Shown here one piece after another: positions 1 to 64,000 of a stretch of 64,000 nt of DNA. Origin of the DNA: a virus. The notes beneath the pieces are model-generated. The model was not told the origin of the DNA and did not search any database. It saw nothing but the letters and a program-made list of their open reading frames with translations. Numbering within the stretch: the first letter of the stretch is position 1; the number at the start of each line of letters is the position of its first letter. The DNA lies in IMG/VR virus record IMGVR_UViG_3300046727_000675, positions 23,305 to 87,304 of that record; one strand, given 5' to 3'. The translations under genes and the position numbers were made by a program.

Positions 1-2
1 CG

Positions 3-527
3 AAGAAGCGCTGCCGGGACTTCGGGGAACGCGTCAAGTTTATCTGCGACGACGCCCAGAACTGGGTGCCGTGGCTGAACAACCCGCACTACGACCTGGC
101 GTACTCGTTCGGGGTTATTCACCACGTGGAACACCCGAAGACGGTTCTCGAGGCGATGCGCTCGGCGCTGAAGCCTGGCGGCGAACTGCGAGTCATGCTC
201 TACGCGCGGCGCAGCCTGAAGTTCCTGCTCGGCGAGCGGCCGGAGGCGCAGGCCGGGTGCCCGATCGTGAACTGGTACTCGGAGCGCGAGGCGCGGCGCC
301 TGGTCGAGTCCGCGGGCTTCGAGATCATGAGCGTCGAGAAGACGCACATCTTCCCGTGGCGCGTCAAGGACTACGTGAACCACAGGTACGTAATGAGGTG
401 GCCGTACCGGCTGATGAGCGAGGGGCTCTTCCGCTGGCTCGAGCGGCGCGCGGGGCACCACCTGCTGGTCATCGCGCGCAAGAAGATGGAGATCAAGTTC
501 AAGGACTCGATCGAGGTGAACTATTGA
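3..527 (+). CDS. Class I SAM-dependent methyltransferase (5' end outside window)
   Basis: Frame is open from the window start (KKRCRDFGERVKFICDDAQ...YDLAYSFGVIHH...LKPGGELRVMLY). These are typical Methyltransf_11-like post-motif segments. Confidence 0.85.
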   Translation, partial: KKRCRDFGERVKFICDDAQNWVPWLNNPHYDLAYSFGVIHHVEHPKTVLEAMRSALKPGGELRVMLYARRSLKFLLGERPEAQAGCPIVNWYSEREARRLVESAGFEIMSVEKTHIFPWRVKDYVNHRYVMRWPYRLMSEGLFRWLERRAGHHLLVIARKKMEIKFKDSIEVNY

Positions 528-868
528 GGCTGACGGAGCTCGAGCCGAAGTTCCTGAAGGTCACCGTGCCGAACAAGGAGTACGCCTACGTCGAGACCAT
601 CGCGGAGGCGGACGGGGTAGACTTCCTCTGCCCCGAGTGCTTCCGCAGGCGCGGCGAGGCCCGCGGCGTCCATGGGGTCATCTGCTGGCGGCCGGCGGTG
701 CCGTTGACGGAGAACATCGGCCCGGGGCGGTGGGAGCTGACGGGAAACAACTTTGAGGACCTGACGCTGGTCGCCGGGTCGAGTTCGGTGAAGCTGACGG
801 GCGGCTGCAACGCGCACTTTCTAATCGCGAATGGGGAGATCCAGTTCTGTGACGACTCAGGAAAATAG
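524..868 (+). CDS. Small Cys/His protein, DUF6527-like
   Basis: TTG start overlaps the upstream stop. FLCPEC ... GCNAHFLIANGEIQF resembles DUF6527 (recalled). Confidence 0.55.
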   Translation: MRLTELEPKFLKVTVPNKEYAYVETIAEADGVDFLCPECFRRRGEARGVHGVICWRPAVPLTENIGPGRWELTGNNFEDLTLVAGSSSVKLTGGCNAHFLIANGEIQFCDDSGK

Positions 869-2129
869 CTTCGGGCGGGGGATCGCGGTCTGCGGGCTCG
901 GCCGCCTGGGCGCGCCGGTGGCGGCGGCGTTCGCCGCGTCGGACGTGCCGGTGATCGGGCTCGACGTGGACGAGGCGAAGGTCCGCCACGTCAACGAGCG
1001 GCGCGCGCCGACGGTCGAGCCGGACCTGCAGGCCTACCTGGACCTGTTCCAGGTTCGCAACAACCTACGGGCGACCGCGGACCCGGCGATGGCCGTGGCG
1101 TCGTCGGACGCCTGCATCTTCGTGACGCCGACTCCGTCGCTTGACGACGGGAACTTCAACCACGACCTTCTGCTCGCGGCGGTCGAGTCGATCGCGCAGC
1201 AGGTGCGGAACCAGAAGCGCCGCAACTATCTGTTCATCGTCAGCTCCACCGTGGCCCCGAAGACGATGCAGAAGCGCGTGCGCCCCGTGATCGAGCGCCA
1301 CCTCGGACGCGTCCCGTTCCTCCTGGCCTACAAGCCGGAGTTCATCGCGCTCGGGACGGTGCTGCGCGACCTGCACTACGCCGACGTGATGCTGATCGGC
1401 GAGGACTCGGAGGAGGCGGGCGACCGGGTCGAGGGGCTCTACCGGCTGATGGCGCTCGGCCCCGTGAACGTGCGGCGCATGAGCCTGGTCGAGGCCGAGC
1501 TGGCGAAGATCAGCCTCAACTGCGCGGTCACGATGAAGATCAGCTTCGCGAACCAGGTCGGGCTCGTCGCGCGGCGGCTCGGCGCGGATCCACACCGGGT
1601 GCTCGCCGCCGTGGCCTGCGACAAGCGGATCGGACCCGGCGCGCTGCGCGCGGGGCTGCCGTACGGCGGACCGTGCTTTCCGCGCGACAACCGGATGTTC
1701 CGCTTCGTCGCGGCGACCTACGGGGTGCAGGTTCCGCTCGCGATCGCGACGGACGTGGTGAACAAGATGGTGCTCGATGACATCCTGGAGAATCTGCTCG
1801 GGCGCGGCGGCGCCATCGGCATCCTCGGCCTGGCCTACAAGCCGGGCACGCCGGTGCTCGACGAGTCGCCGGGGCGGTGGTGGCTGCGCGCGCTGACGCA
1901 GAAACACCGGACGGCGCGCGCGCACGACCCCGTGGCGCCCCACCCGCACTCGCTCGAGGACGTGCTGAGCTGCCAGACGGTGGTGGTGGCCACGGCCTGG
2001 CCGGAGTACGAGTCCCTGACTCTGCTGGCCGACGCGGTCCTGATCGACCCGTTCGGCGCCGTGAAGGAAGTGAGACGGCACGCGCGGGCACGAGTCGCGC
2101 CGCAGCCGGTGATGGAGATGGCGGAATGA
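849..2129 (+). CDS. UDP-glucose/GDP-mannose dehydrogenase family protein
   Basis: GLGRLG Rossmann motif, SSTVAP, KPEF, K-ISFAN, catalytic GGPCFPRD and C-terminal LGLAYKPGT...ESP. Start is GTG 849 or ATG 831. Confidence 0.92.
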   Translation: MTTQENSFGRGIAVCGLGRLGAPVAAAFAASDVPVIGLDVDEAKVRHVNERRAPTVEPDLQAYLDLFQVRNNLRATADPAMAVASSDACIFVTPTPSLDDGNFNHDLLLAAVESIAQQVRNQKRRNYLFIVSSTVAPKTMQKRVRPVIERHLGRVPFLLAYKPEFIALGTVLRDLHYADVMLIGEDSEEAGDRVEGLYRLMALGPVNVRRMSLVEAELAKISLNCAVTMKISFANQVGLVARRLGADPHRVLAAVACDKRIGPGALRAGLPYGGPCFPRDNRMFRFVAATYGVQVPLAIATDVVNKMVLDDILENLLGRGGAIGILGLAYKPGTPVLDESPGRWWLRALTQKHRTARAHDPVAPHPHSLEDVLSCQTVVVATAWPEYESLTLLADAVLIDPFGAVKEVRRHARARVAPQPVMEMAE

Positions 2130-2908
2130 GCATCAAGGGAAAGAGCCTGCACCTGCTGACGCCCATGTATGGCGGGGTCAACACGGTGAACTATTTCGAC
2201 GCGTTCCAGAAGCTGGTGATCGCGGTGCAGAAGTACGGCATCCCGTTCTGGTACTCGAACATCTGGAACGAGTCGCTGGTCACCCGCGCGCGGAACAAGC
2301 TCGCCGACACGTACCTGAAGGAGGGCGAGGCGACGCACGCCGTGTACATCGACGCGGACATCGGGTTCGACGCGGACGAGCTGCTGTCGATGCTCGAGCG
2401 CGAGGACGAGGACATCATCGTCGCGCCGTGCTCGAAGAAGAGCGTGCGCTGGGACCGGGTGCAGCGCATGATCCGGAAGAACCCGGGGCGCGAGTACACG
2501 GGCGAGGAGCTCCGCCGCGCCGGCGGCGACCTGGTCTTCAACTTCGAGGCGTTCGAGGGAGAGCGCACCTGGGACCTGCAGAAGATGTGGGACCTTCGCA
2601 ACGGCGGCACGGGCATCATGATGATCCGCCGAGGAGTGTTCGAGAAGTTTAAGCAGGAGTACCCCGACCGGTGGTACGAGCCGCGGTCGGACGACACGGT
2701 GCTCCCGGGGCCGATCCACGACTTCTTCCGCGCGGGCATCAACCCGGACACGCGCGAGTACGACTCGGAGGACTACTGCTTCTGCATCGACTGCAAGCGG
2801 ATCGGCTTCAGCGTCCGTCTGTGCCCGTGGGTGCGGACGACGCACATGGGGTCGAACCTGTTCTACGGCGACCTGCCGGCGGTCTCGAAGCTGGCGGGGG
2901 AGCTGTGA
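2126..2908 (+). CDS. GT-A-like glycosyltransferase
   Basis: TPMYGG, ESLVTRARN, YIDADIGF (DxD), GTGIMMIRR, SEDYCFC and a C-terminal THMG match the phage glycosyltransferase-like pattern. Confidence 0.75.
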   Translation: MSIKGKSLHLLTPMYGGVNTVNYFDAFQKLVIAVQKYGIPFWYSNIWNESLVTRARNKLADTYLKEGEATHAVYIDADIGFDADELLSMLEREDEDIIVAPCSKKSVRWDRVQRMIRKNPGREYTGEELRRAGGDLVFNFEAFEGERTWDLQKMWDLRNGGTGIMMIRRGVFEKFKQEYPDRWYEPRSDDTVLPGPIHDFFRAGINPDTREYDSEDYCFCIDCKRIGFSVRLCPWVRTTHMGSNLFYGDLPAVSKLAGEL

Positions 2909-2974
2909 TGAGCTCGCAGAATTTTTCGCGGCACGAGCGCGGAGTTTAGGAAGATTGACCCAGGAGGAACGACC

Positions 2975-3697
2975 ATGAACGCAGAACCGATCTTCACCGA
3001 CGACCGAGGGAGGCCGATCAAGGAACCTCGCAAGACGCTGCGGGCGAAATTCAGCGGGCTGAATCCAACGCAGAAGGCGTTCGTCGGAATGGTGATCTTG
3101 TTCCTCACCGCGCCGATTCTGATGGCGGCGGTGACGCAGATCGACCTGTCCACGCAGGCCAAGGGGACGCTGGCGACCAGCAACGGAGGCACGGGCACCA
3201 CGTCGACGCTCTCGGGCGTCGTGCGCGGCGGCAGCGCGTATACCGCGGCCGAGCTCTCGGGCGACGCCACCACCTCCGGGTCCAACGCCGTGACCGTGGT
3301 GAAGGTGAACGGAACGACCGTCCCGACCAACGCGGCCGCCGACCAGGTCATCCGCACCACCTCCTCCGGCGTCGCGACCTGGGGAACCCTCGCCGACACC
3401 TCCGCGGGCGGGCTGGCCGAGACGTACAACACCTCCACCCACGCGTTCGGCACCATCTCGGTCTTGTCGGGGTCGTTCGCGGACAATGAGACTCCGTCCG
3501 GCACGATCGACGGGTCCAACACCGTGTTCACGCTGGCGCACACGCCCAGCCCGGCCGCGTCGCTCACTTGCATGAAGAACGGCCAGTGGCAGATCGCGGG
3601 CGGCGCGGACTTCACGCTCGCCACCGCGACGATCACCTACACGGCGGGCGGCAAGCCGCTGACGGGCGACGCGATCCGCTGCAATTACCGGTTCTAG
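2975..3697 (+). CDS. Thr/Gly-rich virion structural protein with a C-terminal beta-sandwich domain
   Basis: Strong RBS (AGGAGG). Contains NGGTG and LSGDATTSG fibre-type motifs and a C-terminal SGTIDGSNTVFTL...NGQWQ...DFTL domain. Confidence 0.65.
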   Translation: MNAEPIFTDDRGRPIKEPRKTLRAKFSGLNPTQKAFVGMVILFLTAPILMAAVTQIDLSTQAKGTLATSNGGTGTTSTLSGVVRGGSAYTAAELSGDATTSGSNAVTVVKVNGTTVPTNAAADQVIRTTSSGVATWGTLADTSAGGLAETYNTSTHAFGTISVLSGSFADNETPSGTIDGSNTVFTLAHTPSPAASLTCMKNGQWQIAGGADFTLATATITYTAGGKPLTGDAIRCNYRF

Positions 3698-3709
3698 CGA
3701 TTTCGAGCG

Positions 3710-4744
3710 ATGAAGAAGACACCCAAACTCGTCCTATACCTGACGTCGATCCTGACGCTGGTGTTCTGCGCCGCCGCGACCACGCTGATCGACGCGGCGC
3801 ACCAGCTGACGGGGACCGTCGGCGTCGCCAACGGCGGCACCGGCCTCGCCACGCTCACGGCGAACCAAATCTACAAGGGCAACGGCACCTCGGCGATCGC
3901 GGTCACGACGTGCGACGACGGCGGGACCACGGCGAACACGCTGACCTGCACGGACACGGCGGGGATAGTCGCGCCCTCGTTCGCCCCGTCGGGAACCACG
4001 GCGACGTTCATGGACTTCGCGCAGGGATCGGATTCCTCCGCGGCGGCGCTGTGCGCGACGGCGAACAGCATCTGCTTCCAAGGTCCGACGAGCGTCACGA
4101 AGCAGCTTCGCACGTGGGCGGGCACCCCGGCGACGGGGATCGAGCATTGGACGAACACGAGCGGCTCGATGCCTGAGACCATCAGCGCCGTGGACCTGGC
4201 CAGCGCCGACGTGACAGGGATACTCCCCGCGGCCAACGGGGGCGTGGGCACCCAGCTTACGATGTCGACGATCCCGTTCTACGCCCAGTCCAGCACGCAG
4301 GCTTACTCTTCGCTGACCACCCGGGAGGCCTACTACTTCGAGGTCACCAAGCCGATCACCGTCAACAAGATGTACTGGTGGATCTCGACGAATACCACGA
4401 CGGGCACGGTCAAGAACTGCGTCTACACCGCGAACGGGGCGACGAAGGTCATCGACGTCACCACGACGCCGACCGGAAGCACGGGGGTGCAGACCGCGAC
4501 CGTGTCCGCGGTCTTATTGAACCCCGGCGGATATTACATGGTCCTCGGGTGCGCTACCACCTGCAGCCACACGGCGGTGGCCGCGCCGGTCGAGGCGACG
4601 AGCACGATGTACGGCGCGGGCACGCCGGCCGGGAAGACGGTTTGGCACGGGACGGTCAGCCACACTAGCGGGACGTGCAACACCACGCTGGGCACGGTAA
4701 CGGGCGCCGTCGACAAGACGATAGGATTCAGACTGGACAACTGA
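3710..4744 (+). CDS. Thr-rich fibre/decoration protein
   Basis: VANGGTG and DVTGILPAANGG fibre-type repeats with a hydrophobic N-terminus. Confidence 0.6.
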   Translation: MKKTPKLVLYLTSILTLVFCAAATTLIDAAHQLTGTVGVANGGTGLATLTANQIYKGNGTSAIAVTTCDDGGTTANTLTCTDTAGIVAPSFAPSGTTATFMDFAQGSDSSAAALCATANSICFQGPTSVTKQLRTWAGTPATGIEHWTNTSGSMPETISAVDLASADVTGILPAANGGVGTQLTMSTIPFYAQSSTQAYSSLTTREAYYFEVTKPITVNKMYWWISTNTTTGTVKNCVYTANGATKVIDVTTTPTGSTGVQTATVSAVLLNPGGYYMVLGCATTCSHTAVAAPVEATSTMYGAGTPAGKTVWHGTVSHTSGTCNTTLGTVTGAVDKTIGFRLDN

Positions 4745-4745
4745 G

Positions 4746-5492
4746 ATGAGAGAACTTCTAGCGATTGTCATGTGCCTCGCCGCGGTTCTTCCGCAGGGCA
4801 TCGGCGGCAAGGCCGGCGGGATGGGCGGCAAGGCCGGCGGCGTCGGGGGCGGAAGCAACTGGCACGTCGTCAATTACTGCGACAACATCGGCGGGGTCGT
4901 CGGGACCTGCACGGTCGGGACCTGCACCACCAGCACGTGCACCTTGACCGTCGCGGCGATCAAAGCCGGGGACCTGGTCTTCACGGCGCTGGTGAGCGGC
5001 GTCGTGAGCAACACGATTTCGACCGACGTGATTTCGGGGGAGAGCTTCTCGAACTGCGCGGCGGGGTTCCAGGTCAGCCTGGCCGGAACCGGAAGCAACG
5101 ACTGCCGCTACGTCCTCGCGGCGGCGGGCGGGGGAACGTCCGTGACGATGACGCCGACCACGACCGGCGGCGGCGGAAACGTCTACGCGATCGTCGAGGT
5201 CGGCCCGGTCGTCGGCCATGTCCCCTCCGTCGACGGCTCCCCGGTGAGCACGACGAACGCGTCGTGCTCGTCGTGCGTCACGGCCACGTTCACGCCCTCG
5301 GCGAACGACGTCGTGTTCCAGGTGATCGGGTCCAGCCAGACCCCGACGGCGATCTCCGGGGCATATCTGAATCCGGACGGCGTCACCGGCAGCATCATGG
5401 GGATCGGCGCGAACCTGACGGCGGCGCAGGCGCCGACCTGGACGGTGTCTCCCTCGGGAGGCGCCGTCATGTCAACGATAGGATTCAAATGA
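4746..5492 (+). CDS. Gly/Thr-rich structural or exported protein
   Basis: Signal-like N-terminus, GGKAGG repeats, beta-rich body. Confidence 0.55.
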   Translation: MRELLAIVMCLAAVLPQGIGGKAGGMGGKAGGVGGGSNWHVVNYCDNIGGVVGTCTVGTCTTSTCTLTVAAIKAGDLVFTALVSGVVSNTISTDVISGESFSNCAAGFQVSLAGTGSNDCRYVLAAAGGGTSVTMTPTTTGGGGNVYAIVEVGPVVGHVPSVDGSPVSTTNASCSSCVTATFTPSANDVVFQVIGSSQTPTAISGAYLNPDGVTGSIMGIGANLTAAQAPTWTVSPSGGAVMSTIGFK

Positions 5493-5860
5493 GCGGGCGG
5501 TCCAAGTACTCTTGGTGGAGGTCGAAAGTGCGGCAGCGCGCCCGGCTTCGCAAGCGCGAAGTCCAGCTGGACGCCGAAATTTTTAAGCTCTGCATGGAGA
5601 TCCAGAGCGAATTGTTCGGCGCGGCGGTGTCTCTCCTGAGCCCCGCCGAGTTCAGGGTCTACGAGCTGGTCCGCGTCGGCCGCGCGAACAAGGAGATCGG
5701 CAGCGCCCTGAACATCTCGGAGCGCACCGTAAAGTTCCACGTCTCCGCCATGCTGGCCAAGTTCGGGGTGGCCAAACGCCAAGAGCTGCAGAGGAACGAG
5801 ATAGTCTCGATCTCGTCGATGGAAAACGTGGTTCCGATTCAGGGGAAAAAAGCAGGCTAA
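5489..5860 (+). CDS. LuxR/NarL-type HTH transcription regulator (no receiver domain)
   Basis: LSPAEFRVYELVRVGRANKEIGSALNISERTVKFHVSAMLAKFGV is a canonical GerE/LuxR HTH. ATG overlaps the upstream stop. Confidence 0.9.
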   Translation: MSGRSKYSWWRSKVRQRARLRKREVQLDAEIFKLCMEIQSELFGAAVSLLSPAEFRVYELVRVGRANKEIGSALNISERTVKFHVSAMLAKFGVAKRQELQRNEIVSISSMENVVPIQGKKAG

Positions 5861-5882
5861 ATCGAAGTCCAAGGAGAAAAAC

Positions 5883-6422
5883 ATGAAGACAACGTTGAAG
5901 ATTTGCATCGCACTGGTTCTTGTGGCCTGCGCGACGGCGGCGCAGGCCGCCCCGAGGCTGACGGGGCTTCCGCTCGCGCGAAGGGAAGCGCTCGCCGTCC
6001 CGAGCTTGAAGGGCGTCGTGCCGGTCGCAGCCGAACGGCCGGTTCTGAGCCTGAAAACGGCGGAACCTCCGGCCGGCGCGTGCCCCGGCTCCGCCGTGCA
6101 CTGCGTCATCTCGACGTGGACGGCCTCGAGCGACGGCGCGGCGAACCCGACGCTCGCCTACAACTTCTACCTCTGGCCGGTAGGCGGAACGGCGCCGGTC
6201 TGCACGGCGACGGGTCCGTGCACGGGCGCCGCGCCCGTGAACGCGGCCCCGGTCGCCGCGGGGTGCTCGGCCGCGTGCGGGTTCACGGATACGGCGGTCG
6301 TTCCGGGCAAGTTCAACGCCGCGGTGACGGCGATCCTCAACGGCGTCGAGTCTTTTCTCTCGAACGTGATCTTCGTCACGATCGCCCCAGCGGCCCCGGT
6401 GCTGAGCGGATCGGGGCAGTAG
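5883..6422 (+). CDS. Signal-peptide protein with Fn3-like Cys-rich domain
   Basis: RBS AAGGAG, AQA cleavage-like site, and WTAS...YNFY...FTDT...GVES..SN pattern. Confidence 0.6.
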   Translation: MKTTLKICIALVLVACATAAQAAPRLTGLPLARREALAVPSLKGVVPVAAERPVLSLKTAEPPAGACPGSAVHCVISTWTASSDGAANPTLAYNFYLWPVGGTAPVCTATGPCTGAAPVNAAPVAAGCSAACGFTDTAVVPGKFNAAVTAILNGVESFLSNVIFVTIAPAAPVLSGSGQ

Positions 6423-6423
6423 C

Positions 6424-6843
6424 GTGGATCCCCGCGGCGAGCGGTACGTGGACAGGCATCCGGAGGCGGAGCACTCGCCGGACGTCGCGGCCGTGATGCT
6501 CCGCGGCGAGCCGCGCTGGAACGTCATCGTCTTTCTGTTCGTCGTCCTGGCGGCCGCGATCGCGCTGGCCGCCTTCGGGTGCGGGAACCAGCCGCCGCCG
6601 GTCGTGACGGTCCACGGCGCGAGCCTGACGTGGACCGACGCCGACGCGGCGAGCGTGAGCGGCTACAACGTCTACCGCAGCGCGGCGAGTGGCGGGCCTT
6701 ATTCGCTGCTGGGCTCGACCTCCGCGCTGAAGTACCTGGACGCGTCCGCTCCGGCGGGGTCGACGTTCTTCTACATCGTGACATCGGTCGAGGCGGGCGC
6801 GGAGAGCGCGCGCTCGAACGAGGTCAGCGTGACGGTACCATAG
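6424..6843 (+). CDS. Putative lipoprotein with fibronectin type III domain
   Basis: Hydrophobic stretch ending in AFGC (lipobox-like), followed by LTWT..VSGYNVYRS..GGPY..YLD..FYIVT..ES..SNE. Confidence 0.7.
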   Translation: MDPRGERYVDRHPEAEHSPDVAAVMLRGEPRWNVIVFLFVVLAAAIALAAFGCGNQPPPVVTVHGASLTWTDADAASVSGYNVYRSAASGGPYSLLGSTSALKYLDASAPAGSTFFYIVTSVEAGAESARSNEVSVTVP

Positions 6844-6853
6844 GAGAAAAAGC

Positions 6854-7978
6854 GTGACGCCGATCCTAGACCAGTTCACCGGGGACGGAACCACCCAGAT
6901 CTTCGCGCTGACGCGCGCGCCCCGCCCCGGCGCGCCCGTGCTCGTGTGGTGGAACGGCCTCCTGCAGTCGACGCCGGCCGACTACGTCGTCGCGGGGCAG
7001 GCCGTCGCGCTGACGCTGGTCCCCGCGCTCGGCGACCCGGTGCAGGTCGAGTACTACCCGGCCGTCACGGCGTCGGGCACGTTCGCCGCGCCGGTCGATC
7101 TCACGAGCCTCGACGCGGTGAAGCAGCGCGCCGAGCTCGACCCGAAGAAGGCCTACGACGACGACGTGGAGATCCAGGCCGCGATCACGGGGTTCAGCCG
7201 GTACGTGCTGAACAAGTCCGGCGTCGCGACCCTGAACTCGGTCGCGTCGCTGCTCGAGACCTACGACGGGAACGGCAACGAGCGGCTGTTCCTGCGCTCG
7301 CGGCCGATCCTGACCCTCTCGCCCGTCACCGTCAGCGGCGTCACGATCCCCGTGTCCACGGGCTTCGGGGTCTGGGGCGTGTTCGTCGAGGACTCGAAGA
7401 AGTCGATCGCGATGCGCTCCGGGCCGGCCGGCGGCACGCGGTTCCAGGGCGGCTGGGTCGCGCCCGGGGCCTATGGCGGGTGGGGCGGGAAGGTGCGCGG
7501 CCCGAACTTCCTGCTCGGGACCGGCAACGTCCAGGTGCCTTACACGGCGGGATACCCGCCGCAGCCCGTCGAGAACGAGCCGCAGACGGTCGCGGACCAG
7601 ACGATCGTCCTCGCCGAGTCTCCGTGGGTCGCGGATGGCGGAGTGGTCTACGCGTCGAACCTCGTCCCGCTCGCCGCGGTGGCGGGCTCTCCCGCCGCGG
7701 GCCAGTACGTCGTGGCGGACGGGCTCTACGCGTTCAACGCCGCGGACAACGGGCAGAAGATCTTCGTCTCCTACTCGGTGGCGCGCGCGCCGGAGGACCT
7801 CGAGTACGCGGCGCGCTGCGCGTGCGCGATCAACTACAAGCGCAAGAGCTGGCAGGATCAGGCGAGCCGCACCGTGTCGAGCGCGGGGAGCTCCGCGACG
7901 ACGCGGTACCGCGACTGGGAGTGGCCGCCCGAGGTCCAGTGCGTGATCGACTACTACATCCGGAGGAGCGTCACGTGA
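6854..7978 (+). CDS. Head-tail adaptor/connector protein with inserted beta-sandwich domains
   Basis: DLTSLDAVK, ETYDGNG, GNVQVPYTAGY and PEDLEYA are gp6/gp15-type connector motifs. Sits ahead of the neck genes. Confidence 0.7.
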   Translation: MTPILDQFTGDGTTQIFALTRAPRPGAPVLVWWNGLLQSTPADYVVAGQAVALTLVPALGDPVQVEYYPAVTASGTFAAPVDLTSLDAVKQRAELDPKKAYDDDVEIQAAITGFSRYVLNKSGVATLNSVASLLETYDGNGNERLFLRSRPILTLSPVTVSGVTIPVSTGFGVWGVFVEDSKKSIAMRSGPAGGTRFQGGWVAPGAYGGWGGKVRGPNFLLGTGNVQVPYTAGYPPQPVENEPQTVADQTIVLAESPWVADGGVVYASNLVPLAAVAGSPAAGQYVVADGLYAFNAADNGQKIFVSYSVARAPEDLEYAARCACAINYKRKSWQDQASRTVSSAGSSATTRYRDWEWPPEVQCVIDYYIRRSVT

Positions 7979-8565
7979 TCCAGCTTTCGTTCAACGGCAC
8001 GGACAAGCGCGTGGAGCTGGCGATCCGGGAGAAGGGGCCGGCGGTGCGCGCGGAGCTCAATGCCGAGATGGGGCGCATGATGCTCGAGCTCCTGCGCCGC
8101 GTGCAACAGAAGCTGTCGGGCGAGGTGCTACACGTGAGGAGCGGGAAGCTCCTCGGATCGGCCCACGTCGAGCCGACCGTGTCCACCGCGACGTCGATCG
8201 TCGGCCGCGTCACGGCGGCCGCCGGGCCGGCGTTCTACGGGAAGTTCCACGAGAACGGCGGCACGCGCTGGTACGACATCGTGCCGGTGAACAAGAAGGC
8301 GCTGGCGTTCTTCCCGGGCGGGTCGTTCGGCGCGGGGTTCGGGCAGACCGGGATCCGCCAGCTGCGCTTCGTGCAGGGGAAGAACCGCGGCTCGCTGCGG
8401 CCGGGGCAGTACGACGCGTTCGCGAAGGCCGGCGGGATCGTGGTGATGAAGGTGCACCACCCGCCGCTGCCGGTGCGGAGCTTCATGCGCTCGTCGCTCG
8501 CCGAGCTGCGGGACAGGATCACGCGGCAGCTGCACGCGGCCGCCGCGCGCGGGGTGAGGAGCTAG
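7975..8565 (+). CDS. Neck/virion morphogenesis protein (HK97 gp10-like)
   Basis: KLSGEVLHVRSGKL, YGKFHENGG and PVRSFMRSSL motifs. GTG overlaps the upstream stop. Confidence 0.7.
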   Translation: MIQLSFNGTDKRVELAIREKGPAVRAELNAEMGRMMLELLRRVQQKLSGEVLHVRSGKLLGSAHVEPTVSTATSIVGRVTAAAGPAFYGKFHENGGTRWYDIVPVNKKALAFFPGGSFGAGFGQTGIRQLRFVQGKNRGSLRPGQYDAFAKAGGIVVMKVHHPPLPVRSFMRSSLAELRDRITRQLHAAAARGVRS

Positions 8566-9066
8566 ATGCCGGCGATCGTGAAATACGACGACCCGACGTA
8601 CCTGGAGGCCGTGTACGCGGCGCTGTTCGCGAAGCTGCAGACGGCGGCGCTCCCGGCGGGGTTCCAGTTCCAGTCGGCGCTGCGCGTCAGCGTCTGCCCT
8701 GACGAGGTCCCCGCGGCGGAGCAGCCCGCGCTGCGGCTCGCGCCGGGTCCGCTGCACGTCGAGCAGAAGAGCGTGATGGGGCCGACGAAGTGGGTGTTCA
8801 CGGCGATGGCGGTCGTCTACATCCGCGCCGACGGCGCGGCCGCGGCGACGGGGCAGCAGAACCCGCTGCCGGCGACGATCGTCAACTACTTCGTCTGGGC
8901 GCTGACCCAGGCGCTGGCCGGCGGCGACGCCTACAACGCGACGAAGCAGACGCTGGGCGGGCTCGTCGAGAACTGCTGGGCCGAGGGGGAGATCACTCCG
9001 GAGACCGAGGGCGAGCAGATCGTGTTCGGGGTGCCGATCCTGATGCTGCCGGGGCCGGTGGCGTGA
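8566..9066 (+). CDS. Tail terminator/completion protein
   Basis: Position directly before the tail tube gene; QTLGGLVENCW motif. Confidence 0.6.
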   Translation: MPAIVKYDDPTYLEAVYAALFAKLQTAALPAGFQFQSALRVSVCPDEVPAAEQPALRLAPGPLHVEQKSVMGPTKWVFTAMAVVYIRADGAAAATGQQNPLPATIVNYFVWALTQALAGGDAYNATKQTLGGLVENCWAEGEITPETEGEQIVFGVPILMLPGPVA

Positions 9067-9104
9067 GAGTTTATCGGATGTTAATGTTTTAGGAGGTTTA
9101 CTCA

Positions 9105-9866
9105 GTGAATATACAATTCGGTAGCGGGGTTCTCTACGGAAAGCCGTCGGCGGGAAACTTGCCGGCGAACCCGACTCCCTTCAAGTTCGGCGTGCTGCAG
9201 GAGTGCAACGTCGACTTCAAGGGCGACCTGAAGAAGCTCTTCGGGCAGTACCAGCTCCCCGTGGCGACCGCGCGCGGGAAGCTCGAGGTCAACATCAAGG
9301 GGAAGCTCGCCGTGTTCGACATCGGCATGCTGAACCAGGTCTACTTCGCGCAGACCCAGACCCCGGGCTACAACAAGGTCTCGGACGGCGGCATCGGCGC
9401 GGCGCAGGCCGTGAACGCCACGACGAACACGGCGACCGTGTCCAACACCCCGATCGTCGAGGACTGGGGCGTGCAGGACGGCGTGACCGGGCAGAACCTG
9501 GTCTACTCGGGCGGCGGCGCGCCGGCGGCCGGGCAGTACAACGTCAACCTGACGAGCGGCGTGTACACGTTCAACAGCGGCGACGGCCGCACCTCGGTGC
9601 GCATCAGCTACACCTACGCGTCGAACGTGACGGGGCAGGTGACGGTGTCCCTGGCCAACCAGCTGATGGGGTACGCCCCGGAGCTGTCGATGCTGCTCTA
9701 CGACAACTTCCGGTCGAAGTACCTGGCGCTGGAGCTCAACGACGTGACGCTCGGCTCGATCTCGATGCCGACGAAGCTCGAGGACTTCTGGATCTCGGAC
9801 TTCGACGGCTCGGCGAACGCGGACGCGTCGAACAACCTCGGCAAGCTGATGGCCGACCTCGCCTAG
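9105..9866 (+). CDS. Major tail tube protein
   Basis: Strong RBS after an AT-rich spacer. FGSGVLYG...FGVLQECNVDF...KKLFGQYQLPVA pattern. Lies upstream of the chaperones and tape measure. Confidence 0.75.
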   Translation: MNIQFGSGVLYGKPSAGNLPANPTPFKFGVLQECNVDFKGDLKKLFGQYQLPVATARGKLEVNIKGKLAVFDIGMLNQVYFAQTQTPGYNKVSDGGIGAAQAVNATTNTATVSNTPIVEDWGVQDGVTGQNLVYSGGGAPAAGQYNVNLTSGVYTFNSGDGRTSVRISYTYASNVTGQVTVSLANQLMGYAPELSMLLYDNFRSKYLALELNDVTLGSISMPTKLEDFWISDFDGSANADASNNLGKLMADLA

Positions 9867-9939
9867 CCTGGCGAGGAGCGGCAATTGAGAGGGCGGGGGC
9901 GGCAGGACCGGCCCCCGCGCCCCTCGGAAAAGGAAGACC

Positions 9940-10278
9940 ATGGAAGAGCGGGTCAAGTACGACGGGGAAAGAATCAAGCTGGGCGACCGCGAGTTCGTCA
10001 TCCCGTGCCTGACAGTGAAGCAGGCCAAGAGGATGTGGACGCAGATCACGGAGCTCGACAAGGGGATCACCGAGCAGAACCTGCCGGAGAAGTACTCGTC
10101 AGCGGTCGAGGTCATCCACGCGGCGCTCTCGCGCAACTACCCGGACTTGAAGGTGGACGAGCTCGAGGAGCTGCTCGACGTGAGGAACCTGCGGGCGGCG
10201 ATGCTCGCCGTGATGGGGCGATCGGGGCTCAAGCCGCGCCCGGGGGACGAGCCGGCGGCGGGACCCACCGCGTCCTGA
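9940..10278 (+). CDS. Tail assembly chaperone (G-like)
   Basis: 112 aa gene between tail tube and tape measure, with RBS AAGGAAG. Confidence 0.75.
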   Translation: MEERVKYDGERIKLGDREFVIPCLTVKQAKRMWTQITELDKGITEQNLPEKYSSAVEVIHAALSRNYPDLKVDELEELLDVRNLRAAMLAVMGRSGLKPRPGDEPAAGPTAS

Positions 10279-10577
10279 GCTGGGCCCGGCTGTACGGGCT
10301 CATCATCACCGCCACCGGCTGGACGTTCGAGTACGTGGACGACATCGACCTGCCCCGCGCGCTGGAGCTTGCCGGGTTCGCCGGGGAGGAGTCAAGGGCG
10401 GTCCGCGGGGAGTTTCGCGGCGACGCGGCCGAGAGTCCGCGGAGCGAGATCGACCCGGCGGCCGTCTCGAAGCTCTCGACGATGCCGGGGCTGGGCGGCA
10501 TGCACCAGCTGACCGACGCGGCGCGCGAGGCGATCGCGTGGGCCGAGCGGATGAAGGAGAAGCACAAGATCTCGTAG
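10239..10577 (+). CDS. Tail assembly chaperone extension (T-like), probably reached by -1 frameshift
   Basis: The -1 frame (LSWARLYGLIITATGWTFEYV...) has no good start of its own. In-frame C CCG GGG GAC at 10239-10248. Confidence 0.6.
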   Translation, partial: PGGRAGGGTHRVLSWARLYGLIITATGWTFEYVDDIDLPRALELAGFAGEESRAVRGEFRGDAAESPRSEIDPAAVSKLSTMPGLGGMHQLTDAAREAIAWAERMKEKHKIS

Positions 10578-10584
10578 AGACCCT

Positions 10585-13479
10585 ATGGCGACCAACGACA
10601 CGGTTCTAGAGGTAGGCGCGCTCATCGACCTTGGGCAGTTCACCCCCGGGGTTCAGACGATGGCGTCGGAGACCCACGCCGCGACCGAGGAGATGAACAC
10701 CGACTTCGACCGCGTGGTCAGCGGGTCGAAGAAGCTCGGCTACAGCATGACCGAGGCGCGCCACACGGTGGTCGGCCTCGGCGAGGAGATCGGCGTCCAC
10801 GTCCCGCGCGTCATCTCGACCTTCATCGCGTCGATCGGGCCGATCGGGTCGATCCTCGCGGCCGCGTTCGCGCCGATCGCGCTCATCGGGATCGTGCAGC
10901 TCCTCGGGCAGGTCGGGCAGAAGCTCGCCGAGCTCAGCGAGCAGGAGGAGAAGACCAGGACCGACGTCGCGAACTTCGACCGCGAGATGAACGCGTCGGC
11001 CGAGGCGCTCGACCGGGTGAAGGAGAAGGCCGCGGAGCTCGCCGGGGGGCCGCTCGCAGGCCTGGCGGCCGAGATGGCGCTCGCCGGCGACAAGACCCTC
11101 GACATCTCGAAGTACGTCGAGGAGCTGAACAAGAGGCTGGCCGACTCGCCGGGGTTCTGGCGCTCCGTCGGCGGCGCGATCGGCGGCGCGGCCGTCGACG
11201 CGTGGCACCTGTTCGACGACGCCGCGGACGACGCGGAGCGCACGTCGAAGGACTTCAACCAGGAGCTGGCCAACTCGGTCAAGCAGTCGCGCGACCTGGG
11301 CGGGGCGATCGACCTGATGGCGGGGCGGCTTCGGTCCCTGAAGGACGCAAAGGCCGGGGTGAACCTCGCCGCGTACACCGTCGCGCAGGACGAGGAGTTC
11401 GACCGGCAGATCAAGATCACGGCGCAGGCCCTCGCGCACCTGAAGGAGATGCAGGCGAAGTTCGACCAGGAGAAGGCGAACCAGGCCAGCGAGGCGAGCC
11501 TGAAGCTCCTGAGCGAGCAGGAGAAGTCCGTCCTAAAGCAGAACGAGCTGGAGTCCGCCCGCGTCGCATTGCTGCGCAGGCTCGGGCTGCAGACAGAGGA
11601 GGAGACGCGCTCCAGCCTCCTGCGTCTCGAGGACGAGCGCTTCCGGATCGCGTCGGCCGGGGTCGCCCGCCAACGCGTCCTTCTCGAGCAGCAGGCGAAG
11701 GCGCAGCCCGGCGTGGACTTCGCCCAGGCGCGCGCGGGGCAGGACGCGCAGGCCGCGGAGCTCTTCCAGGAGCACGAGAAGAAGAGGTTCGAGATCTCAA
11801 GCGCGACGGACGACAAGATCACCGCGCGGGACAACGCGCTGGCGCTTCAACGCGTGACCGGGGCGAAGGAGGTGGCCGCCGCGGTGGCGGCCGCCGCGAC
11901 CGCGGAGGTCGAGCGCGAGTTCCAGGCGCGCGAGGTCACAGCCGAGCGCGAGACCCAGGTGCTGCGGGCGCAGGCGGAGAAGCGGCAGCGGGCGGAGCAG
12001 GACGTGCTGGACGAGCAGTTCCGGCAGGCGCAGGCCCGCGGCGAGGTCGGGGAGAAGGACCGGCAGGAGATCGACGACAAGCGCCGCGCCCACCTGGTCG
12101 CCAGCCAGGCGGAGCTCGACAAGATCGACGCGGACGGGAAGAAGAACAGCGAGGCGAGGTTCGCCGAGAACGTGGACCGGCAGCTGGCGCTGTCGCGCGA
12201 AAGCCTGGCCGAGCAGGAGCGGCTCCTGACGGCGGCGATCGCGGCCTATGTCGCGGCCTACGGCGCCGACGGCGAGGCCTACGAGAAGCTGGTCCAGAAG
12301 AAGAGCGAGCTGACCCTGCGGCTGGCCGACGCGCAGCGCGCCGAGCGGGCGCTCGAGCTCGACGCGGCCCTGGCGCATCAGCGCGCGCTTCTCTCGATCG
12401 AGCGCGCCGGCATCGAAACGCGGCAGGCGGTGGGCCTCCTGAGCCCCGGCCGCGCGGAGGCGCAGCTGGAAGCTGTGTCGCAGGTCGAGATCGCGGCCGA
12501 GAGACGGACGCTGCTGGCGAAGCAGGCCCTCTGGGAAAAGGGCTCCGCGGAGTACGCGCGGATCCAGAAGGAGCTCGAGGCGCTGAATGATCAGGGGCTG
12601 AGGCTCCAGGCCGAGGACGAGAACCGCGCGTTGCACGAGCGGATGGCGCGGTGGAAGACGTTCAGCGGGCAGCTCGCGGGGGACTTCTCGAACGCGATCG
12701 GGCAGATGATCCAGCGGCAGCGCACCGCGAGCGAGGCCTTCCGCGAGCTTGTCGGGAGCATGGTCACGCAGTTCGTGCAGGGGCTGGTGAGGATGGCCGT
12801 GCAGCACGCCCTGACCGAGCTCCTCATGCTGACCAGCACCGCGAAGACGCAGACGGCGCAGACGGCCGCGGTGGGGGCCGCGCAAACGGCGCAGACGGCC
12901 GCGATCGTCGCGGCGCAGACGGCGCAGACGGCCGCGATCGTCGCGGCGGGCAAGGCCCAGAAGGCGAGCGGCGCGGCGTCCGAGCCCGGCGACGGCTCCG
13001 CGGCGACGGACGAAGGAGCCGGCGCGGGGCCGACCGCGGCCGGGCTCGGGGCCAAGCCGACCGCAATCAGCCACGCCTACCAGGACGCGGCGAAGGCGTT
13101 CCACTGGGTCATGGGCGCCGTTCCTCCTCCGATCAGCTTCGCGCTCGCGCCCATCGTGGCGGCCGGCGTGTTCTCCGCGGAGATGGCGTTCGCGAGCGGC
13201 ATCATCGCCTCGGCGGCCGGCGGGTTCGAGGTGCCGCACGACCAGCTCGCGTTCCTCCACAAGGAGGAGAAGGTGCTGCCGCGCGGAATCTCCCAGGGCT
13301 TCAACCGCATCATCGAGCAGGGCGGCGCGGGCGGCGCGACGAGCGTGACGCACCACCACAACTACAACATCACCGTGCCCCAGGGGCCGAACCGGGCGGA
13401 GACCCTCAGGATGGTGCACGACGAGCTTGTGCCGATGATCCGGTCGGCCTCGCGGAAAGGGCTTCTCCCCAGCGCATGA
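10585..13479 (+). CDS. Tape measure protein
   Basis: 964 aa Ala/Glu-rich helical protein after the chaperones, with C-terminal SAAGGFEVP...LHKEEKVLP. Confidence 0.9.
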   Translation: MATNDTVLEVGALIDLGQFTPGVQTMASETHAATEEMNTDFDRVVSGSKKLGYSMTEARHTVVGLGEEIGVHVPRVISTFIASIGPIGSILAAAFAPIALIGIVQLLGQVGQKLAELSEQEEKTRTDVANFDREMNASAEALDRVKEKAAELAGGPLAGLAAEMALAGDKTLDISKYVEELNKRLADSPGFWRSVGGAIGGAAVDAWHLFDDAADDAERTSKDFNQELANSVKQSRDLGGAIDLMAGRLRSLKDAKAGVNLAAYTVAQDEEFDRQIKITAQALAHLKEMQAKFDQEKANQASEASLKLLSEQEKSVLKQNELESARVALLRRLGLQTEEETRSSLLRLEDERFRIASAGVARQRVLLEQQAKAQPGVDFAQARAGQDAQAAELFQEHEKKRFEISSATDDKITARDNALALQRVTGAKEVAAAVAAAATAEVEREFQAREVTAERETQVLRAQAEKRQRAEQDVLDEQFRQAQARGEVGEKDRQEIDDKRRAHLVASQAELDKIDADGKKNSEARFAENVDRQLALSRESLAEQERLLTAAIAAYVAAYGADGEAYEKLVQKKSELTLRLADAQRAERALELDAALAHQRALLSIERAGIETRQAVGLLSPGRAEAQLEAVSQVEIAAERRTLLAKQALWEKGSAEYARIQKELEALNDQGLRLQAEDENRALHERMARWKTFSGQLAGDFSNAIGQMIQRQRTASEAFRELVGSMVTQFVQGLVRMAVQHALTELLMLTSTAKTQTAQTAAVGAAQTAQTAAIVAAQTAQTAAIVAAGKAQKASGAASEPGDGSAATDEGAGAGPTAAGLGAKPTAISHAYQDAAKAFHWVMGAVPPPISFALAPIVAAGVFSAEMAFASGIIASAAGGFEVPHDQLAFLHKEEKVLPRGISQGFNRIIEQGGAGGATSVTHHHNYNITVPQGPNRAETLRMVHDELVPMIRSASRKGLLPSA
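12847..12948 (+). repeat. About three imperfect 33-bp tandem repeats (AQTAQTAAIVA-like) in the tape measure gene
   Basis: cagacggcgcagacggccgcg recurs with an 11-aa period. Confidence 0.8.
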
Positions 13480-14405
13480 GCAACGACGTCTATCCCTCCC
13501 CGTTCCGCGGGCTCGCGTTCACCGTGACCAAGACCCCGCAGTTCTCGAACATCCTGCAGTCCTCGGCCTCGCTCGCGGAGGTCACGATCGCGCAGACGGC
13601 GAACCCGGTCTGGGCCTGGCAGCTCGTCTACGAGGTGCTGTTCAACGACGCGCGCTCCACGGCGGGGTTCTCGCCGTACACCGACCTGCAGGAGCTGATG
13701 GGGTTCTTCCTCAAGCAGCAGGGGCGGTTCTCGAACTTCCTCTACCTCGACCCCGACGACAACGCCGTGGGCCCGGCGATCTCCTCCAACGGGGCGAACC
13801 TCGCCCCCGCGGCCACGGGGACCCCGAGCGCGACGGCCGCCCTGCAGCTCGTGAACGACGGCGCCGGGAACTACTACACCCCGTTGCAGCGGAACCTGGG
13901 CGGGCAGTTCTATGAGGACGTCACGGACCTGAACGCGGCCGGGACCTACGGCGGCGCGGCGCAGGCGATCTACGTCAACGGGGCGCTAGCGAAGGGGTAC
14001 CTCGTGGCGGGCCCGGGCCTCGCGATCCCCGGCCACTCGTTCGGCGGGTTGTACGTCCCGTGGGCCTGGCGCGCGGGGCACGCGTACGCGCTCGGCGACA
14101 CGATCATCGACCCCGCCGGACACCTGCAGAAGGCGACGACGGCCGGAACGTCCGGGGGGACGATCCCGACGTTCAACGACGCGGGCAGCACGACCCCCGA
14201 CGGCGTCGGGACCCTGGTCTGGACGGACCAGGGCGCCGCGGCCGGTGTCACGGGGCAGTTCTCGTTCTACTTCCGCGTGCGCTTCGACGCGGACCAGCAG
14301 GACTTCGAGAAATTCGTCTACAACCTCTGGACGATCGGGGGCAGCGAGGGGCGGAACGGGAGCGGGTCGCTGAAGCTGGTGACGAGCCGGGTGCCGCTGA
14401 TATGA
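13476..14405 (+). CDS. Distal tail protein, DUF2460-like, with carbohydrate-binding-like insert
   Basis: KTPQFS, WQLVYEVL, FFLKQQGRF..FLYLDPDD and FSFYFRVRFD motifs, plus a WRAGHAYALGD..AGTSG..P.F insert. Confidence 0.75.
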   Translation: MSNDVYPSPFRGLAFTVTKTPQFSNILQSSASLAEVTIAQTANPVWAWQLVYEVLFNDARSTAGFSPYTDLQELMGFFLKQQGRFSNFLYLDPDDNAVGPAISSNGANLAPAATGTPSATAALQLVNDGAGNYYTPLQRNLGGQFYEDVTDLNAAGTYGGAAQAIYVNGALAKGYLVAGPGLAIPGHSFGGLYVPWAWRAGHAYALGDTIIDPAGHLQKATTAGTSGGTIPTFNDAGSTTPDGVGTLVWTDQGAAAGVTGQFSFYFRVRFDADQQDFEKFVYNLWTIGGSEGRNGSGSLKLVTSRVPLI

Positions 14406-15601
14406 GGAGCTTCACGGGGGGAGACGGGTCGGACACCACCGCGGCGGTCCTCGCGTGGCTGGCGGCCCACCGCGCCCTCATCCCGGCCGACCTCTATCTC
14501 ATCGGGGACCTCGACGACCCCCAGGCGCTGGCGCTCACCAGCTGGGAGTCGCCGCTCTGCTGGCCGATCTGGGGGACGAAGGACCCCGTGACGGGGCTCC
14601 TGCGGTTCCTCCCCGCCGTCGTCGAGCGGGGGGACATCGAGAGCAAGATCGGGCTCGCGGTCTCGGACCTCGAGCTCACCTGGACGCCCCTGAACACCGC
14701 GTACAGCGAGTCGATCGAGACGGCGAGCCCGTACCAGCTCGCGCAGCTCGGGTTCTTCGACAACAAGCTTTTTCGGTGCTGGACGACGCTCATGCCGACG
14801 CCGGGCGACGCCAGCACCTTCGGCGCCGCGGCGATGTTCGGCGGGCGCGTGGGGCAGTCGAAGACCGACCGCGGCAAGATCGTGTTCACCGTCAACAGCT
14901 TCCTCGACGTGGTGAACGAGATGGTCCCGACGAACGTGATCGAGCTGACGAACGCGCTCGCGGGGTACGCCGGCGCGACCCCGCCCGCGGGGATGGACGC
15001 GATCCCGCAGTTCGCCGTCGTCGCGGGCAGCGGGGGAAGCCCGCTGACCGCCGGCACGATCATCGGGGACGAGACGGGCCCGAACGCGCACCAGCTGTTC
15101 GCGCGGGACGCGCTGCGCGGCGGGTTCCTGATCTTCAACGCCGGCGCCGGCGCGACGCTCGCGCGGCAGCTCGCGCGGATCGCCTCGAACGACGTGGTCG
15201 TCATCGGCCTGAACCACTACAACCGGTTCATCCTCTACGACCCGCTGCCGTGGGCCCCGACGGTCGGGGTCGACACGTTCTTCGTGAGCGGCGCGGCGCC
15301 GGTCAACACGGGGGCGATCACCTCCGCGGAGATCGACAACCCCGGGACCGGCTTCACCGTCGGAGACCGGCTGTCGGTCAGCGATGGGCACGCGGGGACG
15401 GCCGCGGTGATCGAGGTCATGGCGGTCGGCGGGGGCGGCGCGATCGCCGCGGTCCAGGTCGTCGACGGCGGCCAGGGGTACATCCCGACGACGGGCGCCG
15501 CCGCCTCGGGCGGGACGGGCGCCGGCGCGACGTTCGACATCGGCGTGGTTCCAGAGGGGCAGGGGTTTCCGTACGTCCCCGCCCCGCAGACGGGGGTCTG
15601 A
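14402..15601 (+). CDS. Baseplate hub protein, DUF2163-like
   Basis: Lies between the DUF2460-like and NlpC/P60 genes. GFFD, MFGGRVG and terminal GFPYVPAP motifs. Confidence 0.7.
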   Translation: MRSFTGGDGSDTTAAVLAWLAAHRALIPADLYLIGDLDDPQALALTSWESPLCWPIWGTKDPVTGLLRFLPAVVERGDIESKIGLAVSDLELTWTPLNTAYSESIETASPYQLAQLGFFDNKLFRCWTTLMPTPGDASTFGAAAMFGGRVGQSKTDRGKIVFTVNSFLDVVNEMVPTNVIELTNALAGYAGATPPAGMDAIPQFAVVAGSGGSPLTAGTIIGDETGPNAHQLFARDALRGGFLIFNAGAGATLARQLARIASNDVVVIGLNHYNRFILYDPLPWAPTVGVDTFFVSGAAPVNTGAITSAEIDNPGTGFTVGDRLSVSDGHAGTAAVIEVMAVGGGGAIAAVQVVDGGQGYIPTTGAAASGGTGAGATFDIGVVPEGQGFPYVPAPQTGV

Positions 15602-15602
15602 G

Positions 15603-16091
15603 TTGATCGAGCTCGCGAACGACGGGATCTTGAAGAGACGCGCGGCGATCGTCGCGGAGGCGCGGTCGTGGGCCGGAACGCCGTACGTCGTGGGCGGCCG
15701 CGTCAAGGGCGCGGGCTGCGACTGCGGCTCGTTCCTCATCTCGGTGGCCGTGGCCTGCGGGCTGGTGACGGACGAGCAGCTCGCGCCGTACTCGATGGAC
15801 TGCTGGCAGCACTGGAAGGACGAGGTGTACTTCAAGCGGATCATGCGCGACACGGTCAAGGTGCTCGAGGGGGTGGTGTACCGCACGACGGAGATCCTCC
15901 CGGGGTCCCTGGTCCTCACGCGCACGGCCACGAGCAGTCACTTCAACCACGGCGGGATCGTCACCGCCTGGCCGCTGATCATGCACCAGCCGGGGCCCAC
16001 GGCGCGCGAGGCCGACGCGACGAGCCACCACCTGTGGGCGTACCACCCGCTGGCCGTGTTCGACTTCAACGCGCTGCGGGGAGGCGCGTAG
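15603..16091 (+). CDS. NlpC/P60 tail-associated peptidase
   Basis: EARSWAGTPY...GAGCDCGSFL...HGGIV...H catalytic pattern. Confidence 0.88.
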   Translation: MIELANDGILKRRAAIVAEARSWAGTPYVVGGRVKGAGCDCGSFLISVAVACGLVTDEQLAPYSMDCWQHWKDEVYFKRIMRDTVKVLEGVVYRTTEILPGSLVLTRTATSSHFNHGGIVTAWPLIMHQPGPTAREADATSHHLWAYHPLAVFDFNALRGGA

Positions 16092-19000
16092 TGTTCGGCG
16101 GGAAGTCCAACGCGCTCCACCGCGCCTACCTCGCGGGGCTGCAGGCGCAGACCAGCGTGTACGGCGCGACGATCCCGGTCTACTACGGCCGCACGCGCGG
16201 GAACCCGCTCGTTACCTGGGCCGCGAACCTGCGCGAAGGGTCGTCACTCACGCAAAAAAAATCTTCACTTTTTTTCCATCCGACGACCTACGTCCGCAAC
16301 GCGGACTACCTGATCGGTCACAACCCGATCGTCAACCTGCTGCAGATGTGGTGGAACAACAACAAGCTCAGCCTGAACTTCGTCAAGTACACGGCGCTGA
16401 TCACCTACCCGTTCGCGAACTCGAACGGCCACGTCACCATCCCCGACGCGGAGTTCTACTGCGTGCTCGCCGTGACGGCGAACGTCGCCTACGACGAGAC
16501 GTTCGACGACTACGGGGGGCAGGGGCCGAACCACGTGACGGGCGTCTTCGAGGCGCCGCTGTGGAACGTGAACTACGCCGGGCCGGACCCGACCGACCAG
16601 AACGGCTACCGCCAGTACCCCGCCGTGTACCAGTGGCTCCCGGGGTCGGGGCCGACGGTGAACTTCCCGCCGGGCGCGGTGTCGCTCATCCCGAACATCG
16701 TGCCCGACGGCGCGAGCTTCGACGTCAACATCTACTACGCGCAGCTCTCGCCGGGCGCGTGGAACTTCCACAGCAAGCATTCAAGGGGGATATTCGTCCC
16801 GTGCAACGCGCTGCGCTTCGGCTTCGAGTCGGTGCTCGGCAGCGACGCGTTCGTCTACACGGACGACGGCGCGCCGGCCGAGCAGCAGATCCAGTACCCG
16901 GCCTACGCGGGAATGGGGTCATCGTTCGAGGACTGCGGGGTGTCGGGCGTCGCGCCGCCGCTCCTGGCGGAGGTGCTCGGCTCGTTCCCGGTCAACGACC
17001 CCGACGGCGACGCGGACCACGCCGACATGATCGAGGACATCTTCAAGTCCGGCCCGGCGCAGGCGGGCTCGGGCGCGCCGGCCGCGTACGGCGACCTCCA
17101 CCACGGGCTCGGGTGCCTCGACTTCCCCGGCACGATCCAGAAGAAGGTCGTCTACGGCGGCGTCCAGCCGTGGCTCGACAACGTGACCTTCGACCTCGCG
17201 AACACGAAGGGGAACTACCTGTTCTGCCAGCTCGTGCAGGACACCCTGGTGCCGCAGGACGTGGGGATCTCGGACACCGCCGGGAACGCCTGGACCCCGC
17301 TGTACCCGCCGACGCTCTCGAAGCAGCTGTGGTACTGCGTGGCGAAGGCCGCGCAGTCGAACAAGATCACCTTCACGAACATCGATCGGTTCATGTCCGT
17401 CACGCTGCTCGAGATCGGGGGCCTCGACACGCTCGACGGCGCCCCGGCCTACGCGGCCGGCACCGGGGGGAAGTACCAGGCGACGGTCACGCCGACGAAC
17501 AGGCCGGGCGAGGACGCGCTGATCCTGTCGTTCGTCTCCGTGGACCCGGGGCAGGGGCCGATCCCCGCGCCGCCGTTCCACTGGGAGCGCAGCGTCAACG
17601 GGGGAGACTCGGTCGCCGCGCCGTCGCTCGCGATCGACTTGTACCGCACCAAGTTCCCGAAGGCCTACCCGCTCTCCTACTCCTTCGGGGGCGGGGCCCA
17701 CTGGAACGTGGTCCTGCTGTGCCTCAAGAACTCCGAGCCGAACACGTTCACCTCGCCGCTCGGCGACATCCTCGATGACGCGACGATGCGGCAGGCGCGG
17801 CTCCAGGCGCGGGCGTACGGGCTCAACGGCTCGCTGGTGATGGACTCGCAGAAGAAGGCCTCGGACTGGCTCGAGGAGCTGTACCGGGTGCTGAACGCGG
17901 CGCCGGTCTGGAGCGGGTTCAGGCTGAAGTCGATCCCGTACGCGGAGCAGAGCTTCGCGGGGCGCGGCGCGGTCTACGTCTCGCCGACGGCCGCGGGGCC
18001 GGTCATCGACCTGACGGAGGACGACTTCATCGCCGACGAGACCAACCCGCCGGTGACGGTGACGCGCAAGGCGCAGGTCGACGCGCCGAACCTCCACCAG
18101 ATCCAGGCGCCGAACCGCGACTCGAACTACGACGTGAGCGTGACCGCCGAGGCGGACAACGGGTCGATGACCCTGTACGGGACGCGCAAGGACTCGCCGA
18201 AGGCGTTCGCCTCGATCCAGACCACGCGGGTCGCGCGCATGATCCTCGGCATCATCTCCCGCGAGCAGAACATCATCCGCAACGCGTACTCGTTCAGGCT
18301 GCAGGCCCGCGTCGGCATCCCGCTCGAGGCCATGGACCTGGTCATGATCCCGAAGCAGGCCGTGCAGCCCGCGCCGGACCCCGCCCGCCCGGTCGCCGGC
18401 GCGATCGCGCTGCGGCTCACGAGCGTGAAGACGGACGGCAAGTACGGGGTCGCCTGCGAGGCGGAGCCGTTCATCTACGGGCTGCGCACCCCGCTCCCGC
18501 TCACGGTCTCGGTCGCGAACCCGAACCTGCCCGCCTTCGGCGGCGCCCCGCCGGACGTCAACGTCCCGGTCATCTTCGAGGCGGTGCCCGCGATCGCGGG
18601 GAAGACGAACCTCGGCGAGCTCTGGCTCGTCCTGTCGGCCGCCGGGAACTATGGCGGCTGCGTCGCGTACATGTCCACGGACGGCGGGGCGAGCTACCCG
18701 CTCCTCGGCCCGAACGGAGGGGGAATCATCACGGGCAGCGCGACGACCGGGGTCTCCACCGCCGACTGGCCGGCCGGCGCCGACCCGGACACGGCGAACG
18801 ACCTGCCCGTGGACCTGACCGAGTCCGCCGGCGCGCTCGCCTCCTTCCAGGTCTCGGACGAGGACAACTTTGTCTACCCGTGCTACATCGCGGGCGGCGG
18901 CGCGAACCCGATTCCGTACGGGCTGCTGGCCTACGCGATCGCGAACCTCACCGCGCCGAACAAGTACACGCTGAAGGCGACGGGCGGCGGGACCAACCAC

Positions 19001-19300
19001 CTTCGGCGCTCCGTGTTCGGCGCCCCCTGCCCGAGCCCCGACGTGGACCACCCGAACGGCTCGCGGTTCGCGTTCCTCGACCCGAACAATCCGGCGCCGG
19101 CGGGGATCCTGCGGCTCCCGCTGAACCCCGCGTGGATCGGCGTCACGCTGCACTTCAAGTTCACATCGTTCAACGCCGTCCACGGCGGCGTCCAGGACGT
19201 GGCCACCGTGACGGACTACACCTTCACCCCGACCGGGGTCCCGGGCGGCGTCAACCCGTCGGGGATCGGCCCCGTCGTGGGGCTGGTGAACGGAGCCTAG
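16091..19300 (+). CDS. Tail tip / host-specificity protein
   Basis: About 1070 aa after NlpC/P60. QTSVYGATIPVYYGRTR start, VWSG.LK.IPY and LRRSVFG motifs. GTG start overlaps the upstream stop. Confidence 0.85.
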   Translation: MFGGKSNALHRAYLAGLQAQTSVYGATIPVYYGRTRGNPLVTWAANLREGSSLTQKKSSLFFHPTTYVRNADYLIGHNPIVNLLQMWWNNNKLSLNFVKYTALITYPFANSNGHVTIPDAEFYCVLAVTANVAYDETFDDYGGQGPNHVTGVFEAPLWNVNYAGPDPTDQNGYRQYPAVYQWLPGSGPTVNFPPGAVSLIPNIVPDGASFDVNIYYAQLSPGAWNFHSKHSRGIFVPCNALRFGFESVLGSDAFVYTDDGAPAEQQIQYPAYAGMGSSFEDCGVSGVAPPLLAEVLGSFPVNDPDGDADHADMIEDIFKSGPAQAGSGAPAAYGDLHHGLGCLDFPGTIQKKVVYGGVQPWLDNVTFDLANTKGNYLFCQLVQDTLVPQDVGISDTAGNAWTPLYPPTLSKQLWYCVAKAAQSNKITFTNIDRFMSVTLLEIGGLDTLDGAPAYAAGTGGKYQATVTPTNRPGEDALILSFVSVDPGQGPIPAPPFHWERSVNGGDSVAAPSLAIDLYRTKFPKAYPLSYSFGGGAHWNVVLLCLKNSEPNTFTSPLGDILDDATMRQARLQARAYGLNGSLVMDSQKKASDWLEELYRVLNAAPVWSGFRLKSIPYAEQSFAGRGAVYVSPTAAGPVIDLTEDDFIADETNPPVTVTRKAQVDAPNLHQIQAPNRDSNYDVSVTAEADNGSMTLYGTRKDSPKAFASIQTTRVARMILGIISREQNIIRNAYSFRLQARVGIPLEAMDLVMIPKQAVQPAPDPARPVAGAIALRLTSVKTDGKYGVACEAEPFIYGLRTPLPLTVSVANPNLPAFGGAPPDVNVPVIFEAVPAIAGKTNLGELWLVLSAAGNYGGCVAYMSTDGGASYPLLGPNGGGIITGSATTGVSTADWPAGADPDTANDLPVDLTESAGALASFQVSDEDNFVYPCYIAGGGANPIPYGLLAYAIANLTAPNKYTLKATGGGTNHLRRSVFGAPCPSPDVDHPNGSRFAFLDPNNPAPAGILRLPLNPAWIGVTLHFKFTSFNAVHGGVQDVATVTDYTFTPTGVPGGVNPSGIGPVVGLVNGA

Positions 19301-19816
19301 ATGCCGACGCCCCCGACGCCCACGAGCTTCAACTTCTCGGACACGAACCCCGCGGCGCCAGCCGGCCGGGTCAACGGCAAGTGGCTCGCGTCCGCGCCGT
19401 ACCCGCTCGTCGTGCTGGTCAACAACGTGCCGGTGACGATGCAGTTCCGCGACTTTTCCGTCGACCTCCCGGACGTGGGCTCGGGGAGTGTGATCGGTTT
19501 TGTGATGAATAGCGGGGCGACGGGGACAAACGTCGGTGCTATGATGATTGCGCCGCACGCGGGCGCAATCACGAAGGTCAAGCTGGTGACGAAGGCGTCG
19601 GACGCGGCGATCGACCTCACGTTCGACATAAAACAAAACGGCGTATCAATTTTCACCGCGCCGCTGACCGTGGCTCACGGCACCGCATCCGGCACTCTTA
19701 CCACGTTCGCGGGAGTGCTGACCAGCTCCCCGCTCGCGATCGCGGCGGACGACATATTCACGATCGACATCACCAGCGGCGCCGCGACCTGGCAGTTCAC
19801 GGTTCAAATTGAATAG
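19301..19816 (+). CDS. Minor tail protein
   Basis: Beta-rich; FDIKQNGVSIF...AADDIFTIDIT fibre-tip-like domain. Confidence 0.55.
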   Translation: MPTPPTPTSFNFSDTNPAAPAGRVNGKWLASAPYPLVVLVNNVPVTMQFRDFSVDLPDVGSGSVIGFVMNSGATGTNVGAMMIAPHAGAITKVKLVTKASDAAIDLTFDIKQNGVSIFTAPLTVAHGTASGTLTTFAGVLTSSPLAIAADDIFTIDITSGAATWQFTVQIE

Positions 19817-19825
19817 GGGTAACCC

Positions 19826-20779
19826 ATGTCGACACAGCAGCTTCAACTGGTAGAAGACTCCTCCTCTCTCGCGAACTACAAAGCGTGGGCGCAGGCGATC
19901 AGCGACTGGTTCCGCACCGTCGGCTACACGAACACGACGGACACCGGGCAGCTCAACGGCGCAGGCGGCGGGGTGGGCGGCGCGGCGGGGTGGGCGGCGC
20001 TCGGCGCGGCCCCTGGCTCCGCCGCGTTCTTCTACGAGATCTTCCAGTCCAACGGCAGCGGACTGACGACGTTCTACGTCAAGCTGGAGTACGGGAACAT
20101 CGCGGGGACCAATTCCCCGACCATCGCGATAACGCTGGGCACGGGCACGAACGGGTCGGGGACGCTCACGGGATTCGTGACGACGCGGCACCGCACGGCG
20201 TCCGCTTCATTCACCCCCGCGAGCGCGACGACGCCGTACGAGTGCGATTTCACCGGGGATGGCGCGAACGACCGCATCGGCGTGATGATGTGGCGAAATG
20301 CGGTAATCAATAGCCAAGTCGGTCTTATCGCGATCGAACGCTCCATCAACGCGTCCGGCGTGTACACGTCGGGGTACGTGACGGTGTACGTGATCAACGG
20401 AAGTGAAACCGGAACGAGCGCGTCGGGCACTATGGAGACGATCGTCTTCGGCGTGGGCGTCGCTCCTACCCCTTTTGACAGAGGATTTTCCGCAGGGGCG
20501 ACCGGTTGGCCTGTGAGATCGTTTTCGCCGACTACCGGCGGCACTCTCGCTTTTAACGGCTCGATTCCAGTCGATACGATCGCGCCGTTCGTGGGTTTCA
20601 TTGATTACCCCGGTACGATGGTCGCCAGCATGTTTGGCGCGGACTTCGCCGAGGGAGTGCCGTTCCAGATAACGCTGTACGGAAGCACCAGAACGTATAT
20701 GGTCAGTAAGAACGGAGGATTTGCGACATCCGGTGTTGCACTCGGCGGACTGCTGGCAACCGCGATGAGATACGACTAA
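19826..20779 (+). CDS. Putative tail fibre/receptor-binding protein
   Basis: Gly/Thr-rich, downstream of the tail tip. The 3' half has visibly more A/T-ending codons. Confidence 0.55.
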   Translation: MSTQQLQLVEDSSSLANYKAWAQAISDWFRTVGYTNTTDTGQLNGAGGGVGGAAGWAALGAAPGSAAFFYEIFQSNGSGLTTFYVKLEYGNIAGTNSPTIAITLGTGTNGSGTLTGFVTTRHRTASASFTPASATTPYECDFTGDGANDRIGVMMWRNAVINSQVGLIAIERSINASGVYTSGYVTVYVINGSETGTSASGTMETIVFGVGVAPTPFDRGFSAGATGWPVRSFSPTTGGTLAFNGSIPVDTIAPFVGFIDYPGTMVASMFGADFAEGVPFQITLYGSTRTYMVSKNGGFATSGVALGGLLATAMRYD

Positions 20780-21823
20780 ATGGCGATTGCACCTGTCAAC
20801 GGGTCGACGGTCAACAACGGAGCCACGCCGGGGGTGTCTTTATCTTTCGGCGCGATCTCCATCGCGGCCGGAGGCGACATCGTCGTCGCGGTCGCGATCC
20901 TGACGACGACCGTTTCCGTCACCGGGATCACCGATACCGCGCTCAACACCTACACGCTCAAGTCGTCCGTCAACAACGGAGCAAACGTCCGCGTGGAGAT
21001 ATGGGAGGCGCACAACGTGACCGGCAACGCGGCGGACGTCATCGTCGTTGCGCTGAGCGGCGCGACGCTCGCGGCGGCGGCGTTCGAGCAGTACTCCGGC
21101 GTGAGCGCGGTGGGGAATATCGGCGCGACCGCGACCGGGAGCGGATTCACCGCCGAGGGGGACGTCGCCACGCAGGACGGGAACAACTGGTCGGTGTGCG
21201 CGATCGCGGCGGCTACGTCCTCCGGAGACACGCTCACCGCGGACATGGGCGCCAAGAGGCAGGCGTCGGTCCCCGCCGCGACCGCCGCCGCCATCGCGCT
21301 CGTGGATAATTCCAGCATCGGGATCGTCTCCGCGCTGCGCGGCGACGTGATGATCTCCGCGTCCCGCCAGTGGGCGGCGGCGGCGATCGAGCTCCGCAGC
21401 GGCGGCGGCGCGATCAATTTCACTTCCGCGAGCATCCCGACGCCGACGGGCAGCGCGGCGTCGTTCGCGAAGCATCAGGTTACGAAAGCAACGGCGGGGC
21501 CGATTAGCAGCGGCGGTGGCCCATCCACTCCGGTGCCGGTCGCCCAAGTGTTAAAGGGCGGCGTGATTGGTTCTGCGTACACGGAGACAATATCGACTCA
21601 GGGCGGCGTCGCGCCGTACGCGTACGCGGTAGTCTCCGGCGCGCTTCCTACCGGAGCTACACTTAATACGTCGTCAGGCGTGATCAGCGGCGCGACTCTT
21701 ACCGCCGCCGGGACTTTCAGCTTCACGATTCAGGTCACCGACGCCAACGGCGCGATAGGCACGACCGCGTTCCAGATAATCGTAAGCGCTCCGGTCGCGA
21801 GCAACTACGGGTTCGTGAGCTAG
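20780..21823 (+). CDS. Tail protein with C-terminal putative Ig domain
   Basis: GGVAPYAYAVVSGALPTGATLN..GVISG..AGTFSFTIQVTDA is a He_PIG-type Ig motif. Confidence 0.7.
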   Translation: MAIAPVNGSTVNNGATPGVSLSFGAISIAAGGDIVVAVAILTTTVSVTGITDTALNTYTLKSSVNNGANVRVEIWEAHNVTGNAADVIVVALSGATLAAAAFEQYSGVSAVGNIGATATGSGFTAEGDVATQDGNNWSVCAIAAATSSGDTLTADMGAKRQASVPAATAAAIALVDNSSIGIVSALRGDVMISASRQWAAAAIELRSGGGAINFTSASIPTPTGSAASFAKHQVTKATAGPISSGGGPSTPVPVAQVLKGGVIGSAYTETISTQGGVAPYAYAVVSGALPTGATLNTSSGVISGATLTAAGTFSFTIQVTDANGAIGTTAFQIIVSAPVASNYGFVS

Positions 21824-21845
21824 CCGCGCGGGCCCGGCCCCGCCG

Positions 21846-21962
21846 CTAGTCGCGGCGGGCGGCGAGCCAGGCGCGCAGGAAGATCAGGCCCAGCGTGACG
21901 GCGCCGACGGCGACGAAGCCGGCGGCGACCAGCCGGGCGAACGAGTTGAGGTCGATGTTCAT
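21846..21962 (-). CDS. 38-aa single-TM membrane peptide
   Basis: MNIDLNSFARLVAAGFVAVGAVTLGLIFLRAWLAARRD fills the gap between the tail and lysis genes. High-GC third positions and a promoter just upstream. Confidence 0.65.
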   Translation of the reverse strand: MNIDLNSFARLVAAGFVAVGAVTLGLIFLRAWLAARRD

Positions 21963-21969
21963 GACGAGG

Positions 21970-21998
21970 ATCATACACGGTTTCACGAAGGAAGTACA
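21970..21998 (-). promoter_or_regulatory. Putative sigma70-type promoter TGTACT-N17-TATGAT (leaderless transcript)
   Basis: 17-nt spacer ending in TG; 7 nt separate the -10 hexamer from the ATG at 21962. Confidence 0.55.
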
Positions 21999-22013
21999 CG
22001 GCCGAGGAGGCGC

Positions 22014-22490
22014 ATGACGGACAACAACTTCTGGCAGTTCAACTTCAGCTCCATGATCGCGCTGATCAGCGCCTCCGTGACGATCGTCGGCTGGCTCTAC
22101 TTCGGGATCACGTGGAAGGCGGACATCGACCGCAAGATGAAGATCATCTGGGAGATGTTCGTCGAGCCGATGATGAAGAAGGCGTTCTCCGACCAGCTGA
22201 TCATGCGCAACAGCCCGCTGCGGCTCGACGTCACGGTCCTCGAGAGGCACCCGGTGTACGAGAAGATCAAGGCATTCTACGTCGCCGACGGCCAGAAGCT
22301 CGACGACTGGGAGCTGCTGAGCCAGATCAAGCGGCGCTTCGGGCCGGAGCTCGCCGCCGCGGCGCGCGCCGAGGGGAAGACCGAGGAGGGGTTCGAGGTC
22401 GCGGCGCTGTTCCTGGTGCGGCCGAAGATCGAGCTGTTCAACGAGCTCGACGCCAACCACAACTGGGGAAAGAAGGACGACGATGGCTAG
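22014..22490 (+). CDS. Membrane-anchored protein of the lysis cassette
   Basis: RBS GAGGAGG, one N-terminal TM segment, overlaps the endolysin start. Confidence 0.6.
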   Translation: MTDNNFWQFNFSSMIALISASVTIVGWLYFGITWKADIDRKMKIIWEMFVEPMMKKAFSDQLIMRNSPLRLDVTVLERHPVYEKIKAFYVADGQKLDDWELLSQIKRRFGPELAAAARAEGKTEEGFEVAALFLVRPKIELFNELDANHNWGKKDDDG

Positions 22491-22962
22491 GTTCGAGGAC
22501 GCGATCGACTACGTGCTGGCGAACGAGGGCGGGCTCGAGGTGAATGACGCCGACGCGGGCGGCACGACCAACTTCGGGCTCGCGCAGCGCGACCACCCGG
22601 ACGTGGACGTGCGCGCGCTGACGCGGGACCAGGCCGTCGAGCTCTACCGGACGGGGTACTGGCGGTTCGACGGGGTCCGGGACCAGCGCGTGGCCACCAA
22701 GCTGTTCGATGAGTACGTGAACGGGCCGGTGCGCGCGGTGCGGTGCGCGCAGCTCGCGCTCGCGCACCTGCAGGCCGGCCCGGTCGTGCCGGACGGGAAG
22801 TACGGGCGGCAGACCGAGGACCACCTGAACGCGTCCGACCCCGGGAAGTTCGTGGACGAGTACAAGGCGTGGCTCGTCAAGACGCGCCACGACGAGGTCG
22901 CGGCGAAGCCCGACCAGCAGGTGTTCCTGCTCGGCTGGCTGCGCCGCGACGTGAAGGGATAG
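22483..22962 (+). CDS. Endolysin, glycoside hydrolase family 108
   Basis: NEGG...D.GGTTNFG, Y...YW, LFD.YVN.P, DGKYG.QT and terminal FLLGWLRR. Confidence 0.9.
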   Translation: MARFEDAIDYVLANEGGLEVNDADAGGTTNFGLAQRDHPDVDVRALTRDQAVELYRTGYWRFDGVRDQRVATKLFDEYVNGPVRAVRCAQLALAHLQAGPVVPDGKYGRQTEDHLNASDPGKFVDEYKAWLVKTRHDEVAAKPDQQVFLLGWLRRDVKG

Positions 22963-22971
22963 GGGGAAAAT

Positions 22972-23388
22972 ATGAGGACGGGCATCTGGATTCACCTGGC
23001 GATCAGCGCGGCGTGGCTCGCCGCGTTCTTCTACATCGCGCGGAACCTCACGATGAAGGGCTGGCAGGACTTCCTCGACTCGCTGTCGACCTCGGGCGGG
23101 AACGTGGTCACGCTGTTCTTCTGCTCGATGGGCTCCGGGCTCCTGTGGTGGACGGTGTACAACCAGCACGGGTCCGACGGCCAGGCTGTGATGGCCACGT
23201 TCGGGATCTTCGGCGGCTTCACCGGAGCGCTGCTCCAGGCGCAGAAGGGGAACGCCAGCCGGCAGCAGATGATGGACCGCGCCGGCGTGCCGGCGCCGCC
23301 GGCGGTGGTCCCGCTGAAGAACCCGACCGACGTCACGGTCGTGGCCACGGGGGCGACGACCGACCCGGCGGCGGGCGGCGGGTCGTGA
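22972..23388 (+). CDS. Putative holin (3 TM segments)
   Basis: Three hydrophobic segments, immediately after the endolysin. Confidence 0.55.
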   Translation: MRTGIWIHLAISAAWLAAFFYIARNLTMKGWQDFLDSLSTSGGNVVTLFFCSMGSGLLWWTVYNQHGSDGQAVMATFGIFGGFTGALLQAQKGNASRQQMMDRAGVPAPPAVVPLKNPTDVTVVATGATTDPAAGGGS

Positions 23389-24053
23389 GGCGCGCGCTCG
23401 ACGCCGCGAAGCTCGTGGCGCTCCTGGCCGCGACGGCGCTGTGCGCCTACACGGTCGCGCTCGAGCGCTCGGCGAAGGCCGGGGCGGCCGCGTTGGCGCC
23501 GAAGTTTGCGGCGCTGCCGGCGGACGTGCACGCGCTGGTGCTGCCGACGCAGAAGCTCGAGGCGACCTGGGCCGCGGCGGGCCTGACATTCGCGCAGACC
23601 GCCGCGAAGGAGCGCGACGCGTTCGCGGCGCAGCAGGACAGCTACCTGCGCTTGACCAACCGCGGAGTGAACGTGCTCGACGCGGCGGCGACGGCCACCT
23701 TGAAGTTCGGCGAGGCCGCCGACTCCTTGAAGACGATCGCCCCGGCGGTGACGGCGCAGGTGGAGCAGGTCGGCGCGGATGTCCGCGTGACGCTGACGGC
23801 CACGCGGGCGATGGCCGAGGCGGTGACGGCGGACCTGAACGACCCGGCGATCAAGGCGAGCCTCGCGAACGTCGAGGGGCTGACTGCGGCGCTGAAGACC
23901 GCCGCGGAGCACGGCGACAAGGTGATGCTGGACGTGGAGAAGGTCGCGGACCACTACGAGCTGAAGATCGACACCCCCGCGACCGCGGGGCAGAAGTTCC
24001 GGGCCGGGGCGATCGTCGTCGCGCGGATCCTGGGAGACTTCATGAAGTTCTGA
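23385..24053 (+). CDS. Membrane-anchored coiled-coil protein (spanin-like)
   Basis: GTG overlaps the upstream stop. N-terminal TM followed by an Ala-rich helical region, in the lysis cassette. Confidence 0.45.
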   Translation: MRRALDAAKLVALLAATALCAYTVALERSAKAGAAALAPKFAALPADVHALVLPTQKLEATWAAAGLTFAQTAAKERDAFAAQQDSYLRLTNRGVNVLDAAATATLKFGEAADSLKTIAPAVTAQVEQVGADVRVTLTATRAMAEAVTADLNDPAIKASLANVEGLTAALKTAAEHGDKVMLDVEKVADHYELKIDTPATAGQKFRAGAIVVARILGDFMKF

Positions 24054-24140
24054 CGCGCGAGTTTCTCGGGCGACCGCGGGCCGAGGCCGGCGGCGCCCCC
24101 GGAAAGAAGGAGCATCAATTGAGCAAAGGAGAGTTGAGCC

Positions 24141-24566
24141 ATGAGCTGGTTAAAGAAGATCGGCCACGTCCTGGGAAAGATCCTGCACGTGGTCGCCACT
24201 GACGCAAAGCCCGTCGCGGACATCGTCGCGCCGGTGCTCGAAACGCTGTTCCCCGGGCTCGCGGTCATGATCCAGGCCGGCGACAGCCTGATCTCGAAGA
24301 TCGCGAAGCAGGCGCTCGTCGCCGAGACCACGGTGCAGGCGGTGGAGGCCGCGCCGACCGGCCCCGCGAAGCTGCAGGCGGTGCTCGCGAACGTCACGCC
24401 GGACATCGACGCCTGGGTCGAGAACGCCTTCCCGGGCTCCGCGAAGCTGACGGACATCGAGCGGGCGGGGCTGGTCAACGCGATCGTCGCGATCCTCAAC
24501 AAGGTCGCGCCGCAGGAGCTGATCCCCGTGACGCCGGCCGCGCTTCCTGCGTCCCCCAAGGCCTAG
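24141..24566 (+). CDS. Hypothetical protein with amphipathic N-terminus
   Basis: RBS AAGGAGAG; MSWLKKIGHVLGKILHVV; last gene before the terminator. Confidence 0.7.
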   Translation: MSWLKKIGHVLGKILHVVATDAKPVADIVAPVLETLFPGLAVMIQAGDSLISKIAKQALVAETTVQAVEAAPTGPAKLQAVLANVTPDIDAWVENAFPGSAKLTDIERAGLVNAIVAILNKVAPQELIPVTPAALPASPKA

Positions 24567-24589
24567 TTACTCAGACATAACAATCTGAC

Positions 24590-24618
24590 CGGGGTGCCCT
24601 CGGGGGCACCCCGTTTCC
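24590..24618 (+). terminator. Intrinsic terminator-like hairpin ending the late operon
   Basis: Perfect 10-bp stem CGGGGTGCCC-TCGG-GGGCACCCCG followed by TTTCC (short U-tract). Confidence 0.7.
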
Positions 24619-24647
24619 TCCCGGTGCCGCCCGCCTGAAAATAGCTG

Positions 24648-24676
24648 TATACAATCTCCGGCGGATGTTGTATACT
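24648..24676 (+). promoter_or_regulatory. Early promoter P1 TATACA-N17-TATACT
   Basis: Near-consensus hexamers with a 17-nt spacer; same design recurs at 29544 and 42152. Confidence 0.8.
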
Positions 24677-24736
24677 TGCCTCAGTTCGGCGGGGCGGCTC
24701 GGTCTAAGCCCATCGCCAATGAACGGGAGGAAGAAG

Positions 24737-25030
24737 ATGAACAAGGCCACGCAGGACGTATCCAAGCTCCTCGGCGTACCGCTCGAGGAGGCCGCAAGAA
24801 TCCAAAACAAGATGATAGAGAACGAGCTCGACTTCTCGGAGTGCTCGCGCCGCGAGTTCAACAAGGCCGCGATCGTCGCGCACGTGCAGTTGACGATCGA
24901 CGACTGTCGAACGGCGCTCGCCACGAATTTCGATGCTCCGGCCGATCGCATCCTCAGCTTCCACGGCTCTAAAGTAAAGCTCACCTCAAACGAAATGCGC
25001 GAACTGCTGCGCGAGGCGGTGCAATCGTGA
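24737..25030 (+). CDS. Hypothetical early protein
   Basis: RBS GGGAGG before ATG 24737. Confidence 0.65.
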   Translation: MNKATQDVSKLLGVPLEEAARIQNKMIENELDFSECSRREFNKAAIVAHVQLTIDDCRTALATNFDAPADRILSFHGSKVKLTSNEMRELLREAVQS

Positions 25031-25713
25031 AAAAAACAGACAATCTGAAAGTTGGAACTGAGGTTTACATCGGCCGCTACACCGGCCATGGCCGCGAGTA
25101 CGCGAAGGCGACCGTGGTCAAGGTCACCCCGAAGGGATTCGCCGACGTCAAGATCGGCGCGTCCGAGTTCATCATACGGTTCAACCCGGACGGCGACGAG
25201 CCCGGACGTCGCCTGCTGTCGTGGTCGATCGACGCTGAGATGACGGTCGCGCAGCGCGTGCAGTACGTCGCGCGGGAGGAGCGCGAGCGCGCAGCGCGGA
25301 AGATCGTGCGAGGCCTCGCGATCGGTAAGATCCATGACTTCGAGGACAGGCAGGGGATGCTCAATGCGATCGGCATCTTGCGCCGCGACCTCGACGCGGC
25401 GCACGCCGCGGTCCTCGCGATCGAAGCCGGACTTACGGCCGTCTCGCCGCTCATGCTCGCCCGCAAGTTCTCCGAGCTCCTGCTCGCCGAGATCGGCGCC
25501 GCGTCGCTGCGCGCCGCCGTCGAGCGCAACGGGCGCCCCGAGTACAAGGAGCACGACTCCTGCGCGACGCACGACTTCTGCGACGCCAACATGGTCATGC
25601 TCGCGGCCTTCGAGTCGCTCGGCACGCCGGTGAACAACGACGCGCCCCAGCTCTGGAACGACGCATGGACGCAGGCCAAGCTCAACGGGTTCTTCATGGA
25701 GGCGTCGTCGTGA
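25027..25713 (+). CDS. Hypothetical early protein
   Basis: Coupled ORF with C-terminal CATHDFCDANMVM motif. Confidence 0.65.
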   Translation: MKKTDNLKVGTEVYIGRYTGHGREYAKATVVKVTPKGFADVKIGASEFIIRFNPDGDEPGRRLLSWSIDAEMTVAQRVQYVAREERERAARKIVRGLAIGKIHDFEDRQGMLNAIGILRRDLDAAHAAVLAIEAGLTAVSPLMLARKFSELLLAEIGAASLRAAVERNGRPEYKEHDSCATHDFCDANMVMLAAFESLGTPVNNDAPQLWNDAWTQAKLNGFFMEASS

Positions 25714-26606
25714 AGATCAGGTACAGGGACTTCAGGTTCAAGCCGTCCACGCTCGCGACGATCGAGAAGGCCAACGAGATCATCGCCGAGTACGCGGCGC
25801 AGGGCTTCGACCTCACGCTGCGGCAGCTCTACTACCAGTTCGTGTCGCGCGACCTCATCCCCAACACGATGAGGAGCTACAAGGCGCTCGGCGGGGTCGT
25901 GAACGACGGGCGCCTCGCCGGCCTCATCGACTGGGGCTCGATCGTCGACCGCACGCGCGAGGTGCGGCGGCTCCCGCACTGGAGCTCGCCGGCCGAGATC
26001 GTCGCCGCGTGCGCCTCGCAGTTCAACGTCGACCGCTGGGCGGGGCAGCCGTACCGGCCGGAGGTGTGGATCGAGAAGGACGCGCTGGTCGGCATGTTCG
26101 AGCGCACCTGCAGCGGCCTCGACGTCCCGCTGCTCAGCTGCCGCGGGTACACCTCGCAGTCCGAGATGTGGGGATCGGCGCAGCGGCTGCGCGGGTACCG
26201 CGCGGCGCGGCAGGTGCCCGTGATCCTGCACTTCGGCGACCACGACCCGAGCGGCCGCGACATGAGCCGCGACATCACCGACCGGCTCGAGCTGTTCACG
26301 GGCGGCGCCCTGCGGTTCGAGCGCCTCGCGCTGAACATGGACCAGGTCGAGGATTACGCGCCGCCGCCGAACCCGGCCAAGGTCACCGACTCCCGCGCCG
26401 CGGCATACATCGCCGAGTTCGGCCACGAGAGCTGGGAGCTGGACGCGCTCGACCCGTCGGTGCTCGACGGGCTCGTGCGCGGCGCGATCGAGCGGTTCAT
26501 CGACCGCGGAAAGATGGACGCGGCCGAGGCCCTGCAGGCCGAGCACCGCGCAACGCTGACGAAGATTTCGGACCGGTTCGACGACGTGCAGGAGTTCTTG
26601 GAGTAG
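25710..26606 (+). CDS. Topoisomerase VI subunit A/Spo11-like TOPRIM protein
   Basis: N-terminal LTLRQLYY (catalytic Tyr position), EVWIEKDAL, RGYTS, HFGDHDPSG (DxD) and WELDAL. Confidence 0.8.
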   Translation: MKIRYRDFRFKPSTLATIEKANEIIAEYAAQGFDLTLRQLYYQFVSRDLIPNTMRSYKALGGVVNDGRLAGLIDWGSIVDRTREVRRLPHWSSPAEIVAACASQFNVDRWAGQPYRPEVWIEKDALVGMFERTCSGLDVPLLSCRGYTSQSEMWGSAQRLRGYRAARQVPVILHFGDHDPSGRDMSRDITDRLELFTGGALRFERLALNMDQVEDYAPPPNPAKVTDSRAAAYIAEFGHESWELDALDPSVLDGLVRGAIERFIDRGKMDAAEALQAEHRATLTKISDRFDDVQEFLE

Positions 26607-26692
26607 CTTCACCGGCGCCGGCGGACCGCGGGGGACCACCCGCGCGGCATCCCGCCAACAGGGCGCCGCGATTCGTAAAGAGGAGAAACACC

Positions 26693-27829
26693 ATGGCCAT
26701 GATTCATCACGGAAGCGACACGTACCCCGAGGCGGTCTCGAAGGCCGCCAAGCACTTCAGGCAGAAGCTCGACGGCATGTTCCACGCCTCCGAGCGCCGC
26801 GTGACGGCGGTCATCGAACAGGTCGAGCGCGACGTGCCCGAGGACATGATCGTCGCGGGCCGCAAGCTCGAGTTCGAGGCCCACGACTTCGACAAGGAGC
26901 ACGGCGGCACGACGCTGCTGGTGCACGCGCCGGGGCAGGCGCCGCTCACGCTGCACGCGAACGCGGTCGAGCAGGTCTCGTACAAGGCGAAGGTGCGGAA
27001 CCTGCCGGCGTTCGTGAACGACCTCTCCGCGCGCGGGGAGTGGGGCAAGAAGCTCGTCGCGCGCAACCTCAACGAGATCTACCGCAAGATGAACGGCGAC
27101 CGCTTCCTGCTGCGCTCGGTGCGCGGCGAGCTGCGCGGGTTCCTCAGCGACCAGTACCGCCGGCTCGACTCGCGGCCGCTGCTCGACGCGTTCGTCGGCA
27201 CGATGAAGCAGTACGGCGCCCGCCCGACCGACGGATTCGCGCTGCAGACGAAGATCAAGGTGCGCTGCTTCCTGCCGATGGTCTTCGAGCCGTTCCCGGG
27301 CGAGATCATGGCGTTCGGCGCGGAGCTGAGCGACTCCGACTACGGCGACGGCGCGCTGCGGCTCTCGGGCATCGTGCTCCGCATGTACTGCACGAACCTC
27401 GCCTGCCTCGAGGACGTCATCCACCAGGTGCACCTCGGCAAGCGCCTGCCGGAGAACGTCCGCTTCTCCGAGCAGACGCTCGCGCTCGACACGAGGGCGA
27501 TGGCCTCGGCGATCGGCGACATGGCCTCGTCGGTGCTCGGCCCCGGCGCGGTCGAGGACTACTGCGCGCTCGTCCGCTCTGCGAACGAGGAGCACGTCGA
27601 GCCCGGCGCGATCACGGCCTGGGTGAAGAAGAACCTCTCGAAGCCGGAGGGCGAGAAGCTCGTCGAGAAGTTCGCGAGCCCGGACGTCGAGCTTCTGCCG
27701 CCGGGGCAGACGCGGTGGCGGTGGTCGAACGCGCTCTCGTGGCTCGCGAACGAGACGACGGACGAGCGCCGCAAGCTCGACCTGCAGGACTACGCCGGCG
27801 CGATCGCGCGTCCGCGGCAGAGGGCGTAG
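26693..27829 (+). CDS. DUF932-like protein
   Basis: RBS GAGGAG; RGFLSDQYRRLD, SDYGDGAL, RMYCTNL and HLG motifs. Confidence 0.65.
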   Translation: MAMIHHGSDTYPEAVSKAAKHFRQKLDGMFHASERRVTAVIEQVERDVPEDMIVAGRKLEFEAHDFDKEHGGTTLLVHAPGQAPLTLHANAVEQVSYKAKVRNLPAFVNDLSARGEWGKKLVARNLNEIYRKMNGDRFLLRSVRGELRGFLSDQYRRLDSRPLLDAFVGTMKQYGARPTDGFALQTKIKVRCFLPMVFEPFPGEIMAFGAELSDSDYGDGALRLSGIVLRMYCTNLACLEDVIHQVHLGKRLPENVRFSEQTLALDTRAMASAIGDMASSVLGPGAVEDYCALVRSANEEHVEPGAITAWVKKNLSKPEGEKLVEKFASPDVELLPPGQTRWRWSNALSWLANETTDERRKLDLQDYAGAIARPRQRA

Positions 27830-27902
27830 GATCCCAGCTTCGGGGCCACGGTCGCCGCCGCGGCCCCGGAGAAGTGATCCTACGATCGAAGGGATAAAAA
27901 AG

Positions 27903-28178
27903 ATGAGCGAAAAATTGAGCTGGCGGCGTGACCGCCACGAGCACCGCGCGATGAACTTACGCGTCCAGGCGAATGTGGCCGACGCGGAGAGAAACAATTT
28001 TTTGGTCCAATCACAAGCGTATGCAGGTCAGGAGCTTGACCACGTTGTGGCCGAGCGCAGGTTCCGCCTCGAGCGGTCGCAGCGGGCGGCCCGCCGGAAC
28101 CGGTGGCTGCTCGCGAACGCGTGGTGGCTGATCGCCGCCGCCGTCGCGGGCGCCGTGTTCCTGGTCGCGGGGCGCTGA
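27903..28178 (+). CDS. Small protein with C-terminal TM helix
   Basis: Ends in WWLIAAAVAGAVFLVAGR. Confidence 0.55.
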   Translation: MSEKLSWRRDRHEHRAMNLRVQANVADAERNNFLVQSQAYAGQELDHVVAERRFRLERSQRAARRNRWLLANAWWLIAAAVAGAVFLVAGR

Positions 28179-28180
28179 CC

Positions 28181-29269
28181 GTGCTGATCGACCATGTCGT
28201 CCATGGGTACCACGAGTCGGCGCAGGGTTGCCATGACATTGCGCTCACCGAGCCTGACCCGAAAAAGCGCGTCGACCTCGAGCTCCATGCGGAGTATGAG
28301 CAGAAGGTCGCACGGGAGATCAACGTCAGTGTCCGCTACTGGCTTGACGTGCGCGAGCTCGAGCGCCTAAAGGGCGCGCGCTTCAAGGGCCTGGCGTTCC
28401 CGCCGGTCATTCACGACGGAATCTTCATCGAGTTCAACGGACGGCTGACGTTCGGCTTCCGTCCATGGGCGCGTCCCGACGTGTTGATCGCCGACAGCAA
28501 GACTAAGGTGCGGGCGCCGCTTCAGGAGATCGCGCCGCGCGCGTTCACGAATGACCTGCCGACGACCGAGTACCGCGGTGTCTACATCCGCCGGTATGTT
28601 CCGCCGCACCACTACGTAGACTGGCCTGAGGAGCCCGTGGTGCGCGTCACCTGGTTCGAGACGCCGCGTTCGGTGCTCGACCGGCAAACAGGCAAAACCT
28701 ACCCGTGTCTCGACAACTACTCGGCGTCGTTCACCCAATCTTCTTGGCCGAACCGTTTTGACCCTTACAAGATTCTCGACAACGACGAACTTGTCCATTC
28801 CGGCGAGCGCGAGCACGGCGAGCGCCTGTTCCGCACCGCGGTGAACCTGCTCTACTTCCTCGCCGCGGAGAACGTCGTGCGCGTGCGCATCCGGCCGGAG
28901 ATGCGCCGCGGCCCGCGCGCCCGCGAGCTGAAGGGGCTCCCGAAGTCCGACCGGCCGTACTACGTCACGCCGTTCCAGCTGCCGCGCTACAAATACTTGC
29001 ACCGGTCGGCGCCGACCGGCGCGCGCGTCAGCGTGTGCTTCGACGTACGCGGGTTCTTCCGCACGCTGACGAACGACCGCTACGGGAAGAACGAGGACGG
29101 CACGTGCCGCGTCATCTGGGTCGCGCCGCACCGGCGCGGGCTCGGGAACCCGTACCGGCCGCAGGTGCGCCGCGGCGCGATCGACTCGCTGTTCCTGGAC
29201 TACGACAAGTTCATCGCCGGCGAGGAGCGCCGCGCGCGGGAGGGGGCGAGGCGTGCGAAGCCGAATTGA
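28181..29269 (+). CDS. Hypothetical phage protein
   Basis: Long coding-like ORF with C-terminal VRGFFR...IWVAPHRRG motif. Confidence 0.65.
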   Translation: MLIDHVVHGYHESAQGCHDIALTEPDPKKRVDLELHAEYEQKVAREINVSVRYWLDVRELERLKGARFKGLAFPPVIHDGIFIEFNGRLTFGFRPWARPDVLIADSKTKVRAPLQEIAPRAFTNDLPTTEYRGVYIRRYVPPHHYVDWPEEPVVRVTWFETPRSVLDRQTGKTYPCLDNYSASFTQSSWPNRFDPYKILDNDELVHSGEREHGERLFRTAVNLLYFLAAENVVRVRIRPEMRRGPRARELKGLPKSDRPYYVTPFQLPRYKYLHRSAPTGARVSVCFDVRGFFRTLTNDRYGKNEDGTCRVIWVAPHRRGLGNPYRPQVRRGAIDSLFLDYDKFIAGEERRAREGARRAKPN

Positions 29270-29540
29270 AGAGCCGCGGCCGTGCGCGGCAACCGTGTAC
29301 CACGGCGGCTTCCACCGGACTCATTGCCGGAACGACGCACGACCCGGGATCGTGTTCTGCGCCGTCCACGACCCGAAGAACATGAAACTCCGCCGCGATC
29401 GCAGCGAACAATTATGGGAGAATAAGCACCGCGCATTCCAGGCGCCATGGCTCGCGCTCGAGAAAGCGCGGCGGCGCATCAGGCGGCTCGAGCGCCTGGT
29501 CCGCCGGCTCGGCGGCCAGGTGCCGCCGGAGCGGAAATAA
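29253..29540 (+). CDS. Small Zn-finger-like protein
   Basis: C...HC...FCAVH followed by a basic helix. Confidence 0.5.
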   Translation: MRSRIEEPRPCAATVYHGGFHRTHCRNDARPGIVFCAVHDPKNMKLRRDRSEQLWENKHRAFQAPWLALEKARRRIRRLERLVRRLGGQVPPERK

Positions 29541-29543
29541 CAG

Positions 29544-29572
29544 TTTACAAGATCCGCCGATTGTTGTATACT
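29544..29572 (+). promoter_or_regulatory. Promoter P2 TTTACA-N17-TATACT
   Basis: Near-consensus; flanks resemble P1; upstream of the DNA-modification operon. Confidence 0.85.
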
Positions 29573-29631
29573 GACCCCAGTCCGGCGGGGCCCGAGGGCC
29601 CGGCGCCAGGGGACGAACAGGAGGAAAGACG

Positions 29632-30093
29632 ATGAACAGAAACACGGTGTACGTCGAGCTCGACTTTGCCGATGCTGACGACGCCACGCGGCCGGCGGTC
29701 GATCGTGCCATGGCGATCGCGAGGCGCGCCGCGAGGCTCGGCTGTGCGATTGTCGGCTATAATCATGAAGGACCGGGCGGCGGATGGCCGTCAGCCGCGT
29801 TCATGTGCCCGAACAGGAGCGTGGCCGATGCGTTGGTCACGCGTTTCTATGGCAACAAAGGCCGGGAGCCACTCGACTCATACATCGTCTTTGAGCCGCT
29901 TGACGCGGCGGAGGTGGCAAAGTCGCTCGACACCGCCATCGAGAACGGTTACGACGTGCTCGATGGGTGGACGGCGGCGGAGATCGCTGACGACCTCGCC
30001 TCGTACGATGCCGGCTTCGAGGGCGTGGACCCGCGAGCGATCGCGCCGCATGCGCAGTCATGGCTTGACGCGCGAAGGGCGGCGGTCCGATGA
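29632..30093 (+). CDS. Hypothetical protein
   Basis: RBS AGGAGG; first gene after P2. Confidence 0.7.
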   Translation: MNRNTVYVELDFADADDATRPAVDRAMAIARRAARLGCAIVGYNHEGPGGGWPSAAFMCPNRSVADALVTRFYGNKGREPLDSYIVFEPLDAAEVAKSLDTAIENGYDVLDGWTAAEIADDLASYDAGFEGVDPRAIAPHAQSWLDARRAAVR

Positions 30094-30740
30094 GCGTCGC
30101 TCCCTGGAAGCAGCCGGAGGAAGTCCCCATCTATATGCTGAAGGACGGGCAGCGGTTCCGCCTGAACTTCCTGGACGTGGGATCCGACCGGGTCGTGACG
30201 GGCACGCTCATCAGCGTCAACAAGTGCTCGGCGCACGTGGCGCTCGACGGGACCGGCGTCCGGTCGTTCACGGCGCACGGGGAGGACGGCGAGGAGCGCG
30301 AGGTCACGATGCCGGGGCGGGCGCACGAGACGTACTGGGCGCCGAACGCGCTGGTCGAGCCGGTGGACGAGTTTGTACCGTTGGAGCAGTTCGCAGACAA
30401 AGGAGGCCAAACAATGGCCAAGATCAAGAAGACACCGAAGGAGAAGAAGGCGAAGGAGCCGAAGCAGCTGCTGACCACGCGGTACGAGGTCACGGCGAAG
30501 TCGGCGGTGAACGCCGGGTACGCGGATCCGGAGAAGAAGACGCAGGCCGCGCTGATCTACCGCTTCGTGCGGGACGCGAAGACGCCCCCGACGTTCGCGG
30601 AGATCCTCGCCGGCATCGACAAGCGCAGCCTCAAGACGGAGTCCAAGAAGCTCGAGAACAACTTCCGCTGGTACATCAACGACCTGCGCAAGAAGGGGTT
30701 CGTCAAGTCCGTCGAGGAGCGCGAGCCCGCCGCCGCCTGA
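30090..30740 (+). CDS. Protein with Lys-rich linker and C-terminal winged-helix-like domain (internal start at 30414)
   Basis: In-frame AAGGAGG-N7-ATG at 30414; FAEILA...WYINDLRKKGFV. Confidence 0.65.
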   Translation: MSVAPWKQPEEVPIYMLKDGQRFRLNFLDVGSDRVVTGTLISVNKCSAHVALDGTGVRSFTAHGEDGEEREVTMPGRAHETYWAPNALVEPVDEFVPLEQFADKGGQTMAKIKKTPKEKKAKEPKQLLTTRYEVTAKSAVNAGYADPEKKTQAALIYRFVRDAKTPPTFAEILAGIDKRSLKTESKKLENNFRWYINDLRKKGFVKSVEEREPAAA

Positions 30741-30804
30741 GCAGGATCGCGGCCCGCGGCAGGCTCCTTTATGAGGGGGGCCTGACGAGGCCCACGATCC
30801 GACT

Positions 30805-31674
30805 ATGACCGGACACACCGCCGTCCCCGCGCCCGACCGCCGCGCGCTCGCGTCGTTCTGGGCGTTCGCGCTCGAGCGGCAGGCCGTCTGGCAGCGCCGC
30901 GCCCGCGGCCTGCCGCCGCCCTGGACCGACGACCCGGTCCTGCGCGCGCACAGGTTCACCAACATCTACCGGGAGCTCGACCGCGGCACGATCGCCGCGC
31001 ACCGCTACTACGCCGCCGAGGCGCGCCGGGGGAGCCCGCGCGACCTCGCGTGGCGCGCCGTGTGCTTCCGGCTGTTCAACCGCGCCGCGACGCTCCAGGA
31101 GGTCGACTTCCCGTCGTGCGCCGCGTGGCCGCGGATGCGCCGCGGCGCGCTCGACGCGCTGCGGGCCAGGTCCGCCGCCGGCCGGCCGCTGTACACGGGC
31201 GCCCACCAGGTGCGCGCGTGCACCGTGGACTGGGCCGGCGAGCTGCTCGACTCGGCGCACGCGTTCCTGCAGGGATGGGACTTCCGCGAGCGCGGCGCCG
31301 CCGCGTTCTACGCGGGCCTCAAGGAGGTCCGCTTCATGGGCGAGTTCCTCGGCCACCAGGTGTGCCGCGACCTCGCCGAGGAGGGCGCGCTCTCCGGCGG
31401 CCGCGACTGGTGCGTGGTCGGCCCCGGCGCGAGGGCCGGCCTGCGCCTGCTGTACGGCGCCGGCCTGCCGCGCGCCGCCGAGCCCGCCGCGATCGCGGCG
31501 CTGCTCGAGACGCAGTCGGTCCGCGCGCTCGTCGCCGCCGGAGGCCGCCGCATGCGGGCGCCGGAGGCGGAGCACGCGCTCTGCGAGTTCTTCAAGTACG
31601 ACCGGATCCGGAGCAGCGCCGGCTTCGCGCGCACCAAGGGCGGCCCGTTCCGCCCGAGCGAGGAGCCGCTGTGA
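30805..31674 (+). CDS. aGPT-Pplase1-like base-hypermodification protein
   Basis: ERQAVW.RR..G.PPPWTDDPVL...RFTNIYRELDRGT, G.FLGHQV..DL, GPGA..GL and EHALCEFFKY are recalled as the alpha-glutamyl/putrescinyl-thymine pyrophosphorylase clade 1 signature. Confidence 0.8.
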   Translation: MTGHTAVPAPDRRALASFWAFALERQAVWQRRARGLPPPWTDDPVLRAHRFTNIYRELDRGTIAAHRYYAAEARRGSPRDLAWRAVCFRLFNRAATLQEVDFPSCAAWPRMRRGALDALRARSAAGRPLYTGAHQVRACTVDWAGELLDSAHAFLQGWDFRERGAAAFYAGLKEVRFMGEFLGHQVCRDLAEEGALSGGRDWCVVGPGARAGLRLLYGAGLPRAAEPAAIAALLETQSVRALVAAGGRRMRAPEAEHALCEFFKYDRIRSSAGFARTKGGPFRPSEEPL

Positions 31675-33149
31675 GGGTCATCGCCATCAACAGCTACGCC
31701 GGATCGCTGCTGATCGCGGCGCGCATGGCCGGCGCCGAGGTCCTGTGGTCGCTCGAGGACCACGGCTACGCGAGGGAGACGCAGCGCGCCAACTTCCCGG
31801 GCGTGCCGTACCGGGCGGAGCCGCCCTGGCCCGACGAGGACCTGGCCGACGTCCCGGTCATCGCGCACCCGCCGTGCGCCGCGTTCTCCGTGCAGAACAC
31901 CGGCGCGCGCCAGGCCGCGTCCCGCGGCGTCGAGGGCGGCCACTTCAAGAGCACGAAGGCCGTCGTCGACTACGCGGTCGGCCGCGGCTCGCCGGCCGTG
32001 ATGATCGAGTCGGTGCCCGGCGCCTACGAGGGCACGCGCGGGTTCTACGACGGCATCGCGGCGGCGTCCGGGTACGGCGTCTACAGGATCCTGCAGAACG
32101 CCGCTGCGTTCGGCGTCCCGCAGTGGCGGCCGCGGTTCTGGTGCGTGCTGCTGCGCCCGGACCTCGCGGCGCGGCCGTTCGTCGTGCACCACCGGCCGGA
32201 GATGCGCACCGTCGCCGAGATACTCGAAGGCATCGATCCCGATGGCCCGGCCGTGAAGGCCGTCGTGCACGACTTCGACCGCACGGTCCGATCGCTTCGC
32301 GCCGCCGGCATCGCCGATGACGAGGCGGCCGCGCTGCTGCGCGGCGAGCACGGATATGGCCACCTGCACCGCGGCCTGCGAGCCGGCTTCGGCGTAAAGC
32401 TCACGACCGAGAACCGCACCGCGACGCTAAAGAAGTACGTGGGCATCAGCTTCAACTCCCAGATACCGCACATCCTGGACCCGACCGGCTCCTGCGCGAC
32501 GCTCATCAGGACGAGCATCTGGATACACAACGAGCGGCCGCTGCCGGCCGCCGGCTACTGCCGTCTGATGGGCTACCCCGACGGCTACGTCTTCAGGCCG
32601 GAGTCGGAGCGCCTCGCGCTCCTGTCCCGCGGCGTCGTGCCGGCGGTCGCGGCATGGCTGCTCGACACGGTCCGCCGCCACCTCGAGGACCGGCCGCCGG
32701 ACTCCGTCGAATACGGCGACTTCCTGTTCAACATGAAGCCGGGAGACACGGCGAACATGCTCATCACCGACGACGAGTTCCGGCAGACGAAACTGGACAT
32801 GGAGTCGCGCGACTCGCACGAGGATACGGCGAAGCGAGAACGATCGCCGCGCGCCGCGAGGCAGGCCGCGGCGCCGCGCGAGCCGCGCATCGGCGCCAGG
32901 TGGCGGCTCGCGAAGATCCCGGCGGCTCGCATGGAGTACGTGCGGAAGCTTATGTCGAGGGACTGCCGCACGCACAACGCGGCAGTGGCGAAGGCGCTCT
33001 CCGGCGAGCGCGGCGGGATCGCGTTCGACGAGATCATGGCCCGCGCAAGGGCCGACGGCTGGGAGACGACCAGCCCGAACCCGAGGGGCATCCTCAAGTG
33101 GCACCTGGACCTGCTGCGTAAGATGGGGATCGTGGAGGAGGCGAAGTGA
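31671..33149 (+). CDS. Divergent DNA (cytosine-5) methyltransferase with C-terminal wHTH
   Basis: Motif IV HPPCAAFS, motif VI variant IESVP, motif VIII GVPQWRPRFW, motifs IX-X RLMGYPD...SRGVVPAVA. Motif I is atypical (SYAG). Confidence 0.8.
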   Translation: MRVIAINSYAGSLLIAARMAGAEVLWSLEDHGYARETQRANFPGVPYRAEPPWPDEDLADVPVIAHPPCAAFSVQNTGARQAASRGVEGGHFKSTKAVVDYAVGRGSPAVMIESVPGAYEGTRGFYDGIAAASGYGVYRILQNAAAFGVPQWRPRFWCVLLRPDLAARPFVVHHRPEMRTVAEILEGIDPDGPAVKAVVHDFDRTVRSLRAAGIADDEAAALLRGEHGYGHLHRGLRAGFGVKLTTENRTATLKKYVGISFNSQIPHILDPTGSCATLIRTSIWIHNERPLPAAGYCRLMGYPDGYVFRPESERLALLSRGVVPAVAAWLLDTVRRHLEDRPPDSVEYGDFLFNMKPGDTANMLITDDEFRQTKLDMESRDSHEDTAKRERSPRAARQAAAPREPRIGARWRLAKIPAARMEYVRKLMSRDCRTHNAAVAKALSGERGGIAFDEIMARARADGWETTSPNPRGILKWHLDLLRKMGIVEEAK

Positions 33150-33496
33150 CGCGGTCCGAGATCATGTCGCGGATCCGGTCGGTCAGCGCGCTCGAGGCCG
33201 AGGCCCGGCCGATCGCGTCCCGCCGCGCGGGCTGCCGGCTGCGGCACCAGCCGAAGGGGATCCACGGCCGCCCGGACTACGCGAACAAGGCGAGGCTCAC
33301 CGCGGTGTTCGTCCACGGCTGCTGGTGGCACCGCTGCCCCGCGCACTTCAAGGCGCCGAAAACAAACAGGAAATTCTGGGCAAGGAAGTTCGCGCGGAAC
33401 GTCGCGCGGCACCGCGAGGTGTCCCGCGCGCTGCGGCGCCGCGGGTGGCGCGTCTTGACGATATGGGAGCACGAGGTAAGGGGGAGGAAGCCGTGA
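33146..33496 (+). CDS. vsr: Very-short-patch repair endonuclease
   Basis: MSRIRS, GRPD, VFVHGCWWH, PKTNRKFW..K...N and GWRVLTIWEHE; follows the C5-MTase. Confidence 0.9.
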   Translation: MTRSEIMSRIRSVSALEAEARPIASRRAGCRLRHQPKGIHGRPDYANKARLTAVFVHGCWWHRCPAHFKAPKTNRKFWARKFARNVARHREVSRALRRRGWRVLTIWEHEVRGRKP

Positions 33497-34413
33497 AGAC
33501 GATCGTACTCGAGGGGCCCGACGGGAGTGGCAAGACGACGCTCGCGGCCGCGCTCGAGAGGCTCGGCTACGCCCGCGCGCACCGCGGGGTCCCGAAGCCG
33601 GGCCTGACCCCGGAGGGGATGATGTGGACGTACCTCGCGCCGCTGCTGCCGGCGCGGGGGAGCGACGGCCTGCGGGTGTTCGACCGCCTGCACCTCGGAG
33701 AGACCGTGTACGGCCCCGTCATGCGCGGCGGCTCGCAGCTCACGGAGCTGGGCGCGGCGCTCATCGACTCGTACGTCGAGGCGATCGACGGGCAGGTCGT
33801 CGTGTGCCTGCCGCCGTGGCGGTTCGTGCTCGCGAACTGGCTGCGCACCAAGAAGGACCAGTACGTGCGGACGCCGCGGCAGCTGCTGCGGATATACCAG
33901 GGCTACCAGCGGCTGCTGTTCGGCGCGAAAAAGAACCGCGACTACCTCCACTTCGACTACACGCGGCACGGGGCGGCGACGGTCGCGGCCGCGCTGCGGG
34001 CGCTCTCCGGGTTCCCGCTGCCCGCGGACTGCGCCGGCTCGCAGCGGCCGCGGTTCGTCTTCGTCGGGGACCGCGCCGGGCGCGACGGACCCGACCTCCC
34101 GTTCATGTCGTGCGACGGGCCGGCCGGCTGGCTCCACGGGTGCCTCGCCGACGCCGGCTACCAGTGGCACGAGACCGCGTTCGCCAACGCGCTCGACCCC
34201 GGCGGGCTCCCGCACAACCTGTCGCAGCTCGCGACGCGGTTTCCGGCGCGGCCGAGGTTCGTGGCGCTCGGCGCCGAGGCCGACCGCGGGCTGAACGCGG
34301 CGCTGATCGAGCACCACGCGCTGGGGCACCCGCGGGACGCGGCCGGGAGCAGGGGACGCGCGCGGTACGTGCGCGCGCTGGCGGACATCCGCCGGGGGAC
34401 GAGGACGCGATGA
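33493..34413 (+). CDS. dNMP-kinase-like P-loop protein fused to a uracil-DNA-glycosylase-like domain
   Basis: LEGPDGSGKTT and FDRLHLGETVYG in the N-terminal half. FVGDRAG...PF, N, VALG..A and HP in the C-terminal half (UDG-like pattern, less certain). Confidence 0.72.
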   Translation: MKTIVLEGPDGSGKTTLAAALERLGYARAHRGVPKPGLTPEGMMWTYLAPLLPARGSDGLRVFDRLHLGETVYGPVMRGGSQLTELGAALIDSYVEAIDGQVVVCLPPWRFVLANWLRTKKDQYVRTPRQLLRIYQGYQRLLFGAKKNRDYLHFDYTRHGAATVAAALRALSGFPLPADCAGSQRPRFVFVGDRAGRDGPDLPFMSCDGPAGWLHGCLADAGYQWHETAFANALDPGGLPHNLSQLATRFPARPRFVALGAEADRGLNAALIEHHALGHPRDAAGSRGRARYVRALADIRRGTRTR

Positions 34414-34610
34414 TGGAAAAATACGGAAACATAGTGGTGATGGCGCCGTTCATTTTATTTTGGCTTTGTATGATGTTTGAGCGTCTTCCCGCGCGCTGTT
34501 GCTACTGCCGGCGGTGGAGTTGGATGTTCAAGATGCAGGACGTAGTATTTTCAGGAAACGGACCTGAGTCTTGCGAGGCGGGACGTTGCCATCCTGGATG
34601 CGCGCGATGA
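34410..34610 (+). CDS. Small Cys-rich membrane protein (AT-richer insert)
   Basis: ATGA overlaps at both ends; N-terminal hydrophobic helix; CCYC...C...CH..C. Confidence 0.55.
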   Translation: MMEKYGNIVVMAPFILFWLCMMFERLPARCCYCRRWSWMFKMQDVVFSGNGPESCEAGRCHPGCAR

Positions 34611-35482
34611 TCATCCGGGGCGGGGACGTCTACGAGGCGTGGCGGCAGCTGCTGTGGCAGCTCACGGTGAACGGCCGCGAGGTGTCGCCGCGCGGGCTCG
34701 CGACCAAGGAGATTCTCGGGGTGCAGCTCCGCATCGACGACGCCTACCACAACATCATCGCCGACCCGGTTCGGAGGCTCAACTTCCGCTTCCTCGTGGC
34801 CGAGATGATCTGGATGGCGGCGGGGCTCGACGACCTCGCGCCGCTGACGCGCTACAACAGGGAGATGGCGAAGTTCTCGGACGACGGCGCGAGGCTCGCC
34901 GGCGCCTACGGGCCGCGGCTCGCGCAGCAGTGGACCTACGTCGTCGACACGCTGCTGTACGACGCAAGCTCGCGCGGCGCGGTGAGCGGAATCTGGCGCT
35001 GGCCGCAGGGGCGGTCGAAGGACGTCCCGTGCACGCTTTCCATGCAGTGGCTCATCCGCGCCGGGCTCCTCGAGACGATCGTGACGATGCGCAGCTCCGA
35101 CGCCTGGCTCGGGATCCCGTACGACGTGGCCTCGTTCACCTTCCTCTCGAACCTGCTCTGCTGCTCGCTGAACGAGACGCGCCCCGAGCTGAACCTGCGG
35201 CTGGGCGGCCTCATCATGAACCTCGGCTCGTCGCACCTCTACGGGCCGAACTGGGAGGCCGCGTACAAGATCGCGGACCTGGGGCTCGGCCGCTCCGTCA
35301 AGAGCCCCCCGATCATCGAGTCGGCGCCGCTCGCGGCCGTCGCGCAGAGCCTGGTGAACGACGCCGATCCCGCGTGGGACCTGCTGGAGGGCCCGTGGCT
35401 GTCGTGGGCGCGCTGCCTGCGGGCCGGCACCAGCGAGAAGGCGCGGGTCATCCTCGAGGAGCTGGAGGACGGCCGTGCGTGA
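34607..35482 (+). CDS. Thymidylate-synthase-family enzyme, probable dCMP (hydroxy)methylase
   Basis: GAYGPRL, SR.AV, catalytic DVPC, MRSSDAWLGIPYD and SSHLY. Asp sits where dUMP-specific ThyA has Asn (PFN). Confidence 0.8.
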   Translation: MIIRGGDVYEAWRQLLWQLTVNGREVSPRGLATKEILGVQLRIDDAYHNIIADPVRRLNFRFLVAEMIWMAAGLDDLAPLTRYNREMAKFSDDGARLAGAYGPRLAQQWTYVVDTLLYDASSRGAVSGIWRWPQGRSKDVPCTLSMQWLIRAGLLETIVTMRSSDAWLGIPYDVASFTFLSNLLCCSLNETRPELNLRLGGLIMNLGSSHLYGPNWEAAYKIADLGLGRSVKSPPIIESAPLAAVAQSLVNDADPAWDLLEGPWLSWARCLRAGTSEKARVILEELEDGRA

Positions 35483-35933
35483 GAGCCGCGAGGCGTACTT
35501 CGTCAAGATGCTGGGGCTCGTCGCCGCGCGCTCGACCTGCGCGCGGCGCGCGGTCGGGGCGATCATCACCGACGTCCAGGGCCACGTGCTGTCGATGGGC
35601 TACAACGGCGTGCCGTCCGGGGTCGCTCACTGCGTGGCCGGCGAGCGCACGTGCGACGGCTTCCAGGACCCGAAGGGCGACGTCCGGCGGTGCCTCGCGG
35701 TGCACGCCGAGCAGAACGCGCTGCTGCAGTGCTCGCGGCTGGACCTGGCGCACACGGTCTACGTCAGCTGCACGCCGTGCTTCGCGTGCGCGAAGATGAT
35801 CCTGAACACGCCGATCGCGCGCGTCGTCGCCGTCGCGCCGTACGTCGGCGACGACCTCGGGCAGGAGCTGCTGGTGAGACGGGAGAGGCTTTTCTACTAT
35901 GACGCAGACGCAGACCTCGCTGTCCTTTACTGA
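35475..35933 (+). CDS. dCMP deaminase
   Basis: RSTC.RRAVGA, GYNG, HAEQNA and PCFACAK zinc motifs. Confidence 0.92.
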   Translation: MRESREAYFVKMLGLVAARSTCARRAVGAIITDVQGHVLSMGYNGVPSGVAHCVAGERTCDGFQDPKGDVRRCLAVHAEQNALLQCSRLDLAHTVYVSCTPCFACAKMILNTPIARVVAVAPYVGDDLGQELLVRRERLFYYDADADLAVLY

Positions 35934-37764
35934 CGGGACAAGCTTCGGCCCCGCCGGGGACCGCGGACCGCGGCGCCAGGGGTCGGGGCTGAGGCCCGAC
36001 GCGCTGCCGGACCAGTTCCCGGAGGGCGCGTGGCCCGCGATCGACGTGGAGTCGGACGGGCTCGGCCGCGACGCGCTGCCGGTCGGCATCGTCGTCGCGA
36101 CGGCCGACGAGTCGCGCTACTTCCCGTTCGGGCACGCGGAGGGGCGGCAGCATGACCCGAAGGCCGTGCGCGTGTGGTGCGAGGAGCACCTGGCCGGCGA
36201 GGACCTGATCTTCCGCAACGCGAAGGGCGACCTCGACTGGCTGCGCCGGTGGGGGCTCGACCTCGAGGCGCTCGGCGCGCGGCCGCACGAGATCCAGCAC
36301 CCCGCCGCGCTGCTCGACGACCGCCGCCGCAAGTTCAAGCTCGAGGACCTGGCGCAGGACCGCCTGGGCCGCGGCAAGCTGGCGCCGCCGCCGGGCAAGA
36401 TCCACGAGTTGCCGGCCGACGTGGTCGCGCCGTACGCGCGCGAGGACGGGCGTCTGACCCGCGAGTGCTGGTTCAGCTACCTGCCGGACATCGAGCGCGA
36501 GGGGCTCGGCGAGGTGCTGGCGCTCGAGGACGGCTTGATCTGGTCGACCATGGCGATGGAGCGCGCCATGGCGCCGATCGACGCGCCGAAGCTCGAGCGG
36601 TGGATAGCCGAGGTGACGGCCGAGCACCAGAAGCGGCTGATGGACATCTGGCGCCTGACCAAGTTGCGCGTGAACCCGGACTCGGGCCGGGACATGCGCA
36701 AGTTCTTACAGAACTTCGGCGTCGCGCACACGGGCTTCACGACCGAGAAGGGGAACGAGGCCTTCACCGAGGAAGCGCTGCTGCGCCACTCGGGACGCTA
36801 TGAAGGAGACGGAAAAGATCGAAGATGGGTTATCACGAACCCGGCGGTCCACGCCGCGCTCGAGGCGCGGCAGCTCGCGTCGCTGCTCTCGAAGTACCTG
36901 CTGAAATACCGGGACGCGCTGCTGCCCGGCGGCCTCCTGCCGTACCAGCTGCACCAGCTGCGCGGCGACGAGAACGGCACGATCACCGGGCGCTACGCGT
37001 CGTCGAAGGTGAACATCCAGCAGGTCTACAAGCCGGATAAGCAGCCGGCCCTGACGCAGCGGTGGGTCATCCGCGAGCTGTTCCTCGCCGGCGAGGGCGC
37101 GGACCTGCTCGACGCCGACGCGAGCCAGATCGAGTACCGGCTGTTCGCGCACAACTCGTCGGTGCCGCCGCCGCACTCGACGCGCCTCATCGAGGCCTAC
37201 AACGACGACCCGGACACGGACTTCCACCAGCTCGTGACCGACGAGATCCTGCAGAACGTAATGGAGCGCGTGTACGCGAAGAACTGGAACTTCCGCAAGC
37301 TCTACGGCGGCGGCGTGGCCAAGTCGGCCGCGATGACGGGTCTTCCGCTCGAGCGGTGCAAGGAGATGGACGCGCAGTACGACCGCCGCTTCCCCGAGGC
37401 CACGCGCCTGCTGCGCTTCTGCGAGCGGCTCGCCGAGCGGCGCGGGTACGTGAAAACGATCTCCGGCCGGCGGTCGCGCTTCCAGGAGGGCGACCGGTTC
37501 TACAAGGCGCTGAACTCGGTGCTGCAGGGGTCAGCGGCGGACATCATGAAGAAGAAGATCCTGCGGCTGTACAACGAGCGCAAGACCCTCGAGATCGTCC
37601 TGCGCGCGACGGTGCACGACGAGGTGTGGGGCGATCGAAAAAATAAGAGCAAGAAGTCAGCGAGGCTGCTCGAAGAGTGCTTCGCCGTGCAGGAGTACAA
37701 GCTCAACGTGCCGATCACGTGGAGCATCGGCTACGGCAAGAACTGGGCGGAGGCGATGACGTGA
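35899..37764 (+). CDS. DNA polymerase family A with 3'-5' exonuclease
   Basis: Exo AIDVES / NAKGD / YAREDG; TITGRYASS..NIQQ; motif A DASQIEYR; motif B RVYAKNWNFRKLYG; motif C VHDE. Confidence 0.95.
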   Translation: MTQTQTSLSFTDGTSFGPAGDRGPRRQGSGLRPDALPDQFPEGAWPAIDVESDGLGRDALPVGIVVATADESRYFPFGHAEGRQHDPKAVRVWCEEHLAGEDLIFRNAKGDLDWLRRWGLDLEALGARPHEIQHPAALLDDRRRKFKLEDLAQDRLGRGKLAPPPGKIHELPADVVAPYAREDGRLTRECWFSYLPDIEREGLGEVLALEDGLIWSTMAMERAMAPIDAPKLERWIAEVTAEHQKRLMDIWRLTKLRVNPDSGRDMRKFLQNFGVAHTGFTTEKGNEAFTEEALLRHSGRYEGDGKDRRWVITNPAVHAALEARQLASLLSKYLLKYRDALLPGGLLPYQLHQLRGDENGTITGRYASSKVNIQQVYKPDKQPALTQRWVIRELFLAGEGADLLDADASQIEYRLFAHNSSVPPPHSTRLIEAYNDDPDTDFHQLVTDEILQNVMERVYAKNWNFRKLYGGGVAKSAAMTGLPLERCKEMDAQYDRRFPEATRLLRFCERLAERRGYVKTISGRRSRFQEGDRFYKALNSVLQGSAADIMKKKILRLYNERKTLEIVLRATVHDEVWGDRKNKSKKSARLLEECFAVQEYKLNVPITWSIGYGKNWAEAMT

Positions 37765-37916
37765 CACGGCTTAGGCTTAAGAAGATAAAATGTCTCTCTG
37801 CCCGCAAGAACCGGCGCGGCGGCGCGTGCGTTTGCCGGCGCGAAGTGTCCCATGACGGCGATTGCCGGTGCTCGCGCTGCAAAAAAACATGGAATAGAAA
37901 GAGAGGAACAAACTGA
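37761..37916 (+). CDS. Small basic Cys-rich protein
   Basis: GTG overlaps the polymerase stop; CVCRREVSHDGDCRCSRC. Confidence 0.5.
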   Translation: MTRLRLKKIKCLSARKNRRGGACVCRREVSHDGDCRCSRCKKTWNRKRGTN

Positions 37917-37917
37917 C

Positions 37918-39189
37918 ATGGCGACAGAACCCCTGATCAACTGCCCGAAGTGCGGCGCCGAGATCGCGGTGACCGAGGCCCTCGCGGGCCCGATCGTCAA
38001 GCGGCTCGAGGCCGAGACGAAGAAGAAGCTCGACCTGCAGGCCGACGCGCTGAAGAAGCGCGAGCAGGCGCTCGCGGCGGGCGAGGCGGCCGTCGAGCAG
38101 ACGGTGCGGCAGCGGCTCGCGGCCGAGTCCCAGCGCGTCGAGGCCGGGCTGCGCGCGGAGATCAGCGGCGAGCTCGGCGCGTCGTACGAGAAGTCGAAGA
38201 AGCTCGCCGAGGACGCGCTCGCCGCGGAGCGCCGGCGGGCCGAGGGCCGCGAGGCCGAGCTGCGCGGGCTGACGGCGAAGCTCGCCGAGGCCCAGGAGGC
38301 GCAGGCCGGGGCGGAGCGGGCCCGGCGCGACTTCGAGGAGAAGACGCGCGAGCTGAACCTCACCGTGGAGCGCCGCGTCACCGAGGAAGCCGACCGGCTG
38401 CGGTCGCGGCTCACGGAGGAGATCACCGGCGCCGAGCGGACGAAGCTCGCCGAGAAGCAGCACACGATCGACCAGATGGCGTCGCAGATCGAAGACCTGA
38501 AGAAGCGCGCCGAGCAGGGCAGCCAGCAGCTGCAGGGCGAGGCCCAGGAGCTCGTGCTCGAGTCGGACCTTCGCCTGGCGTTCCCGACCGACGAGGTCGA
38601 GCCGGTCGGCAAGGGCGTCCACGGCGCCGACTGCGTGCAGCGCGTGGTCACGGTCGCTGGCGCCGCGGGCAGGATCCTGTGGGAGTCGAAGCGCACGAAG
38701 AACTGGGGGCCGGATTGGCTCGCGAAGCTGCGCGACGACTGGCGGAGCTCGGGCGCCGACGTGGCGGTGATCGTGTCGCAGGCGCTGCCGGAGGGGGTCG
38801 CGACGTTTGCGCTGGTCGAGGGCGTCTGGGTGTGCGCCCCGGCCTACGCGGTGCCTCTGGCCGCCGCGCTGCGCCAGGCCATCACGGGGATCGCGAAGGC
38901 GCGCGCGGCGCAGGCCGGTCAGCGCACGAAGGCGGAGCTCGTCTACGCGTACCTGACCGGCGACGGCTTCCGCCACCGGATCGAGGCGATCGTCGAGCGG
39001 TTCGGCGGGCTGCGCGAGGACCTGGAGAAGGAGGAGAAATTCATGACCAAGCAGTTCGCGAAGCGGCGCGAGACGCTGGCGCAGGCCGTGACGAGCCTCG
39101 GCGGCCTCTACGGCGACTTGGAGGGCATCGCCGGCGCGGCGGTCGCCGAGCTCCCGGCGCTGTCGCTCGGGACGGGGGAGGAATCATAA
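37918..39189 (+). CDS. DUF2130-family coiled-coil/nuclease-fold protein
   Basis: N-terminal CPKCG, long coiled coil, GSQQLQGE..E, FPTD..VGKG..GAD and ESKRTK.W...W..KL. Confidence 0.8.
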   Translation: MATEPLINCPKCGAEIAVTEALAGPIVKRLEAETKKKLDLQADALKKREQALAAGEAAVEQTVRQRLAAESQRVEAGLRAEISGELGASYEKSKKLAEDALAAERRRAEGREAELRGLTAKLAEAQEAQAGAERARRDFEEKTRELNLTVERRVTEEADRLRSRLTEEITGAERTKLAEKQHTIDQMASQIEDLKKRAEQGSQQLQGEAQELVLESDLRLAFPTDEVEPVGKGVHGADCVQRVVTVAGAAGRILWESKRTKNWGPDWLAKLRDDWRSSGADVAVIVSQALPEGVATFALVEGVWVCAPAYAVPLAAALRQAITGIAKARAAQAGQRTKAELVYAYLTGDGFRHRIEAIVERFGGLREDLEKEEKFMTKQFAKRRETLAQAVTSLGGLYGDLEGIAGAAVAELPALSLGTGEES

Positions 39190-39190
39190 T

Positions 39191-39421
39191 ATGGAGAAAA
39201 AGTGGAGATTCAAACGGTGGTATCCCAAGACAATCGGTGGGAAGATTATTCTGACGGGCAGGGTAACCGCCACGCCGTGCTTGGGGCGAACCGTTCTGTG
39301 GATGACCGCCGGAGGTCTGAATACCCATTTCAAATTTGAGCTTCCTGTGTCTTCGCGTCACTTTCGGCATGGCGACACGGTGACCATCGTGGTGTCGCGC
39401 GATCGCAGGAGAAAAAGATGA
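39191..39421 (+). CDS. Hypothetical protein
   Basis: Coupled ORF with RBS GAGGA. Confidence 0.5.
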   Translation: MEKKWRFKRWYPKTIGGKIILTGRVTATPCLGRTVLWMTAGGLNTHFKFELPVSSRHFRHGDTVTIVVSRDRRRKR

Positions 39422-39705
39422 CCAGCAACGAGCGCGAGCGGATCGCCCTGGACCTCGCCCAGGAGGAGTGCGCCGAGCTGGCCGTGGTCATCTCGAAGGT
39501 GAAGCGCTTCGGGATCCTGTCCGACAACGACGGCAGGATGCCGGCGAACAACCGCGCGCTGCTCATCCAGGAGATGGCCGACGTCGAGTACTTCATCAAC
39601 TTCATGCGCCGCGAGTACAAGGTCGACGAGGACGAGTTCAGGGACGCGTACCACAGGAAGTGCCAGAAGGTGAACAAATATCTGTACCCGGAGGAGAAGA
39701 CATGA
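39418..39705 (+). CDS. MazG-like nucleotide pyrophosphohydrolase
   Basis: EECAEL...ISK...EMADV (ExxE/ExxD) pattern. Confidence 0.75.
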   Translation: MTSNERERIALDLAQEECAELAVVISKVKRFGILSDNDGRMPANNRALLIQEMADVEYFINFMRREYKVDEDEFRDAYHRKCQKVNKYLYPEEKT

Positions 39706-40076
39706 TGCTACAGACCGAAGTTTCAATTCCCCAGGAGCTGCTGAAGCGGTTCGACGCGCTGACCGCGAAGATCGGCGAGGCCGGCGGCACGGCCTGGGGC
39801 TGGTACGTGCGGCAGTCCGTGATTGACGGAGCAGAGGCGCTGGCCGTGGCGGGCGTTCTTCTCGCCGCCGCCGTCTTTTGTCTGTGGTTCGGGACAAAAC
39901 TTCGCCGGACCGCGGACAAGGTGACGATCGACAGCGGCAGGTCCTTGCACGAGGTGTGGTGGCTCGGAAGCGCGATCGCGGGCGCGGCCGCAGTGTTCTT
40001 CACCGCTAACGGCCTCGACCTGCTGCTGAACCCGTCCTACTGGGCGCTGCAGCGTCTTCTTGGAACGAGGTGGTGA
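39702..40076 (+). CDS. Two-TM membrane protein
   Basis: Two hydrophobic segments and terminal LLNPSYWAL. Confidence 0.6.
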   Translation: MMLQTEVSIPQELLKRFDALTAKIGEAGGTAWGWYVRQSVIDGAEALAVAGVLLAAAVFCLWFGTKLRRTADKVTIDSGRSLHEVWWLGSAIAGAAAVFFTANGLDLLLNPSYWALQRLLGTRW

Positions 40077-40476
40077 CCGATGGCCCTTCGTAATGAATCC
40101 GGCGAAGACAACGACTCGCGCGTCGCCGAGGCGCGCGACATCATGAGGATCGTCGAGGACGAGACCGAGAAGCTGTCGGGGCGCGAGACGCAGTTCGTCG
40201 AGTCGATCGCCGACCAGCTGACATTCGCGGTTCCGAGCATCAGCGCAAAACAAATCTTCTGGCTGCGCGACATCAAGGACAAGGTGGTGGGATCGTGAAG
40301 ATCAAGCGGCATCCGGTCCAGCCGGAAGACGTGAAGCTCGCCTATGACCTGACCATGTCGCTTGGCTCGCCGTCCGACGGCGCGTTCCACTGCCTGATGG
40401 CGTCGCACCTGAACCTGATCCTGGGGCGTCGCACCCTGCTCTCGCGGGTGAAACGATTTTTCACGAGGAGACAACC

Positions 40477-41172
40477 ATGAAGGTCGGCACAAAGTCCGTC
40501 CTGTACGGCGCGCACTGCTTCCTGCTCCACCCGTGGTTCGTCGCCGCGGGCTGGCGCCGGCTCTACGGCTTCCCGTGGGATCCGCGCCTGTGGGTGGCGT
40601 TCTTCGTCCATGACCTCGGCTACTGGGGCAAGCCAAACATGGACGGGCCGGAGGGCGAGCTTCACCCGTTCCTGGGCGCGAAGATCATGGGACGTCTGTT
40701 CGACTACCGCAGCGCGGACGGAGACTTCGCCTGGAACGCGAGCTGGTTCGCGAGGAGCTTCGGCCGTGCGATCGCGAAGGTCTTCGGCGTCTCCCCGCCG
40801 GGCGGCACGAGCCCGGACCTGAACCTCACCTGGTACTGCTTCACGTTCTACCACTCGCGCTTCCTCGCGAAGCGATACGGAACCGAGCCCACGCGGCTCT
40901 GCGCCGCCGACAAGCTGTCGATCGCGCTGACCCCGGGCTGGCTCTACCTGCCCATGGCGCGGTGGACCGGCGAGATCCACGAGTACCGCAGGGACGCGAA
41001 GGCCGGCAAGTACGCGCACATGAGGACCTACCGCGACGACGAGCGCGCGTGGCACGCGGCGATGCAGGCGTACCTGTGCTCGTGGGTCGCGGAGTTCGTG
41101 AAGAACGGCGGGCGTGACAGGCTGACGCAGGCCGGGCGAAAGACGACGGACAAGAACGGGGTGTGGAAGTGA
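40477..41172 (+). CDS. Conserved-looking phage protein, possibly HD-like
   Basis: RBS GAGGAG; H...HDLGYWG...H...HSR...ADK pattern. Confidence 0.55.
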   Translation: MKVGTKSVLYGAHCFLLHPWFVAAGWRRLYGFPWDPRLWVAFFVHDLGYWGKPNMDGPEGELHPFLGAKIMGRLFDYRSADGDFAWNASWFARSFGRAIAKVFGVSPPGGTSPDLNLTWYCFTFYHSRFLAKRYGTEPTRLCAADKLSIALTPGWLYLPMARWTGEIHEYRRDAKAGKYAHMRTYRDDERAWHAAMQAYLCSWVAEFVKNGGRDRLTQAGRKTTDKNGVWK

Positions 41173-41690
41173 GCGAGTACAAGTTCACGCACGAGCTGAT
41201 GAAGGACCTCAGGCGTCGGCTGCCGTCGGCCTGGGTGGTCAAGCACAACGACCTTCGCACCGGCGGGATACCCGACTTTTCCGTGAGCTACGGGAAGGTC
41301 ACGCTGTGGATCGAGGCGAAGTGGGTGCCCGACGCGGAGCGCCCGCCGGAGAAGACCTTCACCGCGCTGCAGTGGCAGACGCTGTTCCGGCTGCGCGGCG
41401 CGGGCTTCTACGCGTTGGGCTCGCCGCGCGGTCACGTTCTCTACCCCGTGACTGATTCGTGGAAGAACAAGCGTTTGTCGTCGGCGATCGTGGCGCACGA
41501 CAAGACCGTGCGCGCGCTCGGAGCTCGGATCGTTTATCTTCTGAGCGTCAGGACCGATCATGAGCTGCAATTATGCTCGACCGGCGGCTGCGCCATCGAG
41601 GCAAACCGGACCTGGACGGGGGTCCACGGGGAAATTCACACCTGCCGTTTTCACCGCGTTCCGGCAGAGATCAAGCGGAGGAAAAAATAG
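41169..41690 (+). CDS. VRR-NUC / PD-(D/E)xK nuclease
   Basis: E...GIPD...WIEAK...LQ pattern. Confidence 0.75.
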   Translation: MSEYKFTHELMKDLRRRLPSAWVVKHNDLRTGGIPDFSVSYGKVTLWIEAKWVPDAERPPEKTFTALQWQTLFRLRGAGFYALGSPRGHVLYPVTDSWKNKRLSSAIVAHDKTVRALGARIVYLLSVRTDHELQLCSTGGCAIEANRTWTGVHGEIHTCRFHRVPAEIKRRKK

Positions 41691-42143
41691 ATGAAGACCG
41701 ATGAGAACAACGTGGTCCGCCTCGAGAAGCGCGATCGCGCCAAGGACTGGGCCGCGCTCGTCGCGGATCACTACCGCGCGCGGGGCGAGTTCATCCCGTA
41801 CGGGCCGGTGCTGCCGATCAGGCCGGAGGTCGCGTTCATGCGGCTGCGCCTCATGATCACGGAGCTCGGCGAGGTGGCCGACGCGCTCGCCGAGGCGAAC
41901 CGCGAGAAGCTGGCCGACGGGCTGTGCGACCTGCTGTACGTCGTCGTCGGCACGGCCGTGGTCACTGGCTTCGGGCCGCTGCTCGACGAGCTGTTCCGCG
42001 AGGTGCACCGGTCGAACATGACCAAGGACTTCTCGGTCTCCGTCGCCCCCGGCGAGAAGTACGCGCCGGGGGTCGGCAAGGGCGCCGGCTACGAGCCGCC
42101 GCGCCTCGCGGAGATCATAAAAAGGCAAGGAAACAAAGGCTAA
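41691..42143 (+). CDS. MazG/PRA-PH-like NTP pyrophosphohydrolase
   Basis: ELGEV...DGLCDLLYV..G...EVHRSNMTK...GYEPP. Confidence 0.85.
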   Translation: MKTDENNVVRLEKRDRAKDWAALVADHYRARGEFIPYGPVLPIRPEVAFMRLRLMITELGEVADALAEANREKLADGLCDLLYVVVGTAVVTGFGPLLDELFREVHRSNMTKDFSVSVAPGEKYAPGVGKGAGYEPPRLAEIIKRQGNKG

Positions 42144-42151
42144 AATAGTCG

Positions 42152-42180
42152 TTTACAAGGTTCGCCGGAAAATGTATACT
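42152..42180 (+). promoter_or_regulatory. Promoter P3 TTTACA-N17-TATACT
   Basis: Same hexamers as P2; followed by RBS GGAGG and ATG 42198. Confidence 0.85.
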
Positions 42181-42197
42181 AGTATCCGGAGGACGCC

Positions 42198-42359
42198 ATG
42201 AGATACTTGGTGCAGTACGAGGTCGAGGCCAAGGACGCCGAGGGCGCCTTTGTGGAATCGCAGATGCACACCGAAGTCGCGCTGAAAGTCGTGGAACTCG
42301 AGGGGCAGAAGCGGTCTTTCCAGATGGACGGAGAAGGAAATTTTGTAGAAGTGAAATAG
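42198..42359 (+). CDS. Small acidic protein (53 aa, not in ORF track)
   Basis: MRYLVQYEVEAKDAEGAF...; GGAGG RBS directly after P3. Confidence 0.65.
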   Translation: MRYLVQYEVEAKDAEGAFVESQMHTEVALKVVELEGQKRSFQMDGEGNFVEVK

Positions 42360-42411
42360 CCGGAGGGACCCCGGGACACGGGTCGTCCAAGCTCCGGCGG
42401 GAGGAAATAAC

Positions 42412-42579
42412 ATGACAGTTCGCAAGCTGATCGAGCTTCTTCAGAAGTGCCGCAACCACGAGGCCGAGGTCTGCATCGTGGACAAGCAGGGTTTGACGAT
42501 CGCGGAAGAGATCAGGGTCCAGGACAACAGCGTCGTGGACGGCGAGGTTCAGATCATCATGGAACAGGTGAGCCTATGA
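42412..42579 (+). CDS. Small protein (55 aa, not in ORF track)
   Basis: MTVRKLIELLQK...; RBS GGGAGG. Confidence 0.65.
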   Translation: MTVRKLIELLQKCRNHEAEVCIVDKQGLTIAEEIRVQDNSVVDGEVQIIMEQVSL

Positions 42580-43058
42580 CCGCGCGCAAGTTCAAGCCGC
42601 TCGCCCAGCTGACGGTCGAAGAAGAAAAAGTATGGCAGCAGGCGTTCGGATACCACCTCGACTCCGGCAAGCAGGGCCAGGACCGCGCCGGCGCTCGCGC
42701 CTGGCGCGACGTGCAGAAAGAATTTCCGCGGCTGAAGGACTACCGCGGCGCGCTGCCGACCGAGGCCGCCGATCTCAAGCACGTGCCTGTAATTTCAGAT
42801 GCGGCCACCCGTCGTCGCGTCACGCGCTACCTCGGCACCTGCGCGAACGGCCGGCGCACGCGGGTCGAGCTGACCTTCGACATACTGACCCCCTTAAAAA
42901 CCCCCGACCCGGCCGTCGACGAGGTGCTGCTCCTCGACCTGGTCGACCACGTGTCGTTTCACCTGATGGACGCGCACGACGTGCCCGGGTTCGAGCTGTC
43001 CAGCTTTCGCGCCGGCAGCGATCGCGGCCGCGGCTTCGAGATGAGGAGCGTGGTATGA
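42576..43058 (+). CDS. Hypothetical protein
   Basis: ATGA-coupled at both ends. Confidence 0.6.
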   Translation: MTARKFKPLAQLTVEEEKVWQQAFGYHLDSGKQGQDRAGARAWRDVQKEFPRLKDYRGALPTEAADLKHVPVISDAATRRRVTRYLGTCANGRRTRVELTFDILTPLKTPDPAVDEVLLLDLVDHVSFHLMDAHDVPGFELSSFRAGSDRGRGFEMRSVV

Positions 43059-43603
43059 CCGAGGAGCTCAAGATCAAGACTTTCCAGACCATCTATGCCG
43101 ACCCGCCGTGGTTCGAGTCCGGCGGCGGCCAGATCGTGCGCGGCGCGCAACGTCACTACCCGCTGATGAAGACCGACGCGATCTGCCGGCTCGAGATCCG
43201 CGAGGGCATCTCCGTGAAGTGGCTCGCCGCGGAGAACGCGCACCTCTACATGTGGGTGACCAACAACTTCCTGCGCGACGGGCTGAAGGTGATGGAGGCC
43301 TGGAACTTCGAGTACAAGACGATGATCACCTGGGCCAAGGACCGCATCGGCCTCGGCCAGTACTTCCGCGGGCAGACCGAGCACGTGCTGTTCGGCGTGC
43401 GCGGGAACCTGCCGTACCGCACGCGGGAGTCCGACGGCAAGCGCGCGCAGGGCACGACCCTCATCACGGCCCCCCGCGGCGAGCACAGCGTGAAGCCGGA
43501 GGAGATGCGCCAGATGATCGAGCTCGTCTCGCCCGGGCCGTACGTCGAGCTGTTCGCGCGGCGGCCGGCGCCGGGCTGGTCAGTCTGGGGGAACGAGGTA
43601 TGA
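43055..43603 (+). CDS. MT-A70 family amino-methyltransferase (likely DNA m6A)
   Basis: YADPPW, HYPLM, LYMWVTN, GLGQYFRGQTE, HSVKP, ELFAR and WGNE. Confidence 0.92.
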   Translation: MTEELKIKTFQTIYADPPWFESGGGQIVRGAQRHYPLMKTDAICRLEIREGISVKWLAAENAHLYMWVTNNFLRDGLKVMEAWNFEYKTMITWAKDRIGLGQYFRGQTEHVLFGVRGNLPYRTRESDGKRAQGTTLITAPRGEHSVKPEEMRQMIELVSPGPYVELFARRPAPGWSVWGNEV

Positions 43604-43899
43604 GCTCAAAAATTATCGTCACGAAGGACCGGATCATCGAGGTCCCCGGGTTCTGGGAGCGCGAAGGCTGGAAGCCCGCGTTCCGCATGACGGTCACAAT
43701 GGTGCCGGTCATGCTCGCCGCCTGTGTGATGGTCTGCGCGATCGTGCTGCCGGAGATCATCGCGAAGGCGGTTCACCCGCTGGTGTTTCAAATTTTTCTC
43801 GGGATCGGGGTGCTGTTTTTAACCGCGTTCTGGATGTACTGGGTGTTTCAACCGCTCGAGCAGCGGCAAAAAGAACTTCGAAGAATGGATAAACGGTGA
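43600..43899 (+). CDS. Two-TM membrane protein
   Basis: Coupled ORF with two hydrophobic helices. Confidence 0.6.
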   Translation: MSSKIIVTKDRIIEVPGFWEREGWKPAFRMTVTMVPVMLAACVMVCAIVLPEIIAKAVHPLVFQIFLGIGVLFLTAFWMYWVFQPLEQRQKELRRMDKR

Positions 43900-45506
43900 T
43901 CGAGCTAGATCCCAAGAAGTTCAAGACCGCGCCCTTCGCGCACCAGCTCGAGGGCGTCAAGGCGCTGCTGAAGAGGCCGGCCTTCGCGCTGTTCGACGAG
44001 ATGGGCGCGGGCAAGTCGAAGCAGGTGGTCGACGCCGCGTGCGTGCTCTTCGAGTCCGGCGCGATCGACACGGTCGTGGTCGTGGCGCCGGCGAGCTGCC
44101 GCGGCGTCTGGCTCGACCCCGACCTCGGCGAGATCCGGAAGCACGCGTGGGCGCCGGTCCGCGTCGTCGAGTACCACGCGCCGCGCAAGGGCTCGCACTG
44201 GCGCGAAGTGTGGCGCCACGACTACCGCGACGACCTCGAGCGGTTCGGCGGCTCGCGCTGGCCGCGGGGCACGCTCAGCTGGGTCGTCACCAACTACGAG
44301 TTCACGCGCAAGATGGCGAAGGACAGGCGCGGCAGGAACCAGTACCCGCACGTCGACCGCATGGTCGCCGAGATCAAGGAGCACGGGCAGAAGGTCCTGC
44401 TCGTTCTCGACGAAAGTTCGTTCGTGAAGAGCCGGACGGCGCACCAGTCGAAGGCGATCGCGCGGCTGCGCGCGGCCTGCGCGCGGTGCGTGCTGCTGAA
44501 CGGCACGCCCGTGACCAACTCCCCGCTCGACCTGTGGAGCCAGCTGCGCATCATGGACCCGGCGGCGCTCGCCGGCTTCCAGAACTTCTGGCACTTCCGC
44601 TCGCGCTACGCGATCATGGGCGGGTGGAACAACAAGCAGGTGCTGCGCTTCCACGACCTCGACGACCTCTCGCGCCGCGTCGCGCCCTGGGTGCTGCGCC
44701 GCGAGAAGAAGGACTGCCTCGACCTGCCCGAGAAGCTGTTCACCACGGCCGAGGTCAGGCTCGACCCCGCGACCTGGAAGAAGTACAAAGAATTGAAGGA
44801 GGAGGCCGTCCTCGCGCTCGAGGAGTACGGCGAGGACGCGCAGATGGAGGCCAACGCCGCCGTCCGGCTGCTGCGCCTGTCGCAGCTCACGTCGGGGATC
44901 CTCGGCGGCGTGCGGCCGCCGACGGGCGCCGCCGACGCGGAAACGGTGTTCGCCGAGGCCGCGGAGGAGCCGGCCGCAATGACGATCGACGTCTCGCGCG
45001 AGAAGCTCGACTGGGCCCTCGAGTACCTCTCCGAGTGGACCACGGCGCGCGCCGTCATCGTGTGGTGCCGGTTCCGCCGCGAGCGGGAGCGCCTGGCCGA
45101 GGAGCTGCGCCGCGACCACGCGACGAAGATCGCGACCTTCGAGCTCTACGGCGGCCAGCCGAAGGCCGAGCGGGAGGACGCCGTGCGCAGGTTCACGACG
45201 GTTTCGTCGAACGCGAAGCGGTACATGCTCCTGGCGCAGCCGCACGCCGGCGGGTTCGGCCTGAACCTCGTGGCCGCGACCGAGGCCGTGTACGTCAGCC
45301 AGGACTACTCGTCGATGATCCGCAAGCAGTCGGAGGACCGGTGCCACCGGCCGGGGCAGAGGTTCAACGTGACGTACAAGGACGTGATCGCCACCGGCCC
45401 ACAGGGGCAAAAGACCGTGGACCACGCGATTGTCCGCGCGCTGCGCAAGTACGAGGATGTGGCGCGGTGGACATGCTCGGAGTGGAGAAAAGCATTGGAG
45501 GAGTGA
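43896..45506 (+). CDS. SNF2-family (SF2) helicase
   Basis: DEMGAGKS, LDES, LNGTP, GGFGLNL and QSEDRCHRPGQ. Confidence 0.95.
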   Translation: MIELDPKKFKTAPFAHQLEGVKALLKRPAFALFDEMGAGKSKQVVDAACVLFESGAIDTVVVVAPASCRGVWLDPDLGEIRKHAWAPVRVVEYHAPRKGSHWREVWRHDYRDDLERFGGSRWPRGTLSWVVTNYEFTRKMAKDRRGRNQYPHVDRMVAEIKEHGQKVLLVLDESSFVKSRTAHQSKAIARLRAACARCVLLNGTPVTNSPLDLWSQLRIMDPAALAGFQNFWHFRSRYAIMGGWNNKQVLRFHDLDDLSRRVAPWVLRREKKDCLDLPEKLFTTAEVRLDPATWKKYKELKEEAVLALEEYGEDAQMEANAAVRLLRLSQLTSGILGGVRPPTGAADAETVFAEAAEEPAAMTIDVSREKLDWALEYLSEWTTARAVIVWCRFRRERERLAEELRRDHATKIATFELYGGQPKAEREDAVRRFTTVSSNAKRYMLLAQPHAGGFGLNLVAATEAVYVSQDYSSMIRKQSEDRCHRPGQRFNVTYKDVIATGPQGQKTVDHAIVRALRKYEDVARWTCSEWRKALEE

Positions 45507-45507
45507 T

Positions 45508-45933
45508 ATGCCTGAAGACAAGTTAGACCTAAAGACCAGCGGGATCAAGCTCAGCGAGCTCGAGCCGTGCTCGTTCTGCGACGGGCCGCTGGGGACCGTG
45601 TTCCGCATCGTCGAGGTCAAGCACGCGATCGTGAACCTAAAAAACGCAAATCAAACGCTCGCGCTCGCCCAAGGGTTCGGTCTCGGCCTGCAGCTCGCCG
45701 AGGTGATGGGCGCGGGCGGCGACCGCGGGGTCGAGGTGCTCGAGAACGAGGAGGCCGTCACGCGGCTCTTCTGCTGCCAGGATTGCCTATGCGGGATAAA
45801 GAAGGGGCTCAGCCAGCGCCTGGTCCCGACCTGCTCGATCGCCGAGGCCTGCGAGCGCGTGAACGAGCGGCGCGCGAAGAAGAACGAAAAATCCAACGAG
45901 AACGGGGAACACGAGAATGCCCAAGAAGCCTGA
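45508..45933 (+). CDS. Zn-binding hypothetical protein
   Basis: CSFC...CQDC; RBS GGAGGAG. Confidence 0.6.
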   Translation: MPEDKLDLKTSGIKLSELEPCSFCDGPLGTVFRIVEVKHAIVNLKNANQTLALAQGFGLGLQLAEVMGAGGDRGVEVLENEEAVTRLFCCQDCLCGIKKGLSQRLVPTCSIAEACERVNERRAKKNEKSNENGEHENAQEA

Positions 45934-46165
45934 CATCTGCGCCTGCGGCCTGCCGCTCCCGGCGCGCGCCGGCTGGCGCGATACCCACCTGAAGAGCAAG
46001 TGGCACGCCGCCGGTGCCGAGGCGATCGCGCTGCGGTCGCGCGGCGTCAGCTACGCCGAGATCGGCCGGCAGCTGAATTTGACCCGCGCCTACGTCCGGA
46101 ACCGCCTGTCGAGGTGCGGAAAGGCGCGGGCGTCCTGCAATTCCAAGAGGGAGATCGCGGCGTGA
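45917..46165 (+). CDS. Small HTH DNA-binding protein
   Basis: LRSRGVSYAEIGRQLNLTRAYV. Confidence 0.7.
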   Translation: MPKKPDICACGLPLPARAGWRDTHLKSKWHAAGAEAIALRSRGVSYAEIGRQLNLTRAYVRNRLSRCGKARASCNSKREIAA

Positions 46166-47296
46166 TCGAGCTCTTCCTCACGCGCGACAAGAACAACCTT
46201 GCTGTCTGCGAGCTGCGCGACGGGCAGCAGGTGATCGCGAAGGTGTACGCGGCGCCCGACGGCCAGACGATCCGGCTCGCGATGCCGGAGTTCAGGGTGT
46301 TCAGCCAGCTGCGCCTGGAGCCCGATTTACATTTTGTAGACGTATATCGAAAAGTCGAATGGGCCGCGGCGGCGCGCGAGCGGCGCAAGGCCGAGGAGGC
46401 GAGGAAAAAATGAGCATGTCTTGGAAGCGCTGGACGCTGTTGATCCTGTGCGAGGGGGCCCTGGTTGCGATGGTCGTCTACGGGCTGCTTCGCGCGAAGC
46501 CGGGATGCTGACGATGAAGGCCTATGACCGAAAGGGCCGGCGGCGGCCGCAATGGCGGACGCCCCGCGAACCACGGGGCTCCCGCCGCACCGCGCGGAGA
46601 CAGGCTATCCTCTCCGCGGCCGCCGCCGCCCTCCGCCCAGCCGGAAGGAGGGCGCGGTGCTCGAGCTGATTCGCGTCTACCTGGGCTACTGCTTCGAGTG
46701 CCGGACGGCGGCGCTCGTCGGCGAGTACAAGGTTACCGGCTGGCGGCACCACGTGGTGACCTGCGCGCCGTGCCTGCAGGCCAAGGCCGACAAGCTGGGG
46801 CAGGCGATCCCGCCGAAGGAGGACGCGACGTGACGACCGACCTGATGACGATCGACGACGCGCTGCGCGCGACGCGCGGGCAGGACCCGGGCACCGACGC
46901 GTTCAACGTCTGGAACCTCGGCGGCGACGCGCGGCTGGCGCAGGCCGTCGGCCTTTTCCGGTGCGCCGTCTGCGGGCTGTTCGCGCGGCTGTTCGTCCAC
47001 CGCGACGGCGGGACGCGCTGCGTCGAGTGCGACCACGACTATTGCGGGCTCAAGAAGAAGGGATGGAACTGACATGGCGATGACGATCGACGAGGCGAGG
47101 AACCTGGTGTCCGGGCCCGGCACGACCGAGGTCGGCCGGCAGGCCGACGTCTGGGCGGTGGAGCAGGCGGTGCGCGCGCTGAAGGCCGAGGGCCACGCCG
47201 TGCAGATGGACACGACCTACGACGCGGACCAGCGGTTCCACCACGCCACGGTTCACCACCACCGCACCTGCGTGCGGTGCGAGGCGGAGAAGAAGT

Positions 47297-47752
47297 ATGG
47301 CCGCTAAGAACCAGTGCGCCGCTGTCTACGGAGGAACGAGCGCCGCGCGGGGCGGTCGCTGCCGGCTCGAGGCGGGTCACGACGGGCGGCACCAGACCCA
47401 CGGAATTGTCGTGGGCCCGTCGGGGAGCGGCCCCGTCCAGGATGGATCACAAGGTTTTTTCTTCGTTGATTCTGAGCGCTCCGACCTGCGCGACCAGCAC
47501 GTCGAGCGCGAGATTAAAACGGGCGCGCGGCAGGACCCGACGGTCAACCACCCGGCGCACTACGCGCCGGGCGGGAACATGACCTTCGAGGCGATCAACG
47601 TGATCGACGCCTGGGGGCTCGGCTTCGCGCTCGGCAACTGCGTGAAGTACGTCTGCCGCGCGGGGCGCAAGACGCCGTCGGCGCTGACCGACCTGCGCAA
47701 GGCGCTGTGGTACCTGCAGCACGAGATCAAGAGACTGGAGGACGAGACATGA
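47297..47752 (+). CDS. DUF3310 domain protein
   Basis: VNHPAHY...EAI..I...GF.LGN..KY..RAG.K...DLRKALWYL. Confidence 0.88.
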   Translation: MAAKNQCAAVYGGTSAARGGRCRLEAGHDGRHQTHGIVVGPSGSGPVQDGSQGFFFVDSERSDLRDQHVEREIKTGARQDPTVNHPAHYAPGGNMTFEAINVIDAWGLGFALGNCVKYVCRAGRKTPSALTDLRKALWYLQHEIKRLEDET

Positions 47753-48414
47753 GAATCATCGACCCGCGGGTCGACCTGATGGACCCGGAGGACCGCGTCG
47801 CGGGGATCCGGCTGCTGCGCAAGATCGAGGCCTACGCGCGCATCAGCCACAGGAGCGAGGGCCGGCAAGACGAGCAAACCTGGGAGCGGTTCATTAAGGC
47901 CGTGGTCATCGAGCACGGGGACTGGTCGGTCGTCGAGCACGCGTCGGCGTCGGCCGTGTTCCGCGTCTCGCGCGGGGTCACCCACGAGCTGGTGCGGCAC
48001 CGGATGATGTCGTTCACACAGGAGTCCACGCGTTTCGTTAACGGCCGGAAGAGCTACCCGAACGGGCTCGAGTTCATCGATCCGATTGAAGTGAAAGACG
48101 TGCTGGACCTCGAATGGATGCACGCATCTTACGCCGATAATGAGCGCTACTATTTCAATCTTTTGGAGCATGGCGTCCGCCCGCAGGAGGCGCGCGCGGT
48201 CCTGCCGAATGCGCTCGCGGCGACGATCGCCGTCACGGGGAACCTCCGCGCCTGGCGGCACGTGCTGCGCATGCGCACGACGCGCGAGACGCACCCCGAC
48301 TTCAGGCGCGTGATGGCCAGGCTGCTCGCCGACTTCAAGGCGCGCGTACCGATCCTGTACGACGACATCATCCCGAACGGGCCGCAAGCCGACGCGGTGA
48401 GGCTCCCGTGCTGA
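47749..48414 (+). CDS. thyX: FAD-dependent thymidylate synthase
   Basis: SVVEH, SRGVTHELVRHR..SFTQESTR (RHRx7S), EARAVLP and NLRAWRH. Confidence 0.95.
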   Translation: MRIIDPRVDLMDPEDRVAGIRLLRKIEAYARISHRSEGRQDEQTWERFIKAVVIEHGDWSVVEHASASAVFRVSRGVTHELVRHRMMSFTQESTRFVNGRKSYPNGLEFIDPIEVKDVLDLEWMHASYADNERYYFNLLEHGVRPQEARAVLPNALAATIAVTGNLRAWRHVLRMRTTRETHPDFRRVMARLLADFKARVPILYDDIIPNGPQADAVRLPC

Positions 48415-48601
48415 ACAATTTTACCACCCCGCTCGGCTCGTTCCGAACCGCCGTGCTTGACGGCGACCCCGTCACGGTGGCGGTGCTGGTGACCGCGCGA
48501 CGGTGCGCGTGCGGGGCGATGGCGATGATGGTGATCAACAGAATGGGAAAGACGCGGTGCACGTCCTGCGATCGAAGGCTGGTCGAGGAGAGAAAAACGT
48601 C

Positions 48602-48967
48602 ATGAGCCGGTTCATCGTCACGATCGAGAAAAAGGCGCTGCAGACGGCGACCGTGCAAAACATCGTCGATGAGATCAAGGCGAAGCTCGGCAAGAAGGCC
48701 GACGTGGACATGGAGAAGGATCCGACGCCGAACTCCCGCGCCGACCAGCTCGCGCTCATCAAGGCGCGGGTCGAAGAGTGCGCCGGCGACGTGGAGTCGC
48801 TGAAGGACGAGCTGCAGGACTGGAAGGACAACCTCCCGGAGAACCTGCAGGACGGCGACAAGGGCTCGCAGCTCGAAACGGCGATCGACGCGCTCGACGC
48901 CGTGAAGGACTCGATCGAGGAGGCCGCGAACGAGTGCGACTCCGTCGAATTTCCGGGGATGTACTGA
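48602..48967 (+). CDS. Acidic coiled-coil hypothetical protein
   Basis: RBS GAGGAG; DNLPENLQ motif. Confidence 0.65.
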   Translation: MSRFIVTIEKKALQTATVQNIVDEIKAKLGKKADVDMEKDPTPNSRADQLALIKARVEECAGDVESLKDELQDWKDNLPENLQDGDKGSQLETAIDALDAVKDSIEEAANECDSVEFPGMY

Positions 48968-48977
48968 GGAGGATAAG

Positions 48978-49475
48978 ATGGCGGGAAAGTACGCGAAGTA
49001 CCGGGGGAAGCTCGAGGCGTTCGCGCAGGAGCCCGACTTCCAGAAGAAGGTCGACGCCGAGAAGAGGAAGCACGCGAAACGCGACGCGAACGCGCTCGGC
49101 AAGGAGTTCGTCCGGCGCAAGCGCGCGAAGAACTCGCTCAAGCGCAAGGACAGGCAGCTGAACGTCGAGCTCGAGGCGCTATCGCAGCTGCTCGTCGACC
49201 GGCTCGAGGGCGCCGAGATCGAGAGCGTGAAGTTCCGCGGTGGGGTCGGCGTCGGCCTGCAGGACAAGCCGTACCCGTCGGTCGCCGACCGCCGGAAGCT
49301 GTTTGGCTGGATCAAGCAGACGCGCATGACCGGCCTCCTGTCGGTGCACCACCAGACGCTCCTGGGCCTTGTCACCGAGGCGCTCGAGGCCGGAAGGCCT
49401 CTCCCGCCGGGAGTCGACGTGTTCCTGAAGACGAGCGCGAAGGTCACGGGGCTGAAGGACGGGGACGATGACTGA
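48978..49475 (+). CDS. Phage replication-module protein
   Basis: Strong RBS; coiled coil plus QTL...E.G..LPPGV.VF motif, as seen next to phage SSB-like genes. Confidence 0.65.
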   Translation: MAGKYAKYRGKLEAFAQEPDFQKKVDAEKRKHAKRDANALGKEFVRRKRAKNSLKRKDRQLNVELEALSQLLVDRLEGAEIESVKFRGGVGVGLQDKPYPSVADRRKLFGWIKQTRMTGLLSVHHQTLLGLVTEALEAGRPLPPGVDVFLKTSAKVTGLKDGDDD

Positions 49476-49646
49476 TTTGCTCGGCTTCCTGTTGGAGGTC
49501 TCTTCAGGTTGCCGCTGGGGAAAACCCGCTCCGTAAAAAGAGCGACTGAGAACACTTTGCCAAGGTCGCGAGCACGCAGGAGAGGGAACTTAAGAACAGG
49601 GCGCCGGCACGCGCCCACTCCAGACAGGGAGCCGAGCAAATCGGTC
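49470..49646 (+). ncRNA. Candidate structured RNA of about 177 nt with a 28-bp closing stem
   Basis: 49470-49497 pairs with 49618-49646. The only deviations are two G-U pairs and one bulged base. Several internal hairpins. Confidence 0.6.
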
Positions 49647-49712
49647 AAAAATTTTAATCCGGCCCGGGGCGGGCCGCAACCCAGCACCGCACGTGAGAGG
49701 GAGGGACAAGCA

Positions 49713-50039
49713 GTGAAGAAGAAACCAGCGAAGAAGAAGAAAAGCAAAAAGCCGGCCAAGCGAAGTAAAAACAAGACAGGGTTCTCGCGACCGTCACGAT
49801 CGGGCCCCGCGCCGAAGAAAGAGTCGAGGCCTGTGAAAGACCCCGACAATAATCTTCCTCCGCCCGACAACAACCTGCCGGAACCTGGAAGCGAACCGAT
49901 AGCGAAGCAGGACCCGGTCCCGGCCGAGGGCGACGCGCCGCTCGAGGAGGAGGTCTCGAACGACGACCTCGCCGGAGACGGCGAAGCAAATAACGACGCG
50001 CCCGACGAGGGCCCGGACGACGACAAGAACAACGACTAA
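49713..50039 (+). CDS. Disordered protein with Lys-rich N-terminus and Asp/Glu-rich C-terminus
   Basis: RBS GGGAGGG before GTG; KKKPAKKKKSKK... to ...DEGPDDDKNND. Confidence 0.65.
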   Translation: MKKKPAKKKKSKKPAKRSKNKTGFSRPSRSGPAPKKESRPVKDPDNNLPPPDNNLPEPGSEPIAKQDPVPAEGDAPLEEEVSNDDLAGDGEANNDAPDEGPDDDKNND

Positions 50040-50101
50040 CCGACATCCACCCCCAACCCGTCCGCCGCACGTGGACAAACACAAAAGGAGATCGAACAGC
50101 C

Positions 50102-50998
50102 ATGGCGAAAGAAACGAAGAAGGAAACACCGAAGGACAGGAAGCAGGAGGAGCGCGAGCGGGCGCTCGCGCCGCCCCCGCAGGGCCAGGCGCTCGCGCGG
50201 CAGGCGGCCGCCCCGCCGGCGCGCGCGGCGCGGACGGCGGTCGAGCCCGTCGAGGGCTTCGAGAACATGGAGGCCGCGGACCTGGCGAAGCCCAGGCTCG
50301 CGCTCTGCCAGTCGATGACGCCGCAGCGCAAGAAAACCGACGCGAAGTACATCCAGGGCCTCGAGGAGGGGGACTTCTTCAACACGATCACGGGCGAGCG
50401 GTTCGGCCCCGAGGTCACGGTCGTCCCGCTGCTCTTCTACAAGAGCCGGATCCTCTTCCGCGACATCGACGAGGGCGGCGGCATGCTCTGCCAGTCGCAG
50501 GACGCCGTCACCGGCGTCGGCGAGCCGGGCGGCGAGTGCGCGTCGTGCCCGATGGCGCAGTTCGGGGAGAAGGGCGAGGCCCCGCAGTGCACCAACTTCT
50601 TCAACTACCCGGCGCTCGTCGTGCCGGCGAAGGGGCCGGTCGGACCCGAGCACCTCGTGGTGCTGAGCCTGAAGTCGACGGGGCTCAAGGCCGCGAAGGA
50701 CTGGAACTCAAAGATGCGCCTGCGCATGGACAAGCAGACGCGCCGGACGCTCCCGATGTTCCGCGGCCTCTACCGGCTGTCGGCGGTCGAGCAGAAGAAC
50801 TCGGCCGGGCAGCAGTGGCACGGCGTCCGCGTGGAGAACGCGGGCGAGGTGTCCGCCGAGAACGCGGCGATCGCGCGCGACGCGTACGAGTCGGTGCGCG
50901 ACCTGTACCGCAGCGGGCGGCTGCAGGTCGACACGGCGGGGCTCCAGGAGCGCGAGCCCGGCGCCGACGACGCGCCGGCCGGCACGGGTGGAATGTAG
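50102..50998 (+). CDS. Putative ssDNA-binding/annealing protein
   Basis: DL..PRL.L.QS.TPQ...YI.G...GDFFN.ITGE, Cys cluster and acidic tail; in the replication module. Confidence 0.6.
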   Translation: MAKETKKETPKDRKQEERERALAPPPQGQALARQAAAPPARAARTAVEPVEGFENMEAADLAKPRLALCQSMTPQRKKTDAKYIQGLEEGDFFNTITGERFGPEVTVVPLLFYKSRILFRDIDEGGGMLCQSQDAVTGVGEPGGECASCPMAQFGEKGEAPQCTNFFNYPALVVPAKGPVGPEHLVVLSLKSTGLKAAKDWNSKMRLRMDKQTRRTLPMFRGLYRLSAVEQKNSAGQQWHGVRVENAGEVSAENAAIARDAYESVRDLYRSGRLQVDTAGLQEREPGADDAPAGTGGM

Positions 50999-51004
50999 AA
51001 CTGG

Positions 51005-51149
51005 CGAGGCGCGATGAGCTTTTCATCACGCCTCGAATCTCGAGGTCGAACGGCGGAACTTCTGGGAACCGCCGGGCGGAAGCCGCGGGCGAGAAAAAAG
51101 AAGCCCGCGGCGAGGGGACGGGGCCTGCTGAGAGAACCAGCGGGCCCCG
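51005..51149 (+). ncRNA. Four-hairpin structured intergenic element
   Basis: Stems at 51005-51035, 51051-51074, 51082-51111 and 51119-51149. Confidence 0.45.
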
Positions 51150-51175
51150 CGCTCCGGAAAGAAGGAGGAACGACG

Positions 51176-51361
51176 ATGACGAGCGACGAGATCCTGAGGC
51201 AGAAGGGCGAGGAGGAGAAGCGGCTCGCGGCGGCCTCGACGGCCGACGCGCAGGCGCAGGTGCGGCAGAACCTCTACCAGCTCGAGGTCGCCTACCAGCT
51301 CGCGGTCGCGAACGAGCGCGCGGCGAAGGACAGGCCGCTGCGGAAGACGCCCGGTGCGTGA
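51176..51361 (+). CDS. Small helical protein (paralogue of 51844-51996)
   Basis: RBS AAGGAGG; MTSDEI...LEVAYQLA. Confidence 0.65.
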   Translation: MTSDEILRQKGEEEKRLAAASTADAQAQVRQNLYQLEVAYQLAVANERAAKDRPLRKTPGA

Positions 51362-51452
51362 CGCGGAGAAGGCGGATGGGCGGCCGAACCGTCCGCTGGT
51401 CGTACTGGCCGTAATTTTGTTCCTGATCGTTTGTCTGCTGTACGGGTTCTGA
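51354..51452 (+). CDS. 32-aa single-TM peptide (not in ORF track)
   Basis: MRDAEKADGRPNRPLVVLAVILFLIVCLLYGF fills the gap between neighbours. Confidence 0.5.
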   Translation: MRDAEKADGRPNRPLVVLAVILFLIVCLLYGF

Positions 51453-51460
51453 GGGGAGCC

Positions 51461-54120
51461 ATGCTGATCTACAAGGGCAGGGTCGTGCTGATCGCCGATG
51501 GGGCCGACGACTCGCAGGGCGAGCGCTTCACGTCGCTCGACGGAGTCAGGTTCGAGGAGCGCACGATCGTCACGCTGGCCTTCGACCCGCGCCGGACGGT
51601 GGGCTGGGCCGTCCTGTACAAGGACGGGATCAACGTGCGGGCGAACTTCGAGCTGCTGGAAACGATCGACGATTTGACCGTCGCGGGGTCCTATCCGCAG
51701 CTCGTTCCCTGCGTCGGCGGGCGCATCGGCAAGCGGCTCGAGGCGAGGAAGTTCGCGGTCATCGACCAGATCGAGGTCAACGAGATCGGCCTGTGCGACT
51801 CGAACGCGGACGGGCGGATCCCGCCGCTGGGGGAGCCGACGACATGATCAAGGGCGGCATGACGAGCGAGGAGATCAAGAAGGTCGAGCTGCCGATTTGT
51901 CCCCCGCGCGAAGTTTTCGAGCGGGAGAAGCTGTTCTGGCTGCGCGAGATCGCCTTCCAGCTCGCGCGCATCGCGGAGGGGAAGCATGAAAGATAGCGTC
52001 TGTCCGAAGAGCGTCCGCGGCCGGCACAAGTGGCCCGCGGCCACGGCGTATGACCTCGAGGGCCGGCCCTTCAAGGCCTGCGAGCTGTGCGGGAAGCGAA
52101 GGAGGGTGAAGCCGTGACGGGCTACGACTACGCCGATCGGCACGACGGCCGCGCCTGGGCCGTCGTGTTCCGCGCCGCGCGGCACGTCCTCAACGACCAC
52201 GGGTGGGGGCCGGTTCCCGGCCCGTTCGACCGCGCGCGGACGGACGCGGTGTTCTTCCTGGCCGACCTCTCGCGCGCCCTGTGCGCCACGTCCTACGAGG
52301 CGGCGCTGCCGTCGGACTGGCGCGAGATCCGGCCGTCCGCGGAGCACGTGTGGACCTACCCAAAGGGCGCCGACCTGCTCCGCATCCGCCTAGAGACGAG
52401 CCTCAAGGCCGACGCGGCCGAGGCCATTTTGTTCTGTGCGCTCGCGTTCGGTCTCATCATCGGCGGGGCCGCGCTGCACGACGTCATCACACGGAGCTAC
52501 GGCGACTGCGACGCCGCGGACCTGGCGCGCGGCGCCCGCATGTTATTGGCCATGGGACCGGCCATCGCGGCGCTCGCGGCGCTCGCTCTGTGGGGCCCCG
52601 GGCCGAACGGCCACCGCCGCGTCGAGGCGTTCGCCGGCGGGGGCTTCTACTGGGCGCGGCTGTACGGCTGGGGGCTGTACGCGAAGGACGCGCGGCGCCA
52701 CGGCGAGACGTTCACGGAGAGGACGGGCGGCAAGAGAAGGGTCAAGATCGGCCGCTGGTCGATCGGGGGGCTGAAGCCATGAAGACTTTACTACGCGTGT
52801 GCTTGCGCACGCTGCTCGCGGCGGGGATTGTTTCCGGCGCGCTGTGGCTCGGGAACTGGCTCGCGGACAAGGAGGACGCCGCGCGTCTCGCCCACGTCAA
52901 CCTGACCTGGCAGGACTCCGACGGCAAGATGGTCTGCACCGCGCCGCTCGTCGTCGAGCCCGGCAAGGACATCGTCCTGTCGATCGGGCCTGACAGCTGC
53001 GGCCTGAGCTACGTCCCGCACGGTCCGGCGACGGGGCAGACCGTTCAAGTTCCGTTAACGGAGGAGAAAAAGTGATGGCCACCTTCCACAAGTGCGACCG
53101 CTGCCGGGCCGAGATCACGGCGGAGAGGTTCAATCTCGTCTGCGCGCCGGCCGAGGCGAACACGGTCACGCTGGCGTTCGAGGCCGAGCTGTGCGCCGGG
53201 TGCCGCGCGGAGCTCAAGCGGTTCATCGAAGGCAACGCGGTCCCGCAGAGCTACCGGCGCGGGGCGCGTGAGGCCGGCGGCGCCGCGGAGAACCAGGATC
53301 TGCCGCTTCGGGCGTTCGCCCTACCGCGTACCAGCCGGTCGCAAATCATTCGCTTCGTTCTTTCAAACAGCGACGGTCAGCCGATTGAAGTCTCCGTCGC
53401 GCTGACAAATGAACAGGCGGAGGCGCTGTGGCCGTACCTCGACGCACACCGGAGGAACCGAACATGAGAAGACTTCTCACCCCTACCGTCGCCGCGACGG
53501 CATTCATCATCCTGGCCTTCGTCGCGTTCATCGTCATCGTGCCGGATTGGAAGAATCCGCTCGCGCCGAAGCGCGCGATCGCGTTTGGCCATGTGCGGCG
53601 CGTCGACGCGGCGGGGTTCGTGCTCGAGAAGAATGACGTTCTCGGCACGTCCGTCTTCGTCGAGATGACGCGCGCGCCGGTCTGGGTCGGCGAGGACGTC
53701 GAGATAAACTATGTTCCCGACGGCGGCGACCCCCGCGTGGGGCGCGACCCCCGCATCGTCGAGCACTTCGCATACCTGGACGAGGACTGCCGGTGATGAG
53801 CCACCCCTCGGCGATCGGGCTGTGGCCGACGGCCGGCCGCGGGAGGAAGTCCTCCCGCGGCGACTCGGTCCCCGGCGCCGACGAGCACCGCGACGTGGCG
53901 CTGTGCCGCGCGATCCAGCGGCGCCGGCGCATCTCGTCCGACCACGACCACGTGTGCGGGCTCGACCGGGGGCACGGGTCGACGCACCAGTGCAACCGCT
54001 GCCGGCCCGGGAAGCGGCACCGGTGGTGATCGCGGCGCATCACCCGTCCAGCGCCCTGGCGCCCCTGCGCGTTCTGGTCTTGCTGTTGATTGTCTGGCTG
54101 ATTGTAAGGCGGAGGAGATA
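51461..54120 (+). other. Run of small coupled hypothetical ORFs (e.g. 51461-51847, 51844-51996, 52114-52782, 52779-53075, 53072-53467, 53464-53796, 53793-54029)
   Basis: Consecutive ATGA/GTGA overlaps; several carry TM helices or Cys motifs; no recognisable family. Confidence 0.6.
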
Positions 54121-54122
54121 GC

Positions 54123-54704
54123 ATGTACTCGCAGCGCGACGAGGAGAAGGTGATCCTGGGCTACTTCGGAAATTTCGCCGGGCGGTTCCTGGAGGTCGGG
54201 GCCTACGACGGCCTCACGGCGTCGAACACGCTGGCGCTGGTCGAGCGCGGCTGGTCGGGCGTGATGGTCGAGCCCGCGCCCGTCTACTTCATGAAGCTGC
54301 TCGACCGCCACGCGGCGAACCCTCGCCTCGCGCTCGTGAACGCGGCGCTCGGCGCGGCGGACGAGTTCCGCCCGTTCCACTACACGGAGCGCGGCGGGAT
54401 CTCGACCTTCGACGACGCCTGCCGCGACGCGTGGAAGGACGCCTGCGGGGACTACCGCGACTACCTGGTCCCGGTCGTCGCGGCCGCGCGCTTCTTCGCG
54501 GCGTTCCCGGGGCCGTACGACTTCGTCTCGGTCGACGCCGAGGGCCTCGACCTGGAGATCGTCCGGGCGCTGCCGCTCGCCGGCGTGCGCCTGGCCTGCG
54601 TCGAGACGGGGCGCGACGAGCCGGCGATCGCGGCGCTTCTGGCCGCGGCCGGGCTCCGGAAGATCCACCAGACAGCGGAGAACGGGCTCTTCGCGCGAGA
54701 TTAA
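54123..54704 (+). CDS. FkbM family methyltransferase
   Basis: MYSQ..E, FLEVGAYDG...SNT, GWSGVMVEP, VSVDAEGLD and CVE. Confidence 0.88.
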   Translation: MYSQRDEEKVILGYFGNFAGRFLEVGAYDGLTASNTLALVERGWSGVMVEPAPVYFMKLLDRHAANPRLALVNAALGAADEFRPFHYTERGGISTFDDACRDAWKDACGDYRDYLVPVVAAARFFAAFPGPYDFVSVDAEGLDLEIVRALPLAGVRLACVETGRDEPAIAALLAAAGLRKIHQTAENGLFARD

Positions 54705-54710
54705 AAGTTT

Positions 54711-54827
54711 CCGGGTTCGAAGCCCGGCCGTGCGGGGGGAGCACGGGAGACCGGCCGGTAGCCGGCGCGGGGGTTTGAGTCCCCCATCTCTCACGGCGGC
54801 GAAGTGATTGCACGCCCTCCGCCGCCG
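54711..54827 (+). ncRNA. tRNA-like structured RNA with two T-arm-like hairpins
   Basis: CCGGG-TTCGAAG-CCCGG and GGGGG-TTTGAGT-CCCCC, plus three more hairpins. No canonical D-arm or CCA. Confidence 0.5.
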
Positions 54828-54848
54828 AGTTCTAAGAAGGAGAAGCTG

Positions 54849-57800
54849 ATGACGAAAAAAAGTTTCGAGCTGAAGTTCTGGCATGTGCTGGCCGCGTGGC
54901 TGATCCTGACGATCCTCCTGACGTTCGCGCTCATGCCGGTCGAGCGCGCCATCGCGCCGCACGTCAAGAAGATTCTGGAGCACTTCGAAAAATGAAGAAG
55001 CTCAAGAAGATCCTGGAGGCCGCGTTCGCCGGCGCGCCGTTCCCGATCGCGAACGCGGACCTGGTCGCCGGCGCGGCGATGCTCGAGGTCCTGGCGCAGG
55101 TCGCGCGGGCGATCGCCGCGGAGACGAGTCCAGCGCCGCCGGCGTTCGACGACGCGGCGTTCTTCAGGAGCTGCGGCGTCACGCCGCCGGGGGAGGAAAG
55201 ATGACCACGGTCTACGTCCTGACGAGAAGCCCGAACATCCTGCGCGTCTACCTGCGGCTGGACGACGCGCAGAGGTTCTTTCCCGGGAGGTGGGAGCCGG
55301 AGCACAACGGTCCGATCCGGGCCCCTGAGGTGTGGCGCCTCGGCGATGCGTCCATCCGCGCGCTTCCCCTGCTCTTGGATGATCCGCGTTCCGGCGAGCT
55401 CGTGCGGGTCATCCGCGTCGACAATTTCGACCGCGGCGGGGAGCAGCCCGGGTGCGACGACCAGCTGGTCGCCACCGTGCGCGGGCCCGCGATCGCGGCG
55501 CAGGTCGCCGCGCTGCTGAACGAGGGCGCCAGCGTCTCCGCGCCCTACCTTTACAAGGCCGTGGACCGGGACTACAAGCTGCGGAGGTTCGAGCCGTGAT
55601 CCTCCCCGTCACCGATACCGGGATCCGCCCCGCCGGCCGGCCCGACCGGTGCTTCTACTGCCAGGTGCCCGCGGAGGCCGGGAAACCGACCGACCACAAG
55701 GCCGATTGCGTCTGCCGCGGCCGCACCGTGGCGGTCGAGCTCAAGACCTGGCTCGTGGTCGAGGTGCCCGCGGCCTGGGACGAGGAGCAGATCCGGTTTC
55801 ATCTCAACGACTCGAGCCACTGCGCCGGGAACGAGATCGGGCAGCTCGCCGAGGAGGAGAACCGCGTCGAAGGCGAGTGCTGCAGCTGCTTCCGCACCGA
55901 GATGAAGTTCCTGCGCGAGGCCACGGCGGACGACCAGGCGCGGACGCGGTGGAAGAGCCCGGACGACGAGGAGACGGAGCGCCGCGCGAGGGCCGAGGAG
56001 CTCGTGGAGAAGTACAGCCGGGAGATGTTCACCGGCGGCGCCGGCGAGGGCACGAGGCTTTCGCTGGCCCGGTTCGCGCGCTGGCTGGACGGGAGGGTCT
56101 GATGGCGATCGACGACATCCCGGAGGACCGCTGCGGGGACCCGTGCCCGGCGGACCACGCCTGCCCGGGGTGCGCGCCGTATTGGCGCCGCATGGTCGAC
56201 GAAGGCCTATGGGACCCGGACAAGTCGGAGTGGACGGAGAAGGCGATCAGGGAGGCGACCAAGTGACGGACGACGATCAGGGTTGGCAGCCCGCGCGGTT
56301 TCCGACGGTGGCGGAGTACCTGCGCCGCCACCCGAACATCACAGAGGCAGACCTCCAGCCCTGGCGGCGGGGCGCCTCGGGCCTGACCGTGCGCGTGCGC
56401 CCGCTGCCGCCCGGCCGGATCCGCGCCTTCGCCGCGCTGCACCGGCTGGCGGGCGGCTGCGGAGCGGCCGTGTTCCTGCAGGTCCACCCGGAGGACGCGG
56501 CGGGCATCATGGCCGGGTTCCCGGAGGCCGCGCGGGCCGAAAGCTGCGCGATCTGCGAGCACGACGCGCTGACGGACTAGGAGGAGGAAAACATGATCGT
56601 GGACAAGACGTTCCTGGGCTTCACCGACACGGCGTACAACTGGACCGCGTTCTGCCTGCTCGCCGCGTTCTGCCTGCTGGCGGTCCTGAGCTGGGCCGTC
56701 AGGCTCGCGCGGAGAATGAAGAAGGCCGCGCCGGACGATCCGATCGCCCCGGAAAAGAAGAAGATCGTCACCGTCACGCTGTTCACTCCCGTGAACGAGA
56801 TCCGCGCGTTCCCGCACGTCGACGATGACACGGTCCTGGCGGACGACGACGGCTCGGTCAACTTCACGACCGCGGACGGGCGCGAGGTCTGGTCGACACT
56901 GCCGTACCTGATCGAGGAGGAGAGGCCATGAAGCTGATGTTCAAGCTGTTGAAGCGGAACCACGAGGCCGCGGCGAGGAAGCTGGCGCGGTGGGTCGCGC
57001 GCGATCTTCCGGTCGGCACGCCGGTGATCTTCAAGAACCGCGGCGGCCGGACCCCGTGCGTCATCCACGCCGCGCCCCGCTGGTGGTCGGCCCCGTCGCG
57101 CCTTACGGTGAAGACCGACCGGCGCGGCACCGTGCTCAGCGCGGAGTACGAAGACCTGGAGAAGAGACGATGAGCGAGACCTACAAGGACCTCGAGACGC
57201 GACTCCGCGGCCGCAGCCTCGTCACGGCGGACCCGAAGATCCGCGCTGCGATCGACGAGATCGCCGACGAACTGCGCGCGTGCCGCAGGTCGGTATTCGC
57301 GCCGCGCTACTCGCAAACGGACCTCGACGCCGCGATGTCGAAGGCCGCGTCGAGCGGCGCCTACCAGATGCGCGCGACGCTTGCGAGGCTGAAGTGCGCC
57401 GGTTGCCGCGAGGGAGACGTCCCCCGTCAGGTTAAGGACGAAAAACATCCCACCTGGGCGAAGATTCTTTGGCACTACGCAGAAACCGACCGCGCCGCGA
57501 TGTGCCCGGCGCGCGACATTCTCGAGACCCTGCTCTCCGACGTTGACTCCGGGCTCGACCAGCCGCTCTCCGCCGCGGTCGAGGGCCAACAGCTCGTGAT
57601 CCGCGTCGGCGCCGCGACCCTCGCCTTCGCGTTCGAGCACTCCGATGACGCGATGAACCTCTTCGGCCCGGGAGCCGACGGCCGCCGCAGGTACCGCGTC
57701 GCCGACAAGCTGAAGTTCGCGCGCGCCGTCGTCGATGCGATGAACGACGAGACCGCGGGCGGCGACACGTTCCTGCAGGCGTTCGTCGAGCAGCAGTTCC

Positions 57801-60179
57801 GCTCGGCCGCCGAGGACGGGAACGGCGGGACGGAGCAAATTCTAAGGACGAAACTGTGAGCGTCGTCACCAACCTGATCTTCGCGCACCACCACGAGGAC
57901 GAAAGGCTGATCACGCAGGTCCACGGCTGGTTCGAGAAGCACGCCTACACCGAAGGCGCGAGGCTGATCGACGTCAACGAGGCGCCGCTGAGGTCCTGGC
58001 GCGCCTTCGAGCAGCCGACGCTGGTGGGGGCTTTCAACCACCTCGATCTCGGGAATTTTTTCCTGTTCGTCATCTCGCTGCCGTGGGCCGAGCCGGAGAA
58101 CGTGCAGATCATCGTGAAAGAGGAAGACGACTCGCGCTACCGGATCCTGACGCTGGTCGACGAGGAGGACAAGAATGCTTAAGTGGCTTAAGGTCCTATT
58201 CAGGCCGAGGGCGCGGACGCTGCGCGAGCTCGGCTACCCGTCGCACGAGGAGCTCGCGTCGGTCGGGCTGACCGGCGCGCAGTTCTTTCGGCGCTACGTC
58301 CAGCCGTACGAGCCGCGGGGCGATCGGAGCCCGGAGGACATGGCGCGGATCATCCTCGGCCGGTTCCACCAGGACCATCCGAAGCTGGCGCCGACGAATT
58401 GGAGCATGAGGCCATGAAGAACTCGATCGGCTTCACCGGGACGCAGCGCGGCCTGACCGCGGCGCAGAAGGACCGCCTCCGCGCGCGGCTCGAGGTCAGG
58501 CGCGCCCAGGGATTCACCCGGCTCCACGCGGGCGACTGCGTCGGCGCCGACTGGCAGGCCGCGACGATCGCGAACCTGCTCCACTACGACGTGATCTCGC
58601 ACCCGCCGTCGATCCCCGACAAGCGGGCGTTCTTCGACTGCTATGCCGAGGAGCGACCCGAGAAGCCCTACCTCGAGCGCAACCGCAACATCGTGCGGGA
58701 GTCCGCCGAGCTTATCGCCTGCCCCAAGGAGCGCCGCGAGGTCCTGCGGTCGGGCACCTGGGCCACGGTGCGATTCGCGCGGAGAACGAAGAAGCCCGTC
58801 ACGGTCTTCTACCCGGACGGGTCCACGGAGGCCATGTGACGAAGCCGACCGTGCGTGAGGTACTGAACTGCAAGCTTTGCCGCGAGATGCCCGTACCCAG
58901 CGGGACCGCGCGGCGCTGCGCGTTCGACGGCGCCGGCGAGTTCGACCCTGACAATTGGAGCTGCGAGACGCTCTCTGCTTTGCGCCAGGCCGCAGGCGAA
59001 AGCTGGGAGCTGAAGCGCGACGACCCGAAGAGCTTCTTCCTCCGGTACGACGACACCAGCTACGCGGCGCTCATCGTCAATGAGCACCCGCAGGACGTGG
59101 TGATGCACGGCGCCGGCAAAAGCCGGTATGGCCCGTGGCGCGGCGGGGGAATGATCGCCATGATCTGGTACAAGCACCGCGGCACCGTCGACATCTGCAT
59201 CCGCGTTGACCCGCGCAACGGCGGGATGTACCCGGACGCCGCAAGGCCGTTGACGCTGATCGAGGCCGAGGCCGCGATCGAGAACCTCAAACTCGTTGGG
59301 AGAATCAAATGATCGACGACGAAATGATCGCCTGGATCGACCAGGCCAGCTACGAGCAGCTGCTGCGGCGGTGGCGCGAGGCCACGGCCGGCGACCCGTT
59401 CTTCCGCGGCGCCATCGGCGCGCGCTTCCAGGCCGCGATGAGGGCCCGGCGCGCCGAGGCCGGCGAGGCCGGGCACGTCCGCGCCAGCAAGGCGATCGGA
59501 TGGGGAGGAACGTCATGATCACCGTAAAATACCTGCTGTGGGCCGCCGCGATCGCCGCGTGGGTCATCATCTGCGTTCTCGGAAACATCGAGGAGGACCG
59601 CGAGGACAAACGCGTCGGAAAACGAATGGCCGAGCTCGTCGCCGAGGGGAGATCCGACGAGGCGATGCTGCTGTTCAGGGTCAGAACGGGGATCTGGAAA
59701 TGACGACGCGAAGCTGAGCGAAGGAGCCGAGCATGATCAAAACGATGAAGAGAAACTGGTTCCTGTACGCCGGGATGGCGCTGTTCGTCGCGGCCTCCGT
59801 GCTGAAGGCCGTCGCGACGCCGCCGGACCCCGCGTCCCAGCGGAAGACCCCGGCGGCCGAGGCGCGGCCCTGCCCCGCCGGGGAGCGCCTGACCGTGACG
59901 CCCGCCGGCGCCGCGCGCTGCGCCGCCGCGCCCGAACGCGTCCCGCCCTTCTTCGTCAAGGACGCGTGGGACCCGGCGCGTCCCGACCTGGCCAGGATGT
60001 TCCCTCCGCTGACGGTCACGTGCGCGCCGCCGCTCGCGCCCTTCGCCGTCACGGTCCCCGGCGCCGCCGGGCACTGGGAGACCTGCGCGAGGAACCGGCT
60101 CGGCGCGCTCACGAGCCTCGCCCCCACGTCCTGGACGAAGCGGGAGTGGGACGACGCGCGGGGGGAGGGGAGAAAATGA
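54849..60179 (+). other. Array of small coupled hypothetical ORFs (e.g. 55201-55599, 55596-56102, 56593-56931, 57170-57859, 57856-58182, 58836-59312, 59733-60179)
   Basis: Continuous start/stop overlaps with RBSs; typical phage accessory region. Confidence 0.6.
58414..58839 (+). CDS. SLOG/DprA-like nucleotide-binding protein
   Basis: IGFTGTQRG, HAGDCVGAD, YLERNRNIV and RSGTWAT.R.A. Confidence 0.7.
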   Translation: MKNSIGFTGTQRGLTAAQKDRLRARLEVRRAQGFTRLHAGDCVGADWQAATIANLLHYDVISHPPSIPDKRAFFDCYAEERPEKPYLERNRNIVRESAELIACPKERREVLRSGTWATVRFARRTKKPVTVFYPDGSTEAM

Positions 60180-60835
60180 TGACCATCGCGGAGAAGCTCG
60201 CGCAGGCCCGCAGGCAGCTCAGGGCGATCGACGACGGCCGCGAGCCCGTTCAGTCCGTCGTCGTCAACCTCGAGCTGCTGCGGTTCCTGCTGGACGCCGC
60301 CGCGCCGCGGGGCGGCAAGGACTACTGCCGGTGCGAACTTCCGTATCAGGGAACGCGTCGTTCAGACGCGCCCGACGCCTGCGAGAGGTGCGGAAAAGTC
60401 ATTCACCCGGGCTTCGACGTGTTGACGCATCCTAGAAACCCCGCCGCATCGCAGCCCGAAGCATCGGAAATCGTTGGCGAAGAATTGAAAGGCGAAATTT
60501 TACGTGCCGCGAAGCGAGCTTGCACCGGACAAATTCTGGAAGGCATGCGCCCAAAGCCTTTGCTGGATTGCATCATAGACGAGTTTACGCCGCTATTCGC
60601 AAAGTTTGACACCAGCGCCCCTCGCGTGCAGGAACGACCGGAGGAAGGGGCTGCGCTGAGTGTGGAAGCATTTAAAGTCTGGCTACGCGAGTGGATGAAA
60701 TCACACGGAATGACGGATGAAGTGTTCGGCCTAGTCGATATTCCGAAAGCGTATCAATTGCATCAGGATTACGTTGCTAAAATCGCCGCCGCATCGCCGC
60801 CCGAAGCATCGGCGATAAGGAAGGTGGGACGATGA
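60176..60835 (+). CDS. Mosaic hypothetical protein
   Basis: High-GC 5' part switches to A/T-richer codons near 60330; two AAS.PEAS linkers. Confidence 0.6.
   Translation: MMTIAEKLAQARRQLRAIDDGREPVQSVVVNLELLRFLLDAAAPRGGKDYCRCELPYQGTRRSDAPDACERCGKVIHPGFDVLTHPRNPAASQPEASEIVGEELKGEILRAAKRACTGQILEGMRPKPLLDCIIDEFTPLFAKFDTSAPRVQERPEEGAALSVEAFKVWLREWMKSHGMTDEVFGLVDIPKAYQLHQDYVAKIAAASPPEASAIRKVGR
60441..60812 (+). repeat. 27-bp direct repeat pair (60441-60467, 60786-60812; one mismatch)
   Basis: CCGCCGCATCGC(A/C)GCCCGAAGCATCGG. Confidence 0.85.
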
Positions 60836-61730
60836 GCGACCCTAGAACTTGGGTGTGGGGAGCGAGGACGCGCTGTACTTTTGAGGATGACAAAGGACGC
60901 TGCACAAAACGCACACGCCTCAGACTCGCTAACAAAAATCTACCACGATGCAGGAAACACGGAGGCCAGCCATGAGCGACCGATACGACGAACTAGCACA
61001 AGAGTGGAGATTTGAAATTATCCACTACGAGTCGAGTGATGAGAGTGCGGCTTCTTTCGCAACGAGAACTGCTACGCACTTTCGTAAAGCCGCCGCATCG
61101 TCGCTACCGAGTCCAGTGGTAGAGCGGTTGCGCGAGGCGCTGCGATGGGCGAGAACTGTAGTTGGCGTACAGCGTCACATGAATAATTTTATCTGCGACG
61201 GATGCAACGCTCGAATCGAGGCGGATAAGGACGGCTACAATCGAATGAAACTCCAACATAAACCGGGATGCAAGCTGGTGGAACTCGACTCCCTGCTCGC
61301 CTCGCCAGCCAGTGAGGAGGAGAAATGAACTATCCACGGCCTATGTGCGACGAAAGCCGATGCCCTCAGTGTGGTGCTCAGTGTGACCGCAAACAAGACC
61401 ATGAAGGGCAGCATCACTGCATAAATTGTGGATGTCAGTGGTCGAGCGATGATGACGATTGAGCGTGTCTCGTCGCCAGCCAGTGCTTCGCCACAGGAAA
61501 AAATATGAGCTGGTCTGACCTAAAACAGACGGGGTGTTCTTGCGAGCATTGCGTTACGGAAGCCATTTGGTGGGACAGATGGTTGTTTTTAGCGACCGCA
61601 TGGTTATTGCAGGATTCTTTTTCTTACAGCTTCTATTTTCATATTCGCCGTGCCTCATCGCCTACGAGCCGCGTCGAGGGGCCGAAGTAGCTTGAACGCG
61701 CTGGACGCGAAAGAGGAAAGGAATAACTGA

Positions 61731-62042
61731 ATGATTCACCGATTGATTCTGTTGTTTGCAGGACACTTTTTATGCGATTTCCCGTTACAGGGCGATTTTC
61801 TTGCGAAGGGCAAAAATCCGTACGTCCCCCTTCCGGGCGTGCCGTGGCAATGGTGTATGTTAGCTCACACAGCGATTCACGCGGGAATGGTTTATTTGGT
61901 GACGAGAAATCCGTGGCTCGCGCTCGCAGAGATTGTGATTCACTGGGCGACGGACGATATGAAATGCGCGGGATGGTTCGGATTTACCGTTGACCAATGC
62001 GTCCATTTGGCATGTAAGTCTGCGTGGGCTGTAATTGGATGA
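61731..62042 (+). CDS. DUF3307-family membrane protein
   Basis: GHFLCDFPLQ...K...H..IH...HW.TD..K...DQ..H. Confidence 0.8.
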   Translation: MIHRLILLFAGHFLCDFPLQGDFLAKGKNPYVPLPGVPWQWCMLAHTAIHAGMVYLVTRNPWLALAEIVIHWATDDMKCAGWFGFTVDQCVHLACKSAWAVIG

Positions 62043-62746
62043 CTCTAATCGCGCAATCGGCGCAGCAGATTTCATCCGTGCAGTTCGAGGAGGTAACTAG
62101 AATGGCGAAGCGAAAGTGCGTTTGGATTATTGAGTACGAGTGTGGAGAGAATCGCTGGCTAATTCACGACCCTAAGCCGATAGCCTATGCAAATAAAGAG
62201 GCTGCGGAAGCAGATGCGGAACGAAGGGGAAGAAAGTTTCCAACGCGATACCGAGCGACAAGATTTGTTTGCAGTTGACGTGGCCGTTGGATGCGAAGCA
62301 TCGAAACCGGAGGCGAGGGAGGAGCGACATGGCGAACAGAGAGTTGAATCCTGAGTTGTGTGGACACAAGAATTGTAGGATGCGAGCACATGCAAATGGG
62401 AGTGGGTATTGTGGTCGAAAGTGTCGGAAGGCCGCAGAACGGTTAGCCGCTCTCACGCCGGAGCAACGTCAACGCAGGGAATATCGCCGACAGGAACGAG
62501 CTTACAATCAGCTACGAGATGCTGGACTTGGCGGTGGAGTCTATTGCGATTCGTCGTGCAATTCTAAAGCCGTGTGAGCCGAAGGCTCGACCGGAGGAGT
62601 GAATGAGTCGGCCTGAGGCGCGACCTGCGCGCCCGCGTCCTCGCCGGGGCCAAGCTCGAGAACGCGCTGCCGGAGCCGGGCGATCGCACGGCCGCGATCC
62701 GGCGGCTGTGGGCGGCGGCCGACGGAACGGCCGCGAAGGAGGCGTC

Positions 62747-62989
62747 ATGACGTTGAGGAAAATGGCGAAGGAAAGCGAGCTGAAGGACAAGTGCGGGGCG
62801 TGGAACGCGGCGCACCCGATCGGGACCGAGGTCCGGTTCCACCCGGTGATCGGCGGGCCGCCCGAGCGCACGCACCACACCGAGAGCGAGGCGTTCGTGC
62901 TCGGCGGGCACACGGCCGTGATCTTCCTCGCCGGCCGGCGCGGGTGCGTCGCGCTCGACGCGGTCAGCCTCGCCGAGAACTCGAGTTAA
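62747..62989 (+). CDS. Small phage protein
   Basis: RBS AAGGAGG; WN..HPIGT.V...A.VLGGH.AV motif. Confidence 0.65.
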   Translation: MTLRKMAKESELKDKCGAWNAAHPIGTEVRFHPVIGGPPERTHHTESEAFVLGGHTAVIFLAGRRGCVALDAVSLAENSS

Positions 62990-62997
62990 TTTTCCGG

Positions 62998-63026
62998 CAT
63001 ACAAATGGAAAAATCGCATGTAAAAT
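62998..63026 (+). promoter_or_regulatory. Promoter P4 CATACA-N17-TAAAAT
   Basis: AT-rich gap before the primase; same xxTACA / TG-adjacent -10 design as P1-P3. Confidence 0.6.
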
Positions 63027-63091
63027 TGCAGAATCGTGACCAGGACATCTAACCCGGCGCCCGCGCGGCGCCCGACCGAGGCCCGCCCCCG

Positions 63092-64000
63092 ATGACCAAG
63101 GAAAGCTCCGAGTACGCGAAGTTCGACCCCGCGCGGCAGGGGAACATCCCGGCCGAGCTGAAGGCCCAGCGGCGCTGGGTCGCCTGGCGCCTGCTGCGCC
63201 GCGACGCCGACAAGCCGGCCAAGGTGCCGGTGAACCCGCACGACGGGCGCGAGGCGAGCGTCACGAACCCCAGGACCTGGGGCACGTTCGCCGAGGCCCT
63301 CGCGCGCTTCGAGGGCGACCCCGTCCGGCTGCACGGCGTCGGCTTCGTCTTCGCGGCCGGCGACGGGCTCACGGGCGTCGACATCGACGACTGCCGGAAC
63401 CCGGAGACCGGCGAGCTCGGGCCGTGGGCCGGCGAGATCCTCGAGCAGCTCTCGAGCTACACCGAGGTGTCGCCGTCCGGCACCGGCGTCAAGGTCGTCC
63501 TCCGCGCCGACGTCCCCGGCACGGCCTCGCGCCGCAACAAGATCGAGATGTACTCGCACTCGCGCTACTTCACCATCACCGGCGACCGGCTCGCGGCGCT
63601 GCCGCCGGCGGTCGAGGCCCGCCAGGGCCCGCTCGCCGACCTCTACCGCGAGGTCTTCGGCGCCGCGGCCGCGCCGGCCGCGGAGGCCCCGGCCGCGCCG
63701 GCCGACCCGCAGGCCGCCGGCAAGGACGCGCGCGTGCGCGCGATCGGCGACGACGAGCTGCTCGACCGCATGGTCCGCGCCGCCAACGGCGCGAAGTTCT
63801 CGCGGCTGTGGGCCGGGAGCACCGAGGACCACGCCGGCGACCAGAGCCGCGCCGACGCCAGCCTGTGCGCCATCCTCGTCTACTGGAGCCGCGCCGACGC
63901 CGCGCGCGTCGACCGCCTCTTCCGGCGGTCGGGCCTCTTCCGCAAGAAGTGGGACGAGCGCCGCGGCGACCGGACCTACGGCGAGCGCACGCTCGCCAAC
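63092..64000 (+). CDS. AEP primase-polymerase (NrS-1-like), truncated by window end
   Basis: IPAELK...WVAW, KVP, TWGTF, GVGF, GVDIDDC, YTEVSPSGTG, EMYS..RYFTITG and DQSRAD..L. Missing from the ORF track because it has no stop in the window. Confidence 0.9.
   Translation, partial: MTKESSEYAKFDPARQGNIPAELKAQRRWVAWRLLRRDADKPAKVPVNPHDGREASVTNPRTWGTFAEALARFEGDPVRLHGVGFVFAAGDGLTGVDIDDCRNPETGELGPWAGEILEQLSSYTEVSPSGTGVKVVLRADVPGTASRRNKIEMYSHSRYFTITGDRLAALPPAVEARQGPLADLYREVFGAAAAPAAEAPAAPADPQAAGKDARVRAIGDDELLDRMVRAANGAKFSRLWAGSTEDHAGDQSRADASLCAILVYWSRADAARVDRLFRRSGLFRKKWDERRGDRTYGERTLAN

Follow-up and report, generated by a model that had tools for sequence, protein, structure and literature searches.

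A phage gene run predicted to replace cytosine by 5-hydroxymethylcytosine, with candidate enzymes for further tailoring of the base

The window analysed here is a 64,000-nucleotide stretch of a metagenome-derived IMG/VR virus record (87 kb, 68% G+C), and the pathway discussed below is predicted from its genes. Genes were called by combining GC3 frame analysis with ORF lists. Together with Pfam profiles and a structure model, these calls confirmed the genes listed by an earlier note on this DNA. They lie in the following order, MazG and then ThyX being downstream of the run.

30090-30740, + strand: 216-aa protein, family unassigned (high GC3 in one frame over 30150-30740)
30805-31674, + strand: PF18723 protein (HMUDK_hel; formerly aGPT-Pplase clade 1; Pfam E=7.8e-42)
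31671-33149, + strand: C5-cytosine-methyltransferase-like (C5-MTase-like) protein of a virus-only subfamily (PF00145, E=1.3e-11)
33146-33496, + strand: Vsr-type T:G mismatch endonuclease (PF03852, E=8.8e-11; TIGR00632; phrog_13076)
33493-34413, + strand: fusion of a YorR/thymidylate-kinase-like nucleotide kinase and a UDG fold (family profile, structure model)
34433-34450, + strand: terminator-like hairpin (consensus scan only, no functional evidence)
34598-35482 (or from a TTG start at 34571), + strand: TS homologue with a dCMP hydroxymethylase signature (PF00303, E about 1e-16)
35475-35933, + strand: dCMP deaminase (PF00383, E=1.3e-16; phrog_174)
35899-37764, + strand: family A DNA polymerase, PolA (PF00476, E=4.5e-43)
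41691-42143, + strand: MazG/PRA-PH-type NTP pyrophosphohydrolase, candidate dCTPase (PF01503, E=2.3e-10; PF03819)
47749-48414, + strand: ThyX, flavin-dependent thymidylate synthase (PF02511, E=3.3e-39)

Start and stop codons overlap by 4 bp at 31671/31674, 33146/33149 and 33493/33496, and longer overlaps of 8 bp and 35 bp are found at 35475/35482 and 35899/35933. The run had been described as coupled; a 184-bp gap (34414-34597) interrupts it. This gap, the sole sizeable one of the run, separates the kinase/UDG fusion from the TS homologue. Since it contains the terminator-like hairpin and also a promoter-like site (consensus match only), the run may consist of two transcription units rather than one. 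The first gene had been described as a wHTH gene at 30414-30740, which is only the C-terminal half of the 216-aa ORF; homologues in two related loci (L033 and L074) cover residues 11-216. Pfam gave no match above threshold for this protein and PHROG no match at all, the winged helix being reduced to sub-threshold hints (Mrr_N, E=0.037; LexA_DNA_bind, 0.15; HTH_20, 0.0055, in the L033 homologue). Weak similarity (25% over 57 aa, E=8e-4) links it to the C5-MTase-like protein, in the C-terminal tail of the latter, and in 4 of 27 loci a homologue precedes the C5-MTase-like gene.

The substrate of the TS homologue, the only one in the genome, was read off a HMMER alignment to E. coli TS and MilA. 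The Asp of its GIPYD motif falls in the column of Asn177 in E. coli TS, where MilA also has Asp; the enzyme is of the cytosine type, as the earlier note had proposed. Asp is found at E. coli positions 177 and 143, Asp169 and the catalytic Cys are kept, the signature columns show little or no variation among 25 relatives, and Asp177 and the Cys are kept in 120/120 best homologues. Residue rules distinguishing dCMP hydroxymethylases from other activities have been given for positions 177, 143 and 169 (PMC13326640), those for L143 and D169 being correlations from one paper and its references that are applied here to another clade; the rule for Asp177 is also found in PMC8670742, and this residue alone fits a dCMP methylase too. 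Read in this way, the residues point to 5-hydroxymethyl-dCMP as the product rather than 5-methyl- or 5-hydroxy-dCMP. MilA, a hydroxymethylase whose substrate is CMP, not dCMP, comes closest among solved relatives (E=3.1e-23), against about 1e-9 for E. coli TS and 3.5e-6 for T4 dCMP hydroxymethylase.

The proposed kinase/UDG-like fusion was borne out by a structure model (pLDDT 88) comprising a kinase (residues 1 to about 172) and a UDG fold (about 173-306). Residues 2-185 match YorR at Z 13.6, and the family profile reaches YorR (2axp) at E=1.9e-15; residues 173-306 match T. maritima UDG (Z 11.1, rmsd 2.5, 131 aligned) and also UdgX (Z 10.8). Among members of the family, 6/10 match Thymidylate_kin and 4/10 match UDG. 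We also considered a thymidine-type 5-hmdU DNA kinase and rejected this assignment for a YorR/thymidylate-kinase-like nucleotide kinase, only the P-loop being shared with the PaMx11 DNA kinase.

The kinase-TS-deaminase-PolA(-MazG) module was found on 449 IMG/VR contigs. In the best 80 of these 449 loci, the dCMP deaminase was present in 66, PolA in 53, the kinase in 52, MazG in 35 and ThyX in 13. Such co-occurrence in related phages may reflect shared ancestry, not function. In the MetaGPA study (PMC8670742), Asp177 TS, PRA-PH and dCMP deaminase co-occur on contigs experimentally selected for modified cytosine, and the cultured phage AXL3 shares the kinase-UDG, TS, deaminase, NTP-PPase and ThyX set. 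According to the available text of PMC7504290, 2 of 37 restriction enzymes cut AXL3 DNA, both at A/T-only sites; the 35 whose sites contain G/C all failed to cut it. The operon had been put forward as new; with a module this common and present in AXL3, the core pathway is of an already known kind, widespread and tied experimentally to modified cytosine elsewhere. Module and gene order are the same in the MetaGPA contigs, AXL3 and PW916, for which experiments tie the genes to modified cytosine or to DNA that resists restriction. Those relatives carry a Methyltransf_23 or carbamoyltransferase partner; here the C5-MTase-like protein, PF18723 and Vsr stand in its place. What is unusual at this locus is PF18723 with an Asp-type TS, a C5-MTase-like protein with altered motifs, and Vsr.

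Logic and enzyme classes are also those of the pre-replicative T4 5hmC pathway (gp42, gp1, gp56 dCTPase, cd deaminase). Both combine a TS-family member in which residues 177 and 143 are Asp with a phage-encoded nucleotide kinase and polymerase, an NTP pyrophosphatase, a dCMP deaminase and a thymidylate synthase distinct from the TS-family member. Differences from T4 are a TS homologue that is far from gp42 and near MilA, a YorR/Tmk-like kinase with a fused UDG fold, a dCTPase candidate belonging to the MazG/PRA-PH type, ThyX as the source of dTMP, and the lack of a glucosyltransferase adjoining the module. In the proposed pathway, the MazG-type pyrophosphatase would convert dCTP to dCMP and the Asp-type TS homologue, judged by its residue signature and relatives, dCMP to 5hm-dCMP. 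The kinase domain would then give the diphosphate, as T4 gp1 and RB69 gp159 do, a host kinase the triphosphate, and PolA would incorporate it. The dCMP deaminase and ThyX would keep up the dTMP supply, the latter having already been proposed as a separate dTMP source. The gene set (TS homologue, kinase, MazG-type enzyme, PolA) fits a pre-replicative modified-dCTP route, in line with the earlier proposal that a modified dCMP is made, phosphorylated and incorporated. The UDG-fold domain and Vsr could remove U, hmU or T opposite G arising from deamination, and since the UDG fold is real and Vsr intact, the repair role previously suggested for them is reasonable.

The C5-MTase was confirmed by PF00145 (45 bits, cut-off 22), though it is divergent. 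Its catalytic part spans about residues 1-345 and is followed by a tail of about 150 aa; the top PDB match is M.HhaI. Conserved in the subfamily are the catalytic Cys, the Glu of motif VI and QxRxR of motif VIII; the protein itself also retains the SAM-ribose-binding Glu of motif II. The subfamily motifs read YAGS[LI] (I), HPPC[AS] (IV), ESV (VI) and LS[KR]GV (X). The motif IV Gln and motif X Gly-Asn are missing in about 96-98% of the representatives in which the motif was found, Lys/Arg-Gly replacing the canonical motif X Gly-Asn in 123 of 128; altering these positions in M.HhaI makes the pocket larger (PMC3526304). The subfamily occurs with an Asp-type TS in 18/27 loci and with an Asn-type in 0/27, and 50,697 deposited phage records gave 1 weak match to it. 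In the best 80 of 449 Asp-TS loci, 56 contain either a C5-MTase-like or a Methyltransf_23 protein and only 2 contain both. The Vsr gene is intact, its product being 40% identical to E. coli Vsr (E=3e-22) and scoring 91.7 bits on TIGR00632, slightly below the cut-off of 97.85.

The assignment of 30805-31674 to aGPT-Pplase clade 1 also stood up to the profile search (144 bits, cut-off 25, profile positions 3-276 of 281). C260-E261, PWTDDP and GPG are invariant in 20/20 homologues. The model (pLDDT 86) adopts a helix-hairpin-helix glycosylase-like fold, closest to the PaMx11 gp46 5-PmdU glycinyltransferase (Z 10.7) and then to HhH glycosylases (Z 7.5-9.3); the invariant Cys falls, in a weak alignment (probability 31%), on the region around the catalytic Cys of clade 2, the transferase to which the fold is also closest. 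Elsewhere, the partners of PF18723 are Asn-type dUMP hydroxymethylases (74/83 viral and 41/80 metagenome loci), and its combination with an Asp-type TS was found on five other contigs only. It is absent from 78 of the best 80 of 449 Asp-TS loci, so the module does not need it. The order PF18723 then C5-MTase-like recurs in two loci (L030 and L218) at about 30% identity. Thymidine hypermodification clusters (M6, PaMx11, ViI, SP10, PhiW-14), as described in PMC5889632 and PMC8989533, share PF18723 beside a TS-family hydroxymethylase, polymerase and deaminase, the PaMx11 member gp50 adjoining gp51. Their hydroxymethylase is however Asn-type (dUMP), and their chemistry is performed by a P-loop 5-hmdU DNA kinase and PF18724. 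Decoration by a thymine-linked family, as first imagined, finds no support: in the accessible text of PMC8989533, thymine decoration is shown for clade 2 (PF18724, the amino-acid:DNA transferase, AADT) with the 5-hmdU DNA kinase, not for clade 1, and neither enzyme was found in this genome; nor was a TET found.

We favour, with a probability of about 0.6, a T4-like replacement of dC by 5-hydroxymethyl-dC ahead of replication, 5hmC being then probably processed further on DNA. That a modified dCMP is made and incorporated is very likely, and if so, we expect with good confidence that it is 5hm-dCMP; tailoring on DNA is an even bet, and a part for PF18723 in it is only tentative. As candidates for tailoring we see two proteins, translationally coupled PF18723 and the C5-MTase-like one, each seemingly built for cysteine attack on pyrimidine C6. 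In favour of tailoring are the tie of the C5-MTase-like subfamily to Asp-type TS, its near mutual exclusion with Methyltransf_23 proteins, its retained catalytic residues beside changed pocket motifs, the recurrent gene order, and the kinship of PF18723 with clade 2 in fold and, weakly, in the invariant Cys. If so tailored, 5hmC could become a base not yet described. The absence from the genome of the thymidine-pathway chemistry enzymes (kinase, AADT) speaks against this explanation. Full 5hmC replacement would also leave no free C5 for a C5-methyltransferase, and a Dcm-like gene that overlaps vsr is most simply read as ordinary 5mC methylation with very-short-patch repair, implying unmodified C.

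The strongest alternative, which we find unlikely yet worth weighing, is that the DNA contains plain 5hmC only, the C5-MTase-like protein and Vsr being an ordinary Dcm/Vsr-type pair acting on remaining unmodified C and PF18723 an accessory DNA-binding or repair protein. Such C could be present in early-made phage DNA or through incomplete replacement. The overlap resembles the E. coli dcm-vsr arrangement, where the end of a C5-MTase-family gene likewise overlaps vsr; the covalent-catalysis residues and motif II Glu are kept, few Asp-TS loci carry PF18723 (2 of the best 80 of 449), and clade 1 was dispensable in the M6 lysate reconstitution, as given in the available text of PMC8989533. However, the altered motifs I, IV, VI and X set the protein apart from E. 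coli Dcm (21.7 bits on the NCBIfam dcm model, cut-off 100.65), and its pocket motifs are conserved yet non-canonical. The subfamily is moreover bound to Asp-type TS modules and nearly absent from deposited phages, and Vsr was found in none of 270 related loci surveyed, so that a MTase-like/Vsr pair is not the rule.

Vsr, which classically deals with damage from 5mC deamination, would suit an XP12-like 5-methylcytosine genome, in which the TS homologue would be a dCMP methylase, the deaminase would turn 5m-dCMP into dTMP, and Vsr and the UDG fold would handle T:G. Asp177 alone is compatible with this (PMC8670742), but position 143 is Asp and not bulky hydrophobic (PMC13326640), MilA is a hydroxymethylase (E=3e-23) and ThyX makes the 5m-dCMP to dTMP route unnecessary, and we consider such a genome improbable. 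Still less probable is the route offered as an alternative in the earlier note, in which deamination of 5hm-dCMP yields 5hm-dUMP, 5hmU is built into DNA and PF18723 works on it as in thymidine-hypermodifying phages. The deaminase gene starts within the end of the TS gene, and PF18723 keeps company elsewhere with dUMP hydroxymethylases; yet the deaminase adjoins the Asp-type TS in 66/80 related loci, 64 of these 80 having no PF18723 within reach, ThyX gives normal dTMP, the genome contains no 5-HMUDK or AADT, and no dTTPase or dUTPase was found among the families scanned, leaving this route no specific support. Last comes a CmoX-like transfer of carboxymethyl from carboxy-SAM to cytosine C5, suggested by the C5-MTase fold and basic motif X residue shared with SpCmoX (PDB 8YF3, reached by the subfamily profile at a distant E=1.1e-7), whose Arg350, in the place of HhaI Asn304, binds the carboxylate of Cx-SAM (PMC12783734), a role the motif X Lys/Arg would take here; we give it hardly any weight, as motif IV is HPPC and not the CmoX-defining SPPC, free C5 is at odds with full 5hmC replacement, no amide ligase was found, and CmoA (TIGR00740) is missing from this genome and 4 relatives' records, the control search being positive in 12/14 genomes.

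Finally, the replacement pathway that we favour shares a UDG fold in the replication module with the SP15-like UDG-fused family A polymerases of pyrimidine-modified phages (PMC13697223). The UDG-fold domain matches that of phiLo PolA (Z 9.5, rmsd 2.3, 117 aligned), but here it is carried by a nucleotide kinase instead of PolA, in a phage predicted to be C-modified and not T-modified.

The window corresponds to the final 64 kb of a virus record consisting of a single contig of 87,304 bp, linear according to its IMG/VR class and 100% complete according to CheckV, with a G+C content of about 68%. Genes were called from third-position G+C together with the ORF list. Pfam and PHROGs assignments agree with each other over the run and confirm that the genes listed in the earlier note are present:

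30090-30740, + strand, ORF of 216 aa (third-position G+C and ORF list; no Pfam match)
30805-31674, + strand, PF18723 protein of 289 aa (Pfam PF18723)
31671-33149, + strand, C5-MTase-like protein of 492 aa (Pfam PF00145)
33146-33496, + strand, Vsr of 116 aa (Pfam Vsr)
33493-34413, + strand, kinase-UDG fusion of 306 aa (Pfam gives a P-loop hint only)
34598-35482 (alternative TTG start at 34571), + strand, TS homologue of 294 aa (Pfam Thymidylat_synt)
35475-35933, + strand, dCMP deaminase of 152 aa (Pfam dCMP deaminase)
35899-37764, + strand, PolA of 621 aa (Pfam DNA_pol_A)
41691-42143, elsewhere in the window, MazG/PRA-PH pyrophosphatase
47749-48414, elsewhere in the window, ThyX

Within the run, consecutive genes overlap by 4-8 bp at four junctions and by 35 bp at a fifth. 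The sole gap, 184 bp located 5' of the TS homologue, contains a hairpin resembling a terminator and a site resembling a promoter, both of them consensus matches only. The ORF described at first as a wHTH gene is the C-terminal half of the longer 216-aa ORF, and its winged helix comes from sub-threshold matches only. An SNF2 helicase is encoded in the window outside the run. Megablast of positions 30000-38000 against 50,697 phage records gave no match, and the phage has no close cultured relative.

The TS homologue is the only TS-family gene of the 87-kb genome. Its top match among solved structures is the CMP 5-hydroxymethylase MilA (E=3.1e-23), as compared to E values of about 1e-9 with E. 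coli TS and 3.5e-6 with T4 dCMP hydroxymethylase. Besides the match to the Thymidylat_synt profile, alignment to E. coli TS and MilA bore out the cytosine-type residue that had been read at the PFN position, since the Asp of GIPYD is aligned to Asn177 of E. coli TS and to the MilA Asp. The catalytic Cys is kept (VPCT aligned to APCH, E. coli C146), and both Asp177 and this Cys are retained in 120/120 homologues (best 120 of 946). In addition, the Asp of SKDVPC is aligned to E. coli Leu143 and the Asp of RSSD to E. coli Asp169; among 25 aligned relatives, positions 143, 169 and 177 vary little or not at all, 143 being nearly invariant and 169 invariant. The replacement of Asn177 by Asp changes the substrate to dCMP (PMC8670742), an acidic residue at position 143 accompanies hydroxymethyl and not methyl products, and Asn in place of Asp169 is the mark of 5-hydroxy-dCMP synthases of the RB69 gp48 type (PMC13326640). 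Read by these published rules, Asp177, Asp143, Asp169 and the Cys therefore form the signature of a dCMP hydroxymethylase, predicted to produce 5hm-dCMP from dCMP and methylene-THF. A 5-hydroxy-dCMP synthase was rejected as Asp169 is kept rather than changed to Asn, and so was a route to 5hmC by an MTase followed by a TET enzyme, a Tet_JBP match being absent from the genome.

A single TS protein query had given no loci in IMG/VR, and the clade was thus searched by an alignment-based scan, which returned 449 contigs, the best 80 loci being kept. Within 10 kb of the TS, these best 80 of 449 carry dCMP deaminase (66), PolA (53), the kinase (52, with 38 of the 52 matches reaching the UDG-fold part), MazG (35), the C5-MTase-like gene (17), ThyX (13), PF18723 (2), the 216-aa protein (2) and Vsr (0). 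Four of the surveyed loci (L033, L074, L046 and L048) show the gene order of the window minus PF18723 and Vsr. Two deposited phages, Stenotrophomonas phage AXL3 and Pseudoxanthomonas phage PW916, also have the kinase-UDG and TS pair. DNA of the cultured phage AXL3 is cut by only 2 of 37 restriction enzymes, both with A/T-only sites, in a report that does not identify the chemistry (PMC7504290), and in MetaGPA the contigs obtained by selection for modified cytosine were associated with Asp177 TS, PRA-PH and dCMP deaminase (PMC8670742). The spread of the module, AXL3 and MetaGPA therefore indicate that the core belongs to a known and widespread kind. This core pathway, of the modified-dCMP type, has good support from sequence signatures and from experiments performed on relatives rather than on the window phage. 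The operon had been proposed as new: with 449 contigs in the TS clade, its core is a new representative of a known pathway type, while its combination with PF18723, the odd MTase-like family and Vsr is unusual and is new. Thus, the initial observation is confirmed and its interpretation partly supported.

In most loci, the dCMP hydroxymethylase module is accompanied by one of two methyltransferase-like kinds (39 + 15 + 2 of 80): the best 80 of 449 Asp-TS loci contain Methyltransf_23 only in 39 cases, the C5-MTase-like gene only in 15, both in 2 and neither in 24, the two genes being nearly mutually exclusive. The Methyltransf_23 partner is weakly UbiG-like and is located a few kb at most from the Asp-type TS, also in loci L002, L004 and L064. 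Annotated methyltransferases, AXL3 gp31 and PW916 ORF63, occupy the same place as the Methyltransf_23 gene, and in L064 (7126-8406) the N-terminal part of this gene encodes a LAGLIDADG endonuclease domain.

The C5-MTase-like protein matches PF00145 with 45 bits for a gathering score of 22, and its subfamily profile matches M.HhaI with E=1.5e-12. The catalytic Pro-Cys, the motif VI Glu and motif VIII are kept, HPPC, ESV and PQWRPR being conserved in 18/18 locus sequences. Four motifs differ from the canonical ones, and this four-motif signature is also present in 18/18 locus sequences:

Motif I: Y[AG]GS[LI] in the subfamily, FxGxG in canonical enzymes
Motif IV: HPPC[AS] in the subfamily, PCQ in canonical enzymes
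Motif VI: ESV in the subfamily, ENV in canonical enzymes
Motif X: LS[KR]GV in the subfamily, GN in canonical enzymes

The third Gly of motif I is thus lost. The family comprises 171 sequence clusters among 1.84 billion representatives, and among the best 150 of the 171 clusters HPPC[AS] was observed in 133/136 and the [KR]G of motif X in 123/128 of those where the motif was found, and ESV in 144/150. At motif X, Lys/Arg-Gly stands at the expected Gly-Asn, in a region that the alignments to M.HhaI, E. coli Dcm and 8yf3 do not reach, as they end before it. Gln82 and Asn304 of M.HhaI were replaced by engineers in order to admit bulky transfer groups, and Q82A decreases methylation 16-fold (PMC3526304). 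The family would therefore represent a C5-MTase-like kind with natural pocket changes at the positions mutated to make M.HhaI take bulky groups. Deposited phages gave a single weak match to the family, and all the look-alikes found in the ESM Atlas are viral. A reciprocal scan of 27 viral loci with the C5-MTase-like gene revealed an Asp-type TS in 18, an Asn-type TS in 0 and the kinase in 20. Fusions to PF18723 or to the kinase were sought by motif in 25 long members of the family and none was detected. The tail of the protein (window 32700-33149) weakly resembles the C-terminal half (30414-30740) of the 216-aa protein, the product of the second gene upstream (25% over 57 aa, E=8e-4), and the MTase-like protein of locus L030, 607 aa long, has a weak Phage_Mu_F match in its tail.

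The possibility that this protein is a conventional partner of Vsr has to be weighed, since the overlap of the two genes recalls the classic dcm-vsr arrangement and argues against a non-standard role. Vsr itself matches PF03852 (41.9 bits for a threshold of 27) and TIGR00632 (91.7 bits, just below 97.85), and it shares 40% identity with E. coli Vsr (E=3e-22), including the PD and HGC.WH segments. It is absent from all the loci surveyed (0/80 Asp-TS, 0/83 viral PF18723, 0/80 metagenome PF18723 and 0/27 C5-MTase-like), and is thus a private addition of the window phage. As for the methyltransferase side, the NCBIfam dcm model gave 21.7 bits for a cut-off of 100.65. A cytosine that is already 5-substituted cannot be methylated by a C5-methyltransferase; together with the conserved linkage to the hydroxymethylase and the altered pocket, this suggests that the enzyme acts on 5hmC in another manner or uses another cofactor. 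A carboxymethyltransferase of the CmoX type is kept as a weak rival: natural CmoX has Arg in place of Asn304 (PMC12783734), but the SPPC that defines it is replaced by HPPC in 134/136 representatives with the motif found (best 150 of 171), and CmoA (TIGR00740), its frequent though non-obligatory partner, is absent from the genome and from the records of four relatives, in a search whose control was positive in 12/14 genomes.

For the kinase-UDG fusion, 16 homologues were found, one of them with precomputed Thymidylate_kin and UDG domains. A profile of 10 members of the family matches the SPbeta protein YorR (E=1.9e-15); Thymidylate_kin was matched by 6/10 members and the Pfam UDG profile by 4/10, the window protein not being among the latter. 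The P-loop of the window kinase reads GPDGSGKT. In an AlphaFold model (pLDDT 88), residues 1-185 resemble YorR (Z 13.6) and thymidylate kinases (Z 11.3), the Foldseek E value for the kinase fold being about 1e-5, and residues 173-306 resemble the family 4 UDG 1l9g (Z 11.1), UdgX 6ail (Z 10.8), 1mtl (Z 8.3) and the UDG domain of phage PolA (Z 9.5). UDG motif A reads VGDRAG in the window protein and VGERAN in the family, and F-x-N-A and the HP of motif B are visible in the family alignment. The fusion noticed from the sequence is thus recovered for both of its halves by the model, although the Pfam UDG profile has no match in the window protein itself; a UDG fold and a nucleotide kinase fold (Tmk/dNK/YorR) are both present as modelled, with a putative glycosylase activity. 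The kinase shares just the P-loop with the PaMx11 5-hmdU DNA kinase (34 columns, probability 84%), and it aligns over 75 columns (probability 96.8%) with a "thymidylate kinase" of a Manatee Spring phage that adjoins a hydroxymethylase.

The assignment of 30805-31674 as aGPT-Pplase clade 1 passed the profile check, with 144 bits for PF18723 (gathering score 25) over profile positions 3-276 of 281, and the protein was recovered again by a search of its own genome. Its model (pLDDT 86) has PaMx11 gp46, a glycinyltransferase of clade 2, as best structural match (Z 10.7, rmsd 4.0, 220 aligned, VIA-align), and the top 18 rows of the ranking are all of the HhH superfamily, with HhH glycosylases after gp46, before Z drops from 6.3 to 3.1. 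By this model, the protein is predicted to adopt an all-helical helix-hairpin-helix glycosylase-like fold related to clade 2. The usable Z scores come from VIA-align only: Foldseek with the same model returned no match at E<=0.001 (all E>0.1), and the sequence had no match in the PDB at E<=10. The window protein has PWTDDP, RExD, a GPG hairpin and a Cys-Glu pair, all of them invariant across 20/20 aligned homologues; in a weak hhalign match (probability 31%), the Cys lines up with the region of the catalytic Cys in gp46. In the literature, activity has been demonstrated for clade 2 (PF18724) only, and the clade 1 protein gp55 of M6 was dispensable in the reconstitution (PMC8989533).

PF18723 proteins are widespread, and the cytosine-type enzyme next to this one in the window may help to assign them a function. 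In PaMx11, gp50 (PF18723) is flanked by gp49, the DNA kinase, and gp51, the dUMP hydroxymethylase, and pairs of TS and clade 1 genes near a polymerase were noted earlier in pelagiphages (PMC9599517). Among 83 viral loci with PF18723, the TS is Asn-type in 74 (68 of which have no gp49 or gp46 match) and Asp-type in 1 (L004), its motif was unread by pattern in 5, one of these being the Asp-type contig of L064, and 3 have no TS. The 80 metagenome loci, where half of the contigs are below 8 kb, gave 41 Asn, 1 Asp (L237), 3 unread and 35 without TS. PF18723 next to an Asp-type TS is therefore rare, being found in the window, L004, L030, L064 and L237, and by implication in L218. This pairing seems to have more than one origin. 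L030 also has PF18723 followed by the C5-MTase-like gene, and so does L218, a contig of 2.7 kb in which the kinase is the next gene. A tree of 20 PF18723 sequences separates those of the window, L004, L007 and L064 with support of 100/99 and long branches; in a 97-sequence FastTree, the same grouping has support of 0.26-0.71, and L030, L218 and L237 are placed elsewhere. As the grouping is poorly supported in the larger tree, we do not claim a cytosine subclade. One PF18723 protein, P0138 (585 aa), is a natural fusion of a Thymidylate_kin-like domain (PF02223) to PF18723, and its kinase aligns to the window kinase family over 70 columns (probability 91.5%). This hints that Tmk-like kinases and PF18723 can cooperate and contributes to the bolder hypothesis of 5hmC hypermodification, as a lead rather than a proof of a DNA kinase role. 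Two other long PF18723 proteins, P0137 (804 aa) and P0139 (600 aa), have low-complexity N-termini and a eukaryotic-looking architecture, and the C-terminus of P0139 is Cys-rich and zinc-finger-like.

The thymidine branch of hypermodification, in which 5hmU is handled by a kinase and then by a transferase, has been worked out. It uses an Asn177 dUMP hydroxymethylase (Lee et al. 2018, 2021), whereas the only TS of the window genome has Asp, and two other parts of the thymidine system were not found in this genome. For the 5-hmdU DNA kinase of the PaMx11 gp49 type, a tblastn query of the 87-kb genome, which covers the gp49 type only, gave nothing better than E=1.3, the same query recovering homologues in 7/18 PF18723 loci as a control. 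For the amino-acid:DNA transferase of clade 2, the PF18724 profile search proposed in the earlier note returned nothing at E<=1 in the 100% complete genome (best tblastn E=1.1). On the cytosine side, the tailoring described in the literature surveyed is limited to glycosylation, carbamoylation and carboxymethylation.

Given these data, we consider the odds that 5hmC is tailored further to be about even, and a participation of PF18723 in this tailoring to be somewhat doubtful. The full proposal, that the four translationally coupled genes 30805-34413 act on the 5hmC of DNA as the cytosine equivalent of thymidine hypermodification, has in our estimate a probability of roughly one in five. In such a pathway, the Tmk-like kinase would activate the 5-hydroxymethyl group, and the fused UDG-fold domain and PF18723 would flip the base out. 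The C5-MTase-like enzyme, with its catalytic Cys, enlarged pocket and basic motif X, would then replace or alkylate the activated group, for instance yielding 5-methoxymethylcytosine through O-methylation, or transferring some other nucleophile, and Vsr would mend deamination products. No mention of 5-methoxymethylcytosine was found in the literature searched. If this proposal were true, the Asp-type TS modules of hundreds of uncultured phages and of AXL3 would make an undescribed methylated or alkylated derivative of 5hmC, by means of either of two interchangeable methyltransferase types. Hypermodifications of phage DNA protect against restriction enzymes and CRISPR nucleases and are a source of useful enzymes. 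The locus and the survey point towards a large uncharacterised set of phages, the TS clade numbering 449 IMG/VR contigs and the MTase-like family 171 sequence clusters.

Several other genes were observed around the run. Directly 3' of polA, window 37918-39189 encodes a DUF2130 protein (E=9.6e-64), whose N-terminus weakly matches a zinc ribbon, and two further methyltransferases are located at 43055-43603 (MT-A70, N6-adenine type, E=6.9e-23) and 54123-54704 (FkbM family). At the end of the contig (window 63092-64000) there is an NrS-1 polymerase HBD domain and at its start (47-1468 of the genome record C1) a D5_N/DUF5906 primase-helicase, which suggests that one gene or module was split by linearisation of a circularly permuted genome. 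Finally, a glycan gene cluster is found within the structural module (C1:18266-26212, that is positions 266-5025 of contig L168 and window 66-2908), about 30 kb away from the modification genes. It includes a GT-B-like protein (Glyco_trans_1_2), a polysaccharide pyruvyl transferase, a CE4 deacetylase and a weak GT-D-like match, together with a GT2, a Methyltransf_23 protein, a UDP-glucose/GDP-mannose dehydrogenase and a weak Anp1-like GT-A match. This cluster may serve in the glycosylation of virion proteins, and it could also glycosylate DNA, given that the phage is predicted to carry 5hmC.

Follow-up and report, generated by a model that had tools for sequence, protein, structure and literature searches.

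The window analysed here, a stretch of 64,000 nt, comprises bases 23305-87304 of an IMG/VR virus record of 87,304 nt with a GC content of about 68%. DNA carrying the window sequence was detected in 13 listed sequencing runs from soil and rhizosphere metagenomes, none of them recorded as RNA. In four other soil runs, no microdiversity was apparent, as their contigs do not deviate from the window wherever they overlap it. The contigs of three of these four runs break off at 49458-49485 and restart at 49528-49543; one contig, from run X5, crosses this gap.

The region of interest lies within a replication module, with genes for an SNF2 helicase, for a DUF3310 protein, and for ThyX upstream of it, and all genes that can be called in its vicinity by third-position GC are located on the + strand. 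Two of them frame the region. The upstream gene (48978-49475, +) specifies a protein of 165 aa resembling gp33 of Pam3 (DUF7307; PF23984, E 6.3e-13) and has a GC content at third codon positions (GC3) of 0.93. The downstream gene (50102-50998, +) encodes a Pam3 gp34-like protein of 298 aa with conserved Cys residues (PF23977, E 5.1e-42). A longer open reading frame at 50071-51414 was rejected by third-position GC as a wrong-frame artefact. A fold search with an AlphaFold model (pLDDT 87) of the gp34-like protein gave only weak matches to OB-fold and SSB proteins, the best with an E value of 0.033. The gp34-like gene of Burkholderia phage Bm1 is situated between genes for helicase and SSB, a tRNA, and DNA polymerase. 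Literature searches, supplementary files aside, revealed no paper containing the terms DUF7307, PF23984, PF23977 or Pam3_Gp34, and nothing relevant on Pam3, gp33, or gp34.

Between the gp33-like and the gp34-like gene there are 626 nt, which are made up of a stem element, a spacer of 65 nt, a small open reading frame, and a leader of 62 nt. Downstream of the gp33-like gene, from 49476 to 49712, the codon-position signal is lost and GC3 drops to about 0.6, indicating non-coding DNA. The local GC content at the stem element is 0.57-0.60 compared to 0.68 for the genome. The spacer (49648-49712, +) contains an A5T4 tract, a GC hairpin, the motif CCGCACGTG, and, for the small open reading frame, a purine-rich ribosome-binding site. 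The hairpin (CGGCCCG-GGG-CGGGCCG, 49660-49676) consists of seven base pairs, all of them GC, without a U tail, and was not called a terminator. The motif CCGCACGTG is located at 49687-49695, and only two exact copies are present in the window; a k-mer search of crudely defined intergenic gaps for a shared promoter motif yielded nothing usable. The small open reading frame (49713-50039, +; 108 aa) starts with GTG, is preceded by a strong ribosome-binding site, and has a GC3 of 0.65-0.77. Its product is rich in Lys in the N-terminal half and acidic in the C-terminal half, and no relative was found among 1.84 billion representative proteins or in a word-indexed search. The stem element sets in exactly with the gp33-like stop codon, and 66 nt separate its end from the ribosome-binding site and start codon that follow, so that its position is intercistronic.

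The same junction was inspected in 25 IMG/VR loci with a gp34-like gene. A gp33-like gene is located upstream in 22 of them; L007, L023, and L028, for which none was detectable, were left out. In 18 of these 22 loci one gene directly adjoins or overlaps the other, the gaps ranging from -53 to +42 nt (L011 was counted as overlapping from its coordinates), and in most relatives they are directly coupled, the stop and start codons overlapping. Inserts at this junction occur in the remaining four: about 180 nt of non-coding DNA in L005, about 500 nt with small open reading frames rich in Cys in L010, 1,471 nt in L026, and 185 nt with a small basic open reading frame in L027. Scans of IMG/VR with the gp33-like protein, the gp34-like protein, or PolA singly did not reveal close phage relatives, and relatives found in alignment-based scans showed at most 51% identity. 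The only close relative among the metagenome matches listed is a fragment of 1,554 nt (L063), whose gp34-like protein is 61% identical to that of the window; a metagenome protein match of 61% identity (P0002) is encoded on a contig of 4,409 nt. In L063, an open frame with an acidic tail ends at the place equivalent to the small open reading frame, and a nearly identical block of 17 nt, GTCC(A/G)CCGCACGTGGAC, precedes the gp34-like start in both sequences. From this arrangement it follows that at least the part of the insert with the open reading frame is older than the split between the window and L063. A BLASTP comparison of the small open reading frame with the fragment was not significant, so that the correspondence is one of position and composition. 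The fragment stops 203 nt upstream of the gp34-like gene, short of the stem region.

The stem element is closed by a long helix, in which sequences at its two ends pair across 120 nt. The left arm (49469-49497, +) is composed of 24 nt followed by 5 nt, with pair probabilities of 0.95-0.98, and it covers the end of the gp33-like gene, namely one base of the penultimate sense codon, the last sense codon, and the TGA stop codon. The right arm (49618-49647, +) contains a bulged G at 49623. According to RNAfold, 49469-49492 and 49624-49647 form 24 gapless pairs with a mean pair probability of 0.98, and beyond the bulge five more pairs are formed by 49493-49497 and 49618-49622 with a probability of 0.95. 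Under strict Watson-Crick rules the arms match at 22 of the 24 positions. If G.U pairs are allowed, all 24 positions pair on the + strand, while the best value anywhere on the - strand is 22; at both imperfect positions, a G.U pair on the + strand stands against A.C on the - strand. The RNA fold of the + strand (-94.6 kcal/mol) is more stable than that of the - strand (-81.9 kcal/mol) by 12.7 kcal/mol. The original prediction, whose quoted sequence at 49470-49646 was found in the letters of the window, had described a long closing stem, two substitutions both giving G-U pairs on the + strand, a left arm covering the TGA of the gene at 48978-49475, and a preference for RNA of the + strand, and all of these features were recovered.

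As G.U pairs arise only on the + strand, the + strand fold is more stable, and the genes are on the + strand, an RNA helix in the sense transcript is favoured over a repeat acting at the DNA level. The two G.U positions as such carry little weight in this argument; by our estimate, the probability that neutral transitions lead to such a pattern is roughly 0.1-0.25. The 24 and 5 pairs, interrupted by one bulge, provide the double-stranded RNA helix of about two turns (at least 20 bp) that characterizes an RNase III site.

Several controls were applied to estimate how often such a repeat is obtained by chance. A stretch of 201 nt containing the element folds at -94.6 kcal/mol, compared to -64.4 +/- 4.2 kcal/mol for 200 dinucleotide shuffles (z -7.17), none of which was as stable. 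In a fold scan of the 87-kb genome with about 2,180 windows of 200 nt, moved in steps of 40 nt and regressed on GC content, the element is the strongest GC-corrected outlier of the + strand, with a residual z of -4.5 followed by -3.4 for the runner-up. In whole-genome shuffles, the strict Watson-Crick value of 22 out of 24 was not reached in any of 40 cases (21 was reached in three), and the value of 24 with G.U pairs allowed was reached once in 341, a control that does not include the five-pair extension. Judged by the folding, genome-scan and shuffle controls, the repeat is very probably genuine and more than a product of chance.

Searches for known RNA classes were negative. With Rfam 15 at gathering scores, no match was obtained in the whole window. 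At E values up to 10, the segment 49300-49800 showed only BcKCsr7 (E 8.6), an irrelevant hit inside the gp33-like coding sequence; neither 6S RNA, Y RNA, nor any other family was detected at the element. ARAGORN predicted no tRNA or tmRNA there. The statement that the element belongs to no known RNA class was therefore borne out, and the suggested likeness to 6S RNA was not. A Y RNA/Ro system was also considered and rejected, as a TROVE gene is absent and no Y RNA or tRNA-like match was found.

Relatives of the element itself were not found either. It is present in a single copy in the 87-kb phage genome, and it was not detected by blastn or nhmmer in the 25 IMG/VR loci encoding a gp34-like protein. 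The pattern TTGCTCGGC-N-GCCGAGCAA was hit in 34 IMG/VR loci, all by chance, with a resemblance never above 14-22 nt, and the block GTCCRCCGCACGTGGAC was found in four unrelated IMG/VR loci. A covariance model (R1), which scores 238.7 bits on the element itself and as a single-sequence model has limited reach, produced no hit in 26 related phage records or in a set of 33 loci. The element is a unique, uncatalogued case of a familiar feature, a long intercistronic stem.

The 120 nt enclosed by the arms (49498-49617, +) are non-coding, with no codon-position GC signal. Folded alone, this interior reaches -42.1 kcal/mol compared to -39.0 +/- 3.7 kcal/mol for shuffled sequences (z -0.84), and 39 of 200 shuffles were as stable; the reverse strand gave a z of +0.38. 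Two interior helices are robust, GGGCGC/GCGCCC (49599-49604 with 49611-49616, probability 1.0) and GCGACU/GGUCGC (49542-49547 with 49564-49569, probability 0.90). All other pairing is ambiguous: GGG/CCC (0.52), CGCTC/GAGCG (0.25), and TCTCTTC/GGAGAGG (0.22) represent competing alternatives. The inner hairpins listed in the original prediction thus exist but do not go beyond chance; among them GGGCGC/GCGCCC is robust, and the others have probabilities of 0.22-0.52. Since the interior folds like shuffled sequences, the structural signal resides in the closing helix and not in a complex fold, and a 6S-like or decoy RNA with an intricate fold finds no support. A search for antisense targets of the interior among the translation-start regions of the phage yielded no outstanding candidate, and 14 of 60 shuffles performed equally well. 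This is a useful negative result, as it was the interior that had suggested a complex non-coding RNA, and its structural signal does not exceed chance.

The explanation we prefer, if tentatively, is that the element constitutes an intercistronic stalk of double-stranded RNA, about 29 bp long, on a polycistronic + strand transcript, which is probably cut by host RNase III and governs processing and stability of the flanking mRNA. Starting at the gp33-like stop codon, the stalk would pair distant flanks in the + transcript. Cutting of the helix by RNase III of the host would part the mRNA of the upstream replication module from that of the small open reading frame and the gp34-like gene, uncoupling the decay of the two portions, and an interior of 120-150 nt would be released as a by-product. 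Either the cut, or the uncut helix by blocking 3' exonucleases, could determine how stable the flanking cistrons are, and how well translated, relative to each other. Because the left arm starts on the TGA, ribosomes terminating there would transiently melt the outer turns of the helix, and formation of the stalk may hinge on translation of the gp33-like gene. The helix, its bias towards the + strand, its lack of coding, its place within a lineage-specific insert, and its uniqueness are what the sequence shows; transcription across the stalk, cleavage, and an effect on expression are what we infer from the arrangement. An unstructured interior fits a stalk acting through the helix itself, and a role in cis is at least as likely as one in trans. 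A device handling the junction is plausible, because genes that usually abut at this place are separated by 626 nt.

Recognition of the stalk by RNase III is plausible by analogy. RNase III cleaves the large stems on either side of 16S and 23S rRNA (PMC6582327) and several sites in transcripts of lambda, T7, and T3 (PMC5371410). The element resembles these systems in having a helix of more than two turns whose arms flank an enclosed segment of a polycistronic transcript, and it resembles the phage sites in lying between cistrons, with the signal of the element in the helix rather than in the interior. Unlike the rRNA stalks, the element encloses a mere 120 nt, which do not correspond to a known functional RNA, and its cleavage by the host enzyme is a prediction. 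The phage itself has no RNase III gene, and the searches brought up no homologue in which covarying pairs could be seen; both observations speak against the stalk. RNase III sites of the T7 type are local hairpins of about 50-60 nt, compact and with internal loops, and differ in this respect from the long-range arms of the element, which are 120 nt apart. Intercistronic stem-loops of the REP type and of the puf operon type act as barriers to mRNA decay in bacterial operons; they are short local hairpins and often repeated in the genome. The element shares with these stabilizers a stable structure directly behind a stop codon within an operon, which could block 3' exonucleases and give the cistrons different half-lives, but it differs from them in being a unique, long-range helix present once in the phage.

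Among the other explanations, an inverted repeat at the DNA level without RNA function has survived best, and we regard it as unlikely but worth serious attention. Such a repeat could be the scar of an insertion, i.e. the relic of a MITE-like or IS-like element with terminal repeats, a quasi-palindrome generated by template switching, or a hairpin or cruciform involved in replication or recombination, for instance a single-strand initiation site next to the replication genes. Elements of the IS3 type end with TG and CA. The arms of 24-29 bp likewise terminate with 5'-TG...CA-3' and enclose only about 120 bp (120 bp in the predicted fold), a size typical of MITEs. They are found at the edge of a lineage-specific insert of lower GC content, at a junction that carries other inserts in 4 of the 22 relatives. 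As single-stranded DNA, too, the repeat folds well, with z values of -5.95 and -4.11 on the two strands, its interior is unstructured, and the surroundings, with SNF2 helicase, ThyX, and a gp34-like protein weakly matching OB-fold and SSB-like structures, belong to a replication module. On the other hand, cumulative GC skew does not turn at the element, and both mismatches favour the transcribed strand.

The distribution of the sequence speaks against a repeat of this kind. In addition to being single-copy in its genome, the element has no blastn match in cultured phages or plasmids. A 19-nt arm pattern searched in one genome per species (185,579 GTDB representatives) produced 11 chance matches from unrelated taxa, each to a single arm and not exceeding 19-24 nt, and sampling of 802 genomes of Actinomycetota and Pseudomonadota gave matches of only 21-48 nt. 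One match that was checked (G040, in two places; locus L088) lies within a coding gene as read from its sequence and corresponds to no Rfam family. The flanks GACGA/TGACTG and GGTCA/AAAAT (the slash marking the border of the element) do not contain a target-site duplication, ACGA standing opposite AAAA. Since no copy was found in IMG/VR, cultured phages, plasmids, or GTDB representatives, there is no evidence for a MITE, and dispersed copies with target duplications, the finding by which the original prediction could have been overturned, did not turn up in the searched data. The phage genome has no match to resolvase, phage integrase (tyrosine recombinase), TROVE, RNase III, or reverse transcriptase families, all of which were matched in control genomes; the lack of a transposase or recombinase in the phage also sets the element apart from MITEs. 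An invertible promoter segment was rejected as well, because a resolvase or tyrosine recombinase is missing and the contigs of the four soil runs, which allow a weak test of orientation, showed neither a joint nor a change of strand.

A functional, stable non-coding RNA of about 150-177 nt is a less probable alternative and appears doubtful to us. It would be cut out of the operon transcript, with the terminal helix as its protection, and serve in trans as a decoy, a protein sponge, or a regulator; an excised RNA is the reading put first in the original prediction. A long terminal helix is known from stable RNAs such as 6S RNA, Y RNA, and RNase P RNA, and the element shares this general architecture, its 5' and 3' ends being paired in a long helix around a multi-branch interior. 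The strand-specific G.U pairs, A-rich loops, and the two internal helices of high probability also agree with this possibility. It is weakened by an interior no better than shuffles, by the lack of any Rfam family at E values up to 10, by the blank covariance search in the 26 related phage records, and by the lack of an outstanding antisense target. Partner genes for TROVE proteins or reverse transcriptase are absent from the phage, a promoter of its own would have to be placed in the gp33-like coding sequence, and no terminator follows directly after the stem. A more elaborate version, which we consider rather improbable, takes the stalk as the handle of a new phage non-coding RNA: the replication-module transcript, cut by host RNase III, would yield a stable RNA of about 150 nt from its 3' end, and the phage would have gained this RNA along with the orphan basic/acidic protein in a two-part cassette of RNA and disordered protein, the RNA acting in trans on a host factor, e.g. 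as a decoy for an RNA-binding protein of defence or decay.

That the inverted repeat arose by chance and is without function is very unlikely. One of the 341 shuffled genomes did contain 24 pairs with G.U allowed, very many windows were scanned, and at such a size chance repeats of the core length must arise; an unremarkable interior would also be expected in this case. However, strict Watson-Crick matching at 22 of 24 positions was seen in none of 40 shuffles, the five additional pairs past the single bulge are not part of the shuffle control, and the repeat sits precisely in one of the few gaps that are truly non-coding, its edge coinciding with a stop codon. The five-pair extension and the intergenic position reduce the risk of a chance repeat; they do not abolish it.

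Finally, a recoding signal, by which the stem would promote read-through of the gp33-like TGA into the small open reading frame to yield a C-terminally extended protein, is extremely improbable: the gp33 frame is open for 188 codons past the TGA up to 50039 with the small open reading frame in frame (chance estimate 0.03-0.08), but GC3 in 49476-49712 is about 0.6 and not 0.93 as in the gp33-like gene, AGA, AGG, TTA, and AAT codons judged rare for a genome of 68% GC occur, the small open reading frame begins at a GTG behind a strong ribosome-binding site of its own, the gp33-like genes of the 22 relatives stop at the equivalent position, and, to our knowledge, a helix of 29 bp on a stop codon is unlike bacterial SECIS or other read-through contexts.

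The element would gain in importance if its excised interior proved stable and functional as an RNA, or if the stem travelled together with the orphan disordered protein; a new accessory cassette of RNA and protein would then be at hand in soil phages with modified DNA. If the intercistronic stalk serves RNase III processing or mRNA stability, it would be an ordinary kind of punctuation in phage mRNA, and its main value would be that of a worked example of a cassette fitted between genes which are normally translationally coupled.

By third-position GC, the gene that follows the stem element and the small ORF is located at 50102-50998 (+), encoding a protein of 298 aa similar to gp34 of Pam3. 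The longest ORF here, 447 aa at 50071-51414, was rejected as a wrong-frame artefact of high GC, and several further long overlapping ORFs in the window are likewise artefacts of this kind. Alignment of the gp34-like protein with its relatives revealed three invariant cysteines, C130, C146, and C163. Its AlphaFold model is confident (pLDDT 87), and comparison to known structures yielded OB-fold/SSB-like matches, all of them weak. The family is represented in 139 cultured phage records, among them 66 of Pseudomonas, 38 of Vibrio, and 10 of Acinetobacter phages, and is mostly annotated as hypothetical.

The 9-mer CCGCACGTG has just two exact copies in the window, one 17 nt upstream of the small ORF start codon (49687-49695) and the other 28 nt upstream of that of the gp34-like gene (50065-50073). 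The second copy sits within a 6-bp hairpin, GTCCGC-CGCAC-GTGGAC. In L063, the contig of the nearest relative, the counterpart is GTCCAC-CGCAC-GTGGAC (about 161-177); the hairpin is conserved, with an A-U pair in L063 and a G.U pair in the window. The 9-mer and hairpin preceding the gp34-like gene may act as a promoter or operator, or form a hairpin in the leader.

The small ORF itself (49713-50039) specifies an orphan protein of 108 aa with a lysine-rich N-terminal and an acidic C-terminal half. A search of 1.84 billion representative proteins returned no match to it; a positional counterpart is present in L063. Past the TGA of the gp33-like gene, its frame stays without a stop for 188 codons (49476-50039), crossing the stem element and entering the small ORF in frame. 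Such an arrangement could indicate read-through of the TGA, but chance is the likelier explanation: since GC3 is only about 0.6 over this stretch, the open frame is probably fortuitous.

Upstream and outside of the window, a stretch at G000:C1:1441-1760 has a GC content of 0.35-0.43, compared to 68% for the genome, and ranks second among the fold outliers on both strands in a genome-wide fold scan. This stretch may have an origin-like or a regulatory function.

Among 22 relatives, four carry unrelated, lineage-specific inserts at the gp33-like/gp34-like junction: locus L005 has a hairpin-rich gap that is non-coding (2817-3000), L010 cysteine-rich mini-ORFs (2443-2940), L026 an insert of 1.5 kb (1527-2997), and L027 a small basic ORF (2717-2901). 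The presence of unrelated inserts at the same position suggests that this junction, where the two genes are otherwise coupled, is a hotspot for insertion.
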